From the NCBI GenBank assembly GCA_000165345.1, contig CM000432.1, positions 608,001 to 672,000 of the forward strand: a stretch of 64,000 nucleotides of DNA, written 5' to 3'. This document shows positions 1 through 64,000 of the stretch, piece after piece. The stretch's first letter is position 1. Every line of letters begins with the position of its first letter. The position numbers and the translations under genes were made by a program. The notes under the pieces were generated by a model that saw only the letters and a list, made by a program, of their open reading frames with translations, did not search any database and had not been told where the DNA came from.

Positions 1-424
1 TCGTCTTTTAACAATTGAATATGGAGTATTTCTGAAAAATAAATTCAATATAGTTTCCATAGTTATAAATAATTTATTTAACTTACAACTGTAATATAAA
101 TTTCAAAGGTAGGCTGCATTTTTCACAATTGACTTTAATTTCTCTAGTTAAAAAATCCTAAGTATATTAAATTGTTTGATTTATTCCAAAAAAATAACTT
201 ACCGGGTAACCACCTAACTTGCTATCTACTTCCAGATATTCCTTCAGATTACCTTCATTTTTTATTTCTCTACCAAGGTATCCGAGCAATGCCATTTTGA
301 TTTAAAATATTTCAAATTTGACAAACAAAATAAACGCGCGATTGTGTGTTGATTATTTTTTTAGCATTTTAAAAAATAATAAATAAATAAAATACGTAAA
401 TTAATGTGAACAGTTGTGTCTAGT

Positions 425-3400
425 ATGAATAATAATGAATTGGTGGATATCATTGATACATTCATTAGCGTGGAGGAGTTAAATAGAAATTTAGATGAGT
501 TTATCGACTCTCATAGTGAATGTATCGGTACCCTACGTAAATATTTACTTGATAGTATTCGCGAGTTTATATTCGGGGAAAGTAGCACGAATACGCGATT
601 AAAAACTATTAAAGGCATTAACTCATCCTTAAAAGGCTTATGCTGTAACTTTGGGCATCTTGTTTTTCCCTCGAATGGCCTTATTCAATTTTTTTACAGG
701 CTTTTAAGTAAAATTTTTACTAAAAATTTTTTTTTCTTACCCTACTTAAATGTAAATGAAGAAAGTGAAGTTTTTTTTCAGAGATCAAATGACAATGAAA
801 TGATTTATTGTTGTGTCTCATCTCTTCTGACCATTTTGAAGATATTGTCGAATGGAAACAAATATTTATATATGGTATTTGCCAACGAAACCATAATGAA
901 TGTAAATAAACTAAACTCAGCTTTGAAATATAAGAAATTTTCAAAAAACTGTTGTGATCATTCACAAAGCATTGATATTTACTTTTCATTTCTTCAAGCT
1001 ATTAAGTTAAATTCTAAGCATATAAGTGTAGCAGAATCTCCTGTTTGTGTTGACTTGCCAAAGGAAAATAATTGGTTTATTTATTTAATGGGACATATAA
1101 CAATACAACTGCTTTTAAATCAAATTATTTGTTTCGAAGATTCATCCATTAGAGACAGATTAATTATTGCTTGGCTCAGGGTACTAAATTCATGCATTGA
1201 AACTAGACAACTAGAATTTATTGGAATGATATTATACATCCTGAAGAACATTACATTTGATTTTAAAAAAGAAATAAGTTATCCAAATATTTTCTATTTG
1301 ATAAAAAATAATACTGTTGAATTTCTTTATAACGAAGATGTAGTAAATCAGTTCACAAATATTTTACCATGCTATATTGCACACTGCGTACATAATACTT
1401 CCACTATAGTTCTGTTTGGAGAATTTACAATTTGGTACTTAAATGGGTTTTTGAGGGCATGCTTATTTAGAAAATTAAATTATAATATACAAAATTCAAA
1501 TACTTATATTTCTCAAATTGAATTAATTTTAAAATTTTGGTTCAAACGATTCAGATTGACCTCAAATAACTTTTTTGATGAATACTCTTCAAAGTTAATA
1601 TTTGAAATATTAAATAAAATACCTTTTATTTCAGAAAACATGTCTATAATGATAGGGGGAAGTATTATGAGTGCAATGATCCACAAGAATAACAGCGATA
1701 AGGTCTCTTACATAAATATTAGGATGTTTTCATTATTAATTAAATTAAAGTCACTCAGCTTTTTCCCTATTGACGAAGCAAATTTTGATGAGCTTACGAA
1801 AAATATTATAAAACCTTCAATCTGTGGAATAAATGAATTGTATTCTAAAAAATATGATTCTTTACTAATTACAACACATATTCAAATGGTTATTTCGAGA
1901 TATTTTAATTCAGCTCTCGGAAATTTAAAAGACCAATTACCATTATGTTATTCTATATCCATGACAATTGAACTTATTCGATTAATGGTAGAACAAGATA
2001 TTGGCTGCACTTTTGAATTCGGGAAGTATATTATGAACCACCTTTGTAGAACAATAGCATCCAATGAAGATAAGATTTCGGATTGGGGATTAGCCCAATG
2101 TATTTTACTTACGGAACTTTCTATTCGTATTTTATCAAAATCTAAGAAAACACTGGAAGGGATTTTAGAGCCATTAATTGATCTAATTGACAGTGCAAGT
2201 ATATTCTTTATAATTATTTCAAATTGTATTATTAATTTTATTTTAATTAATTGTATAAATTCATTTGAAATAAAAAAGAGTTTGGTTAATAAAATTTTAA
2301 TGAAGCTTAATAGTTTTAATATTTCATGCACTCTTTCGAAAATGGTTCAAATTAAATTAATAAAACTACTTTCAATTATAGTTTTGAAAAATAGCGAAGT
2401 TGAAAATCTTAATATTATAACTGATTTGCAAATACTTTTAAATAGTATACGAATAAGCAACGAGAATTGCTTTCCTTTTGGAAGCTCATTTAATTCCATT
2501 TCATATTTTGATTTATTTCAAGAAAATAGCTATTGTGAAAGTAAGTTACTTTCTTTTCTACCAACAATACCAATTTGTCCCTTTTGCAAACAAGAAAATG
2601 GATTTGTACCTTCTAAAGAATTATTTATTTGTAATGGTTGTTGGAGGGTAATACCTACTTCTATTGATATTGATGATTCAGTTATTGTTCCAGAAATTAA
2701 GAACTATTTTTCTACAATAGATATTTTACTAAATTTTAACAAAAAGCAAGTCTTTAAAATTGATACAATTGATTTATTATTTGATTCAATAAATAGGATT
2801 CAAACGAATACTCAAGACAAGCATAACCAAAGTTTTTTTGCTATATTATCAATTTTATTCAGCTTCATACAAAATAAATCAGTTGATGAAATTAATAATA
2901 TGACAGCTTATTTACAAAGCAGTATTTTTGGAAAAGATTACTTGAATTATTCTCAATTCCAACTCAATTTACTAATGCTATCAGGAGAATTCTTGCGGAA
3001 CCATCTTATGTGCTACTCAAGAAATAATTTACTTACTAGTGAATTGATTTTTCCTACCCCACTAGTGATATCTAAAATTGTTAGTGAGTTAATAGATCCT
3101 GAAACTTTTTTTTTCACAAATGTTGAAGACATATTGAGAATATCACTTTTTTTTGGGCCTGAAATAAAAGATTTTCAGAAAACTTTAGATCAATTGGAAT
3201 CAATTAAACACGCATTTTTTGGCGATGTTTTTAAAATTAATGAACTGGTTAATTATTTCTCTAAAAAAAAAATGAATAGTACTGAATTATATTTTACACT
3301 TGGTATTTGTAAAAAACTTAATAAATTACTCAATTGTAAATATACAGATTTACATTTGACTGAAAATTCTCAAATATTGTTAAGTATTGCCTCTATGGAA

Positions 3401-6400
3401 GTTAAAGTTCAAAATATTATGCTAATTACAACTGCATTTACCGATGAATCATTCAGCAATTTTTTCTCTTCAGCGCTGGCAGCTCTGAGACTTGCAGTAA
3501 TTGGATTAGAAAATAATTGGAAGATATTATGGCGTAGAAATAGCCTTAGTGAATTTTCAAAAGGAATAATACCTGAGAAAATAGTGAGAAATGAATCAAC
3601 CTATGTTTTCAAGTATAACTCAAAGGTAATATACAATACATTATCTGTAATTTGTTCCGTATTAATGAGGCAGAATACCACACTATCTAGTATTTCATTA
3701 TCTCCTGGAACAAATAAATTAACATCAATACAATTGTCATCTTTTTTTAATTCCAAAAATAAGCATCCTAATTGGTTAATTTCACTACTTGGCCCTACTT
3801 TTGTATATCTCACACCTAATTTATTTTATAAGTCTTTTTTTGGCAATAAAAATAATTTTTCTAATACAATTTTTTTATATTTAAAAAAATATGTTCCAAG
3901 TTCACTTTCATTTGATAAATTAATAATCCAAATACCATTTTTTCTGATAAATAATATGAATGATGATGATTTAGATATTGAAACATACATTGATTTTCTT
4001 AAAAATAATATTTATAGCAGCTTATTACATAATACAACTCCAGATGATTTTCAATTACCAAAAGCATTAGTAAATACATCTATTGCATCTCTTTTTTGGA
4101 ATATTACCAGTTCTGAAAATATTATAAAATTTTTGGGTCACGAAGATGACGATAAGTTTTTTAGCAATTTTCTTGATAATTTGACTTTAGAGTGTCTAAT
4201 GTATAATTGTTCTGAAAACCATATTTTCTCCAAACAGTGTGATTGGCTAAAGAAGAAAATTAATATTCTAATTTGTGAATCCGACCTCAATACAATACAT
4301 CTGCCTAGAAAAAAGAAACAAAAGGTTCTAAACGAAATTAAACAGTCTATTGAGATACCACAATTAATAGAAAATTATATTGGCGAAAATTTAATGTGGT
4401 TATTAGAATTTTATAGCAAAAGTTTCTTAATAGGGGAATCTACTGGAATACGGAATAATTCACAACTAAAACATATATTTTTTCCAATATCTTTTATTAT
4501 CTCAGAACCACCACCTTCAAATAGAGCATCTATGTATTGGTATAGAGTTTTTAGGTCCCTTTCACTTTTATTATACTTTTCAAGGAAGTATATTAAAGAA
4601 TACGCAACAAGACTATTCGAACTTTTAATGAAAGCTACAAATAAATCAAACATGCACCCTTCTTGTATTCAATGCTGGAACATTTTTACCTTGCAATTAA
4701 TTGAAGATTTTCGAGAGAACAAAGATATTAACCAAAATATTTTTTTGCATTTATTATCCCCTATTATGGAACAATTATTCATTATCATTGAACCATTTAC
4801 TTTAAATAAATCTTCATTTCTTATTCATCTAGAGAATTTTTTAAAATTTATTATATCTTCAGTTTTGAGCATAAATAAGAGCTATTTTGCACTAATTCCA
4901 ATTATTAAAAGTTCAGAAAGTAATTCTATCAGGAAGATTATTCTCAATTGTTACTATGGCGATCATTTTTTGGATACATGCACAGAAAATGTAGAATATG
5001 AGTATTGCAGACTTGTTTTCCATCTACTAAATGAAAGAATAGATTTTTCATTAAAGTTTTTTTCGACTCATGCTCCCTATATTACATATGAAAAATTGCT
5101 TGGATCTATTAAAGATGTAATTTTACTCTCTCCGATTGATGCATATTGGACTTTATTTGGGAATAATGAAGAGTGTATTTCAATTAAACGTTTAAATGTG
5201 CTATACAATAAATGTTTAAATATTATTTCAAATACGAGTAACGACTCATTAATTCTATTTCAAAAATCAAATATAGAAACTCATCTAATTGATCAGCAAA
5301 ATGAAAAACTTACATCTAGAATGAATATTTTAAATACCGGACTTAAATATAATCGCTTACTACCCAAAACTTACTCACAAAAAAAATTTATTAACTTAGA
5401 AAAAAGTACTTCAAATTTAAAAAATTCAATTTCAGTAATAATTGGTACAATTGGGGCAATTGACTATAACTTTAATGGCTACTTAGAACCGAACATAGCT
5501 CACTTACACGACTATACTGACAATTTAAAGCACCATACTTTCAAACAAATAGACTCAACTGAATTTCAGTCAAATAATGCTTCAATGTTCATAAAAAATC
5601 TTGATGTTTTGACAGTAGACTTGATTCAAAATCACTTATTAGCATATTCACACTGGAATGTAGCAGCATTTGCAATTCAAGAAGCTCTAAAGTTCATTGG
5701 CTGCCACAATAGCTTATCTAATCTTGAAATGAATGAAAGAGTATGGAATCTGTTTCACCCGGAAGTTAAAGATATTTTGCAGCCATATAAATTAACAGAG
5801 TATAGAATTATTCAGGGTACAAATGAGCATTTACTTGATCAATTAAAGTTTTTAAGTGATGAACGAACAGAAAATGTCTATGAATTTTATTTTTGGTGTT
5901 TAGATTTAATAAACAATGAAATCAATAAAATCAATGAATTTGAAAAACCAAGTAAAATCCCAGTAAATATTAAAAATATTAATATTTTGTTCGAAGGATG
6001 TAGAGTTGTTTCACTTGGGATTCCATCCGTTTTCAATTTTATACTTCCTTTATCAATTGAATTTATTCTCCTATTTTGTGACCATTCTGTAATAAGAAAT
6101 TTGAAAGAAAAATTATGTTCGTTAATTATTTCTGGGCTCGAATGTGGCGTAAGCGATAGACTAAATAATTTTTCGATGTTAGACTCTCGAAAGGATAATA
6201 GAATTAAATCTTCATCTTTAATAATTCACCACGTTACATATGAATCAATATTTATTGTAATAACGCATTTAATGGAAATTTTCGAGAATATTATTCAGTG
6301 TAAAGTACCACAAATCCTACCTTGGTTTAATGAATCATTGCTTGAGCCTTTTTTACAAGAATTGTACCTTAATGAAATTAATCAATTTGATAATTCAATT

Positions 6401-9400
6401 AATGAAAAAAATATTAATCAAACTGAAGAAGGAAAGATAGTAAGTCCAAGTAACGTTACATTATCATTATTAGCAGAAGCAACAAAGATGAAAAGTTCCA
6501 AAGCTACAATTGATTTATTTTCTGATAAGAGTTGTCAGTCTAATCCTCAGTACTTTGAAAATGAAATAATAAGCTATATTTTCAATTTGAAACAAGAGAA
6601 TGGTAAAAACGAAGAAATCAAATCAATAGAAAATAAAAAAAAATTACCTAATGAAATCAAATTCCTCTCAACACTCTCAAACTTTCCAGTAATAAAAACT
6701 ATTGCTAACTTGCAGTTTATTACCGATCTCCCAATTAGTATATTGATACAAGCTGCATTGTCATGTGGCTCATACACACGTGCACTACTACTTTTTGAAA
6801 GATTTTTATTAGTTAAATATACAAATGAAGATTTTCCGAAAAGAAAACAAAGAAAATTTAATAAGTTAAGGACTTCACTAATGACACAATTTGGACTAGC
6901 ATCAAAATATTCTGGAAATGCAATAGACTATTTTAGAACTAATGGCTTTAATAATATAGATTTTGATCCACTTAATCCACTAAAATTTTACAAGACTTGT
7001 TACAGAACATACACTGAATTACCAAATATATTCGAAGAAGATAAAAAAAAAACAATTAACCATATATTATATTTGCCTTTTCAATGTTATTTGGGAATTA
7101 AAGATACAGATAACTTACTAGGTATAATGACTATATATGAACAAATGTCAACATTTGCGCAGGGAACATTTGATAAGCAGCTTATTGAGTCTTTATTGAG
7201 AGAGGATTATTACGGTGCTGCAACAATATATGAAAGAATCATTTCAAATAATTCAGAAATAAACCACTTAATATTTAGAAACTATTTAAGGTGCCTTCTT
7301 AAAGCAGGGTTTCCTCATATTGTATTGACTACATTATTGAATGCAAATAAAATAGTTGGGTTCAAAACAGAACTCGAAAATCTATCGCAAAATTTTAAAG
7401 AGAACAATTTCTCTAATCAATTAAATTATATCAACAGTAACTTATTCATCTCTGAAGCATTAGAAGCCTGCTATCAATTAGGAAATTGGGAGTTTCTAGA
7501 AATTATAATTTCTGATAATAAAAATAATGTAGAACAAAAAATTCAGTCAAATTTAATTAATAATATTTATATGGACCTTTTTATACCTTCAAATATTGAT
7601 ACAATAATGCAAAGATTCGATATTTATAGAGGAAAACTGTTATTACACCTTCATTTCGCAAAATCTAATATCGCTCAAAAAGATAATAAATTTAATGAAT
7701 CTTTTATTAACACACTAGAAAAAGCAAGAAGCCTTTTGTTAACCCCTTTAAGCATTAAATGGAATGACTCACATACAAGATCAAGCACAATACTGGAAAA
7801 GTTACATATACTTATGGATATTGAATTTGTATATTATTTTTTTATTAGATTAAAGAATAAACAAATGATTAATAACCCCTTGATCAAGAAATTTGATTTT
7901 ATTGAAAAACAAAACAAATTAGAATGGATTAAGGTTAGTGAACTTTTCGTTCTACGAGTTGATAATGCCAAAATTAACTCTGAAAAAAAGTACTCATTAC
8001 TTTCTCAAGCCAAAATTACATTAGAAGTTGCAGGCTTTGAATTATCTTCTTTTCTTTTGTTACTTGTATTGGAAAGAAGCAAAATTTCAATTTTAAATTC
8101 AAATTCTTCTCAGTCATATATAAATTTTTTAAATTCATTTGAAATGATTGGGATGCAAAATCACTCACTAGATCAGGACTTTCACTTATTAAACAATAAT
8201 GTTTCTGCTTTTGGGATTGCTGATTCGAGTTTGATGGATTTACATTCAATGAATTATAATGGTAGAGAAAGGGTTCCTGGGCTTATTCAAATAGATAATT
8301 TAATTAGTATTTCTTATTTCGAAAAAATCTTAGGCAGAGATGTTAATTTTGAAAAAATCAACTGGTCAAGAACAGAGAAAGAATTACTTGACGAATGGGA
8401 GTTATATTGTAAAAATAAATACATAATTACTCTGAACCAAAACTTGCTAGTTACATATTTATTTAAGCTATTCCAAAGAAATCAGATTAAAGTTGCTATT
8501 CACTTTTATGAAATGATCACTAGTAATAGGTCAAACGATTTGTTAGATGATGTTACATTTTCAGAAATCAACCTTGTGTACTTGGATTGGGCGATTAAAT
8601 CCTCTATGATTTCACCAGAAAATATTATCAATACATTCCGTGAAACTCTTGAAATACGATCAAATTGTGAAAAAACATATTTCCAGTTTGCAAATTATCT
8701 GGATAATTATTTTCATCTTATAGTTTCTAGTTCAGAAGCTGAAAACAATTTTCCTACAAGCTCAACTACATCAAAAAACAATTACAATCTTGGATCTATT
8801 TTTCAATGTGACGAAACCATTTTTTTGTGTATTAATATGTATTTAAGTTGTCTGAAGTGTGGTAATTCATTTATTTATCCTTCCCTTTCTAGAGTTTTAT
8901 TTTTAATATTTAACTATTCAAATATTATTTTGAAACATGGAATTGTACAATCTTCAGGTAAATGCGAAAACGCAAAGATATTACCTGATACATTTTTTAG
9001 ATTAAAAAAAGAAATTCTGGAACTTCCTCCTTCTCTTTGGTATGTTGTTTTACCTCAATTATTAAGTAGGTGCCAACATCCTGGCCTTGGATCAATCATA
9101 ATACAACCGTTGATAGCAAAAATTCTCAGAAAGCTTCCACGTCAAGCAGCATGGAGTTTTGTTTCAATGTTAAAAAGTAATAGTTCTGAAAGAAAAGGCA
9201 CCGCAATTTCTATTCTAAAGATGTCAAAGGTTATAACCAATGAAGAAAACGATGAAGAATTTATTAATGAGACGGATTTTTCACTTATTTTAGATGAATA
9301 TATTCGCTTATTTGACAACTTGATGGTTTTGGCAATGGACTCCAGCTCAGGCAGCAATATTCAATTGCAATCAAAAGATCAAAGAGCATCTAATAGAGCT

Positions 9401-10810
9401 TCAAACAAATGTATGAGTTTGCGTTCTGACTTTCAATCTCTTTACCATTCAATGAAGAATTTAAATAAATCTAAAGGACTAATAATTCCAACACAACTAC
9501 AATTAAGTTTTAACTACTCTTCTATTAATCATGCTAGATGCAAATTTTTCTCAAATTATTTACCCACATGCAAAAAACGAAATTCTAATTCTGATCAGCA
9601 GTTTCTACCCAACTATTTTAAAAATAGTCAAATGCCAAACATAGTTCGAAATTTAATAACAATTTCCGGAATGGAAGATACGATTTTTGTTTTGCCAAGT
9701 AAACAAAAACCTAAAAAAATTGGATTGATTGGATCTAATGGAGAGACATACTATTACTTAGTTAAAAATGAAAAACGTGGTGATTTGCGCAAAGATATGC
9801 GTCTAATGGAGCTTGCTCAGCTATTAAATCAAAGAATGTCAAATGCAAAAGGATTATCTCTAAGAACGTTTTCTGTGGTTCCTTTGTCTGAAGTTGCAGG
9901 AATTATTGAATGGGTTCCAAACGTGACCACTCTGGGAAATATTGTAATGGGTGAATGGAAGGAACTTATTGGTAGCTCAAAATTCCATAGGCAGTTATTG
10001 GAGACTCAAGATATTTTGAGACAAAATTCTTTGCAGCCCGATAAACTGTATAAGTTATATTCTGAAGAAATCCTACCTAAATATCCGCCAATGCTTCATA
10101 ATTGGTTCTTTAAAAAGTTTAGTACAAAATCTAGCTACATTTGGCTGAAATCAAAGGAGAAATACACAAAAAGTACAGCAGTCTGGTCAATGTTTGGGTA
10201 CATTGTAGGCTTAGGAGATAGACATGCAGAAAATATTTTAATTGATACTCAAGTTGGCGACATTATTCATGTTGATTTTGACTGTCTATTTGGTAAAGGA
10301 TTTTTACTTGAGATACCAGAGATAGTCCCATTTAGGCTTACGCCGAATATTGTAATCGCAATGGGTAGTTGTGGCGTAGAGGGAACTTTTACTGGAACCT
10401 CAATATCATCGATGAGCATTTTTAGAAGCCCATTCAATAAATCACTAATTATGACATTTCTAGAGGCTTTCATACATGATCCTCTCATTGAATGGATGAG
10501 ACCAGGAAAAACAACTCAAATCTCAAATTTAGGAGGGAGTGTTGATCCTATTTCATTTTTAGCCGCTGCTAAGGGGCATTCTCACCTAAGGACAATCTAC
10601 AGAAAGTTGAATGGGATGGTAGATTGCTTCTCACAAAATAAGAAAGCTGCTTTAGCTCTATATGGGCCCAATAACTGTTCGCAAAGAAGGCCGTTCCACG
10701 AAAGAGGTCTCGGTCTTTCAGTTGAAAGCCAAGTTCTCGAGCTGATTAGTTCAGCAAAATGTAAACGAAATTTGTCGCAGATGTACGCAGGCTGGATGCC
10801 TCAATTGTAA
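425..10810 (+). CDS. ATR: ATR/Mec1-like phosphatidylinositol 3-kinase-related kinase (PIKK), single exon, ~3460 aa
   Basis: The C-terminal kinase domain carries PIKK motifs: DLRKDMRLMEL, GIIEWVPN, GLGDRHAENILID, HVDFDCLFGKG and EIVPFRLT (closest to the ATR pattern HVDFNCLFNKG...PEIVPFRLT). A FATC-like tail (...MYAGWMPQL) sits at the stop. The ORF track starts at GTG 416; the first ATG is at 425. The N-terminal ~3000 aa are Asn/Ile/Lys-rich, consistent with HEAT/FAT repeats expanded in an AT-rich genome. Confidence 0.8.
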   Translation: MNNNELVDIIDTFISVEELNRNLDEFIDSHSECIGTLRKYLLDSIREFIFGESSTNTRLKTIKGINSSLKGLCCNFGHLVFPSNGLIQFFYRLLSKIFTKNFFFLPYLNVNEESEVFFQRSNDNEMIYCCVSSLLTILKILSNGNKYLYMVFANETIMNVNKLNSALKYKKFSKNCCDHSQSIDIYFSFLQAIKLNSKHISVAESPVCVDLPKENNWFIYLMGHITIQLLLNQIICFEDSSIRDRLIIAWLRVLNSCIETRQLEFIGMILYILKNITFDFKKEISYPNIFYLIKNNTVEFLYNEDVVNQFTNILPCYIAHCVHNTSTIVLFGEFTIWYLNGFLRACLFRKLNYNIQNSNTYISQIELILKFWFKRFRLTSNNFFDEYSSKLIFEILNKIPFISENMSIMIGGSIMSAMIHKNNSDKVSYINIRMFSLLIKLKSLSFFPIDEANFDELTKNIIKPSICGINELYSKKYDSLLITTHIQMVISRYFNSALGNLKDQLPLCYSISMTIELIRLMVEQDIGCTFEFGKYIMNHLCRTIASNEDKISDWGLAQCILLTELSIRILSKSKKTLEGILEPLIDLIDSASIFFIIISNCIINFILINCINSFEIKKSLVNKILMKLNSFNISCTLSKMVQIKLIKLLSIIVLKNSEVENLNIITDLQILLNSIRISNENCFPFGSSFNSISYFDLFQENSYCESKLLSFLPTIPICPFCKQENGFVPSKELFICNGCWRVIPTSIDIDDSVIVPEIKNYFSTIDILLNFNKKQVFKIDTIDLLFDSINRIQTNTQDKHNQSFFAILSILFSFIQNKSVDEINNMTAYLQSSIFGKDYLNYSQFQLNLLMLSGEFLRNHLMCYSRNNLLTSELIFPTPLVISKIVSELIDPETFFFTNVEDILRISLFFGPEIKDFQKTLDQLESIKHAFFGDVFKINELVNYFSKKKMNSTELYFTLGICKKLNKLLNCKYTDLHLTENSQILLSIASMEVKVQNIMLITTAFTDESFSNFFSSALAALRLAVIGLENNWKILWRRNSLSEFSKGIIPEKIVRNESTYVFKYNSKVIYNTLSVICSVLMRQNTTLSSISLSPGTNKLTSIQLSSFFNSKNKHPNWLISLLGPTFVYLTPNLFYKSFFGNKNNFSNTIFLYLKKYVPSSLSFDKLIIQIPFFLINNMNDDDLDIETYIDFLKNNIYSSLLHNTTPDDFQLPKALVNTSIASLFWNITSSENIIKFLGHEDDDKFFSNFLDNLTLECLMYNCSENHIFSKQCDWLKKKINILICESDLNTIHLPRKKKQKVLNEIKQSIEIPQLIENYIGENLMWLLEFYSKSFLIGESTGIRNNSQLKHIFFPISFIISEPPPSNRASMYWYRVFRSLSLLLYFSRKYIKEYATRLFELLMKATNKSNMHPSCIQCWNIFTLQLIEDFRENKDINQNIFLHLLSPIMEQLFIIIEPFTLNKSSFLIHLENFLKFIISSVLSINKSYFALIPIIKSSESNSIRKIILNCYYGDHFLDTCTENVEYEYCRLVFHLLNERIDFSLKFFSTHAPYITYEKLLGSIKDVILLSPIDAYWTLFGNNEECISIKRLNVLYNKCLNIISNTSNDSLILFQKSNIETHLIDQQNEKLTSRMNILNTGLKYNRLLPKTYSQKKFINLEKSTSNLKNSISVIIGTIGAIDYNFNGYLEPNIAHLHDYTDNLKHHTFKQIDSTEFQSNNASMFIKNLDVLTVDLIQNHLLAYSHWNVAAFAIQEALKFIGCHNSLSNLEMNERVWNLFHPEVKDILQPYKLTEYRIIQGTNEHLLDQLKFLSDERTENVYEFYFWCLDLINNEINKINEFEKPSKIPVNIKNINILFEGCRVVSLGIPSVFNFILPLSIEFILLFCDHSVIRNLKEKLCSLIISGLECGVSDRLNNFSMLDSRKDNRIKSSSLIIHHVTYESIFIVITHLMEIFENIIQCKVPQILPWFNESLLEPFLQELYLNEINQFDNSINEKNINQTEEGKIVSPSNVTLSLLAEATKMKSSKATIDLFSDKSCQSNPQYFENEIISYIFNLKQENGKNEEIKSIENKKKLPNEIKFLSTLSNFPVIKTIANLQFITDLPISILIQAALSCGSYTRALLLFERFLLVKYTNEDFPKRKQRKFNKLRTSLMTQFGLASKYSGNAIDYFRTNGFNNIDFDPLNPLKFYKTCYRTYTELPNIFEEDKKKTINHILYLPFQCYLGIKDTDNLLGIMTIYEQMSTFAQGTFDKQLIESLLREDYYGAATIYERIISNNSEINHLIFRNYLRCLLKAGFPHIVLTTLLNANKIVGFKTELENLSQNFKENNFSNQLNYINSNLFISEALEACYQLGNWEFLEIIISDNKNNVEQKIQSNLINNIYMDLFIPSNIDTIMQRFDIYRGKLLLHLHFAKSNIAQKDNKFNESFINTLEKARSLLLTPLSIKWNDSHTRSSTILEKLHILMDIEFVYYFFIRLKNKQMINNPLIKKFDFIEKQNKLEWIKVSELFVLRVDNAKINSEKKYSLLSQAKITLEVAGFELSSFLLLLVLERSKISILNSNSSQSYINFLNSFEMIGMQNHSLDQDFHLLNNNVSAFGIADSSLMDLHSMNYNGRERVPGLIQIDNLISISYFEKILGRDVNFEKINWSRTEKELLDEWELYCKNKYIITLNQNLLVTYLFKLFQRNQIKVAIHFYEMITSNRSNDLLDDVTFSEINLVYLDWAIKSSMISPENIINTFRETLEIRSNCEKTYFQFANYLDNYFHLIVSSSEAENNFPTSSTTSKNNYNLGSIFQCDETIFLCINMYLSCLKCGNSFIYPSLSRVLFLIFNYSNIILKHGIVQSSGKCENAKILPDTFFRLKKEILELPPSLWYVVLPQLLSRCQHPGLGSIIIQPLIAKILRKLPRQAAWSFVSMLKSNSSERKGTAISILKMSKVITNEENDEEFINETDFSLILDEYIRLFDNLMVLAMDSSSGSNIQLQSKDQRASNRASNKCMSLRSDFQSLYHSMKNLNKSKGLIIPTQLQLSFNYSSINHARCKFFSNYLPTCKKRNSNSDQQFLPNYFKNSQMPNIVRNLITISGMEDTIFVLPSKQKPKKIGLIGSNGETYYYLVKNEKRGDLRKDMRLMELAQLLNQRMSNAKGLSLRTFSVVPLSEVAGIIEWVPNVTTLGNIVMGEWKELIGSSKFHRQLLETQDILRQNSLQPDKLYKLYSEEILPKYPPMLHNWFFKKFSTKSSYIWLKSKEKYTKSTAVWSMFGYIVGLGDRHAENILIDTQVGDIIHVDFDCLFGKGFLLEIPEIVPFRLTPNIVIAMGSCGVEGTFTGTSISSMSIFRSPFNKSLIMTFLEAFIHDPLIEWMRPGKTTQISNLGGSVDPISFLAAAKGHSHLRTIYRKLNGMVDCFSQNKKAALALYGPNNCSQRRPFHERGLGLSVESQVLELISSAKCKRNLSQMYAGWMPQL

Positions 10811-10847
10811 AATTGTTTCAAATTTTATAAAATATTATTTCACAAAT

Positions 10848-11597
10848 TTATCTATCAATAGAATTTATGATCATCAGTATATATGTAAACACATTTACAA
10901 TGTCCAAATATAGAGAAATCGTTGCAAAAACATATTCATCTATGCAAAATTGATGTTGTCTGTGTTTTCCTCCAATAATTAGTTGCGTATCATATATTAT
11001 ATAAAATGAGAATATCATAACTCCCAGAGCACCCAAGATTATATAAGCAATGTTATTTCGTGGAATAAATATCAATATTATACTGTAAATGAGAACAATT
11101 AAAACACCAATTAATAAATAAGGCCCCCATCCAGTGAAATCGAATTTAACTTGTATTGAAAAAATAGTTAAAGCCAAGAAAATTAAGATTGTAATTCCGC
11201 ATGCGAGCAAAACTGAAAATTTATTAACGCAAACAGCAATCCCAGAAATGCTCATCCCAAAAAATAATGAAAGTAGTAGAAGCAATGTTACTCCAACATA
11301 ATGGCTCTTAGCAATTGAGGGAATGCACGAAAACAATATTATAAAAATTAACGAGCAAATGGAAAATACCACGCTAACCCAATAGTGTTCGATTAACCAT
11401 TTTGATGCTGTTTCATAGAATGAAAAGAATGAAACAATGCCAAATGTAATTGCAATACTAATGGAAAGTAATGAATAGACGCGTTTCACAAAATCATGCC
11501 TGAGCTTTGTTTCAAGATTACAAATAAATATACTATCTGTCGGGTTACTTTCAATTTCTAAGTCTTTGATTACTGCTTCTCTATGTTCGAATGCCAT
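10848..11597 (-). CDS. TMBIM / Bax-inhibitor-1 (Lifeguard/GAAP) family 7-TM protein
   Basis: 249 aa with about seven hydrophobic helices. UPF0005 signature: VKRVYSLLSISIAITFG near the N-terminus and FDFTGWGPYL ... YIIYDTQLIIGG ... DEYVFATISLYLDIVNVFTYIL near the C-terminus. ATG at 11595-11597 (plus cat). Confidence 0.75.
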   Translation of the reverse strand: MAFEHREAVIKDLEIESNPTDSIFICNLETKLRHDFVKRVYSLLSISIAITFGIVSFFSFYETASKWLIEHYWVSVVFSICSLIFIILFSCIPSIAKSHYVGVTLLLLLSLFFGMSISGIAVCVNKFSVLLACGITILIFLALTIFSIQVKFDFTGWGPYLLIGVLIVLIYSIILIFIPRNNIAYIILGALGVMIFSFYIIYDTQLIIGGKHRQHQFCIDEYVFATISLYLDIVNVFTYILMIINSIDR

Positions 11598-11814
11598 TAT
11601 GACGAACTTGAAGTTTATTCAGAAAAAAAAAAATTAATATTGCGATTCAGCGCTCACAATTTTATACTAAAGTTTTCTAAAATCTCATTCAAAAATCAGA
11701 TAAAATTAGTCATAATTTATTCAAGCCCTTTAAAATATTATTCAATTTAAAAATAATTTGTGAATTTAGAAAAAAGTTTAGATTGCTATTGAAGAAAAGA
11801 AGTTAGTACTTAAA

Positions 11815-14800
11815 TTATTTATTCTCAATAGAATTCTGTGTTTTATTACAATTGTAACTTTTGTTTTTTAGTGATTCCAATATACAGTTTAGCTCAGATG
11901 CAACGTCAGGCATGGGAGATTCGATATAGTTATTAATAATACTAGACACGATTCCTGATATATCAGCTTCTGAAGAACCTTGCAATATCTTGCATAGATT
12001 ACTTTCCATTTCGCTTTGATTTAATTTTTTATAATATAGAATTGGATTCGAAATTAATTCATCATAAGTTGCAGTAATATGTGTACTTAGCACTACAAGC
12101 AGTAGATTCTTAATAGTCTCTGAAAAAAAAACAGAAGACGATCCTGTTGAATGTTTGATTAGCACATTTATTAAGTTCATAAGCACTGGAATCAATAGTA
12201 AAAATTTAGTACCCGAATTTTCACAATTACAAAAAGAACTGAATCTATCATTAATTTGGTGATCGCATGGAATATAAACTGGCACCAATAATAGATCTAT
12301 TCTAGCAAGAATAATTTTGGATACAATAGTAATAGATTGAACCTTTCGCTTATAAACAGTATCTTCCCCAAGAATATATTTGGCTGTTTTATTTTTAAAT
12401 TGCTGATCTAAAACTATTAATGTATTTTCGTTTGCTCGTCTTGTTTCAAGGTTGTAGGGGAATTCAAAATCAAATGTAATTAATGGAAGGAAACTTGTTT
12501 CAATTAAGTCTAACCAAATCCATGGATCGCTAACAAACCAAGAGCTAGATAAATGCTGAGAACCCAGTGTTTGTTGTATGCGATTTATTGTGTGATTTCT
12601 CACAATGTTTGGACCAAAAGATGCAGCTATACAAAGAGTATGTACAACTTGAGAAATAAGTGTTTTGCCTTCAAAGTTGGCAAATAAAGAATATAAGGAA
12701 AAAATTAGTGAAATTGCTTGCAAATTTGCATCATAGTTATATTCAATAGTCGCCTCGCTTTCTAATGGAGTAAAAATAACATTACCGTTAAAAGTAGTGG
12801 GAGTAAATATTGCAAATGTCACTAACGTTTGTATAATTAGTGAAGTATTATTATATAATAATGAAGAATATTTTGGGTTATACAGCCACATTCCAAGACA
12901 TTCAAGCGATGACAAGATCAGTATTTGAGGGTCAGAAAGCTTTCCTGGGTAAAACTCTGGAGAAACTTTTGAACAATTTTCGAGGGCAGAAACAGAAGGT
13001 ATGTAAACCATTCTTTGTAATATTCCAAGCATTAACAATACGCATCGTTCTGTGGGGAAATTTAAAAATATACTGGTGTTTTGTATAGTAACTTCAACTG
13101 AATCTATATCATTTCTGCTCTCGGGCCGCATGATTATTTGAAAAACTGCTATTATTCTTTCAGAATGTAGGCTAAAAATTATCGGATGTAATTGAAGAAG
13201 AGCCTCAAGTATTAGAATTATTTGTACCATTAACTCTGAATCATGACTTTCGCATAGCTTAACAAGTATTAATAGCGAATTTGTTATAATTCTTTCTGCA
13301 AACATAAACTCAGATCTAGAAAGAGAGCGAGGATTATCGTTATAATTTGAAGTCTCAATACTTTTCTTGTCTACTTGAAATTCATCAGTTAATTCTCTAT
13401 TTGCAGAGCAAAAAATGGAGTATCTCTTCAAATTTTCCAAAAAAAAGCTAAATACTTCAAGAGTTACGACATTTTCTTTGGTAAATTGGTTGTTTACTTC
13501 ATTTATTTTTGAGCCCATTTTTATTTCCATCTTTTTAGTAATTTGTAGTGACAAAAGTGACATGAGTATACTTAGAGAGCATAGAGGATCAGATATTTTC
13601 CTAAAATTCACAATTTTGTTCCTATCAATTACAAGCAAAGGACTCCAATCGGAATAAATTTCTCCTTCAGTAATTTTACTATTCGTAATATTGATTTGCG
13701 TCTGTGAATTAACAATCGCTGAAGAATCATCTGCTACTTCAGTATTAATTGAGTAATGCTTATCTGATAATGGAAAGCTGTTTATGAAACGTTTTAAAAT
13801 TTTAATTAGAGGATAATAGTCTGAATAACTCATATTTTCTAAATTTTCAATCAATATGTCGCATAAATTCATTAGTTTTGAAAATAAATGAAAGGCTATT
13901 TCCCATGAATTTCCAGAGATTGTAGGTAGTTTGTAATTTATCCAGGAAGATGAAACTTCGTTTATATGCATAGAATTGTCTATACCAGATAAATATTTTT
14001 CCCAATATTTTGAATTCTGTATAATTGCATATATTGAAAGTGATAAATAGGGGGAGCAGCCATTTAAGATCCAGGAGAGAATTATTTCAGATGGAGTATT
14101 AGAATTGTCCCTTGTATTCTTTATATCTTCTTCAGTAATTATCTGCATGATTGAATCAACAATATTCGGTGGTTCATGTAAAAATCTAGAGTTTTCTTCG
14201 TCATCTTCTTCAATTGATCTAAATAAAATATTTGTAATATCGCTTAGCCAATGATTATTATTTGATGATGTCGATTTGGTGAGTCTAAGTGGTAATATAT
14301 GCAATTTTTTATCTAAAATTAATGTTTGGCTTAATTCTAATTCCTTCATATTCTCAGAAGAATTGCTAGCTTTATTAATTACCTCTATTAAGGGTTCAAA
14401 GCCATGTGAAATTCCGAAAGTCTTAGTTCTCGGGAAAAAACAAAGCTTAGGATGTTGTACATTAGAATAGTTTGAAATTGGTCTCCCTTGATTATCAGTT
14501 AATTCTTCAGATTCGAATGTCTTATGTGGAGTAATTTTTATAGAGTTTAATAAAAATATAACTTCAATAATTGTTTCCCAAGGAGAGTCTTCTGTCCATT
14601 TGCTTAAAGTGAGTTTAGATATATGGATAAATATAGGCAGTGCCAATTGACATTTTGCAGATAAGTCTAGGTTTATATACTTTGAAAGGCGTTCGAGAAT
14701 TTTATTAATATGCCTAAATTTTGAAAAAAGATTGCAAAGATTTACAATTTGTAAAATTCCATGAATGCATCTGAATAAGGTTTGAATATCATTGGAGTTT

Positions 14801-17217
14801 TCAAATGCGGTGAAAATACAATCAATTGACCCAGATTCTAGTATAGTTTCAAACATTTCCTCATGAACAGTATGATTCGATTCAAACTCATCAGATAGGG
14901 AATATACTAAAGAAATTGGATATCTATCTATAAAGAATTTTGAAATCCAATTATTCCAAATACTCAAATCAACTTGACTATAATTTCTATTGTGTTTAGT
15001 GGTATTGGAAAGACCAAATAACTTAATTTCATTATTTTTTATTGTTTCAAAAATATTGGCCAAGAATTCTCTAGGTAAGTCCTTACCATTATTAATTCCT
15101 TTATTATTTTTAATGAACTCATCAATTGTCATTTTGTTTTTTACCTGATGATTATGTAGATCAGTATTTAACATTATAATCGAATAACTTAAAATGAATA
15201 TTGTATCGCTATTATCAAGCAATATTGTCTTCTGTTGATTTGTCTCATGTTCAAGATAAAATATAATTCTCGGATAATTTTCCTGATTAACTTCAAAAGA
15301 ATCTTGCTCACCTATTTTGTTGCAAAGGTCTTGCTGTATAAAATATTCATATGAAAAGCTCTCCATTATTCTTTCAATTTGCTGGGACTCACCAGGTAAT
15401 TTAAACGTTGCTAGTACCTCACGCAAAGACGAAATAATTGATTTTTTATTAAAACTAAATGTAGATAAATATGCGACTCTGACCTGGCTATTCCATTCTT
15501 TATTTTTTGAAAGATATTCACCAAGAGTAGTCACATTAACTTTCTGAGAATATCTGAAGAATTTTGCAAGATCCATTGGACTGGGACTTGAGCTAAATAA
15601 GAATGAATTTTTCAGTATATCAAGAAAATTTGAAGGGTCAGAGTTAAATTTTTCGCAGCATCTGGATATTTCATTTTTAAATCTCCTTTGTTTCAGTAGA
15701 TCTTCCTCCAAATTTACAGCTTCATTTGAACTCTTGTTTTTTTCAATATCAACATTCAATTGAATAGATTTTTTAATGGCTCCGATTATATATAATATTC
15801 CATTCATCCCAAGGCGTTGAAACAATGTAAATGTTTTCAAGTTAAAATGTTTCTTATTGGTATTTTTACCTTCAATTTTAAATTGATTAACAAAAGTATT
15901 AATTATTGTTTTGAATACATTTCCACAGTAAATATTACAGTCGTAATTTTGAAAAATTTCGACTATGAATTGAGGATACTTGCATATTTCTATTAATGAA
16001 TTTAAAGCAGATTCCCTTTGCTCTAATGAAATGTGTATTGCAGGGATATTCGTAGGCAACAAATCGATATGATCATCTCCGTTATTAGCTAATCTTAATT
16101 GAATTGCAGTTAAACAAAATTCCAACTGTGTTTTTGTACTGCTTCTAAAATTAGTAAAAATGCTCAACATGCATTTCAGTGTAAGCTGAAGCATTGAAGG
16201 TTCTTTTATTGCGCTTATCAGCATATCCACACATAAATTATTACTTATTTTGTCTATTAGTTTAGGGTAGTCATTAAGAAATTTTCCTCCACTTTCAATT
16301 GCAATATTCATTAGTTCAAGACCCATTTTCCTGACTTCTTGATTTGTAGAGCTATCTGCTCCACCTATTTGAATTGTCTTCTTAATCATTTTTGAAATGT
16401 ATTTATCTAAATCATCAATTGAAGAATTCAAAGTATTAAAATCACCTTTATTCGTATTAGGAAGTCCAAAAAAAGTCAAAACTGATAAAAAATGAATTAT
16501 TCTAATAAGTGAAATATCATAACTGAAATTTTCATTTTTTTGAGATTCTTTTGATTTTGAAAATACAATAGTAACAATCTTCTTGATTGCCTGCTCGCCC
16601 AAAGACCGAAGTAAAAGCGATGACCTCGGCTGTCTTGAAATTTGAAAACACTTTAAGAGGCTCTTTATTAAATTTTCTGAAAAAATGTATTCGCCAAAGT
16701 GTGAGCCAATCAGATTAACCAACAGATTACAAAGCTTTTGAAGAGCAATTTCGTCCGTATCTAAATGTGAGGCAGCAAACTTACAATTAAGAATACTTTC
16801 TATTAATTTATTTATGACAAGAAGCTTTTTTTCATTTTCGATTAAAATTGCATTGTTTACAATAAAAGAATCAATGGCATTTAAGACTGATGCTGTTGCA
16901 TGGCTTCCGTAGTCTGGAGATTGAATAACTTCAAAAAATGGTTCTAGACTGCATTCTTCAATAGTAAATTTTTTTGAAACAGCAATGTCTTCTAGTATCA
17001 ATTGAAACTGATATATTACAGGGAATTCAAATGAGTATATTATTTCTTTCGAATATTTTATCTGAGAAAAATGATGATTATTATGAACCAACGCATTGAT
17101 AATTGTTTCTATTTCACTTTTAATGCACCTCAACAAAAAAGAATCATTATTAGAGTTATTATTATCCTCTGCATCATGACTAATCCAGTTATTTTCAAGT
17201 ATTTCAATATTCCTCAT
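11815..17217 (-). CDS. Large Sec7-domain ARF guanine-nucleotide exchange factor (BIG/GBF-like)
   Basis: 1800 aa, single exon. Sec7 catalytic motifs are ATFKLPGESQQIERIMESFSYEYF (motif 1 with the catalytic Glu) and MLNTDLHNHQVKNKMTIDEFIKNNKGINNGKDLPREFL (motif 2). Length and flanking HEAT-like regions are typical of BIG/GBF ARF-GEFs. Confidence 0.75.
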   Translation of the reverse strand: MRNIEILENNWISHDAEDNNNSNNDSFLLRCIKSEIETIINALVHNNHHFSQIKYSKEIIYSFEFPVIYQFQLILEDIAVSKKFTIEECSLEPFFEVIQSPDYGSHATASVLNAIDSFIVNNAILIENEKKLLVINKLIESILNCKFAASHLDTDEIALQKLCNLLVNLIGSHFGEYIFSENLIKSLLKCFQISRQPRSSLLLRSLGEQAIKKIVTIVFSKSKESQKNENFSYDISLIRIIHFLSVLTFFGLPNTNKGDFNTLNSSIDDLDKYISKMIKKTIQIGGADSSTNQEVRKMGLELMNIAIESGGKFLNDYPKLIDKISNNLCVDMLISAIKEPSMLQLTLKCMLSIFTNFRSSTKTQLEFCLTAIQLRLANNGDDHIDLLPTNIPAIHISLEQRESALNSLIEICKYPQFIVEIFQNYDCNIYCGNVFKTIINTFVNQFKIEGKNTNKKHFNLKTFTLFQRLGMNGILYIIGAIKKSIQLNVDIEKNKSSNEAVNLEEDLLKQRRFKNEISRCCEKFNSDPSNFLDILKNSFLFSSSPSPMDLAKFFRYSQKVNVTTLGEYLSKNKEWNSQVRVAYLSTFSFNKKSIISSLREVLATFKLPGESQQIERIMESFSYEYFIQQDLCNKIGEQDSFEVNQENYPRIIFYLEHETNQQKTILLDNSDTIFILSYSIIMLNTDLHNHQVKNKMTIDEFIKNNKGINNGKDLPREFLANIFETIKNNEIKLFGLSNTTKHNRNYSQVDLSIWNNWISKFFIDRYPISLVYSLSDEFESNHTVHEEMFETILESGSIDCIFTAFENSNDIQTLFRCIHGILQIVNLCNLFSKFRHINKILERLSKYINLDLSAKCQLALPIFIHISKLTLSKWTEDSPWETIIEVIFLLNSIKITPHKTFESEELTDNQGRPISNYSNVQHPKLCFFPRTKTFGISHGFEPLIEVINKASNSSENMKELELSQTLILDKKLHILPLRLTKSTSSNNNHWLSDITNILFRSIEEDDEENSRFLHEPPNIVDSIMQIITEEDIKNTRDNSNTPSEIILSWILNGCSPYLSLSIYAIIQNSKYWEKYLSGIDNSMHINEVSSSWINYKLPTISGNSWEIAFHLFSKLMNLCDILIENLENMSYSDYYPLIKILKRFINSFPLSDKHYSINTEVADDSSAIVNSQTQINITNSKITEGEIYSDWSPLLVIDRNKIVNFRKISDPLCSLSILMSLLSLQITKKMEIKMGSKINEVNNQFTKENVVTLEVFSFFLENLKRYSIFCSANRELTDEFQVDKKSIETSNYNDNPRSLSRSEFMFAERIITNSLLILVKLCESHDSELMVQIILILEALLQLHPIIFSLHSERIIAVFQIIMRPESRNDIDSVEVTIQNTSIFLNFPTERCVLLMLGILQRMVYIPSVSALENCSKVSPEFYPGKLSDPQILILSSLECLGMWLYNPKYSSLLYNNTSLIIQTLVTFAIFTPTTFNGNVIFTPLESEATIEYNYDANLQAISLIFSLYSLFANFEGKTLISQVVHTLCIAASFGPNIVRNHTINRIQQTLGSQHLSSSWFVSDPWIWLDLIETSFLPLITFDFEFPYNLETRRANENTLIVLDQQFKNKTAKYILGEDTVYKRKVQSITIVSKIILARIDLLLVPVYIPCDHQINDRFSSFCNCENSGTKFLLLIPVLMNLINVLIKHSTGSSSVFFSETIKNLLLVVLSTHITATYDELISNPILYYKKLNQSEMESNLCKILQGSSEADISGIVSSIINNYIESPMPDVASELNCILESLKNKSYNCNKTQNSIENK

Positions 17218-17292
17218 ACATAATAATCGGATAACTATTTATTTTATTTTTTAAGATAAAGCATACAAAATGAACTACCGGTTAGTTAACGT

Positions 17293-17306
17293 GGGGGGGG
17301 GGGGGG
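17293..17306. repeat. G14 homopolymer in AT-rich intergenic DNA
   Basis: gtGGGGGGGGGGGGGGtaaa lies 76 bp upstream of the ARF-GEF start codon (minus strand). It is the only long G run in the window. Confidence 0.9.
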
Positions 17307-17676
17307 TAAATATTGTTATGAATTATTATTTATATTTTGCAATATATTAAATGAAAAACTTTACAACAGTCTTAAAGTGACTATTAATCGCCATTATTAT
17401 ATAATTATAACATTTATTTCTATTACTGTGGCCACTGGTTGTTATAATTGATTTTATCTGTATATTTTGAGATAAATATTATTCGTACCGATTATATTTT
17501 TTATTTCAAAATTTGTCTAAATTAATATTAGATGAACCAATCATCATTAGTAGAGGTAAGTTATTTTTAAATACCTTCATTGTAAATCTAATTGTTACTA
17601 ATTTGGAAAAAAAATTAATATTAAAGATTTTAACAGTATCTTGTGTCATATCAAAAGATTTTATTATACTAGGAAA

Positions 17677-17859
17677 ATGGCACAAGAATCAGAGGTTGAA
17701 ACTAAATCATCAATAATACTTCAAAGAGCGTTTAGGAAATGGCGTTCAAGTTGGAATGAAACGTTGCATGTTTTAGTTTGGGGCATTATGCAAACAAGGG
17801 AAAAGGCCGCGATAATTCTGCAAAGGTGGTGGAGGCATTTACTTATTAATAAACATTAA
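17677..17859 (+). CDS. Possible small IQ-motif protein (60 aa)
   Basis: An ATG at ~17677 opens a 60-codon ORF containing two IQ-like calmodulin-binding motifs (IILQRAFRKWR and AAIILQRWWRHLL). It lies in the 757-bp spacer between divergent genes. No other support. Confidence 0.25.
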   Translation: MAQESEVETKSSIILQRAFRKWRSSWNETLHVLVWGIMQTREKAAIILQRWWRHLLINKH

Positions 17860-17974
17860 ATATTTGTTTAGTTTCCAAAGCAGCTTATTAAAAAAACATA
17901 TCTTATTTCATTAATTACTATTACTGCTAAAATTCTATAACTTCTTTAGTTGCCGCACAACCAATTCAACAAAA

Positions 17975-19930
17975 ATGCCTTTTTTTTATATTAATAATGC
18001 ATTGAACTATCTCTCAATATGTAACATTTCTATTGGATTCATTCTTGTTCTGAAAAAACTAGCCCAATTAAGTTCTGAATATATAGAAAATAATGTCCCA
18101 TCTAATTTCTCAATATTTTACTCAACGGAAACGGGAAATTCAAGAAAAATATCAGAATTGTTCAAGAAACTACTAGATGAAATAAGCATTGAAGCCAATG
18201 TCCGTGAGATAAACTCGATACTAGAAGAAAACATGTATTTAAATAGTAACAATTCGGTGTTTGTTTTCGTAGTTTCTACATGCGGAAATGGGAGCTTTCC
18301 AGCATCGTCGAGGAAATTCATTCGTTATCTTTCGAAAATGATAAAATCTGGGAATGAAATATTTTTAGGAATCAAATACACTATTATTGGCCTTGGAAGC
18401 TCCTTATATGAATACTCTTTTAATTCTGCGGCTTTAAAGCTTGATAAATTGATCTCTTCACTTAAAGGTGAGAAATATTGCGAAATTGCACTCTTGGACG
18501 AAGTGAATGGTAATGAGATTGATTTTAAAACATGGTGGAACAATACATTTTTAAATAGGCTTGGAATTTCAGATTCAAAAGAACATTTGAACAAACATTT
18601 CAGTATAGCTGTAACGAGAAAAAAAGATGAATTTGTTTGTAAATTGAGAAGTATTAATGAAATCTCACTTTATAATCACTCTCTCTCTGGGAATTGCCAC
18701 GTTTCTGAAATTTACTTCAAGCTAATAGAATTTTGCCCCATTAACAGAGAATTATTATGTGAAACAAAAACTATCGATGGCATTGAAAGACAAATTTTTA
18801 ACTTAAAACTTGAACTTCCTGATAAAGTACAATATAAGACATTTGATATTATCGATATACTTCCACCAAACCTCGATGAAAACATTACTTTTTTTTCAAG
18901 CAAAGTATTGGGAATAAACAGTATCGAAGATTTAAAAAATATTACTGTTGAATTTGTGCCAATAAATAACATGACGAGAAATATCAGTGTCCCATTTCCT
19001 AATAATCGCTCTTTAATGCATATACTAAAGTACTATTTTGATCTTATGACTTTACCTCCTCACTCAGTAATGCTACAATTTGTTCCTTATTTAAATTCAA
19101 TAGAAGGAGAGCTTATTTCCAACGAAAGTTTTTTTAATGAAAATAAGGATTCTTATGAGTTTTCTTTTCATTTATTTATAAATCGTTTTATGAAAAGTCT
19201 TATTCCAATACCAATAGAAAAGTTTGTTAAATTTACTGGAATCAGACAATATCCAAGGAGCTATTCAATTTCATCCTCCTCACTCGCTTCACCATCAATG
19301 ATTGATTTAACAATTAGTACGTGTATTAAGGGCCAAATCTCTGCCCCATTAAATGAAATAATTAGCGAAGGGGCGAATAAAAAGAATTCCAAAAAAATTA
19401 TCAAAGGATTGTGTTCAAGTTTTCTTTTTGAATTTGATTTGAATTTGCCTGTACTAGGAATGATAAGGTCATCTTCTCTCAATATAGACAATGTGACATC
19501 ATCTGCACTAATGTTTTCACATGGGAGTGGTATTGCGCCTATTAGAGCACTATTACATGAACGAAAATATTTAATTAATGAAAAAAAAATTATAAAGCCA
19601 GCGTATTTGTTTTACGGATGCAGAACAGAAAATGAAATAATTTATAAAGACGAACTTAAGGACTTTAAAAGAATAGGTGCATTAACTGAAGTTTTTTTTG
19701 CTTTGTCTAAGACACAAAAAAAATACGTTAAAGACATAATTCCTTTTTATAAACACATCATTTTAAAGGTAGTTGATCAAAATGATTCAATAATATATAT
19801 CTGTGGGAAAAAGGAATTTGTTTCAGGGATCAAAAATGAAGTTGCATCGATCATTTCTAATAATCGTTCGAGAAATATTATTAAAAAAATGTTTGTTGAA
19901 GGTAGAATTTTTATAGAATCATGGAATTGA
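17975..19930 (+). CDS. NADPH-dependent diflavin oxidoreductase (cytochrome P450 reductase / NDOR1-Tah18 family)
   Basis: N-terminal flavodoxin-like FMN domain (IFYSTETGNSRKISE, FVVSTCGNG...P). FAD-binding RQYPRSYSISSS (RxYSIxSS motif). NADPH-binding FSHGSGIAPIRALLHER and YICGKKE...V. C-terminus ...IESWN resembles the family C-terminal aromatic. The N-terminus has a hydrophobic stretch that may be a membrane anchor. Confidence 0.75.
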   Translation: MPFFYINNALNYLSICNISIGFILVLKKLAQLSSEYIENNVPSNFSIFYSTETGNSRKISELFKKLLDEISIEANVREINSILEENMYLNSNNSVFVFVVSTCGNGSFPASSRKFIRYLSKMIKSGNEIFLGIKYTIIGLGSSLYEYSFNSAALKLDKLISSLKGEKYCEIALLDEVNGNEIDFKTWWNNTFLNRLGISDSKEHLNKHFSIAVTRKKDEFVCKLRSINEISLYNHSLSGNCHVSEIYFKLIEFCPINRELLCETKTIDGIERQIFNLKLELPDKVQYKTFDIIDILPPNLDENITFFSSKVLGINSIEDLKNITVEFVPINNMTRNISVPFPNNRSLMHILKYYFDLMTLPPHSVMLQFVPYLNSIEGELISNESFFNENKDSYEFSFHLFINRFMKSLIPIPIEKFVKFTGIRQYPRSYSISSSSLASPSMIDLTISTCIKGQISAPLNEIISEGANKKNSKKIIKGLCSSFLFEFDLNLPVLGMIRSSSLNIDNVTSSALMFSHGSGIAPIRALLHERKYLINEKKIIKPAYLFYGCRTENEIIYKDELKDFKRIGALTEVFFALSKTQKKYVKDIIPFYKHIILKVVDQNDSIIYICGKKEFVSGIKNEVASIISNNRSRNIIKKMFVEGRIFIESWN

Positions 19931-19986
19931 ATTGTATTGAATCCCGCGTCTCTTTGTCTTTGTTCATTTTCTTATTTTTTTTCGAT

Positions 19987-20420
19987 ATGGTGGTAGGTTG
20001 AAACTTGTTCAAATTGATGTTAACATTTGACGATATTTTTAGTTACCTTTATCTGTAATCAGGGCAGCTCATCACAGGCCAATAGTAAGTTGACTCCTAT
20101 CTATGCGAAAAACTTAATTGATTTAGTTGGTAGAGCTAAAAAATGGAGAAACATATTCTGGAATACTAACAGGCGTAGATGGATTTATGAACTTAGCACT
20201 TAATAACGTTATTTGTAATTCAAGAGATGGGAATGGTTTTTTTAAGATGGTTGAGTGTTATATTAGAGGTAATAACATCAAGTTAATCAGAATTAGTGAT
20301 GAGAATATAAATACTGCAAAAGATGATATGACTCAAAGAGAAACTGCTAGGCTCGGAAATAGAGGAAGGCCCAGAAATGAAACAAGAGCTTCGAGAGTTA
20401 GATCTTCTAAATGGGTGTAA
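19987..20420 (+). CDS. LSM4: LSm4 (U6 snRNA-associated Sm-like protein), spliced
   Basis: Exon 3 (20127..20420) encodes [59 protein letters not shown] plus an RG-rich tail. This is a near-identical pattern to LSM4 ([58 protein letters not shown]). The ORF-track start is a TTG directly after an AG. A 42-nt intron (GTAAGT at 20085 to AG at 20126) joins an upstream exon 20043..20084 encoding LPLSVIRAAHHRPI (compare LSM4 LPLSLLKTAQNHPM). The initiator ATG may be an ATG-only first exon at 19987..19989 followed by a 53-nt intron ending TTTTTAG at 20042. Proposed join(19987..19989,20043..20084,20127..20420). Confidence 0.7.
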
Positions 20421-20596
20421 TTACTTTTAACCTGTAATTTACCCAATCATTCTAGCGCTAGGTTAAATTTTTTTTTTTGAAAAAAAATTATTTTCTTCCT
20501 CGAATTCGAGTATGATCTAACCAATCTATAATCTGTCACGCTGCAATTATCAGAAATATTTAATTTAAATCTTGAAAATTTTGCTTAGAAAATTTA

Positions 20597-23500
20597 ATGA
20601 TAGGAAGCGATGATTCTTTTGAACCAAATATACAAAATCAAACTGTTCAATCTTCTATGGCTACAAAGTCTTCAAATACGTTTCATTCCATCTTCAATAA
20701 GGACGAAAAATTGCTTGAAATGAGTTCTCAGTCCTCTTTAAAGGATGTGAACTCATACTCACCAAATATTGCTACATATAATTGTATAGGAAATAATTCA
20801 TCCCCTTCTTCAAGAATTGTATCGCCAATTTCAAGTGCAAGTTTTTTTGTTGATATGACGCCCAATGGAAGGCATTTACTGCACGCAGAAGTAGCTGATG
20901 AAGAACCAAATCCAGAAACTTGCTCGCCTAATCCTCAAAAATTCCTTCAAAATAGGTTAAATTTATTAGCTAGTCGCAACTTGCTAAACCATTATGTTAA
21001 TTCAAACGAAAACAATTACTTCGGAAAACAATTAAGCTCTGATGTTATTTCGAGTATACCTGATTTGCAGTATAATGAAACGGCTGTTCAAGATATGGTT
21101 ATTAATAAGCTAAGCATGTCAACTCAAATGTTACCAGATACAATTGAAGAGGCAAGAAAAAGGGATCCAGAATTTGTCTCAAAAGCATTGGAACAAACTT
21201 TAGAATATAGTGAAGCGCAGAAACCAATACACTATTGGAGTCAAATTGAATTAGATATGCTAATTAACGAGCTATCTGCAAATATCATTGATGGGATTGA
21301 TGAAGGTAAGGCAATAGAGCTCATGGAAAAAAAATATGGCCCAAATAAACTTCAGAAAGAAAAACATGAACCAATTTGGAGAATTTTCCTTAGCCAATTC
21401 ACATCGCTTGTTGTTTCATTGCTATTAGTCGCAGGGATAGTTTCACTAGCGTTTCAAGAATGGGTTGAAGGAATTGGGATTTTATTTATCGTTTTGATTA
21501 ACGCAAGCCTTGCAACATATATGGAAAATAATGCATCTAATGCACTTGCGAAACTAGCGGACTTATCCTCTCCAAAATGCACAGTAATAAGGTCTGGAAT
21601 AATAAATATAATACCTGCATATAATTTAATCCCAGGCGATATTGTGCTGTTGAGAACTGGCGATAGCGTCCCCGCAGATGTTAGGTTAATTGAAGCTACT
21701 GAAATTAAGTGTAATGAAGCTTTGCTTACTGGTGAATCGGAAGATGTATCAAAGCACTTGGTCAGCCCTGATCCAAATAATCCTTTCCCAACAAATATTT
21801 GCTTTGCATCAACTGCAATTACAAATGGAACAGGCAAAGCAATTGTTGTACTTACCGGGATGAACACACAAATAGGGAGGATTGCGCAACAACTGAAACT
21901 TGCAAGCGGTGGTTCAAATAGTGGCACTCCGTTACAAATCGGATTAAATAGGCTTGGGGGATTTATAGGATTTATGTCATTAATCGTATTGGTAATAATA
22001 GTAATTGTGGCTTTGCTCACAAACTATAAAGATCCATCTCATCCGAACAGTAACCCTGTATTCGGTATCATTCTTGTTGCTGTTGGGTTTGCTGTGTCAT
22101 CTATACCAGAAGGTTTACCTATGGTAGTAACAATATGTCTTTCAATTGGGTGCTCTGAAATGTGTAGAAGGAAAGCTAATATTAGAAAGCTACCAGCAGT
22201 TGAGACTTTAGGATGCTGCTCAGTTATTTGTAGTGATAAAACTGGCACGTTAACAGAAGGAAAAATGACAGCAGTTAAATTAGCTACTTTCTCTAGAAAT
22301 AATACCAAGACATTAAATATATCTCCCACAGGTAATGAACAATCACCTTCTTTTGTGGAATACCAAGAAAGTAACTCTTGTGTTTTCTCATTTTACCCTA
22401 CAAGAGGTAGCGACCCAAATGGAGGAATTTTTTTATCGTCTTCTCTCACACAAAATATTAAAGAAGAAATAATGAACCTAATACATTTTAATAAAAACAA
22501 AACAATAGAGATGACAGAAAATCATATTCTTGAAAGTAATTTTGAAATGCCTCCAGATGACAAAATCCCATATAAATTCATTAATTACAATTCAATTTGT
22601 AAAGACTTTGGGGACCCTTTAAATAGCCATCTTCCCCAAACTAAATATGTTAGGAGTGCGCTTTTAGCAGGATACTTAAACAGCTACGGAACTGCCTTAG
22701 TGTATGATAATGAAAGCAATTCATGGAAAACTAGAGGAAATATGAGCGAAGGAGCGATAGTTGTAGCTGCAGCCAAAGCATCTTATGGAATAAAAAATAA
22801 AATTTTTGACTCAAGGAAACAAGATATTGAATCAAAACAAAGTAGTACAAAGAAAAGTGGTCATTTAATTCGTTCTAAATTAAATGATCAGAACTTTAAA
22901 ACCATTAATAATGGGAACAATCCTGCTACTGAAGTTGCTACTTCTGGTAGCTCTCCTACTCAATGCGCACTCGATTCGAACTCCACTGATAGCAATAAAC
23001 TAAAAAATTATATAATTGATGGAGTAAACACAGAAAATAAGACAAATTTGGTTATTGAAGATGAAATTGAGTATTTAAGGGTCCCTTCTGTAGAAGTACC
23101 TTTTACTTCTTCCAGAAAAATGATGATGACTGTACATTCTCTGTCCACACCAAACAAATTTGGAGATATATTTTTTTCAAATACTGATTCAAAATCAAAT
23201 AAACAAACTAATCTTCAAAATAAAGTTTCAAATTCTAATTCTCAGAGGTATTCAAAGACAGTAGATAACCTTGATTCTGGCGTTTACACTCATGTTGCAA
23301 TATTAAAAGGTGCCCCTGACAGAATTGTTAAACATATAGGTTTTATGCTTAATACAGATTGGAAAAATGAAGAACCAATGGTTCATATAGATTATTCGGA
23401 AAAAATAAATCCAAAAGAAATCTTTGAAATAGAAAACACGAATAAAGTTTTGAGTGGGGAAGCCTTGAGAGTTCTCGGAATTGCAATTCTCCCATTAACT

Positions 23501-25183
23501 AGTGAAGACTTTTTTGATTTAGTCACAGAAGAATGCAGCGATAAAAGGTTACAATATGTTTTAGACAAAAATGAACTTACTCTTTTGGGGCTGATAGGAT
23601 TTCTTGATCCTCCCAGGCCTGGAGTTGAGAAGGCAATCACCAAGTGCTGTGAAGCAGGTGTAAGAGTAATTATGATTACAGGAGATCAACAACCAACAGC
23701 ATGTGCAATTGCAAGGTCAATTGGATTACTTGCAGATGAGTATGAATATAAAAATAGTTACGAAGGCAGTGCAGACTTACATAATGCAACATCTGGGTCT
23801 ATTATTTGTAACCAATTGCATGAGAACGGCGATGCTTCTAGACCGCATTTATCAAATGAGTTATTTGATAAGATTGTTTCATCTGTAAGCGTATTTTGTA
23901 GAGCTCAACCAGAAGATAAAATAGCGATTGTTCGTTCGCTTCAAAGGCAGGGGGAGGTTGTTGCAATGACAGGGGATGGCGTAAATGATGCGCCTGCATT
24001 AAAAGCTGCTGATATTGGAGTTGCAATGGGGATAAGTGGTACTGAGGTTGCAAAGGGTGCTTCTGAAATGGTTTTGCTTGATGATAACTTTGTGACTATA
24101 GTAAATGCAATTGAGGAGGGGAGGAAAATATATTCAAATGTACAGAAATTTGTCGCATTTTTACTTGGAACGAATATTGGAGAAATAATTTATTTATCAA
24201 TTGCAATTGCAGCACAACTTCCTATTCCAATAGCTGCACTTCAAATACTGTTTTTAAACTTAATGTCAGATGGTGGGCCTGCAGTAGCTCTCAGCGTTGA
24301 TCCCCCAGATCCAAATATGATGAAAGTTCCTCCCAGACCAAAAAAAAGCCCAATTATGACAAGAGACTGGTGGATATTTGGAAATATTCCTCATGCCATC
24401 TTCGAGGCTATTTGCGTCCTTTCTGTACTGATAATTTCAATGTATACATCTTTAGGAGTTTTTCAAAGGAATGCGATTGAATCACTTTGTCTCCATGATT
24501 CAAATAATAGATACTTTTGCCAAACTAATGAATGGAGATTAAATTTAATTGACTTAGAAAAAACCGGATGGGTAACAAATATTGATTTTTATAACCCTTT
24601 AACAAACAGCATGGAACAAATCTTGGGTGTTACTAAAGGAAAGTTAAATTCAACACTTTCACCTTCTGAAATTCCATATGTTAAAGGTTTATACGAAAAA
24701 GCGGAGAGATTGGGAATTTCTTGCGTAGCTGGGAAACATGGTTGGTGTATTCCTCAACAAAAGATCACAAATGACGAGTATATTGATTTGGTTGCTTTCG
24801 GTACAATAAGAGGCAGGACTGCCTCTTTTATTGCTGCTGTATTCTGTGAAATGCTACGAGCGTACACTGTTAGAACTTGGGATTGGTTTACAAAACCTCT
24901 ATTTAACAATCCATGGCTTCATTTTGCTTGTAGCTTAAGCGCTAGTAGCACACTGATTGTAACATTCACGCCTGGCTTACAACAAATTTTTGGAACTCAT
25001 ACAATATATTGGTGGCTTTACATTCTAGCTATTGGTGCGGGATTTCTGAATATGGCATTTGATGAATTAGTGCCTAAGCCTCTATACCGAAGAATTGTCG
25101 AAAGAAGAAGAATAAGGGCAAAGTTACTAGCTGAGAGAGATGTAAATTGGATTACTAGATCTGAACAATTTGAAAATACTTAG
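20597..25183 (+). CDS. P-type (type II) cation-transporting ATPase, Ca2+/Mn2+ pump-like with PMR1/SPCA-type signature
   Basis: 1528 aa. Phosphorylation site VICSDKTGTLTEGKMT is preceded by IPEGLPMVVTICLS and LPAVETLGCC (the GCC matches the SPCA/PMR1 pattern). Hinge GDGVNDAPALKAADIGVAMG. The ten-TM layout has a ~190-aa Ser-rich N-terminal extension and a ~300-aa low-complexity insertion within the cytoplasmic N/P domain region. Confidence 0.8.
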   Translation: MIGSDDSFEPNIQNQTVQSSMATKSSNTFHSIFNKDEKLLEMSSQSSLKDVNSYSPNIATYNCIGNNSSPSSRIVSPISSASFFVDMTPNGRHLLHAEVADEEPNPETCSPNPQKFLQNRLNLLASRNLLNHYVNSNENNYFGKQLSSDVISSIPDLQYNETAVQDMVINKLSMSTQMLPDTIEEARKRDPEFVSKALEQTLEYSEAQKPIHYWSQIELDMLINELSANIIDGIDEGKAIELMEKKYGPNKLQKEKHEPIWRIFLSQFTSLVVSLLLVAGIVSLAFQEWVEGIGILFIVLINASLATYMENNASNALAKLADLSSPKCTVIRSGIINIIPAYNLIPGDIVLLRTGDSVPADVRLIEATEIKCNEALLTGESEDVSKHLVSPDPNNPFPTNICFASTAITNGTGKAIVVLTGMNTQIGRIAQQLKLASGGSNSGTPLQIGLNRLGGFIGFMSLIVLVIIVIVALLTNYKDPSHPNSNPVFGIILVAVGFAVSSIPEGLPMVVTICLSIGCSEMCRRKANIRKLPAVETLGCCSVICSDKTGTLTEGKMTAVKLATFSRNNTKTLNISPTGNEQSPSFVEYQESNSCVFSFYPTRGSDPNGGIFLSSSLTQNIKEEIMNLIHFNKNKTIEMTENHILESNFEMPPDDKIPYKFINYNSICKDFGDPLNSHLPQTKYVRSALLAGYLNSYGTALVYDNESNSWKTRGNMSEGAIVVAAAKASYGIKNKIFDSRKQDIESKQSSTKKSGHLIRSKLNDQNFKTINNGNNPATEVATSGSSPTQCALDSNSTDSNKLKNYIIDGVNTENKTNLVIEDEIEYLRVPSVEVPFTSSRKMMMTVHSLSTPNKFGDIFFSNTDSKSNKQTNLQNKVSNSNSQRYSKTVDNLDSGVYTHVAILKGAPDRIVKHIGFMLNTDWKNEEPMVHIDYSEKINPKEIFEIENTNKVLSGEALRVLGIAILPLTSEDFFDLVTEECSDKRLQYVLDKNELTLLGLIGFLDPPRPGVEKAITKCCEAGVRVIMITGDQQPTACAIARSIGLLADEYEYKNSYEGSADLHNATSGSIICNQLHENGDASRPHLSNELFDKIVSSVSVFCRAQPEDKIAIVRSLQRQGEVVAMTGDGVNDAPALKAADIGVAMGISGTEVAKGASEMVLLDDNFVTIVNAIEEGRKIYSNVQKFVAFLLGTNIGEIIYLSIAIAAQLPIPIAALQILFLNLMSDGGPAVALSVDPPDPNMMKVPPRPKKSPIMTRDWWIFGNIPHAIFEAICVLSVLIISMYTSLGVFQRNAIESLCLHDSNNRYFCQTNEWRLNLIDLEKTGWVTNIDFYNPLTNSMEQILGVTKGKLNSTLSPSEIPYVKGLYEKAERLGISCVAGKHGWCIPQQKITNDEYIDLVAFGTIRGRTASFIAAVFCEMLRAYTVRTWDWFTKPLFNNPWLHFACSLSASSTLIVTFTPGLQQIFGTHTIYWWLYILAIGAGFLNMAFDELVPKPLYRRIVERRRIRAKLLAERDVNWITRSEQFENT

Positions 25184-25432
25184 TTTATTAGATTTTGTAT
25201 ATTTAAAATTTACTTAAGGAGAATTTAGTTAAATCACTGTTTTATAATTACCTAGTACATCTATTTTAAAAAATTATCCAAATGAGAAAATAGCCATACA
25301 GCTTAGTTAGTATCCTGTAAATAATTACAGACTAATTGGTATATAAAAATGCAATCAAACTAAATGTGTAAGATTACATGTAATTGCTCATTTAATTGTA
25401 GGGAGTACGAAATTATTCGAGTTAAAGTTTAG

Positions 25433-25498
25433 TGGCGGGAACTAATTACCGCTTCTATCGCGCCGAATTTTGTGGGGGCTTGACTCCACGTGCATGTA
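25433..25498. promoter_or_regulatory. GC-rich cis-element cluster upstream of the coiled-coil gene: E2F-like GGCGGGAA, TCGCGCCG, G5, CACGTG/TGCATGTA
   Basis: tGGCGGGAAc (25433-25442), aTCGCGCCGAa (25458-25467), GGGGG (25473-25477) and CACGTGCATGTA (25488-25498) lie within 100 bp upstream of ATG 25533 in otherwise >75% AT DNA. Confidence 0.4.
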
Positions 25499-25532
25499 TT
25501 AAAAAATTATTGCATATAAGTAATATTAACAC

Positions 25533-28496
25533 ATGTACAAATCTGCGCATGAAGAATTTTTTGATTTTATATTAAAATCGCATGTAAGCGATCCAAAGCT
25601 AAATCTGAGCCATGAAACTAAATCCAATGAGTCACTTGAAAAAAAAAAGTTGTCTGGAACACCTACTCGAAACATAAAATCAGAATTGGATGAGAATGTA
25701 CATACGTCTAACAAATCAAGAAAAAAAAATCGAAAATTAAATATTGAAGATAATTCGATGCTTTTGACTGAACATCCAAAAACGACTAATGAGCTACTTA
25801 AGGAGTTAGCTCAGACAGTTAAGGAAGGACAGTCTTTACAAAAAGATGTAGAAGTATTGAAAAAAGTTGTGTTTAATCAAAATTCAAGATCTAACCAATT
25901 CTGTTTTGTCCCAAATGGCCTTGAAATTGTGGGATTTAATTCAACTGAACTTGATCAGCCAAAGGACAACTTAATTTCGAATAGCTATTTGGAAGAAAAA
26001 AATTTAGGCTTTTCTGGACAACTGGAATATTATGTCAACAATATTGAGTCTATTGATTACGGTCAAAAAAGTGGAATTCAACCTATATCCGTACCAATTC
26101 TACGTATGAATACTATTGATACCCGAAAAAATGTGCTCAATACTCATTCAGTTGCACAACATTTTAAATTTAATTTAATGAGGATTTTGAAAAGAATCAA
26201 ACAGACAGAAGAAGTTCAAGTATATATTAGAAGTTTATATCAACAACTTAAATCAGAAATGATTTGCCATATTGAAGAAGAGAAGGCTATTGTAGCTAAA
26301 TTGATAGATGAACTAAAATCAATACACAATGTAAATTTTAAGTACAAAAGTAGTTTAAGGGAGAAAGACACACTAATAGTTAAACTAAATGGTTCAATTG
26401 ACACATTAAATGTTGAAAATAAAGATTTGAGTGAAAAATATGATACTATTTTTAAAGAAAAGAGATTATTCGAAAAAGAAATGAGTACTCGTTTACATAA
26501 TTTAGAAAAAGAGAACAATGATCTTAAGTCCTTCGTAGAAAAAATCAAGGATGAACACGAACAAACAAAATCTGAACTAAAGAAAGCAAAAGAACAGTCG
26601 AGTGAATTTGACAAGTTTATGTCTCAGCTTAAGAGTATGGGGATAATTGAGAAGATTGACGGTTCAAAGTACCTAGTTAACAATGAAAACAGGACACTAA
26701 ACGATGAATTGAAATTTTTAAAAGATCTGCTAAAGGATAAAAGAGATAGAGAAGAGTTGCTACATAAGAATATTTCACAGTTATCTGATGAGAACAGTAA
26801 ATTAAATACAAATTATAAAGAAAATAAAACATGTTTAGATAAAAAAATTCGAGAAAATTGTATTTTACAGTCAATACTAGAAAACTATAAAGAAAGAATT
26901 GGAGAGCTTGAAGAAAAAAATTGTTCATTGCAATCTGAAATAAATAACTGGAAAATTAAGATTGAACTTGGGATTGAAGAAGAAAAAAAGACAAAGATTA
27001 AAATTTTAGAATTAGAATCGGAATTGCAGTCTTGTAAGCATGAATTGAATGCAAAGTCATTGGAATTTAATAATTCTTTAAGTAGACTCGGACAAGCATA
27101 TGTCGAACTGAATGAAACAAAGCAATCACTTAAAGATTCTAAATATGAATTGGAAAATTTTAGAGAAAAAATAAAGTCGATGAATAGAGAAAATAAGGAA
27201 TTAAATGACGCACTCTCAAGCCAATTTCATTTAAATAGAAAGAAAGAAATCGAAATAGAATCATTAAAAAAGGATTATGAAAAAATTACAAATAATTTAG
27301 AAAATGAAAAGTTATCTAATAATAATTTAAGGAACAAGATAACAGAACTTGAAATAAATTGTTCGAAAATAGAAAATGAAAGATTTGAGATTCATAAAGA
27401 ACTTAATAATAGATGCATTATTGAAATTGAAAAAAAAGAATCTTTGGAAAAGGTATCAAAGGAATACAGCGAGTTGAAGAAGGAATTAGTGCAGAAAGAT
27501 GTGCAAATAAACAAACTCAAGGATGAGTTAAAAGAGACAGTTAGCCGCTTTGAAAGTGAATCTTTAAATAAAATTAATTTATTAGAAAACCAGCTAAATG
27601 AAAAATATAAACGTGATATTCATGCAATTGAAGAATCAAAAAGAAATATTTGTATTGAAAATGAAAACTTGCTTGAAGAAATGATCCACCAAAAAAAGAT
27701 GATACAAGAACTAATTTATGAGAAAATATCGTTAAACAGTGAAGTTAATTCATTAAAAGAAGCTGCAGAGGTTAATAAAAAGCAATTTGAAAACTCAATC
27801 CAAATTCTCTCAAAGGAGCTGTCAGCGCTACAAGAATTGGGAAGCAGTAAAATTATTGATTATCATGAAGAGAGCAATGTTAGAAGTTTTATTAAACATA
27901 TTTTAAAACAGAATTCGGAAGTTGACTTACGAGATGCTGAAAATTGCATTAATCAAGTTGAGTTACACCAAATACAAAGTACAACTGCTCCACCAAGTAA
28001 TTATAGCGTATTAAAAACAGAGAATGATTATTTTAGTCTTGATCAAAATATATTTAATGACAAATTCTTAAATACTCCTATAATGGAATGCAGTGATTTT
28101 TTCCAAGTTGAAGCGTCCTTATCTGCTCAATGCGAAATGGCGTATATTGACATAATTTCACAAACTGAAAGATTTAAAGACCTTTCGAATAAACTCAAAA
28201 GCCTTGAGGAGATTTTGATTAGAAATGGTGAAAAGAGTATATCAGAAATAGTACTAACTCTTTTTTGTGACCTTGAAAATATGGGTATTTCGTCTAAAGA
28301 ACTACTTAAGATAGTGAATTCAGAAAACAAGTCCAAGATTGAAATAGACAATGAGCTTTCAAATAAAATAACAGAAATAAGCCGAGCCTGGGTTCTTGAA
28401 GCAGAAGCTTCTAAACAAATACTTGACAATGCTCATAAAATAAGAAATGCCGCAGCAAAAGAAAGAATGATGTGGATAGAAAAAAAATTTAAATAG
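25533..28496 (+). CDS. Long coiled-coil protein (987 aa), function unknown
   Basis: Single ORF starting at ATG 25533. Extreme K/E/N/L heptad-rich composition over ~700 aa, typical of a coiled-coil rod. No catalytic motifs recognised. Confidence 0.6.
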   Translation: MYKSAHEEFFDFILKSHVSDPKLNLSHETKSNESLEKKKLSGTPTRNIKSELDENVHTSNKSRKKNRKLNIEDNSMLLTEHPKTTNELLKELAQTVKEGQSLQKDVEVLKKVVFNQNSRSNQFCFVPNGLEIVGFNSTELDQPKDNLISNSYLEEKNLGFSGQLEYYVNNIESIDYGQKSGIQPISVPILRMNTIDTRKNVLNTHSVAQHFKFNLMRILKRIKQTEEVQVYIRSLYQQLKSEMICHIEEEKAIVAKLIDELKSIHNVNFKYKSSLREKDTLIVKLNGSIDTLNVENKDLSEKYDTIFKEKRLFEKEMSTRLHNLEKENNDLKSFVEKIKDEHEQTKSELKKAKEQSSEFDKFMSQLKSMGIIEKIDGSKYLVNNENRTLNDELKFLKDLLKDKRDREELLHKNISQLSDENSKLNTNYKENKTCLDKKIRENCILQSILENYKERIGELEEKNCSLQSEINNWKIKIELGIEEEKKTKIKILELESELQSCKHELNAKSLEFNNSLSRLGQAYVELNETKQSLKDSKYELENFREKIKSMNRENKELNDALSSQFHLNRKKEIEIESLKKDYEKITNNLENEKLSNNNLRNKITELEINCSKIENERFEIHKELNNRCIIEIEKKESLEKVSKEYSELKKELVQKDVQINKLKDELKETVSRFESESLNKINLLENQLNEKYKRDIHAIEESKRNICIENENLLEEMIHQKKMIQELIYEKISLNSEVNSLKEAAEVNKKQFENSIQILSKELSALQELGSSKIIDYHEESNVRSFIKHILKQNSEVDLRDAENCINQVELHQIQSTTAPPSNYSVLKTENDYFSLDQNIFNDKFLNTPIMECSDFFQVEASLSAQCEMAYIDIISQTERFKDLSNKLKSLEEILIRNGEKSISEIVLTLFCDLENMGISSKELLKIVNSENKSKIEIDNELSNKITEISRAWVLEAEASKQILDNAHKIRNAAAKERMMWIEKKFK

Positions 28497-28515
28497 CGTT
28501 TATAGCAAATATAAG

Positions 28516-29382
28516 TCACAAAGAAGTTTTTTTTTTATTAAAAAATGGTCTGTGTACCCATTCTATTGATAAGTTTTTCATCTCTAAAGTCCCAAGTTCT
28601 ATTTTATATAACTTAAGAATAAATCTGGGACCAATCTCGTTCAGTTGAATCTCTTCTGATTTGTCAGTAATATCTTTATCCCAACTAAAATGACGGAAAA
28701 TAATATTATCATTGATATTTACAAATGAAATTACTCTTTGAGATGCGTTTTTTAGTTTCGGAAATAAATGTTTTAAAATATTAGACACTCTTAACCCAAG
28801 AGTAGAATTAAAATTTTGAAAAATCAAGTGGGGAATACTTTGAGACATGGTTGATGGTTTGATTGGGAGATCATGCCTTAACACTACATCGCTTATGGCA
28901 AAATATGCAGTTGGCCCATAAGGAAAATGTGAGATAATTAAGCCATCAGGCTCTCCTCTATGTTCATGTACAACTACTAAGTCTGTAGCTCCGTTTGATC
29001 GGCACAAGTCCCCGAAATCATTTAAAACATAGCCACCTCTGTTTATTCTAAAACTATTAGGTATTACCAAATTTAGTTCCTTAACAAATTGTAACAGCCT
29101 ACTACTCGGGCTTCTAGATGTCGTAATTAGTATTTTTGGTTCATATAACCCAGATAAAGAATATTCATCATCAACAATAGATTTAGGATCGATTGATGTA
29201 TCAAAAAGGTCAATATTTGCAACAATCTTATCGGAAACATTCTTATATTCTGTTGGAATTTGCCTTCCTTCATCCAGAGCCTCCTTAAAACGAACACTCC
29301 TTTCGAATATGTTCTTTTCAACTCTTTCCAAACCTTTCCTAGAAATGTATTCTTTTCTTTGTCGTGCGTTTCTTCTTAACAT
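28516..29382 (-). CDS. IMP4: U3 snoRNP protein IMP4 (Brix domain)
   Basis: MLRRNARQRKEYISRKGLER ... ILITTSRSPSSRLLQFVKELNLVIPNSFRINRG ... DLVVVHEHRGEPDGLIISHFPYGPTAYFAISDVVLRHD ... EIGPRFILKLYKIELGTLE aligns along its whole length with IMP4 (MLRREARLRREYLYRKA ... VMITTSRDPSSRL ... [29 protein letters not shown] ... EVGPRFELKLYMIRLGTLE). Confidence 0.9.
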   Translation of the reverse strand: MLRRNARQRKEYISRKGLERVEKNIFERSVRFKEALDEGRQIPTEYKNVSDKIVANIDLFDTSIDPKSIVDDEYSLSGLYEPKILITTSRSPSSRLLQFVKELNLVIPNSFRINRGGYVLNDFGDLCRSNGATDLVVVHEHRGEPDGLIISHFPYGPTAYFAISDVVLRHDLPIKPSTMSQSIPHLIFQNFNSTLGLRVSNILKHLFPKLKNASQRVISFVNINDNIIFRHFSWDKDITDKSEEIQLNEIGPRFILKLYKIELGTLEMKNLSIEWVHRPFFNKKKTSL

Positions 29383-29506
29383 CGATATATTTGCAGTTAT
29401 TTTTTAAAATTTTTTTTTTGCAATCTAGCATGTTAACGCCGCAAATTGGAGACAAAGCGGGAGATTGAAAAAGTATTTTTGACATTTTCTTCAATTTCTT
29501 TATTTA

Positions 29507-30796
29507 ATGGATTGTAATGCAGTAAGCTCACTTTCGTGGGTTCCAAGAGGATACGCGAAGGAAGTCCCTATTAAAAATGCTCATTATGCTATGAATGACG
29601 AAGATGTTGAACAATATTTTGTCAGCCACAATATCGAGCATGAAATAAATAATCAAACAAAGACTATTATTGACACAAACTTGAATACATCTGGTAGAGA
29701 TGACAAAAATAGTAAGGATTTTTCTTTTTATGGTGAAAACTTTTTTCATACAGTTGAGAGAGGCTTATCTAAATTTGGCAAAGACCCAAATATGAAACAG
29801 GATCAATTTATTGATTCTGATGACGAAGCATTACAAATAAAAGCAGGTGATTCACTGTTGGCAACAACTACAATTGAAGATGATGTTGCTACCTTGCAGG
29901 TATATTTATATTCAATTGAAGATGGAAGTTTTTACGTGCATCATGATGTCATTATTGGAGATTATCCCCTTTGTTCAGAGTGGATTTCTCTAGGGTCTCA
30001 CAATAAAAACAATATTGTTGCAGTTGGATCATTTAATGGCGAGGTAAATCTTTGGAACTTAGATTTCATCGATTCAATTGATCCTATATTGACATTACAC
30101 AGTGATTTAGGACATTCTGATGCAGTAATGAGTTTGGCAGCACACAATGGAAATTCAAAGTTATTAGCATCAGGCTCTGCTGATGAAACAATTAAGCTTT
30201 GGGATTTAAATGAAGGCTCCTGCATTATCACTTATTCCAATTCTACAAACAAAGTTCAATGTCTAGAGTGGCATCATTCTGAAAACAACATATTAATCGC
30301 TGCTGATTATAACAGGTCTCTACAATTTATAGATATTAGAACAGTTGGCCGTCAAGCTTTACTAAATTACAACAAAGAGCACGGTGATCCAGAATCTATT
30401 GTATTACCCAGTGCGGGCATTTATGATAACGGAAATACTGTCATAATTTCTACAGAAAATGGGCTAATTTCAGGGTATGATATCAGAATGCTTTCTGAAA
30501 ACTGTGCTAAAAGTAAATTTTCAGTTGTAGCAAACCACAATTCAAAGCCGATCACATCTATTTGTTGTACATCTATTTCCAATATGTTGGTTAGCTGTGA
30601 TTTAGATGGTATTTCTAAGGTATGGGATTTGTCTCATATGAAGGAATGCGTCATTGAAAAGCCTCTCAAAGGAGGAAAGCTATTTACTTGCAAAAGCTGT
30701 CCGGATGAGAAGGCGATAGTAGCTTTTGGAGGTGAGTCAACAATCCTTTGGAATATTTCTCAAGAAGATGTTGTATCAAAGAAATTTGATTTATGA
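29507..30796 (+). CDS. PWP1: Periodic tryptophan protein 1 (PWP1) homologue, WD40 repeat
   Basis: N-terminal SSLSWVPRGYAKEVP matches PWP1 (CVAWVRCGVAKETP). EDGSFYVHHDVIIGDYPLCSEWISLG matches [23 protein letters not shown]. WD repeats follow (SGSADETIKLWDL, ISKVWDL). Confidence 0.8.
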   Translation: MDCNAVSSLSWVPRGYAKEVPIKNAHYAMNDEDVEQYFVSHNIEHEINNQTKTIIDTNLNTSGRDDKNSKDFSFYGENFFHTVERGLSKFGKDPNMKQDQFIDSDDEALQIKAGDSLLATTTIEDDVATLQVYLYSIEDGSFYVHHDVIIGDYPLCSEWISLGSHNKNNIVAVGSFNGEVNLWNLDFIDSIDPILTLHSDLGHSDAVMSLAAHNGNSKLLASGSADETIKLWDLNEGSCIITYSNSTNKVQCLEWHHSENNILIAADYNRSLQFIDIRTVGRQALLNYNKEHGDPESIVLPSAGIYDNGNTVIISTENGLISGYDIRMLSENCAKSKFSVVANHNSKPITSICCTSISNMLVSCDLDGISKVWDLSHMKECVIEKPLKGGKLFTCKSCPDEKAIVAFGGESTILWNISQEDVVSKKFDL

Positions 30797-31099
30797 ATTT
30801 GTATAGTTAACTTTATCTATATTAGTCTAAATTGCATTGTATAAGATTGATATTTAACAATATCGATGGTTTGTATTATGTGTTATATTTATTGTGTTTT
30901 AGCGATACACATATATAAGAAATATAGTAGAATATAGCTGTAATTCCAGCAGATAGCCCATTTAATGATTTTTTTCTCGCAATGTGCAGTCTTTCTTTCA
31001 ACCATGTGGGGGAATCGTGGCATTTTCAGAATTACCTGCGCCAGAATTATTCAATTTAAATACTTTTTTGAAATTAACACTAAAATCTTTATTATTAAA

Positions 31100-31300
31100 A
31101 TGAGGGTATTAAGTGGAAATGCAATTAACCAAGAAGTATTGGAAACACTAGCTGATATATCAAGCTTATTGAATACAGGATTAGATAAGGAAACCATATT
31201 AATTTTAATTAAACTATTAGAATTGGGCGTACAACCAGAAACATTATCAGAATTAGTGATTGAAATTCGCAGAGAAATAGAAAGCTACCAAATTTATTAG
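31100..31300 (+). CDS. MZT1: MOZART1 / MZT1 (mitotic-spindle organizing protein 1, gamma-tubulin complex subunit), 66 aa
   Basis: MRVLSGNAINQEVLETLADISSLLNTGLDKETILILIKLLELGVQPETLSELVIEIRRE aligns with MZT1 ([48 protein letters not shown]). The ORF-track ORF 30965..31300 is a spurious upstream extension from a non-ATG start; the first ATG in frame is at 31100. Confidence 0.75.
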   Translation: MRVLSGNAINQEVLETLADISSLLNTGLDKETILILIKLLELGVQPETLSELVIEIRREIESYQIY

Positions 31301-31509
31301 GGCAATGCGCATTAAAGTTATAAGTAAGTCAAGATTCTAGTTTAGGCCGAATTTATCCACAATTAATGATTAATTTTTCTCTTAGCACTCTAGTTGATAT
31401 TGAATGAATTCAGGCGGCAATACAACTCATTCGCATAGTTAAGTGTCTAGTAGCGCTCCTTGCAATACCGACAAATCAATAGACAAAGAGCTTGTGCTTA
31501 AAATATTCG

Positions 31510-33183
31510 ATGGAACAAAAAAGGTCATCAAATAGATCTATTTTTGGGAATGAGTACTTAAAAAAAGGTTCTTTAACTCAAAATGTGGTTGTTCTATGGG
31601 CATCTATTTCACCTTCAGCAGTTTTACTGCTTCCTTCGTGTATGAAAGAGACCGGAATTATTCTTGGACTTTTAATTATGTTCTTTTCATGTTTTGTGCT
31701 CTTTATGACTCAGTTTGTATTAATGAAATCAGCTGCTCTACTTTCAGCAGATAACTATGGAAACACTCTTTTGAAGGCTATATTATTTAAGAGCTCAGCT
31801 GATACAATAGAACAGGTAAATAACAATAAAGAAAGCGATAAACCGACAGTAAATGCAAAAATTATTGCATTTTTTGTTAATCTACCCATATTTTTTGCTA
31901 TGGCTATTACATTACCATGTTTTCTAATCATTTGGTGTTCATGTATTGAACAACTCATCCCTCCATTTTCAACCAAATTTACTACATCAGGTATTTCGTA
32001 TAATCAAGTATTTCTAATGACACTTTGTGCAGCTGCTATGTTCCCATTCTCTCTCAGAAAAGAGCTTCAAACAACTAGACATATTAGCTGGTTATCATTG
32101 ATCGCAGGTTTTCTATTTGCAATAACAGTCATTCAATATTACTTTTACTTTGGAGCATCCTTGGATCGCGGAAAGGTTGTTTGGTGGAATGCAGACATTA
32201 AATTGTTGCCTTGTATAAAGATGCTAACTGTTTCTTGTTTTACGTTTTCTAATCATGAAAACTCACCCGCTTCTGCATATGAGCTTTTAAACCCCACAAC
32301 AAGCAGGATACTTGCTCTTTCTAGTACTGTTTCGATATCAAGTTTTATATTATTTTCAGTTATTACAGTATTCTCCTATCTAACATTTGGGGAACTGACA
32401 TTACAGAGCGTAGCATCAAACTATGGCAATGAAGGTAAATTGCTCATTTTATCGAAAGTTTTTTTGAGTATATCTAACTTAGTAGCTTGTACTCTTTCGC
32501 TTCATGCTGCAATTTCATCATTATCAAATATTATAATAGCACTTAAAGGGAATTCACATGACATTTTTGACAATAAATTAACTGGTCAATCCACAACTGT
32601 AACTGAGCCTGTAGGGTACAACCAGTTTTCAACAAAAGGATCTTCGTGCTCATCTACAAATACCTATAGCCGTTCCTCTCTCTTAAGTACACTCGATAAT
32701 ATTGAAAGGCACGAATGCTTTCTAAGTCTTGATGAAAAAAACACGAACACAATTTCAGATACCTCAAATATATTTGATGCCTCCGTACTAGATTCTCTGG
32801 AAAATGGCAAAAATAAATCAAATAATACTTGCAAGGCCAGAATCCCCATGAATACTCATAAACAGAGAAATGACTCAGAGGCACAAACATCTGTGGATAC
32901 GAAAGTAAGAGCAATTATTGTATTCTTATTCCTAGTTTTTTCGATCTTTTTGGCAACTAATTTACAGGATTTGTTGTTGCTTGTAGAAGTTGCAACTGGT
33001 TTATTTGAAACTATAATCTGCCTTGTTTTTCCAGCTGTAGTATATTTGAAGTTATTCAAATATATATTCATTTGCGACAAGTACTTATCTAGGCCTGTCT
33101 TTATACTTCTTACATTTATTTGCTCACTTGGTTGTTTTACGGCTTCCATTTCAGCAATATTTAGTGTCCGTAGAACTCATTAA
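31510..33183 (+). CDS. Polytopic membrane protein, amino-acid/auxin permease (Aa_trans)-like
   Basis: About 11 predicted hydrophobic helices. N-terminal ...GSLTQNVVVLWASISPSAVLLLPSCMKETGIILGLLIM resembles the AAAP transporter N-terminus. A hydrophilic Ser/Asn-rich loop (~110 aa) is followed by further TMs. The ORF track starts at TTG 31492; the first ATG is at 31510. Family call is tentative. Confidence 0.45.
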   Translation: MEQKRSSNRSIFGNEYLKKGSLTQNVVVLWASISPSAVLLLPSCMKETGIILGLLIMFFSCFVLFMTQFVLMKSAALLSADNYGNTLLKAILFKSSADTIEQVNNNKESDKPTVNAKIIAFFVNLPIFFAMAITLPCFLIIWCSCIEQLIPPFSTKFTTSGISYNQVFLMTLCAAAMFPFSLRKELQTTRHISWLSLIAGFLFAITVIQYYFYFGASLDRGKVVWWNADIKLLPCIKMLTVSCFTFSNHENSPASAYELLNPTTSRILALSSTVSISSFILFSVITVFSYLTFGELTLQSVASNYGNEGKLLILSKVFLSISNLVACTLSLHAAISSLSNIIIALKGNSHDIFDNKLTGQSTTVTEPVGYNQFSTKGSSCSSTNTYSRSSLLSTLDNIERHECFLSLDEKNTNTISDTSNIFDASVLDSLENGKNKSNNTCKARIPMNTHKQRNDSEAQTSVDTKVRAIIVFLFLVFSIFLATNLQDLLLLVEVATGLFETIICLVFPAVVYLKLFKYIFICDKYLSRPVFILLTFICSLGCFTASISAIFSVRRTH

Positions 33184-33189
33184 TTATAT

Positions 33190-34272
33190 TTAGGTATCTA
33201 GAATTGCCTGTCTAATTAATTGCTTTTGTGCATCATTCAGTTCTGATGGCATTTTGAACTTTAATGTTACATATAAATCACCATATTCATTTGTGTTGCG
33301 AATTGGCATTCCCTTATTCTTGACCTTAAGTACATCTCCAAATGAAGTTATGCCATTCTTCTCAATATTTATATTTTTTCCATCAATATACTTCAATGGA
33401 AGATTAAACCCTAGCAAAGCATCAGCAAGGGTAATTTCCAAATTGGTATGAAGGTCATTCCCTACCCTTTTAAATTTGTTATTCTCAACCTCAAAAATTA
33501 CAATGATAAAGTCACCAGGCTCCTGATTAAGTTTTTGCTCTCCTGAGCCCTCAAACCTGATTTTGTCGCCAGAATACATTCCTGGATCAATATATGCAGT
33601 TAATTTTGCAGTCTCTAATTCTGTTGGCCCATTGGGGCACTGCTTACAATTTTTATCCCATCCCTTTTTCCTTGCAACACATGTTGGGTCATTAACTTGA
33701 TGTTGAACCATAAATCCAGGGCCCATCTGCTGAGTAAAGAGTTTTGTCCCTGCAGCTGCACAATCACTCCTATTCTTTAAACAATCATTTGCATTTATGC
33801 ACAAAACAGGCCTAATAAATGAAATAGTGATCATTTCTCCAAAATAAAGCTGCTCAAGAGTCATAAATATTTTGAATGTAGAGTCTGGAACCCTATACCT
33901 TTCACCATCTCCTCTCCCTGGCCCCATTCCAAATAGATTTCCGAATCCCATTGAGAAAAGATCAAATGGATCATTGGATTGAAAGCCTTCGAGATGTTGT
34001 TTTAGTCCATCTTCACCAAATTTATCATATATGCCTCTTTTCTCAGGATCAGCTAAAACCTCATAAGCCGTTGCAATCTCCTTAAATTTCTCTGATGCAT
34101 CCGGAGACGGATTTCTGTCTGGGTGATATTTCAAGCTTTTTTGTCTATATGCTTTCTTAATTTCTGTATCACTGGCACTTTTTTTTATCCCTAAAATATC
34201 ATAGTAAGACTTTCCAAAGGTACCATCAAAGAGTTTAAATAGAAATAGTAAAAATATTAATAAACCTCTCAT
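33190..34272 (-). CDS. DnaJ/Hsp40 type II co-chaperone with N-terminal signal peptide (ERdj3/DNAJB11-like)
   Basis: Signal-peptide-like [21 protein letters not shown]-domain [34 protein letters not shown]...[26 protein letters not shown] with HPD. A Gly/Phe-rich linker ([15 protein letters not shown]), no CxxCxGxG zinc finger, and a C-terminal substrate-binding domain follow. Confidence 0.85.
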
Positions 34273-34528
34273 TTCCTATCCTATAAGCTGAACTGATTTC
34301 TTATTATAATTATGCGCCTATTGTTCCATCTTCCCCCACCAATTTCCCCTCATTTACAGCATAATGAAAATTGAGTATTTTTGTATAGCAATTAAATATT
34401 CCCATTCCAATATGATGTTCTTTTTTTATATGGCATAGAAGAATAATTTGCTAAACTACAAATATATAAATCATTGAAAACTCCTGGAAAATAATTGAAA
34501 GTTTGAACTGTTGAAGCTAAATTTCATA

Positions 34529-35815
34529 ATGGCTAGTAGTTCAAAAGAGAAAATAACTCATGTGGGCGTATTCGGAAGTTTTATTAGTGAAGTAGGGCTG
34601 AAAAACATAAAAGAATACAGCTATAAGAGTGGGGGGGTTACATTTTTAGATTATGCAATGAATCCTTTTTGGGAGTTCTTTGCACACCAAATCCCAGAAT
34701 GTATCTCTCCTAACTTGTTGACTATATTCGGGTTTTTATGTTCTCTTATTGCAATGTTATTAACAATGATGACTTGTCCAATGCTAGATAACGCAATTCC
34801 TTTAAACCTCTCATTATTCATATCCCTTCTTTTATTTCTTTATCAGACTTTTGATGCAGCTGATGGAAAACATGCAAGAAGACTGAAAATTAGCTCACCC
34901 TTAGGGCAACTGCTTGATCATGGACTTGATTCATACACAACTATTTTTTTTTCAACAATATTTTGTGCATGTTGCAAGATGGGATGGAGTTATAAATTCT
35001 TTATTTTTTTGTCTATAGTTCAGTTTAAAATGTTCTCATTTATTTGGTTGGAGTGTCACTGTAAGATTTTTCGGTGTTCGTCCTCAGATTATTTAGGAGT
35101 AACAGAAAGCCAGTTGATTGTGATGTTTTTTACAGTTTATTCTTCAACAAATGGTTTTAATATTTTATTTAAGAATTTATTGTTCAATATTTCAACAATT
35201 GATTTAATAATATTATCTATTATTGCTACAGGCTTCATTACACTAATAAATGATATCCTGTCAGGCCTGGATGAGTGTAGAAGCACAACTTCAAAAAAAG
35301 TCGCATCTTTGGAAATTTGTGGTGTATTGTGCCATTTAACGTTCCAATTTCTATTCTTAAGTTCGGGCACATACAAAAAATTCCCGATTATGACTATGTT
35401 CATTTTGACTACAAGCAGTTCAATTGTTGCACTCAGAATGAACGTATCATCATTTACTCTCGAAGAATTACCTTATGTACATTGGCCAGCACTCCCTTTT
35501 TATACTTCTTCGGTATTTCTTTTATTTGGGAGAAATATATTCGGCAAGTTTTTTGACTCACAAATAATATTACTAATTGTAGCATTATGGAATGTAATAT
35601 ATACAATAGATTATGTATCCATTATTATCAATTCAATTTGTCATCATTTAAGCATTTCTCTAATCTCTACAAAAATCTCAAATGGCGATAGTGCGGAAAA
35701 AAATACTTCTGATAAAGCTACAGCTAATAATTTCTCAAATAATCGAGCAGAGGATATAAGTTCAAAACTTAAACTATCTATATCGCGTTCATTTAAGAAG
35801 AATCATCGTAATTAA
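34529..35815 (+). CDS. CDP-alcohol phosphotransferase (choline/ethanolamine phosphotransferase, CEPT/EPT1 family)
   Basis: Family signature DAADGKHARRLKISSPLGQLLDHGLDSYTTIFF (D-G-x2-A-R-x8-G-x3-D-x3-D; compare CEPT1 [27 protein letters not shown]). Multi-TM. The ORF track starts at TTG 34511; the first ATG is at 34529. Confidence 0.8.
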   Translation: MASSSKEKITHVGVFGSFISEVGLKNIKEYSYKSGGVTFLDYAMNPFWEFFAHQIPECISPNLLTIFGFLCSLIAMLLTMMTCPMLDNAIPLNLSLFISLLLFLYQTFDAADGKHARRLKISSPLGQLLDHGLDSYTTIFFSTIFCACCKMGWSYKFFIFLSIVQFKMFSFIWLECHCKIFRCSSSDYLGVTESQLIVMFFTVYSSTNGFNILFKNLLFNISTIDLIILSIIATGFITLINDILSGLDECRSTTSKKVASLEICGVLCHLTFQFLFLSSGTYKKFPIMTMFILTTSSSIVALRMNVSSFTLEELPYVHWPALPFYTSSVFLLFGRNIFGKFFDSQIILLIVALWNVIYTIDYVSIIINSICHHLSISLISTKISNGDSAEKNTSDKATANNFSNNRAEDISSKLKLSISRSFKKNHRN

Positions 35816-36064
35816 ATAAAAATTAACTCAGAATTCGCTATCATTTCCGACTCTCGCCTTAACTAAATCCAAACTTTCTAACGATATACTATTAGACTGA
35901 TAATAAAACACTTAAGTGATTATTATAACCCTTGTGTTTTTGTCTAATATTATTTTCTTTATATTTAAAGGGTTTTATTAATAAAGGTTTTCTGGTCAAG
36001 CTTACGAAATAATTTTATTTTGAAGTTTGGCATTAAACCACAGATGAAGTTAAAAGTAGATAAA

Positions 36065-37201
36065 TTACTTGTCAATTTTTTCAGAGTCGTCTATTGAACT
36101 GGAACTTGACTCTGGTAGTCTGTAGGTTTCGTCATGAAGCCTTTTCGCTATATCAAACTCGCTAATATCTTGTATATTTGAATTTAAAATACCTTCATGT
36201 CCACTTGGATGTTTATCTTGGTCTTCTGAACCTATAGGCTTTGAAAGTTGTTCCGATAATTGATTCATCATTTCAATGAGTGGTATCATGAGAAGTAAGC
36301 TCTTCTGTCTCGGTAGAAGGATATCTATCATATTGAACTCATCATCCAACTTCGTAAAATTCCACATTTGACCAAAATGAGGGTGCCCACGTTTACCAAA
36401 TTCTACCAAAGTAGCATTAAAGTCTAAAAGATCCCCGGGTTTAATTTTAGAAATTTGGGGTAATAAATCCTCATTGAACGTAAGTCCAAGATCTGGTATT
36501 GGATTGCCAGAATTAGTTACAATCTGCGGTGGGTTCATACCTATATAAATAAAATGCTTTTTCCAAAACCCTTCTTGAACCTTTATTACTCTTCCTGTCC
36601 AAGAGACAGTCTTATACTTGTAGCTATCCTCGAATTCTCTAACTGCACGAATAGGATTTCCCAAATACGATTTAACACCGCATGATTCGATGAACATCAT
36701 CCATGAATTTTCTATAGGAGGCCCATGCTCAATATCAGGCAAACCATATATTTTTAACAATGTTCGAAGCGTGGTAAAAACAATTATTGTGAAAAATATC
36801 AAAAATATAGTAATTACATACCTTCTTGTTAAGACAACTGCACAACTCCCACACTTCAGCGTCATTATCTCAGATTTAATTGAAGGACATTTAATACGTC
36901 TGTTCCTGGATATTTTATTTAAGCATCTCGGACAGGTATGAACCGAATCTTGAATTAAAGTCCAGATTAAAGGCAAAATTGGACAACTAATCCAGCCAAT
37001 TATTAGAAATAAGGCAACCGAGGTGATGTAAGTGAACCATGAGCTTTCTAATTCCACTTGTGTAACGATATCTTCCTTACAAAATGGGCAGATGCACTCA
37101 ACCGGGATGTCCTCGAACTTAATGTTAGAATTCTCCTCAATCTCTTCACCATGTTTTACAGGTTCAACCTCAAAATGTATAAGTTTACCTTGAGCCACCA
37201 T
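36065..37201 (-). CDS. Membrane protein with N-terminal LITAF/SIMPLE-like zinc-ribbon domain plus C-terminal domain of unknown function
   Basis: CPFCKEDIVTQVE...(25-aa hydrophobic insert SWFTYITSVALFLIIGWISCPILPLIW)...HTCPRCLNKI is the textbook LITAF layout: CxxC, membrane-inserted stretch, HxCPxC. A second TM helix and a ~230-aa domain with no recognisable family follow. Confidence 0.6.
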   Translation of the reverse strand: MVAQGKLIHFEVEPVKHGEEIEENSNIKFEDIPVECICPFCKEDIVTQVELESSWFTYITSVALFLIIGWISCPILPLIWTLIQDSVHTCPRCLNKISRNRRIKCPSIKSEIMTLKCGSCAVVLTRRYVITIFLIFFTIIVFTTLRTLLKIYGLPDIEHGPPIENSWMMFIESCGVKSYLGNPIRAVREFEDSYKYKTVSWTGRVIKVQEGFWKKHFIYIGMNPPQIVTNSGNPIPDLGLTFNEDLLPQISKIKPGDLLDFNATLVEFGKRGHPHFGQMWNFTKLDDEFNMIDILLPRQKSLLLMIPLIEMMNQLSEQLSKPIGSEDQDKHPSGHEGILNSNIQDISEFDIAKRLHDETYRLPESSSSSIDDSEKIDK

Positions 37202-38456
37202 TAATTTACATAAGTTTCCAAAAATTGTCTATGGCGCAATAAATTACAATAAATGGCGAATTAGATAATGCTCCAAGGATCAGTTCGGGTAAAATAAATC
37301 AAATTAACTGCAAGCCATTGGATAGCAATTAGTTTCACTCTTAGTATTAATAAAATATCTTTTCATTGGGCGTTATTATTTATCAAATGTTTTAACAATA
37401 GGGTGAAATTAATTCAATTAATGAAAATTTTTAGAAACAAAAATTATTATCTTGCAAAAATAGCAAAAAATGTTTAAATTTTCTCTTTTTTGAACATTAG
37501 ATTTGAAAATTCCGAAAAGTGTGATAAATAGCTTTATTTTCATCTTTAAAATGAATAACAAAGAAATTATATTCGCAAAAGTCAAAAATTCCTTAAGCCT
37601 AACCTCGATAAATTTAAGAATTAATCAATTAAGAAATTTAAGTAATTGTGAAGCTTCATGTGTACTGATAAACTAATTACACAAAAAGTAAGGCAAGGCA
37701 AATCAATTACCGACGTATCAAAGCGAACGGCTTCCTATTTAACATTAAATCTTCAAATTATTTTGTGCCTGACAAAGCTATATCAGATAAATAAACTACC
37801 ATTATAGTAAAAATGTAGGTTTAAAACCAGAAATCAGTATCCCTAGGTTCACTAATAGGCAATCTAAAATAAACGGAACGAAATATTTTCACAAATAAAT
37901 ATTGCCAATATACAGTGAAATTCGCTAATGAACAAAAAAAATGTAAAGCAAAAGTAACATCCAATTATCGAACTCTTAAAATAATGGTAGCAATTTTTCA
38001 AGTGAGTTCCATGTTTTTAAACTATAAAAAATAATAGGAATGCTCAAGAATGTAAAAGGGAGCTCTCCATTCTTAAACAAACTTGAGCATATTCTGTACA
38101 CAAAAAGTAGAGATACGCCATTTTATTCGTTTTTCCTTACATTTTGTATTTTGTGTTGCTGCTCACCCATTCTTTAGTTTTTCGGTTCGAAAGTTTTATC
38201 TTAGTTATTTAATTAATAATCGCTCAGTCATGTATGTAAGGATATAGTCGAAGAATTTTTAACTCCACTTTTTCTCAAAGTCTCTAAACTTAGTCGACAA
38301 TTTATCCTAGGAGGAGTTTAATATTCGAATGAAAAATAATAACTTACCTGGTTCGAAGTAATTTGTTTAATTATTAAGTTAGCTGAGTTTCTTATTTCCA
38401 AATTTTGTATGAATAAAGGCTTTAAAAAAAATGAATAGAGTTCGTACGGATAAAAA

Positions 38457-41400
38457 TTAACTTACCAAAATTAAATATAACTGTCCAAGAATTGAAGCTT
38501 GGACTATATTCAATTGTCTCATAAATTCATTCCATTCTTCTTTGACCTCTGTTGGAAAATGTTTTTCAAGGTTCCCAACCATTATTGTATTTTTTAATGT
38601 TGAATAAATGCAATGCGTGTATAAATAGAATAGTTTTCTTATTCTTTCTTGAGATTCTATCTTGATGAAGCGTAGCTTTTCAACGTTTAAGTTGAAGGAA
38701 ATATCGATATTTATTACATATGGCTCCAATGAAAACAGTATTTTGCTAAACTTTGTAACTTCTTTTGTAATAATGTGTTTTTCTCTGTTTTTTATTCTTT
38801 CACTTTTAGAGAATATTCCTTTTATTGCGCTTGCAATATTTTTAAAGAACGCTCTTGGCCCCTTTGAGTTTATGATGAATGGAAATTCTTTAACTGTACT
38901 CTCAAAACTACTAATACTACCTAATAAAAAGTCGTATAAGCATTCAGAGTTTTCCATATCATTTATATAAGGTACTAAGGAGTTTCTTGCAATACCACTA
39001 AAAATTAACATATTTTCTAATAAGCTCTTTAAAGTGTAAAGCTTTGAAGACAAATTTTTAAATACAACTTTATTTCCATTTAAGTTGTGGATGGTCCAAA
39101 TTTCATCAAACAGTGAGCTAATCTCGTAATATATTTTTCTCTCAGCATTATCAATATTGACGAACTGTTTCTGTAATAAACTAAAAAGCTCGTCAATTTG
39201 TATTATTTCAATCACCTTATTGAACAACTTACATCCAATAAATTCAGTTTCCTTCAAAGATAAGATGTTGTTCTTTAAATTGCATCTATCATCCTTCCCA
39301 AAATCAAAGCGGTAATTTTCGTCTATTAGTTCTTTTGTAATAGCAGTCTTTAGTGACGTTCTTCCAAGATTTTTCAGAGTCTTATACAGAAAAATAGTAA
39401 AAGTATTAATTACAATTAACTCATCTCTGTTATTGTAAATTCTAAGTGCAGTTGAAAATAAAATTTTGTTCTTAGTATGGTAATTTGAACCATCATTAAT
39501 GGTATATCTTCTTTTAATAAATATATTTCTTGAAAACGAAATCAATTTATTCAATAGCGATATTTTTGAACGCAGCTTATTTACTGTCATTTTTAAATTA
39601 CTACCAGCAATATCGAATAAATATGGGCCTAAAGAAACTGTAATAGGTATAATTGGGTAAGATGCATCATTTAACTCTCCAACTATTGACTTCTCCAAAA
39701 AAAAGTATCTATCATTGAAAATAAAACTTATAAGTTTTATTTTGAACTTTTCAAGATTTAAAATATAATAATCTGTTAGCTTTAATAATTCATTTAGTCT
39801 AGAATTTATTTCCTCCATCTTTATTCTAATTATCTTGACTATTCCCATTATTACTTGAAACTGTGATAAAAATTTAGTAAAAGAATTTTTAAAGTTAATT
39901 TTTTTATTCACTTTGGATGCACTAACTCTCTCTCTTATTCTTTCAAATAATGAATTTCTGGTAGAAATCAATATTTTTCTTAAAAAATTCTTTGTTAGTT
40001 CATATTTATACTGAAGCGAAACTTGCTTACTTATTTCCAAACCTAAATTATTTTTGCAGTAAATGTATTTTACAAAAATGCTTGTGAATGTGCTTTGATC
40101 AAAATACTCGTTAGTTATCACTTCTCTATGAAGTTTTTTACATTTTTCACTTAAAATATCAGTGTGTTTTTCTTTCAAACTTTGGATTGTTAAATTAATC
40201 AAATTTTTATCTCCATATGTTCCCAATATTATTGCTACTGACATTAACGAGTTACTTAGTTTTGTAATAGATCCTAACAAAATTTCATTTTGTGAAAAAT
40301 TCATTGAATCTATAATAATGTTATAAACTCGAATAGTTTCTTCGATTATATTCATTTCAGCAGGATTTAATTCTAATGAATTTGTAATGGATTCCATAAA
40401 CTTTAGTTCAATAGAGTTATTAATATCCGATTCTTTTTTAGAGTAACGATTAAAAAAAATATTATCGCTTAAATCCAATTCAGAATTGAGCTTTATTCTC
40501 TGTTGTAAATTAAGCCCAATTCTAAACTCTTCATAAAGTTTCAATTTAAAGGCCTTCCAAGAAATACTAGGTTTTGGAGGAGTGTAATGAGAACTGTTAG
40601 GGTGTTTTTCAATAACAAAATGATTCCATACTGACAATAAAAACTTATTTAATTGGTAAATGTGCGAATGAATTTCCTCCAACCACCTAACACCAAGTAT
40701 TGACTCACGCGAAATTCCAACTTCTACATATTGACATTGAATTCGAGAATATAGAGTCAAAAAAATAGAGAAACAGAAAATACACGAGCCATTAATATCC
40801 CTTTCTCCAAAAAAATCCATACACTCATAATTCTCTTTCTCTTCAAGCCGATTCTCATTTAATTTATTTAGAAGTTTATTCGGATGTTTGATTATCGAGT
40901 AAAAATTGATATCAGAAAAAATGGAAGGCTCATCTTTAGAATCAGGGGATATAGATGCTAATGAGACAGCTAAAGAAACTGTTTCAAGTACATATCGTGA
41001 ATAACCCCTTGCAAAGGAAGCCATCTGTAATGCTTCCCATTGTACATGCTTAATATCAGAACTATTTGAATAAAATTTTAACAGTTCGATATTATTACTT
41101 ATTGATGTGCAAATTAAAGCAAACTCGTACGATATTTTTCGAATTTCAGGAACCAAATTTAAAATAGTGTTATCAATAACTTTCCAAGGAATAACAGAAA
41201 TAGTTCTATTAATTTGATCTAAATCAGGAATTAGATTAGAAATTAAATGATTATTTGTTGATACATTAATATCTTCATTACTTGTTTCAAATATTATATC
41301 AGAATTACAATTTGTTGAGTGAATGGGAATTGAATGGATTGTCACACCATTTGTTGAAAATGGTGCAGAAATATTTGATTGTGCAGAGAATGAAGAAATA

Positions 41401-41708
41401 AACGACTCCATAAACAATACGTCATCATCAATTAAACTTTTGCTGAAATTTTTTGAGTTTGACAAATTTGCAGCTAAATCGTATGATTGGTCATTATAAT
41501 TTTCGAGGAGATTAATATGCTCTCTTATACTTTTTATTGTATTGAGTTCTGCATTTGAAGTAATGCCAACTTCAAAGTATTTAACATCGGCATTATATAA
41601 ATTCTTTTCAGATGGGTATTTTGTTTTTCTATTTCTTTTGCAATAACTAGCTGTTAGATTTAAATATATCACTAATATCGAAAGGATGAGCTCTTTTATT
41701 TTAAACAT
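38457..41708 (-). CDS. Large hypothetical protein (1083 aa) with N-terminal signal-peptide-like sequence
   Basis: Long uninterrupted ORF on the minus strand. N-terminus MFKIKELILSILVIYLNLTASYC is hydrophobic. No recognisable catalytic motifs. Asn/Ile/Lys-rich. Confidence 0.5.
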   Translation of the reverse strand: MFKIKELILSILVIYLNLTASYCKRNRKTKYPSEKNLYNADVKYFEVGITSNAELNTIKSIREHINLLENYNDQSYDLAANLSNSKNFSKSLIDDDVLFMESFISSFSAQSNISAPFSTNGVTIHSIPIHSTNCNSDIIFETSNEDINVSTNNHLISNLIPDLDQINRTISVIPWKVIDNTILNLVPEIRKISYEFALICTSISNNIELLKFYSNSSDIKHVQWEALQMASFARGYSRYVLETVSLAVSLASISPDSKDEPSIFSDINFYSIIKHPNKLLNKLNENRLEEKENYECMDFFGERDINGSCIFCFSIFLTLYSRIQCQYVEVGISRESILGVRWLEEIHSHIYQLNKFLLSVWNHFVIEKHPNSSHYTPPKPSISWKAFKLKLYEEFRIGLNLQQRIKLNSELDLSDNIFFNRYSKKESDINNSIELKFMESITNSLELNPAEMNIIEETIRVYNIIIDSMNFSQNEILLGSITKLSNSLMSVAIILGTYGDKNLINLTIQSLKEKHTDILSEKCKKLHREVITNEYFDQSTFTSIFVKYIYCKNNLGLEISKQVSLQYKYELTKNFLRKILISTRNSLFERIRERVSASKVNKKINFKNSFTKFLSQFQVIMGIVKIIRIKMEEINSRLNELLKLTDYYILNLEKFKIKLISFIFNDRYFFLEKSIVGELNDASYPIIPITVSLGPYLFDIAGSNLKMTVNKLRSKISLLNKLISFSRNIFIKRRYTINDGSNYHTKNKILFSTALRIYNNRDELIVINTFTIFLYKTLKNLGRTSLKTAITKELIDENYRFDFGKDDRCNLKNNILSLKETEFIGCKLFNKVIEIIQIDELFSLLQKQFVNIDNAERKIYYEISSLFDEIWTIHNLNGNKVVFKNLSSKLYTLKSLLENMLIFSGIARNSLVPYINDMENSECLYDFLLGSISSFESTVKEFPFIINSKGPRAFFKNIASAIKGIFSKSERIKNREKHIITKEVTKFSKILFSLEPYVINIDISFNLNVEKLRFIKIESQERIRKLFYLYTHCIYSTLKNTIMVGNLEKHFPTEVKEEWNEFMRQLNIVQASILGQLYLILVS

Positions 41709-42051
41709 AATAAAATTCTATTAATTGAAATAGAGAATTAATGGCGCATTCGGCAAAGATTAAAATCTTGACAATTTTTTAGTGGAATATAATCTAACGA
41801 GGGAATTAAAAGTGAAAGCTTATATTTCATACAACTCTTCTACTTACGATATTATTGATAAAGCTTATTTTTTAACTTTTAAACTTTTAATTTTTTTTCC
41901 TTTTCTTCAAGTTTTTCCAGTGTGAAACTTGTGTGAATTAACGCTTATCGTACCATTGCTTTAAAAAAAATAATAAAATATTCGAATCTAGTTATATTGA
42001 ACGTTAGGGACATGGTTTTTATTATCAACCCCCTATATTGGTATTATTACA

Positions 42052-43044
42052 ATGAATTCAAATGTAGGTAGTGAAAGAAAAAATGTAGAATTGAATTTTG
42101 CAAATATTAATCTATCAAACAATAGCTCTTCTATCAAAGATTCGATTAATCTTCAAGATCAAAATAATCTAGACAATTTTTTTACGGAAAATATTACTAT
42201 TTCAGATTCGGAAGATAACATTTCAATTGAATCAAATTTTTCAGAGAATCCTATTCATCAGCTTGATTCTACAGAAAAAACAAGAATTTATGTGCCACTT
42301 TCAATTGAAACTAAAGACGACAATGCATTCTTTTTAAATAGAAGTAAAAGCTTGAAAGATTCCAAAAATCAAACCAAAATTTTATCAAAGCAAAGTGCTG
42401 ATTATATACAAAGTTCTGAGAAAAGACTTAAGAAAAATAGAAAATACAGAATAAAAAAAGATGCAATAAACACGGAATTTGAAGAAAAAGAAAAGAAACA
42501 TAATAAAAAGTCATCATTTTGTTGTTGCCTACAGACTGAAGACAACAAAAAAAATACAAATTCCACCGAAGATCAGGCTCCCAAATTGAGTGATTTTATG
42601 GAGGCCAAATTACAAAATGCAAAAGTAGAAGAGCCTACCGAACAGAAGTCTCTAGAAGACAAACCTAAGAATACAAAAGATATTGGACACAAAATCAATA
42701 AAATTCAGTTAGAGAAGGAACTTGAAAAAAAGTCCCAGTTCATTGAAACTAAACTTAATATTGTTAATGAAAAAAGCCCAAAAAGCAAAAGCCTAGAAAA
42801 TATTTACAAAATATTTGAATATAAAATGAATATTGAAATCCCGAAATTCAATGACTCAATGGATTTGGGGTTCTTGTCAAAAAGATTTGGAGAGAAAGAA
42901 ACCAATCAAAATAAACCATCATCTGTAAAATTTCCAAATTTTTATGAAAAGACAATTACTGAAATTATATCCGATACTCTTAGCTGGTATGAAATGTATA
43001 AATTAAATAGAGTAAAAAGACTAGAGGGAATCTTAGATAGTTGA
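42052..43044 (+). CDS. Hypothetical low-complexity Lys/Glu/Asn-rich protein (330 aa)
   Basis: ORF from ATG 42052. Highly charged low-complexity sequence. No motif recognised. Could be a genuine small nuclear/nucleolar protein or a chance ORF. Confidence 0.35.
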   Translation: MNSNVGSERKNVELNFANINLSNNSSSIKDSINLQDQNNLDNFFTENITISDSEDNISIESNFSENPIHQLDSTEKTRIYVPLSIETKDDNAFFLNRSKSLKDSKNQTKILSKQSADYIQSSEKRLKKNRKYRIKKDAINTEFEEKEKKHNKKSSFCCCLQTEDNKKNTNSTEDQAPKLSDFMEAKLQNAKVEEPTEQKSLEDKPKNTKDIGHKINKIQLEKELEKKSQFIETKLNIVNEKSPKSKSLENIYKIFEYKMNIEIPKFNDSMDLGFLSKRFGEKETNQNKPSSVKFPNFYEKTITEIISDTLSWYEMYKLNRVKRLEGILDS

Positions 43045-52811: not shown

Positions 52812-54845
52812 CTATAACAAAGATATTAATAATTCTAATGAATCTTCAATTCCTCTGTATAATCTAATAACCTCTTGTTCAAAAATTGGATGAATATATG
52901 TGGAGTTTAATAGGCCAATTTCATACGCAAAATATATACGGTTTTTTATTTCAATTGACAAGTTAATGTATTGGTTTAATGTTTGTGCGTTCCATTCGCC
53001 CTTTAACCCATTAATAATTAAATTCTTCGCAGCAAACCTATGATAGCAATAAATGTATAGATAACATAGATCAATAGTGTAAAGTGTCATTTCTTGCATC
53101 AAAAAAATTAACTGTTGTATCATTTCACTTTCATTGCAGCTTAGAAATTTATTGTCTCTGTGATTAGTCAGATTTCGTTCAAAGTGCTTGCAGTAATTCT
53201 TAAATTTGTCGATTAATATACAAAAAATTTCATTTCTATGGTGCATAATCGAATTCGGCATATCCCATCCTGAAACCTTTTTTTCCCTGCTTTTAATTTT
53301 GGGGTTATTTAAATTATCTGAGAACAAAATGTTGCTATACCACCATTGATTAATACTTTTTGGGATGTGATTATTCTTTTCTAACTGATAATATGGCGAA
53401 TTTATGTGTAAAAACCAATCATCAATATTTATCTGAGAAAAAGAAATCCGTCTATCTAAACCGATGGTTGATTGAACAACAAAGCGAAAATCCCCATTGT
53501 TTATCGTTGCTACTTTTGTATGAATAGACGAATCAAGCAAAAGTACTGTTGAAAATATATTATCTAACTGTTTTTGTAATTTATCTAGCACAAAAAATAA
53601 CCTATATTCATACGCAAGCCATTCTTCAAAAACAATGTCTGAATTAATTGGAATTTTTTTGATTAAAAGATTTATCAACGACTTAATCTTTCGTAAATTA
53701 AGAAAGAATAATACTGGGAGAATTGTGAATAAGGAAAATATTGAATAAAAGGAATAAATCACTTTTTTCCATATTTTTTGTGAAAGTTTTATGCTGTTCC
53801 CAAAAAAAATAAATTTTTTCTGGAGATTTGTTATAAATCTTATAAAATTATCACTAGGAACAATACCTTCATGTAAGTTGCTATCATTTATTATCCCGTC
53901 ATTATTAAAAAACACTCCATTGATGTCTATTGATGATAAGTTTCTGATATTAGTTGACTGTAGTTCAATGCAATACCAATAAAAAGAGACCGTAATGAAT
54001 GATGTGAAATAAATACAAAATACAATGATAAACGAGTTCAATTCATTCTTCAATTTAAAACCTATCCTTAAAGAATAGAACTTATTTATAAGATTAAAAA
54101 AATTTGAGATTCCAGGAATATTTATCCCAAAGTAATATATAGGTAATGTTATAAATAAAGTTAGTATCGTAAAAATAAATGAATTCTTGATATTCCCTGA
54201 GAAGCCATTAAAAATAAAATAATCAATTACTTCAAAGAATTGTAACAAAAAGTTATTGTGTTCTTTTAGATTAAATTTTACTAATATTGGTTTTATAGAT
54301 ATTTGAGATGATAACAAGAAGATATTTTGATTCTTTCCAAAAAAACGAATAAATGATAATCCGCCAGCAACGAAAAAAAATGTCGACAAAAAATTAGGAA
54401 GTTCTAATAAAAACATTGTGCAAATATTCCAAAGTGTAAAAATTGAATAAGTTGCAGAAAAGAAGTGTAATGATAGCCATATCCATCTTGATGTAAAAAT
54501 CAATTCCCAAAGAACATATCTTGGAAAAGTAATTATCAAATCGTTAAACAATGTCAAGGATGCTGTTAAGTAGTGTTCGATGGTAATGCTCATCACTCTG
54601 CTAAATAATAGCAAGAGAAAAACAAGCTGGCATACTAAATTTGAAAATATTGATACAGATATTGTAGTTATAATCCCATTCTGAAACTTAAAATATAAGA
54701 ATAAAGTGTTAAATAAAGATAATATCGAACTTGTTGTACACCATATAATAAGAGGCCTAATGGTTGAGAGTAATGCCAAATACTTTAGCTGGCTATTAAA
54801 TGTAGTATTTGTGTGTTTATTCTCAATAGCGTTTTTACAATTCAT
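52812..54845 (-). CDS. Polytopic integral membrane protein (677 aa), unknown family
   Basis: The N-terminal ~400 aa contain about 10 hydrophobic helices, followed by a ~270-aa hydrophilic C-terminal domain. No motif recognised by eye. Divergently oriented to the megasynthase gene. Confidence 0.5.
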   Translation of the reverse strand: MNCKNAIENKHTNTTFNSQLKYLALLSTIRPLIIWCTTSSILSLFNTLFLYFKFQNGIITTISVSIFSNLVCQLVFLLLLFSRVMSITIEHYLTASLTLFNDLIITFPRYVLWELIFTSRWIWLSLHFFSATYSIFTLWNICTMFLLELPNFLSTFFFVAGGLSFIRFFGKNQNIFLLSSQISIKPILVKFNLKEHNNFLLQFFEVIDYFIFNGFSGNIKNSFIFTILTLFITLPIYYFGINIPGISNFFNLINKFYSLRIGFKLKNELNSFIIVFCIYFTSFITVSFYWYCIELQSTNIRNLSSIDINGVFFNNDGIINDSNLHEGIVPSDNFIRFITNLQKKFIFFGNSIKLSQKIWKKVIYSFYSIFSLFTILPVLFFLNLRKIKSLINLLIKKIPINSDIVFEEWLAYEYRLFFVLDKLQKQLDNIFSTVLLLDSSIHTKVATINNGDFRFVVQSTIGLDRRISFSQINIDDWFLHINSPYYQLEKNNHIPKSINQWWYSNILFSDNLNNPKIKSREKKVSGWDMPNSIMHHRNEIFCILIDKFKNYCKHFERNLTNHRDNKFLSCNESEMIQQLIFLMQEMTLYTIDLCYLYIYCYHRFAAKNLIINGLKGEWNAQTLNQYINLSIEIKNRIYFAYEIGLLNSTYIHPIFEQEVIRLYRGIEDSLELLISLL

Positions 54846-55260
54846 CTCACAAGTAAATAATTTTTTAATTAAAGAAATTAAATATATATTTTATTTCGCG
54901 GGGCATTTTTTTTATTATTTCCAGAATGAACAAAAATGTAAATACTTAACAATTAATTACCAAAACCTATAAGTGAATTATAAAGAACAATTGTTTATAT
55001 TGGAATAATTTGATTTATTCTTTAAAAGTATAGGGTAATATTTACTATATAGTAGCATTTTGAAAATCCAGAGTCAAATATTAGAATTTAGATCTCAAAA
55101 AATTATTGTTAAATTCATTTTAGCTTAGCTTCGAGTTATTAAGTTACCGCACAAAGTGTGTCATTCTTACAAGTAAAAGGCAGATTTGCAAAAGTAATTG
55201 CATTTTTATAGAATAATACTTAAACAAAAAAAAATAAGGATAAATTGTTTATATTACGTA

Positions 55261-57450
55261 ATGAATAGTAGTAAACCTGAGTATGATGCAATCATCAGCC
55301 AAATCGAGTTATTCTCAAACACAATACCTGATAGTAATGCATTTGTTTGGTTGAATGATAATGGGAATGAAGAGTCAACAATTACTTATAAAAATCTTTG
55401 GAAATCAATTAGAATAATCTCTCATTTTTTGTTAAATGAATTGTCATTAAAAAAAGGTGATAGGATTATTTTGTGTTACACACCAGGAATTGATTTCATA
55501 TATTCTTTTTATGGCTGTCTTGCAAGTGGAATTGTTGCAATTCCTGTTTACCCTGCAGATCCAAATAATTCATCTCAAGTGGATAGGCTTCGTAAGATTG
55601 TTGACATAAGCCAAGCTAATGCTTGTCTTACTAATTCATCCTACAATAGAATTATTTCACTATTCAAATTTAAATTTTTCAATGAACCTCTTTGGAATGC
55701 AATTAGTTGGTACTCGACAGATAAAATATTAAGAGACTATAGTGAATTTGAATTAGTAACAGATAATGGTTTTTACAAATCGAAAAATGACTCATTGAAT
55801 CCGTTTAAAACAGTTGTGAAGAATGAAATTATTCATTTTAAAAAGCCAAAATGTGAGCCTCATGATAGCGCATTCATACAATTTACATCCGGATCAACAG
55901 GTCATCCAAAAGGAGTAATTGTTACTCATGGATCATTATATTATAATTCACTATTGTGTATGAAATGTTTTAACTTCTCTCTAGAACCTAAATTTGAATC
56001 ACCCGAAACAAAAATAACTGAAAATGATATCGAAACGAGTGATGAAGCTAATAAAATACTAAAAGAAATTATTGAAATTAAAAATCAATTCATAAAGACT
56101 TTTGGGCATAACATTAGAGGATTTTCTTGGCTCCCAATGTATCATGATATGGGTTTAGTAGGATTTATTGTTAGCACAGTAATTATCGGATCTGAAACGT
56201 TTTTACTATCACCATTTTCATTTATTAAGAACCCCCACATATGGCTTAAAGTGATTTCAAAATACAGAATTGCTGCAACTGCTGCACCAAATTTTGCATT
56301 TGATTATATTTGTAGAAAAATAACAAACGATGAATTAGAAGAAATAAATAACTTGGGTGGATTAGGTTGTTTGAAACATGGTGGTATTTTAAGTGGTTCT
56401 GAACCAATTAGAGCTGCAACACTTGTTAGGTTTGTAAAAAAATTTTCTTCAGTGGGTTTTTGTTCATCTGCCTTCCTTCCTGCGTATGGGATGGCTGAAA
56501 ATACACTTATTATTTCCGGACTTAAAAAAAAAAGCAAACTATTTCCTAAGGTATTAACATTAAAAAGTGATAAAATAATCCCAGGAAAAAAGGTTGAAAT
56601 AGTCAATTATGGATATATTTCTTGTTATTGTAACTATTGTAAACACGAAAATAGCATTGAATTCAATGACAAAGATTGCATGAAAAGAAATTTAGTATGT
56701 TGTGGAGAAAAGAACTCAGTAAACGATAAAATCATCATTGTTTGCCCAGAAAAAAATACGATTCTTCCAGAAAATTATGTTGGTGAGATTTGGGTTTCTT
56801 CTAGAAGTAAAGGCGCAGGATATTGGCTCTTACATGATCTAACTGACAAAATTTTCTTTGCAAAAGTAAAGGAATGTGATTCTGACTTGTCTGATATAAA
56901 ATTTTTGAAAACTGGAGATTTGGGTTTCATAAATAACGATCAGTTATATATAGTAGGAAGGCAAAAAGATGTAATTATCATTAGAGGTAAAAACTATTAT
57001 CCGCAGGATATTGAAGAAGTAATCGATACTTGCCACGAAGTAATTCGTCCGGGTTGTTGTGTGGCATTTTCAATTGATATTGATGGTGAAGAAAAGCTTG
57101 CAATTGCAACAGAAGTAAGAAGTGAGCTTATTGAATCTTCGGATATTTTGGGAATTAAATCATATATTAAAGGTTTAATTAATAAAAAAGAAAGATTTCA
57201 AGCTAAAGATATTATTGATAAGCTATCAATTAGTATTCAGAAATACTTAGGAATTGAGGTTTATAGAATAATATTAATAAAAGAAAAAAAAATGCCAAAA
57301 ACCTCAAGTGGTAAAGTTCAAAGGTCAAAAGTTAAACAAATGATTATGAATGGAGATTTTGGTTCAAGCATTGTAATTGATTTTATTAACAATAATTTAG
57401 AAAATATAAAATTAGTTGAAGTGTTTGACAAAGATGAAAGAAATATTGAC
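55261..57450 (+). other. Acyl-AMP ligase (adenylation) loading domain of the megasynthase
   Basis: AMP-binding motifs FTSGSTGHPKGV, PMYHDMGL and YGMAENT. Boundaries approximate. Confidence 0.8.
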
Positions 57451-60400
57451 TCCGATTACTTTTCAGTTTACAGTGAAAATGAATTTCCTGATAAAATATA
57501 TGAGAGGGTAAAGCATATATTTGAGTCAGTAGTAGGAAATAAATATTTTCCAGAGTTAGATGATCCACTTCTTTCATGCGGAATTGAATCAATTAAAGCT
57601 GTGGAAATATGTAATGCGCTTTCAAAAGAATTTAATATTGATTTCCCTGCAACTTTAATATTTGATTTTCCAACTCTGAGACTTTTAATAGAGCATATTG
57701 ACCTTCTCAAAAATGGAAATAAGGAATACTTACCCAATGAAATCACCAGTGTACCTGGAAAAACTACTAGTGAGTTTGTTATTTCTGGAATAAATGCTCA
57801 CTTACCTGGTTTTAGCTCGAACAACCCGTTTGTGAAGCTTTGGGAAGTAATGATGAATAGTGCAAATGTATTTTCTCCTGTTCCACATGAAAGATGGAAT
57901 GCATATTGTTTTAATGAAAAGAAGTCTATTTCTGCTATTCAAAAAATTAAAAACTACTATACTGATACAGGTGCTTATATTATTGGATCAGAATTTTTCG
58001 ATTTAGAAAAATTCAAAATACTTCCAATAGAAGTTGAGCATATGGATCCACAACAGAGATTACTATTAAGGGGAACCGAAAAGATTTTAAAACATGTTGA
58101 ACTCCCAACAAATAATTCAACTGGTGTTTATATTGGATGTTGTTCTAATGATTGGAGTCAAATCATTTCTAATTCTACTCATCTTTCTGTTTACTCTGGA
58201 ACAGGCGCATCTCCTTCAATACTAGCAAATAGAATCTCATTTTATAATGGGTTCGCAGGACCATCTATTACAATTGATACTGCATGTTCTTCAAGTTTAG
58301 TTGCATTGGATATCGCCCTTCATCATCTTCAACAAAACATAACAAATACTGCTTTTGTAGCAGGAGTCAACTCAATACTAAACCCAAACATATTTGTTTC
58401 GTTGTGTAAAGCAAAAATGCTCTCTGATACAGGAAAATGCTCACCTTTTGATGAAAGTGCAAACGGTTTTGTTAGGGGTGAAGGATGTATAATTGTATGT
58501 ATTCAACATATATCAATAGCAAAGAAAAAAATTGCAACAATTCTCGGTACATATGTTAATCAGGATGGAAAAACAACAACTCTAACTGCTCCAAAAGGAC
58601 CATCACAAGTATCTGCAATAAGGAATTGTCTAGGAATTTCGGGAATGCATCCATCAGAGATTAATTATATCGAATGCCACGGTACAGGCACCCCGTTGGG
58701 TGATCCGATAGAGGCAGGAGCAATAATGTCTGTTTTTAAAACTCATAATGAATACCAATATAATGTAACTCACATGAATTCTAATATCGTAATAGGTGCA
58801 TTCAAATCAAACATTGGTCATTTAGAAGGTGCAGCAGGTTTAGCTGGTCTTTTAAAAGTATTACTTGTTATGTCAAGAAGATTTTTCCCAGGAATAGGGA
58901 ATTTAATAAACATCAATACTCATATTAAAAAATTGTTAAATGATAAAACAAATCATAATCGAATTATTTTTCCTAATATGAATGAAGGAAAATATTTTTC
59001 AGAAATAGGAATTGAAGAAACACAAGTTTTGCGATCCGGAATATCATCTTTTGGATTTGGTGGTACTAATTCTCACGTAATTATTGAAGAAGGGGCAAAT
59101 ATTAACTCAATTTGGGATATTGAAACTGAGGAGAACTCTGACTTACAAGAAGGCAATTACTTCCCATGGACTGCAAGATTTCATCCCTTCATTTCAACAA
59201 TTAACAACAAAGACGAAATTTATTCTTACGCTATTTCGAAATTGAAGTGTAAAAAATATGTTATTGAGCACATTATTAATGGATTAAGCATATTTCCTGC
59301 ATCAGGATATATTGAGCTTGCTATTATAACTTGCAGGCTCGCAGCATTAGATATTTCTAGTGGTGAACAAATTGTTTATATTCAAAAAAAAAATTCTAGA
59401 GATGAAATTATAAGCGAGTTCAAGAAGAGTAACTTTGATATACTAACTAGAGAATCAAATATATACTTATTGAAAACTTCCCCCGTAGTAATAAAGAACC
59501 TAGAAATTATTTCTGTTTTCAATTTAGATAATCTGGAAAATGAGGAATTAAATGCAAACATACATATTAATGAAGGAAAAGTTTCTATTTATTCAAAAAA
59601 TAGGGATTATTTCAGTTGTAATGCAAATTTAATTTTAGATATTGAATCAAACAACAGAATGGAAATTCTGGATAATTCCTTTACAGTTGATGAATTTAAA
59701 AAAGTATGCATACTTAGAACAATTGTTCATGATGAATTATATGATTTGTTAAATAATTCAGGATATAATTATATAGGTAGATATCGTTCATTGGAATATG
59801 TTTCAATTGGAGATTCAATTGGGTATGGAAAGATTAAAACGGATGAATATGACTCTAGTCCTTTTTGCATCGCACCCTGGATATTAGATTCAGCGTTTCA
59901 AGTTTTAGGAGGATTCTTAATTACTAATGGGAATATTAATGGACAATTCATTCCAGTTAGAATTGAAGAAATGTTAATCAATTCCGATATATCGTATTCA
60001 GAACTTTATTCTTTAGTAAAAATCACAAATATTGAAGAAAAACAAATAATTTGTAACATTTGTTTGATAAATGAAAAAGGTTCTAAATTGATTGAAATTG
60101 TAAAAATGAATTTCATAAAAAATGAAATTCCAAACCAAAAAACAGTAGTAAATTTGGATCATAAAAAAAAAATAGATCATCTAAATTCCAAAGTAGATTA
60201 CGAAAATAATTATTTTGGTATAAAATTAGATTGGAGACCAGTTGCAGCGTCGGAATTATTTGAAAATAACGATAATGTAAATAGTTATAGTATTATTACA
60301 TCTGATAAGCAATTTTCTAGGATAAATTCAAGCCTAGAAAAAACAGGAAATAAAATAATTAAATTTAATAAAAATCTTATTAATTTTGATGGGAATATTG

Positions 60401-63400
60401 TTTTCTTTAATTGCAAATTAGAGGAAATAAAAATTTCTATTAAACAAGCAAAAAGTGGAGCAAGGTTCTACATATTAACGAAAAACGCAATACCAATTGA
60501 AAAAATAATTAGAACTGATGGTTTTTCATTTGATAACTTATATTGGGACTCGATTAATCAATTTATTTTAGAAAACAATATTATTATTTCCGTTATTGAC
60601 ATAGAATCATTTGACGAATTGAATAGCCAAATTAAATTTGGAATTAACTATCTTGGGAAAAACAATATTAAAAATAAGATACCAAATATTTTGTTTGATC
60701 ACTTAGTAATTAGAAATGTTCAAATGGCAAGGGAGAGAAATCTAACCTTGATTGGCTATTCCGCTACTCCAATTCGAATTGGAAATTGCATCGGTATAGA
60801 TAATTTTAAATATGAACTAACCTCAAGAGGAGAACTTAAAAACTTCAAAATAAAATATTCTGAGAAATTTAAAATAGAAGAATTAGGGGATGATGAGGTT
60901 AAGGTTCAAGTTAAAGCAGTTGGGTTGAATTTTAGGGATATATTAAATATAATGAATTTATATCCTGGAGACCCTGGTGAACCTGGTAGCGACTTTTCTG
61001 GAATTATAATAGGTATTGGTAATAATGTTAAACCATTCAAAATAGGTGATCATGTTTGGGGATTTGCAAGAGGTTGCTTCAAATCTCAGTTGGTAACAAC
61101 ATCTACATTAATTTCTAAAAAGCCAAGAAATTTATCATTTGAAGAAGCTGCAGCTTTACCCGTAATCTTTTGCACAGTAGAAGCTTCATTCAATGATTTA
61201 TATAAAGTAAAAAAAGGAGATTTTGTACTGATCCATGCTGCAACTGGTGGAGTTGGTATTGCAAGTGTTCAGTATTGTATTAATAAGGGCGCAATAGTAT
61301 TTGCAACATGTTCTTCTAACTCAAAAAAAAAATGGCTTTGTGGATTGGGAGTTCATTATGTCTCAAGTTCGAGAGATCACAAAATATTTAACAAAGAAAT
61401 GAATGAATTCTTAAATATTGCATCAAAAAGATACAGAGGTGGAAAAAATGCAAAGTTTGATTTAGTACTCAATTGTCTTTCTGGTGAATTTATTCATGAA
61501 TCCTTTAAGAAAATACGTTCAGGAGGAACATTTATTGAATTGGGAAAAAGAGAAACTTTGGACTATTCTCAGGCAAAATCAAATTATCCAGAGATAAATT
61601 ATTTGAAACTAGCAATCGATGAATTGGTTGTGGGTAATGCCAAATATATTCAATCATTACTTTCAAGGTATGAGACTAATAATTTAATTAATACAAATCC
61701 TACTTTGCCTGTTAAGGTTTTTAAAATGGAATCTTGTACTCTAGAAGCATTAAGGTTTATGCAAAAGGCTTCTCACATCGGTAAAATAGTATTAACATTG
61801 CCACCTCCTCAAACACTAATGTTTGAGGCTTTTAATTACAAGACATTGAATATAGTTAATCTTGAAAAGTTTTCTATTGAATTATTCAAAAGATATGAAT
61901 GTAGTGAGTTAGTAGATTTACTGGACCAAGAATCAAGAAATTTTGAGTTATACAAAGATTGCGAATCAAAGTTTATTAATGAAATGATTACTAAAGGAAA
62001 TATTATCGGGCCATTCGAGATATTCTCCAAATACAAGAATATGTTGGAATCTTTGTTTTCAGCTAGTCAATCAATACCTTTAAAGGTAATTAACTATATT
62101 ATTGATAATGAAATTTTTGAAGAATTACGTATTCTTATTATTTCTCCAATATTTCCAGAAATATTATTGGATAAAATTTTATCATTTAAATCAGGCAAGG
62201 TGGTATTTTTAACAATTTATGATGAAAACAACAAGGAGAGATGTTATAAAGTAGGTAATAATATAGTAAATTATGTTAGCAGTATTATTAACCTTAATTC
62301 TGAACAATTCGACTTTGCAATTATCACCTCAACATTCTTTGGAAAACTTTCATTTATCTCATTAATGGAAAATATAAAATTGATGCTTAAAAAAGGAGGG
62401 CCACTTTTTATTATCAACCCATTTGGAGAAGGTTTAACATCAAGTATTATCAAACAGCAATATTGTAGTTATACATCAAAAATAATTGTTCCAATTAAAT
62501 TTAGAGTTGATTTTAATGTTGAAAACGTTATTGATGAATTTAAGTTGATAAATTGTGACAAAAATAAAACAGTTAAATTCTACTCTTTCGAAACAAATTA
62601 TTGGGATTCAGAATTTGTAAAGCAAAATAATACTGACGATAATGGATTCAAAAACAATTTTCATATAATTTTATCCCATAAAGAAGACGAAATATCTTTA
62701 TTTGCTGCTACTAAGTTGTTAAGCGAAGCAGGTGCAAACAATTTTGTGTATATATCAACGGAAAAAATTACAATTAATTACCCATTCAAGTACAAATTTG
62801 AAATTGAAAAAGAAAACTTTGTTCAAAATTTCAAAAGAATATTAAGTGGAAATGGAATTTACAAAATTTCGGGAATAATATGTTTGCCCTTAAATCATTT
62901 GGAATGCAAAGAAATTTCAAATATTCTTTGGGATATTCATTCAATTTCATTTATTTCAACTACATCTATTCAATATTTCTTACTTTGCTCTTGTAATGAC
63001 AAAAATAATTTAATATTAGAAACATTTTGTAGATACAGACGTAACATTGGTCTTCCTGGGCAAGTTGCTTTTTGGAATTATAATTCAGAACAAGTTTCCA
63101 ATCTTAATCATGGCTCATTTGTACAAGCTGCAATTAAACTTGCAATTGTAAGTAATTCTGCTTGTATTTACAAACCAATGAAAAATCAAGTTGAAAATAG
63201 CGAGGCTTGGGAAACTAACAGTAAAATTGTGTTTGATAAACAACATATAACGAACATAATAGTAAACACAATAAATGATATTGTAGGAATTGAAAAAATT
63301 GACTTTAACACTCCACTAATTGAATTAGGACTCGACTCTTTATCCGCAGTTGAAGTTAGAAATGCAATTTCTAACGAATTAAATATCGTTTTACCAATTA

Positions 63401-64000
63401 CCACATTATTTGATTATCCAACCATAAATTCGTTATCAGATTTTATACTAAACATTTCAAATACATCAACAAATATCTTATTACCAAAAACAAATAAAGA
63501 CAATATTGGATTAATTATTTCTCAAAATATCCCATCACTAAAAAATATTATTTTCTCTCAAGATAATAAATCTAAAAATCTAACTTCAAAACTATCAATT
63601 ACTGGAATTGGCTGTAGGCTACCTGGAAATACAAATTCCCCAATTGAATTTTGGGAAAGAACTTTGCTTTCTATGCAAACCTGGTCATCAGAAGTTCCAT
63701 TAAGTAGGTTTGATATTGATGAATTTTATTTAAATATAGATGATTATAAAAATATTAACTACTTATCAAAAAATCTAACTTATTCAAGGCATGGGACATT
63801 TATCGAAAGTATTGATTTATTTGATAATGATTATTTTAATATTACAACTTATGAATCTTCAACTATGGACCCACAGCAAAGAATATTATTGGAAACCACA
63901 AGCGATGCATTACATAGCTCAGGATATAACCCAAAGAATATTTCCAACTCAAATATTGGTGTATTTGTAGGATGTTGTGGGACTGACTGGAACTATCTTT
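55261..64000 (+). CDS. Giant type I polyketide/fatty-acid megasynthase, 5' partial. Loading AL (acyl-AMP ligase) - ACP, then KS-DH-ER-KR-like-ACP, then start of next KS. ORF runs off the window end
   Basis: Continuous open frame from ATG 55261 to the window end (absent from the ORF track because it has no stop). AL: FTSGSTGHPKGV (~55882) and YGMAENT. ACP1: LLSCGIESIKAVEICNAL (~57580). KS: DTACSSSLVALD (Cys ~58285), ECHGTGTPLGDPIE, IGHLEGAAGLAGL. DH: HIINGLSIFPASGYIELA (~59270) and ILDSAFQVLGG. ER: GLNFRDILNIMNLYPGDPGEPGSDFSG and HAATGGVGIASVQ (~61245). ACP2: LGLDSLSAVEVRNAI (~63330). KS2 starts ~63600 (ITGIGCRLPG ... DPQQRILLE). No GHSxG acyltransferase domain lies between KS (ends ~59090) and DH (starts ~59200). 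Confidence 0.9.
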   Translation, partial: MNSSKPEYDAIISQIELFSNTIPDSNAFVWLNDNGNEESTITYKNLWKSIRIISHFLLNELSLKKGDRIILCYTPGIDFIYSFYGCLASGIVAIPVYPADPNNSSQVDRLRKIVDISQANACLTNSSYNRIISLFKFKFFNEPLWNAISWYSTDKILRDYSEFELVTDNGFYKSKNDSLNPFKTVVKNEIIHFKKPKCEPHDSAFIQFTSGSTGHPKGVIVTHGSLYYNSLLCMKCFNFSLEPKFESPETKITENDIETSDEANKILKEIIEIKNQFIKTFGHNIRGFSWLPMYHDMGLVGFIVSTVIIGSETFLLSPFSFIKNPHIWLKVISKYRIAATAAPNFAFDYICRKITNDELEEINNLGGLGCLKHGGILSGSEPIRAATLVRFVKKFSSVGFCSSAFLPAYGMAENTLIISGLKKKSKLFPKVLTLKSDKIIPGKKVEIVNYGYISCYCNYCKHENSIEFNDKDCMKRNLVCCGEKNSVNDKIIIVCPEKNTILPENYVGEIWVSSRSKGAGYWLLHDLTDKIFFAKVKECDSDLSDIKFLKTGDLGFINNDQLYIVGRQKDVIIIRGKNYYPQDIEEVIDTCHEVIRPGCCVAFSIDIDGEEKLAIATEVRSELIESSDILGIKSYIKGLINKKERFQAKDIIDKLSISIQKYLGIEVYRIILIKEKKMPKTSSGKVQRSKVKQMIMNGDFGSSIVIDFINNNLENIKLVEVFDKDERNIDSDYFSVYSENEFPDKIYERVKHIFESVVGNKYFPELDDPLLSCGIESIKAVEICNALSKEFNIDFPATLIFDFPTLRLLIEHIDLLKNGNKEYLPNEITSVPGKTTSEFVISGINAHLPGFSSNNPFVKLWEVMMNSANVFSPVPHERWNAYCFNEKKSISAIQKIKNYYTDTGAYIIGSEFFDLEKFKILPIEVEHMDPQQRLLLRGTEKILKHVELPTNNSTGVYIGCCSNDWSQIISNSTHLSVYSGTGASPSILANRISFYNGFAGPSITIDTACSSSLVALDIALHHLQQNITNTAFVAGVNSILNPNIFVSLCKAKMLSDTGKCSPFDESANGFVRGEGCIIVCIQHISIAKKKIATILGTYVNQDGKTTTLTAPKGPSQVSAIRNCLGISGMHPSEINYIECHGTGTPLGDPIEAGAIMSVFKTHNEYQYNVTHMNSNIVIGAFKSNIGHLEGAAGLAGLLKVLLVMSRRFFPGIGNLININTHIKKLLNDKTNHNRIIFPNMNEGKYFSEIGIEETQVLRSGISSFGFGGTNSHVIIEEGANINSIWDIETEENSDLQEGNYFPWTARFHPFISTINNKDEIYSYAISKLKCKKYVIEHIINGLSIFPASGYIELAIITCRLAALDISSGEQIVYIQKKNSRDEIISEFKKSNFDILTRESNIYLLKTSPVVIKNLEIISVFNLDNLENEELNANIHINEGKVSIYSKNRDYFSCNANLILDIESNNRMEILDNSFTVDEFKKVCILRTIVHDELYDLLNNSGYNYIGRYRSLEYVSIGDSIGYGKIKTDEYDSSPFCIAPWILDSAFQVLGGFLITNGNINGQFIPVRIEEMLINSDISYSELYSLVKITNIEEKQIICNICLINEKGSKLIEIVKMNFIKNEIPNQKTVVNLDHKKKIDHLNSKVDYENNYFGIKLDWRPVAASELFENNDNVNSYSIITSDKQFSRINSSLEKTGNKIIKFNKNLINFDGNIVFFNCKLEEIKISIKQAKSGARFYILTKNAIPIEKIIRTDGFSFDNLYWDSINQFILENNIIISVIDIESFDELNSQIKFGINYLGKNNIKNKIPNILFDHLVIRNVQMARERNLTLIGYSATPIRIGNCIGIDNFKYELTSRGELKNFKIKYSEKFKIEELGDDEVKVQVKAVGLNFRDILNIMNLYPGDPGEPGSDFSGIIIGIGNNVKPFKIGDHVWGFARGCFKSQLVTTSTLISKKPRNLSFEEAAALPVIFCTVEASFNDLYKVKKGDFVLIHAATGGVGIASVQYCINKGAIVFATCSSNSKKKWLCGLGVHYVSSSRDHKIFNKEMNEFLNIASKRYRGGKNAKFDLVLNCLSGEFIHESFKKIRSGGTFIELGKRETLDYSQAKSNYPEINYLKLAIDELVVGNAKYIQSLLSRYETNNLINTNPTLPVKVFKMESCTLEALRFMQKASHIGKIVLTLPPPQTLMFEAFNYKTLNIVNLEKFSIELFKRYECSELVDLLDQESRNFELYKDCESKFINEMITKGNIIGPFEIFSKYKNMLESLFSASQSIPLKVINYIIDNEIFEELRILIISPIFPEILLDKILSFKSGKVVFLTIYDENNKERCYKVGNNIVNYVSSIINLNSEQFDFAIITSTFFGKLSFISLMENIKLMLKKGGPLFIINPFGEGLTSSIIKQQYCSYTSKIIVPIKFRVDFNVENVIDEFKLINCDKNKTVKFYSFETNYWDSEFVKQNNTDDNGFKNNFHIILSHKEDEISLFAATKLLSEAGANNFVYISTEKITINYPFKYKFEIEKENFVQNFKRILSGNGIYKISGIICLPLNHLECKEISNILWDIHSISFISTTSIQYFLLCSCNDKNNLILETFCRYRRNIGLPGQVAFWNYNSEQVSNLNHGSFVQAAIKLAIVSNSACIYKPMKNQVENSEAWETNSKIVFDKQHITNIIVNTINDIVGIEKIDFNTPLIELGLDSLSAVEVRNAISNELNIVLPITTLFDYPTINSLSDFILNISNTSTNILLPKTNKDNIGLIISQNIPSLKNIIFSQDNKSKNLTSKLSITGIGCRLPGNTNSPIEFWERTLLSMQTWSSEVPLSRFDIDEFYLNIDDYKNINYLSKNLTYSRHGTFIESIDLFDNDYFNITTYESSTMDPQQRILLETTSDALHSSGYNPKNISNSNIGVFVGCCGTDWNYL
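57775..59090 (+). other. Ketosynthase (KS) domain, module 1
   Basis: Cys-His-His triad motifs TACSSSL, ECHGTGT, GHLEGAAG. Boundaries approximate. Confidence 0.85.
59200..61830 (+). other. DH (HxxxGxxxxP, DxxxQ) - structural linker - ER (MDR-type, GGVGxAxxQ) region of module 1, directly following KS with no AT
   Basis: The DH and ER motifs quoted above are present. The ~240-aa segment between them fits a pseudo-KR/structural subdomain. Boundaries approximate. Confidence 0.7.

Follow-up and report, generated by a model that had tools for sequence, protein, structure and literature searches.

LSm4 is a subunit of two heptameric rings, LSm2-8, which acts on U6 snRNA, and LSm1-7, which acts in mRNA decay. 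The animal LSM4 genes that we examined as outgroups, those of Trichoplax sp. H2 and the oyster Magallana gigas, open with a coding first exon that consists of the start codon only and runs directly into a GTAAG donor (ATG/GTAAGT and ATG/GTAAGC, the slash marking the exon boundary). In both genes this is followed by a 42-nt second exon, encoding LPLSLL..HPM and set between AG and GTAAG, and then by an exon starting LVELKNG. Introns that survive in intron-poor eukaryotes tend to lie toward the 5' end of their genes, and in animals and plants, tandem GYNGYN donors, in which alternative donors lie 3 bases apart, have been described. Among the genes of Cryptosporidium parvum, about 10.8% have introns (PMC4637869). 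The LSm4 gene of this parasite is already known and annotated in public genomes, where its deposited models disagree with one another on where the protein starts and which exons it contains.

Identity and structure of the LSm4 locus

By homology, the region 19987-20420 of our window (the whole 64-kb stretch of DNA that was analysed, which is AT-rich with a G+C of 30%) is the LSm4 gene of C. parvum. The protein joined from the proposed exons matched the Pfam LSM family (PF01423) with E = 4.5e-17 and 61.9 bits (cut-off 23.4) over profile positions 5-65 of 66. Its closest solved structures were human LSm4 (6e-27) and S. pombe LSm4 (5e-26), and the top nine distinct sequences in this search were all LSm4 (6e-27 to 1.5e-10), followed by an archaeal Sm protein, SmD3, LSm6, SmD1, and LSm2 at 2e-7 or worse. 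Unnamed and 'hypothetical protein' entries aside, every database match bearing a name was an LSm4, in agreement with the identity proposed by the first-pass annotation. Residues 3-97 of the joined protein align to residues 2-96 of human LSm4 and, since this alignment is gapless from the LPLS motif onward, the small second exon supplies the true N-terminus of the family, with Val2 being one residue more than in the MLPLS-type LSm4 N-terminus. The C-terminal tail (GNRGRPRNETRASRVRSSKWV) is short and basic and lacks the long RGG repeats of animal sequences. Ring assembly, U6 snRNA binding, and the function of the C. parvum protein would follow from orthology.

The gene is flanked by an NADPH-cytochrome P450 reductase-like gene on one side and a P-type ATPase gene on the other. 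Two C. parvum chromosome-4 assemblies were 100% identical to the window over 19987-20420, while C. hominis differed at 9 positions, of which 3 fall within the proposed introns; exons 1-2 are free of differences. A full-text literature search for cgd4_2710 found no gene-specific paper, and in the supplement of PMC4637869 this identifier stands only in the dN/dS table, with an identity of 1 and a dN of 0.

We consider it highly probable that C. parvum LSm4 has three exons, with the coding part of exon 1 at 19987-19992 and a first intron of 50 nt. The features of this model, together with a conserved block in the upstream spacer, are as follows:

19943..19951, + strand: CG-rich block CCCGCGTCT, conserved in the 56-nt spacer; candidate E2F-like promoter element
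19987..19992, + strand: predicted coding part of exon 1, ATG GTG (Met-Val); ATGGTG invariant in 8 Cryptosporidium species, and deposited 113-aa models start MV
19993..20042, + strand: predicted intron 1, 50 nt, phase 0, GTAGGT...TTTTTAG; GTARGTT donor invariant, interior poorly conserved
20043..20084, + strand: predicted exon 2, 42 nt, encoding LPLSVIRAAHHRPI; 42 nt in 9 loci, with coding-type variation
20085..20126, + strand: predicted intron 2, 42 nt, phase 0, GTAAGT...GATTTAG; conserved donor, position common to Trichoplax and oyster
20127..20420, + strand: predicted exon 3, remaining Sm domain and short basic tail, TAA stop at 20418-20420; open reading frame list, Pfam LSM match, LSm4 structures

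The landmarks on which the first-pass annotation was built, namely the ATG at 19987 with GTGGTA behind it, TTTTTAG running to 20042, LPLSVIRAAHHRPI at 20043-20084, and GTAAGT at 20085, all lie where it had placed them. The three coding segments (ATGGTG, the 42-nt exon, and the main exon) would be joined by removal of two phase-0 GT-AG spliceosomal introns of 50 and 42 nt, and the predicted product is the 113-aa protein MVLPLSVIRAAHHRPILVELKNG... A product of this length requires 6 + 42 + 294 nt of coding sequence, and the annotated gene span of 434 nt is that of 19987-20420. The earlier choice of the ATG at 19987 as the start codon is upheld by this span and by the invariance of ATGGTG. Directly upstream of exon 2, a TAG lies in frame with it at 20040-20042, and the open reading frame at 20127-20420 has 97 codons, starting with a TTG right behind an AG and reaching its first in-frame ATG inside the Sm1 motif. 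Three further ATGs were considered as starts and rejected: the one at 19921 is inside the upstream gene, the one at 20103 is inside intron 2, and the one at 20017 has no GT behind it before the acceptor, while the GT made by its own G and the next T would cut the codon.

Upstream of LSm4, the reductase-like gene occupies 17975-19930 on the same strand. Its stop (ending at 19930) is separated from the LSm4 ATG by 56 nt, a distance that is 44-65 nt in the other five species for which it was measured. Since this same-strand spacer is so short, the 3' UTR of the upstream gene must overlap with the promoter and 5' UTR of LSm4, or the two genes may be co-transcribed. Barring such co-transcription, the true first exon of LSm4 (5' UTR plus ATGGTG) is probably only a few tens of bases long. 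In C. parvum, there are reports of polycistronic transcripts (bioRxiv 10.1101/2025.01.17.633476). The CG-rich block CCCGCGTCT occurs as a single copy in the 64-kb window, against 0.01 expected by chance. Across species, such a block lies about 35-56 nt upstream of the LSm4 ATG in an otherwise AT-rich spacer, reading CCCGCGTC at 35-44 nt upstream in four species, CCCGCTCA in C. ryanae, and CGCGCGCA in C. felis. The motif type met most often upstream of C. parvum genes is the E2F-like GC core (PMC3734150; bioRxiv 10.1101/2025.01.17.633476), and CCCGCGTCT resembles such motifs, including those found in the spacers of the reported polycistronic transcripts. By this resemblance, the CCCGCG block is a candidate E2F-like promoter element.

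Exon 2 and the two short introns across Cryptosporidium

We compared the C. parvum locus with the orthologous loci of C. hominis, C. ubiquitum, C. canis, C. felis, C. ryanae, and C. serpentis and with two Cryptosporidium contigs from the Logan assemblies. The same two neighbour genes were present at seven of the eight fetched loci; the eighth, the short SRR31860995 contig, is truncated on the 5' side and retains the downstream neighbour alone. Exon 2 was exactly 42 nt long and flanked by AG and GTAAGT in all nine loci. Out of 14 columns for each codon position, 8 first, 3 second, and 13 third positions were variable, and codon differences were synonymous in 159 cases versus non-synonymous in 80, a pattern of variation that, by these counts, is the signature of a translated exon. 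Between-species identity was 55-90% in exon 2 versus 45-67% in the intron interiors. The exon 2 residues align to residues 2-15 of human LSm4, which are the first residues of the solved LSm4 chains. With the exon conserved in nine loci, varying as coding sequence does, and aligning gaplessly to human LSm4, the proposal that the N-terminus is carried by a separate 42-nt exon holds.

Intron 1 measured 47-66 nt across species when exon 1 was taken to contribute 6 nt, and intron 2 measured 41-67 nt in the nine loci. Intron 1 runs from GTA(A/G)GT to AG in eight loci and intron 2 from GTAAGT to AG in nine; at the latter, the donor GTAAGTT is invariant in the eight aligned loci and reads GTAAGTC in the ninth, partial locus. 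Translated unspliced from its ATG, the C. parvum sequence meets a stop after 4 codons, and retention of intron 2 introduces in-frame stops, such that the 50- and 42-nt introns shift or stop the frame. These comparisons support both short GT-AG introns as real, and the two very short introns claimed at the outset have splice sites that are conserved in nine Cryptosporidium loci. The predicted exon/intron boundaries of C. parvum LSm4 are thereby shown by cross-species conservation. By inspection, YTRAY-like strings lie upstream of both acceptors; C. parvum has been described as having no clear branch-point consensus (PMC2483917). The spliced junction of exons 2 and 3 (CACAGGCCAATA/TTGGTAGAGC...) had no match in JGI metagenome contigs, and the protein collection held no transcript-derived copy of C. 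parvum LSm4, as the contigs carrying the 113-aa protein were all genome assemblies. An Rfam scan of 19800-20700 for non-coding RNA in or around the introns returned one match at chance level (E = 0.99 and 19 bits, where the gathering score is 60), and this candidate was rejected.

Exon 3 opens with ATG (Met), not with TTG or CTC (Leu), in C. canis, C. serpentis, and the two Logan contigs. This probably explains why annotators accepted a model consisting of exon 3 only in such a genome.

Five incompatible public models of the gene exist, with lengths of 77, 97, 97-99, 113, and 743 aa. The 97-99-aa model, deposited for C. hominis (CHM_4g2710), as CPCDC_4g2710, and for C. felis, skips exon 2. In C. 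parvum, this would join ATGGTG to 20127 across a 134-nt intron, an in-frame splice that uses the same donor and the same final acceptor as the three-exon model and yields a 99-aa protein starting MVLVELK... We regard this structure as very improbable, since the length, splice sites, and coding-type substitutions of exon 2 are conserved in nine loci, the same exon is kept in animals, and skipping it would cost the protein family residues 2-15, which form the conserved LSm4 N-terminus seen in the alignments with solved structures.

Models that dispense with introns altogether have been deposited as well. They include a 77-aa protein from an internal Met (the original C. parvum Iowa II record, EAZ51257.1, and C. 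hominis UdeA01), the 97-aa exon-3-only protein of C. canis, and, in Cryptosporidium sp. chipmunk genotype I, a 743-aa variant in which LSm4 forms the 3' end of the upstream reductase. In the species in which exon 3 starts with ATG, the sequence itself offers such a start, whereas in C. parvum the reading frame reaches its Sm1 motif without passing an ATG, so that the 97-aa protein would need the TTG at 20127 and the 77-aa protein would miss about one-third of the Sm fold. Any such model leaves the conserved upstream exon 2 and the ATGGTG without explanation. The fusion is contradicted by the C-terminus and stop of the upstream protein (...ESWN*), which are conserved in five species; the ends are different in C. 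felis, C. ryanae, and C. serpentis. We therefore give an intronless gene almost no credence and retain the three-exon structure. The expectation that ORF-based annotation would miss this gene was borne out insofar as its models are often wrong (77, 97, 99, or 743 aa), but the correct 113-aa model had already been deposited.

Tandem donors at the start of intron 1

Two in-frame GT donors follow the start codon. In the first arrangement (ATG/GTGGTA), exon 1 contributes 3 nt and the intron is 53 nt long, while in the second (ATGGTG/GTAGGT), exon 1 contributes 6 nt and the intron is 50 nt long. The first-pass annotation had proposed the former, with a 112-aa MLPLS... product, and had overlooked the second donor at 19993. 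Since a coding first exon consisting of the ATG only does occur in animal LSM4 genes, this was a reasonable idea. A GT stands directly behind the ATG, the splice would be in frame, and the product would be collinear with human, S. pombe, and all non-apicomplexan LSm4 examined, starting MLPLS as they do. In all 46 LSm4 sequences inspected from outside Cryptosporidium, Filipodium, and Platyproteum, MLPLS stands either at the start or just after an upstream extension; as the valine is absent from every one of them, homology alone would favour the 3-nt exon.

Conservation within the genus points to the downstream donor. The 13-mer ATGGTGGTA.GTT is invariant across eight species while its flanks diverge, and ATGGTGGTARGTT is unchanged in the same number. 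The single variable base makes the intron 1 donor GTAAGT in C. ubiquitum, C. felis, C. ryanae, and the SRR31861040 contig and GTAGGT in C. parvum, C. hominis, C. canis, and C. serpentis. The resulting heptamer, GTARGTT, is the same conserved heptamer that is found at intron 2 in the eight aligned loci. The donor of Cryptosporidium is unusually strict, with GTAAGT beginning 84% of introns (PMC2483917), and GTAGGT has 1 mismatch to this hexamer, as opposed to 4 for GTGGTA. A GT is thus available for a donor directly after the ATG, at 19990, yet the consensus donor GTARGTT begins at 19993 in 8/8 species. An intron starting 3 bases earlier would leave the invariance of its positions +4 to +10, and the G at +3, without explanation.

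Proteins from relatives and from public annotation give the same picture. The transcriptome-derived LSm4 proteins of Filipodium and Platyproteum begin MVLPLS, as do the annotated proteins of C. meleagridis, C. ubiquitum, C. ryanae, and C. serpentis. The exact 113-aa MVLPLS... protein has been deposited four times, three times from C. parvum (QOY42168.1, locus CPATCC_001781; KAL5369167.1; WRK31857.1) and once from C. hominis (OLQ17035.1, named LSm4), while the 112-aa MLPLS... protein was absent from a collection of 15 billion proteins. CPATCC_001781 (QOY42168.1), CPHLJ_4g2710, OLQ17035.1, POM83699.1 of C. meleagridis, and cubi_01432 of C. ubiquitum represent the same gene at the same locus with the same 434-nt span. 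Our best model equals the deposited 113-aa models, whose product is identical in C. parvum and C. hominis, whereas the earlier 112-aa model lacks their Val2. Comparison with annotated Cryptosporidium LSM4, the check originally suggested, therefore agrees with three exons (113 aa) but gives an MVLPLS rather than an MLPLS start. According to the publication on the CPATCC annotation, RNA-seq backs 100% of its introns, a statement made for the annotation as a whole (PMC8744675).

Together, the consensus donor one codon downstream and the MV of deposited and transcriptome-derived N-termini argue against a 3-nt coding first exon with a 53-nt intron, and we consider it quite unlikely that such an exon gives rise to either the main or a minor isoform from the tandem donors. 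From the splice-site consensus, the conservation, the related transcriptomes, and the publishers' RNA-seq statement, we infer that the donor at 19993 is the one used in vivo. Like GYNGYN tandem donors, GTGGTA(G/A)GT presents two in-frame GT donors 3 bases apart; of the two, only the downstream site fits the consensus in Cryptosporidium. GTGGTA is nonetheless a legal in-frame GT donor and may see minor use in C. parvum.

The valine codon is GTG in 8/8 species and shows no synonymous variation, as opposed to the 13 of 14 third positions that vary in exon 2. This invariance suggests that the codon is constrained by the splice donor (G at -1), by the context of the start codon, or by both, and not by the amino acid it encodes. 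In N-terminal processing, proteins starting Met-Val lose the methionine while those starting Met-Leu keep it, and the mature VLPLS terminus would therefore have the same length as the canonical MLPLS.

Age of the introns and meaning of the gene structure

Cryptosporidium LSm4 shares with the Trichoplax and oyster genes a phase-0 intron at the start of the coding sequence, a 42-nt LPLS...HP(M/I) exon, and a phase-0 intron before LVELKNG. In the two outgroup genes examined, the position and phase of intron 2 match those in Cryptosporidium, and intron 1 lies at the same site but is offset by one codon, the boundary being ATG/GTAAG. in animals and ATGGTG/GTARGT, one codon downstream and with an added valine, in Cryptosporidium. 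Since the 42-nt exon is bordered by introns at these positions in animals too, both LSm4 intron positions are ancient. In other respects the genes differ: the animal introns span hundreds to thousands of bases, compared with 50 and 42 nt in C. parvum, and the further downstream introns of animal LSM4 (e.g., after TSR/TSK) are absent in Cryptosporidium. The two C. parvum introns are also short for this species, for which the published median is 61 nt and the mean 82-99 nt. As in 5'-biased retention, the two introns kept are those nearest the 5' end, and their donors are strong consensus sites, while the animal downstream intron is absent.

To judge by its position, the GTG codon of Cryptosporidium looks like a 3-nt tandem duplication beside the old donor. 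A speculative extension, to which we attach little confidence, is that a very old intron boundary slid by one codon on the way to Cryptosporidium (from ATG/GTAAGT to ATG GTG/GTAAGT), that the tandem donor may give rise to both an MLPLS and an MVLPLS version of this core spliceosome protein, and that the introns were perhaps kept in so intron-poor a genome because splicing of the LSm4 pre-mRNA feeds back on its expression.

The existence of five mutually incompatible protein models for one small essential gene puts annotation quality at stake, and by the comparative evidence it is the three-exon model of 113 aa that should be carried forward. Where tandem GT donors occur, a splice site can be misplaced by one codon if homology to distant orthologues, with their MLPLS start, is the sole guide, and a choice between such donors can be settled by the lineage-specific splice consensus together with cross-species conservation. 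Two by-products of the comparison are a catalogue of the five conflicting public models and the finding that the boundary of an ancient intron is shifted by one codon. Altogether, these findings suggest that a genome in which most introns have been lost kept two intron positions of LSM4 that it shares with animals, the first of them shifted by one codon.

What the first reader, a model, noticed from the sequence alone, without database searches (positions are those of the whole stretch)
55261..64000. Type I PKS/FAS megasynthase begins with an acyl-AMP-ligase + ACP loader and an AT-less KS-DH-ER-KR-ACP module
The open frame from 55261 runs beyond the window. By eye it reads AL(AMP-binding)-ACP-KS-DH-[linker]-ER-[~270 aa]-KR-like-ACP-KS. 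Only ~60 residues separate the end of KS (GGTNSHVIIEE) from the DH HxxxGxxxxP motif, so module 1 has no integrated acyltransferase.

An AL-ACP starter unit is the hallmark of the Cryptosporidium FAS1/PKS1 megasynthases. A fully reducing module without a cis-AT implies either trans-acylation, loading by the upstream AL only, or a non-elongating first module.
Basis: partly seen in the sequence, partly recalled or inferred. Interest (0 to 1): 0.7.

Follow-up and report, generated by a model that had tools for sequence, protein, structure and literature searches.

The report
Cryptosporidium PKS1 start, AT-less first module

Summary
The frame 55261..64000 (+) is open for all 2913 codons. By HMM it reads AL, ACP, KS, DH, ER, ACP, then the start of KS2. 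No acyltransferase is present: Pfam finds none even at E<=10, and a custom AT HMM with filters off finds none, while scoring 1e-94 and 1e-118 on Toxoplasma FAS. Only 64 residues separate the KS end from the DH catalytic His, against a median of 513 in cis-AT relatives.

Five neighbouring ORFs match C. parvum Iowa II chromosome-4 proteins exactly, so this is CpPKS1 (cgd4_2900), described in 2002. Syntenic orthologues in C. bovis and C. andersoni share the layout and the 64-residue spacing.

Three refinements:
- The junction keeps the tail of a post-AT linker, so the AT was cleanly excised. The trans-AT docking subdomain is also missing.
- The 'KR-like' segment has no NADPH loop and no catalytic Lys or Tyr, so the module is not 'fully reducing'.
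- A ~280-aa insert confined to Cryptosporidium, faintly methyltransferase-like, sits between ER and the dead KR.

The KS, DH, ER and ACP catalytic motifs are conserved. The most likely mechanism, which is inferred, is an elongating module malonylated in trans. Verdict: a known gene and a real feature of modest interest.

The parts
55261..57360 (+). Acyl-AMP ligase (AL, FAAL-type adenylation domain), aa 1-700. Core motif SGSTGHPKG is at aa ~210.
   Evidence: Pfam AMP-binding E=4.7e-44, aa 23-522, plus a DIP2-like C-terminal subdomain. The best NCBIfam matches are fatty-acid--AMP ligase families such as FadD32, E down to 1.7e-82. The motif is conserved in all three species.
57463..57705 (+). Loading ACP, aa 735-815. 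The phosphopantetheine Ser777 (GIESI) is at nt 57589-57591.
   Evidence: Pfam PP-binding E=8.4e-12 on the sub-fragment. The Ser is conserved in the orthologues.
57766..59100 (+). Ketosynthase KS1, aa 836-1280. The catalytic triad is intact: Cys1009 (DTACS), His1140 (HGTGT), His1187 (NIGH).
   Evidence: Pfam PF00109 and PF02801. Motif positions. All three motifs are identical in C. bovis and C. andersoni.
59101..59205 (+). Short KS-DH junction, aa 1281-1315, in place of the KS-AT linker domain, AT and post-AT linker. It retains the post-AT-linker tail and DH N-terminal motif NYFPWTARFHPFIS (aa 1299-1312).
   Evidence: The spacing from KS end to DH His is 64 aa in all three species. It is 198-228 aa in trans-AT-type junctions and a median of 513 aa in cis-AT junctions. 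Toxoplasma FAS modules that contain an AT carry the same motif (RKPFPWTEIPHPFL) just before the DH. The junction is 49-74% identical between species.
59206..60135 (+). Dehydratase (double hot-dog), aa 1316-1625. His1337 lies in HIINGLSIFP, Asp1543 in LDSAFQ, and there is a GYNYIGRY motif.
   Evidence: PKS_DH_N (weak) and PS-DH E=1.4e-10. jackhmmer links it to more than 100 PKS DH domains. The motifs are conserved.
60241..60810 (+). Segment X, aa 1661-1850: a divergent KR structural (pseudo-KR) subdomain. RFYILTKNAIPI corresponds to the canonical LWLVTrgAq strand.
   Evidence: hhalign against a KR-structural profile gives P=4.4e-4 over 115 columns, and 0 of 60 column shuffles reach that score. 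A KRs HMM gives marginal hits at the homologous site in all three species. Against the AT profile P=0.29.
60811..61815 (+). Enoyl reductase (MDR family), aa 1851-2185. The NADPH motif is HAATGGVG. This is the best-conserved domain.
   Evidence: Pfam ADH_N and ADH_zinc_N. E=4e-41 to the CurK ER and 1.4e-40 to the spinosyn KR-ER structure 3slk. It is 59% identical to C. andersoni. It keeps the columns that are invariant across canonical ERs.
61816..62655 (+). Segment Y, aa 2186-2465: a ~280-aa insert between ER and the KR-like part, found only in Cryptosporidium. It has a weak methyltransferase-like core (FDFAIIT...LKKGGPLFI) but no SAM-binding glycine motif.
   Evidence: The ER-to-KR motif distance is ~480 aa here against ~200 aa in canonical modules. 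hhalign against a C-MT profile gives P=1.8e-4 over 52 columns, with 0 of 60 shuffles reaching it. An MT HMM gives a marginal hit at aa 2345-2385. No relative outside Cryptosporidium was found among 1.84 billion representatives, and none in PDB.
62656..63135 (+). Segment K, aa 2466-2625: a degenerate catalytic-type KR (KR0). LSHKEDEIS replaces TGGxGxLG, and the stretches holding the catalytic Lys and Tyr are deleted or replaced.
   Evidence: hhalign against a KRc profile gives P=4.8e-5 over 150 colinear columns, with 0 of 60 shuffles reaching it. Pfam finds no KR, and a KRc HMM gives only marginal hits while scoring 1e-81 on the Toxoplasma control. The unbiased AF2 model shows a Rossmann-like beta-alpha-beta pattern at pLDDT 55-68. 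It is 46% identical to C. andersoni, with the same losses.
63241..63465 (+). Module-1 ACP, aa 2661-2735. Ser2693 (GLDSL) is at nt 63337-63339.
   Evidence: Pfam PP-binding aa 2667-2729 and ACP_SdgA_C. Conserved in C. andersoni.
63568..63999 (+). N-terminal part of KS2 (start of module 2). The frame runs off the window.
   Evidence: This is the second PF00109 stretch. It aligns to C. andersoni KS2 at 55% identity.

Best explanation
Identity and anatomy (shown). This is the 5' 22% of CpPKS1 (cgd4_2900), the 13,414-aa, seven-module type I polyketide synthase of Cryptosporidium parvum. It encodes a fused fatty-acyl-AMP-ligase and ACP loader, then module 1, then the start of KS2. Module 1 reads KS, DH, pseudo-KR structural subdomain, ER, a ~280-aa insert, a dead KR, ACP. 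The AT, its KS-AT linker domain and most of the post-AT linker were cleanly excised from a canonical KS-AT-DH-ER-KR-ACP ancestor. This state is conserved across the genus.

Mechanism (inferred). The AL activates a long-chain fatty acid and loads it on the first ACP, and KS1 takes it over. KS1 keeps the full Cys-His-His decarboxylating triad, and DH, ER and ACP1 keep their catalytic residues under strong conservation. Module 1 is therefore most likely still an elongating module. Its ACP1 would be malonylated in trans by an AT domain elsewhere: a later CpPKS1 module, or CpFAS1. Its beta-keto group would either stay unreduced or be reduced by a KR borrowed in the same way.

I put identity and architecture at about 0.95, and the trans-served elongating mechanism at about 0.45.
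For: Identity:
- Five neighbouring ORFs are exact matches to C. parvum Iowa II proteins EAK87818, 19, 22 and 30 and alpha-tubulin, on a 1.108-Mb contig.
- The orthologues named 'polyketide synthase' in C. bovis (58% identity) and C. andersoni (43%) sit in the same gene order.
- The literature equates cgd4_2900 with the PKS (PMC6877471; PMC7371110).

No AT:
- Pfam finds none.
- The AT HMM with filters off finds nothing at E<=100 in the three species, against 1e-94 and 1e-118 on the Toxoplasma FAS control.
- hhalign against AT gives P>=0.027.
- The KS-to-DH spacing is 64 aa.

Clean excision: the FPWTxxxHPF junction motif is retained.

Dead KR.

Elongation-competent parts:
- KS Cys, His, His, the DH His and Asp, the ER NADPH motif and the ACP Ser are conserved across a 43%-identity divergence.
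- ER (59%) and KS (52%) are the best-conserved domains.

ATs exist downstream:
- cgd4_2900 is listed under 'Acyl transferase domain'.
- 'AT domains from CpFAS1 and CpPKS1' are mentioned in the literature.
- An AT 'in the 3rd module or later' is reported for C. parvum.

The published chain-length prediction of C28-C38 assumes that all seven modules elongate.
Against: - No experiment or computation here shows that ACP1 is malonylated.
- KS1 lacks the flanking or docking subdomain (KAsynt_C_assoc, RhiE-like linker, CurL-like C) that bacterial trans-AT PKSs have after each KS, so there is no recognisable AT landing pad.
- With the cis-KR dead, the conserved DH and ER have no obvious substrate unless a KR is also borrowed. 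That requires two trans activities.
- The downstream modules of CpPKS1 lie outside the window and were absent from the protein database, so I could not locate the nearest AT or KR.
- I could not read the published domain map (Zhu 2002). It is not held.
Confidence: 0.55

Rival explanations
1. Module 1 is a non-elongating pass-through module or evolutionary relic. KS1 only translocates the starter acyl chain from the loading ACP to ACP1 and on to KS2. DH, ER and the dead KR are retained mainly as scaffold.
For: - There is no AT, no AT-docking subdomain and no functional KR in cis.
- Cryptosporidium lacks the type II FAS pathway, and hence FabD (PMC2995488; PMC6568194).
- Segments X and Y are poorly conserved, at 26-29% identity.
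- C. andersoni module 2 also lacks an AT, so AT loss is not confined to one module.
Against: - Non-elongating KS0 domains of trans-AT PKSs typically lose the HGTGT histidine (established knowledge). Here Cys-His-His is intact in three species.
- ER is the best-conserved domain of the whole region (59%) and keeps all family-invariant residues. DH keeps its His and Asp. That is hard to explain for idle domains.
Confidence: 0.3
2. It is a bacterial-style trans-AT system. A discrete, free-standing acyltransferase encoded elsewhere in the Cryptosporidium genome malonylates ACP1.
For: The module has no cis-AT. The closest non-apicomplexan protein with an AL-ACP-KS...DH-ER layout and no AT (P0004) is a bacterial trans-AT PKS.
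Against: - None of the ORFs of 200 aa or more that I scanned in the 55 kb upstream encodes an AT.
- The KS lacks the flanking subdomain typical of trans-AT KSs.
- The literature describes Cryptosporidium as lacking type II FAS enzymes.
- The junction motif shows descent from a cis-AT module, not from a trans-AT lineage.
Confidence: 0.1
3. A degenerate AT is hidden in segment X or Y, or the upstream AL loads ACP1 directly.
For: Segments X (about 190 aa) and Y (about 280 aa) are unassigned by Pfam.
Against: - hhalign of X and Y against an AT profile gives P=0.29-0.33. The same segments give P about 1e-4 to the KR-structural and MT profiles.
- There is no GHSxG or AFHS motif.
- The AT HMM with filters off gives no hit.
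- An adenylating enzyme would load a fatty acyl group, not a malonyl extender.
Confidence: 0.03
4. The missing AT is an assembly error, a strain-specific deletion or a pseudogene.
For: None found.
Against: - The 64-residue KS-DH spacing and the junction sequence are identical in independent assemblies of three species.
- The frame is uninterrupted.
- The gene is expressed specifically in female stages (PMC6877471).
Confidence: 0.01

Closest known systems
CpPKS1 (cgd4_2900), Cryptosporidium parvum type I polyketide synthase (Zhu et al. 2002, Gene 298:79)
   Same: It is this gene. The chromosome-4 neighbours match exactly. It is an intronless giant ORF with an AL-ACP loader. The literature describes seven modules and a C-terminal reductase.
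   Different: Nothing differs in identity. The window holds only the first 2913 of 13,414 residues. The papers I could read do not spell out the dead KR, the retained post-AT-linker tail or the ER-KR insert.
CpFAS1 (cgd3_2180) and Toxoplasma type I FAS/PKS1
   Same: They share the fused AL-ACP loader and modules of the KS...DH-ER-KR-ACP type. They also share the junction motif (FPWTExxHPFL) before the DH.
   Different: Every FAS module has a cis-AT and a recognisable KR (control hits 1e-94, 1e-118 and 1e-81). FAS modules have no ~280-aa insert between ER and KR: the DH-to-KR spacing in Toxoplasma is canonical.
Bacterial trans-AT modular PKSs (for example P0004 with an HMG-CoA-synthase cassette)
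   Same: The modules have no integrated AT, and a KS is followed directly by modifying domains.
   Different: Bacterial trans-AT KSs carry a flanking or docking subdomain of about 130-150 aa (PF16197, PF22336, PF22621), giving a KS-DH spacing of 198-228 aa. They also have discrete AT genes. Here the spacing is 64 aa and no such subdomain exists. The junction shows secondary loss from a cis-AT module.
Bacterial FAAL-ACP-KS-AT-DH-ER-KR-ACP single-module synthases and mycobacterial FAAL/PKS systems (FadD32-Pks13, Mas, Pps)
   Same: A fatty-acyl-AMP ligase hands a long-chain acid to an ACP and KS. These are colinear with the loader plus module 1 (P0009-P0014, about 31% identity over 44% of the query; NCBIfam FAAL and Pks13 hits).
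   Different: They contain the AT and an active KR, and they lack the ER-KR insert.

Membership tests
Type I modular PKS/FAS megasynthase | KS (PF00109 and PF02801) and carrier domains (PF00550) fused in one polypeptide, with optional DH, ER and KR | tested here: met
   Pfam finds KS at E=1e-79, PP-binding twice, PS-DH and ADH_N/ADH_zinc_N.
CpPKS1 locus (cgd4_2900) | Located on C. parvum chromosome 4, downstream of alpha-tubulin, a sugar transporter and two minus-strand genes | tested here: met
   Five neighbouring ORFs match EAK87818-87830 and C. parvum alpha-tubulin exactly. The C. bovis and C. andersoni PKS loci show the same synteny.
CpPKS1 locus (cgd4_2900) | Sequence identity to the deposited CpPKS1 protein (AF405554) | not testable with these tools
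   The protein collection returned no C. parvum or C. hominis PKS entry. I presume proteins this long are not held.
cis-AT PKS/FAS module | An acyltransferase domain (PF00698, GHSxG) with its linker domain between KS and DH | tested here: not met
   There is no PF00698 at E<=10 and no GHSxG. The custom AT HMM with --max gives no hit, while the positive controls score 1e-94 and 1e-118. Only 64 aa are available.
trans-AT PKS | Modules without an integrated AT | tested here: met
trans-AT PKS | A flanking (AT-docking) subdomain after the KS | tested here: not met
   Only a 20-residue sub-threshold PF16197 match is present (23 bits against a cut-off of 33), and there is no PF22336 or PF22621. All three families are present after each KS of the bacterial trans-AT PKS P0004.
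trans-AT PKS | A discrete acyltransferase gene serving the assembly line | not tested
   None was found among the window ORFs scanned. The rest of the genome could not be searched here.
Fully reducing module (KR + DH + ER) | A functional KR: the NADPH loop TGGxGxLG and the catalytic Lys, Ser, Tyr and Asn | tested here: not met
   No PF08659. hhalign places LSHKEDEIS at the NADPH loop, and the Lys and Tyr stretches are deleted. The same holds in C. andersoni.
Fully reducing module (KR + DH + ER) | DH catalytic His and Asp, and the ER NADPH motif | tested here: met
   H1337, D1543 and HAATGGVG are conserved in three species.
Non-elongating KS0 | Loss of a decarboxylation histidine (HGTGT or NxGH) | tested here: not met
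   C1009, H1140 and H1187 are intact in all three species.
Fatty acyl-AMP ligase (FAAL) loader | An adenylation domain of the FAAL type fused to or followed by an ACP | tested here: met
   NCBIfam fatty-acid--AMP ligase subfamilies match at E=1.7e-82 and 1.6e-79, below their full-length cut-offs. An ACP follows. Published biochemistry shows a preference for long-chain fatty acids.

The most novel reading that the evidence does not exclude
Cryptosporidium PKS1 may run a eukaryotic 'intramolecular trans-AT' assembly line. Modules 1 and 2 have lost the AT, its docking platform and KR activity, in an organism with no free-standing acyltransferase. Their ACPs would be malonylated, and their beta-keto groups reduced, by AT and KR domains of distant modules of the same 1.5-MDa polypeptide or of CpFAS1. 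The ER-KR insert found only in Cryptosporidium could be the adaptor that makes this domain sharing possible.
Probability: 0.25. Interest if true: 0.6.

Novelty: already known. Interest (0 to 1): 0.3.

Why it matters
CpPKS1 is one of two giant lipid synthases expressed specifically in female Cryptosporidium stages, and it is thought to make oocyst-wall lipids. Its product is still unknown. Published chain-length predictions (C28-C38) assume that all seven modules elongate.

The first module, and in C. andersoni the second, lacks an AT, an AT-docking site and a working KR. Those predictions, and any model of the product's oxidation pattern, therefore depend on an untested assumption of domain sharing. 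This sharpens a question about a known gene. It does not reveal a new system.

Tried and rejected
1. AF2 of the post-ER 480 aa with the only available two-sequence alignment gave mean pLDDT 42.7. The Foldseek search of that model returned only generic alpha/beta sandwiches with no E<=0.001. I treat that as uninformative.
2. A deeper alignment with canonical KRs-ER-KRc segments (A3) mis-chained the canonical KR N-terminus onto the insert. I did not use it for prediction, because it would bias the model.
3. An exhaustive HMMER search of 1.84 billion representatives with the post-ER profile found only the C. andersoni orthologue. A PDB profile search found nothing at E<=10.
4. phmmer of aa 1614-2660 against PDB matched only the ER.
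5. I tried to read the original CpPKS1 papers and reviews (Zhu 2002; Fritzler and Zhu 2007; Mazumdar and Striepen 2007; Rider and Zhu 2010). None is held. The supplementary AT table of the TgPKS2 paper is not held either.
6. Both orthologue contigs end inside the gene, so I could not inspect downstream modules and their ATs beyond C. andersoni module 2.
7. My first attempt to submit an alignment failed because of a one-residue typing error.
8. I considered CpFAS1 as the identity and rejected it, on the chromosome-4 neighbours and the absence of an AT.

Full report
**Observation.**
The frame starting at 55261 on the + strand is open for all 2913 codons to the end of the window. The nearest in-frame upstream stop is at 55195-55197. 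The ATG aligns with the N-termini of both orthologues. At the local base composition (A 0.38, T 0.33) the probability of no stop in 2913 codons is about 1e-115. The other five frames contain 120-388 stops each.

Pfam calls the following:

| Domain | Residues (aa) | Note |
|---|---|---|
| AMP-binding | 23-522 | plus a DIP2-like C-terminal subdomain |
| PP-binding | around Ser777 | loading ACP |
| KS | 840-1214 | |
| PKS_DH_N | ~1329-1362 | sub-threshold; contains HIINGLSIFP |
| PS-DH | 1487-1618 | contains LDSAFQ |
| ADH_N / ADH_zinc_N | 1876-2178 | ER |
| PP-binding | 2667-2729 | module-1 ACP |
| second KS | ~2770 to window end | |

**No acyltransferase.**
- PF00698 is absent from the whole protein. 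It is also absent at E<=10 from the sub-fragments aa 1281-1870 and 2181-2660.
- There is no GHSxG motif.
- I built an AT HMM from 76 AT domains of the fetched homologues and ran it with all HMMER filters off. It gives no hit at E<=100 in the C. parvum, C. bovis or C. andersoni proteins. It scores 3.7e-94 and 2.3e-118 on the two AT-containing modules of a Toxoplasma type I FAS.
- Profile-profile comparison of every unassigned segment against the AT profile gives P>=0.027.
- The spacing leaves no room for an AT. From the end of GGTNSH to the DH catalytic His there are 64 residues. KS-DH junctions of trans-AT type in the fetched set have 198-228, and cis-AT modules have a median of 513 and a minimum of 408.

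**Identity.**
Five intronless ORFs upstream were looked up by exact sequence. They are C. parvum Iowa II proteins EAK87818, EAK87819, EAK87822 and EAK87830, plus C. parvum alpha-tubulin, on a contig of about 1.108 Mb.

The best database relatives of the query are 'polyketide synthase' of C. bovis (58% identity, partial) and of C. andersoni (43%). Both lie downstream of the same genes: tubulin, a sugar transporter and two minus-strand genes. [quoted passage not shown]

The literature gives cgd4_2900 as the C. parvum polyketide synthase, CpPKS1. It is a 40-kb, seven-module, 1516-kDa enzyme with an AL-ACP loader and a C-terminal reductase (PMC6568194; PMC10394414; PMC6877471). The alternative, CpFAS1, has an AT in each of its three modules (PMC2995488) and lies on chromosome 3. 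So the window holds the first 22% of CpPKS1.

The C. parvum protein itself is not in the protein collection, I presume because of its length. Direct identity to the GenBank entry could therefore not be computed.

**Conservation.**
C. bovis and C. andersoni show the same order of domains and the same absence of AT and KR Pfam hits. The 64-residue KS-DH spacing is exactly the same. In C. andersoni the sequence extends into module 2. There KS2 is again followed directly by a DH (88 residues) and a KR structural subdomain, with no AT.

Identity between C. parvum and C. andersoni, by domain:

| Domain | % identity |
|---|---|
| ER | 59 |
| ACP (loader) | 53 |
| KS | 52 |
| AL | 49 |
| KS-DH junction | 49 |
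| KR-like | 46 |
| DH | 35 |
| insert Y | 29 |
| segment X | 26 |

The following are identical or conservatively kept in all the species that cover them: KS Cys1009, His1140 and His1187; DH His1337 and Asp1543; the ER motif HAATGGVG; and the two ACP serines. The ER also keeps the columns that are invariant across canonical PKS ERs.

**The KS-DH junction.**
After GGTNSHVIIEEG come about 20 residues, and then NYFPWTARFHPFIS. Toxoplasma FAS modules that do contain an AT have the same motif (RKPFPWTEIPHPFL, RKFFPWTETCHPLL) at the end of their post-AT linker, immediately before the DH. The bacterial equivalent is YPFQRxRYW...HPLLG.

So the KS-AT linker domain, the AT and most of the post-AT linker were removed in frame from a canonical KS-AT-DH ancestor, and the seam was kept.

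The flanking subdomain that follows the KS in bacterial trans-AT PKSs is also absent. That subdomain is seen as PF16197, PF22336 and PF22621 after every KS of P0004, a trans-AT PKS next to an HMG-CoA-synthase cassette. Here only a 20-residue sub-threshold PF16197 match remains.

**The unassigned segments.**
Iterative searches against the 120 fetched homologues connect the DH to more than 100 PKS DHs. Segments X (aa 1661-1850), Y (aa 2186-2465) and K (aa 2466-2625) connect only to the Cryptosporidium orthologues. A full HMMER scan of 1.84 billion representative proteins with the Y+K profile returns only the C. andersoni protein. PDB sequences give nothing.

I then ran profile-profile comparison against profiles built from canonical domains. 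The signals are weak but specific and colinear:

| Segment | Best template | P-value | Columns | Note |
|---|---|---|---|---|
| X | KR structural subdomain | 4.4e-4 | 115 | RFYILTKNAIPI on the LWLVTrgAq strand |
| Y | C-methyltransferase | 1.8e-4 | 52 | FDFAIIT...LKKGGPLFI on motifs II/III |
| K | catalytic KR | 4.8e-5 | 150 | colinear |

Every cross-comparison gives P>=0.027. In column-shuffle controls, 0 of 60 shuffles reach the observed score for any of the three: observed 31-37, shuffled means 12-15, maxima 16-23. HMMs of the same domains give marginal hits at the homologous positions in each species.

The ER-to-KR NADPH-motif distance is about 200 aa in canonical colinear relatives and about 480 aa here. 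Y is therefore an insertion of about 280 aa. Toxoplasma FAS has canonical spacing.

**The KR is dead.**
In the K-versus-KR alignment, the NADPH loop TGGxGxLG is LSHKEDEIS in C. parvum and ICPDLDEVS in C. andersoni. The stretch that holds the catalytic Lys is deleted. The stretch with the catalytic Tyr is deleted or replaced. No Tyr is available in CSCNDKNNLILETF or in CSHGDSNMTIIESL.

The segment is nevertheless 46% identical between the two species, which indicates a retained, presumably structural, role. The only fold-level hint is from an unbiased two-sequence AF2 model. It shows a Rossmann-like beta-alpha-beta pattern at pLDDT 55-68 for aa ~2461-2610. The rest of the model is unreliable (mean pLDDT 42.7) and its fold search was uninformative. 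'Fully reducing module' is therefore not supported.

**Mechanism.**
Shown:
- the domain anatomy
- the absence of an AT and of a docking subdomain
- the loss of the KR cofactor and catalytic residues
- the conservation of the KS, DH, ER and ACP catalytic residues

Taken from the literature:
- The AL domains of CpPKS1 and CpFAS1 use long-chain fatty acids.
- Cryptosporidium lacks the type II FAS pathway.
- The full-length PKS does contain AT domains.
- Apicomplexan PKS-type enzymes are already described as having at least one module without an AT (PMC7464705).

Inferred: the decarboxylation histidines of KS1 and the catalytic residues of DH and ER are kept under strong constraint. Module 1 most likely still extends the chain. 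ACP1 would be malonylated in trans by an AT domain elsewhere in CpPKS1 or in CpFAS1, and any beta-keto reduction would be borrowed in the same way (about 0.45).

The main rival is a non-elongating pass-through module (about 0.3). It explains the triple loss well, but not the intact KS triad or the very well conserved ER. A discrete trans-AT elsewhere in the genome (about 0.1) was not testable here. None of the upstream ORFs of 200 aa or more that I scanned encodes one. A hidden AT or an assembly artefact is effectively excluded.

**Comparison and novelty.**
It works like an AT-less module of a trans-AT PKS, but it is not a member of that family in the usual sense. The docking subdomain is missing, and the junction shows secondary loss from a cis-AT module. 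It is colinear with bacterial FAAL-ACP-KS-AT-DH-ER-KR-ACP synthases and with CpFAS1 or Toxoplasma FAS modules, minus the AT, minus KR activity, plus the insert.

The gene and its modular nature have been known since 2002. From my own recollection, which I could not check here, the original description states that the seven modules contain between two and six domains each, which would mean incomplete modules were recognised then.

None of the papers I could read states the following:
- the clean excision with a retained seam
- the missing docking subdomain
- the dead but conserved KR
- the ER-KR insert
- the genus-wide conservation

These are refinements of a known object, not a new kind of system.

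**Verdict.**
Novelty: already known. Interest: 0.3.

Noticed in passing
L001 (C. andersoni LRBS01000031.1), protein P0002 aa 2837-3834: Module 2 of the C. andersoni PKS1 orthologue is also AT-less. KS2 is followed after 88 residues by a DH (aa 3276-3571) and a KR structural subdomain (aa 3710-3797, i-E 1.7e-6). The contig ends there. So AT loss affects at least two consecutive modules.
   Followed up: partly
window 25533-28496 (+): A 987-aa ORF with no Pfam match lies in the most compositionally skewed part of the window. At 26-28 kb the GC skew is +0.22 and the AT skew +0.26. Tandem Repeats Finder found nothing.
   Followed up: partly
window 416-10810 (+): A 3464-aa ORF encodes a PIKK-family kinase (PI3_PI4_kinase, ATR-like HEAT repeats, FATC). 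The mechanical ORF starts at a GTG near the window edge, so the true start may lie elsewhere.
   Followed up: no
window 17975-19930 (+): This ORF encodes a diflavin reductase resembling NADPH-cytochrome P450 reductase (flavodoxin, FAD-binding and NAD-binding domains), about 35 kb upstream of the PKS. I examined no functional link to the PKS.
   Followed up: no
window 38457-41708 (-) and 42052-43044 (+): ORFs of 1083 aa and 330 aa have no Pfam match at E<=0.001.
   Followed up: no
L003 (Logan SRR28740811 contig), protein P0004: The highest-scoring non-apicomplexan match (32% identity over 44% of the query) is a 4568-aa bacterial trans-AT PKS. It has a FAAL loader, four KSs with flanking subdomains, an ER and a TE. 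It sits next to an HMG-CoA-synthase/ECH beta-branching cassette.
   Followed up: partly
protein collections searched: No PKS1 entry from C. parvum, C. hominis or other Cryptosporidium species was returned, although their genomes are public. Only two contig-truncated orthologues appeared. I presume very long proteins are missing from these collections. That limits the claim that the insert is found only in Cryptosporidium.
   Followed up: no
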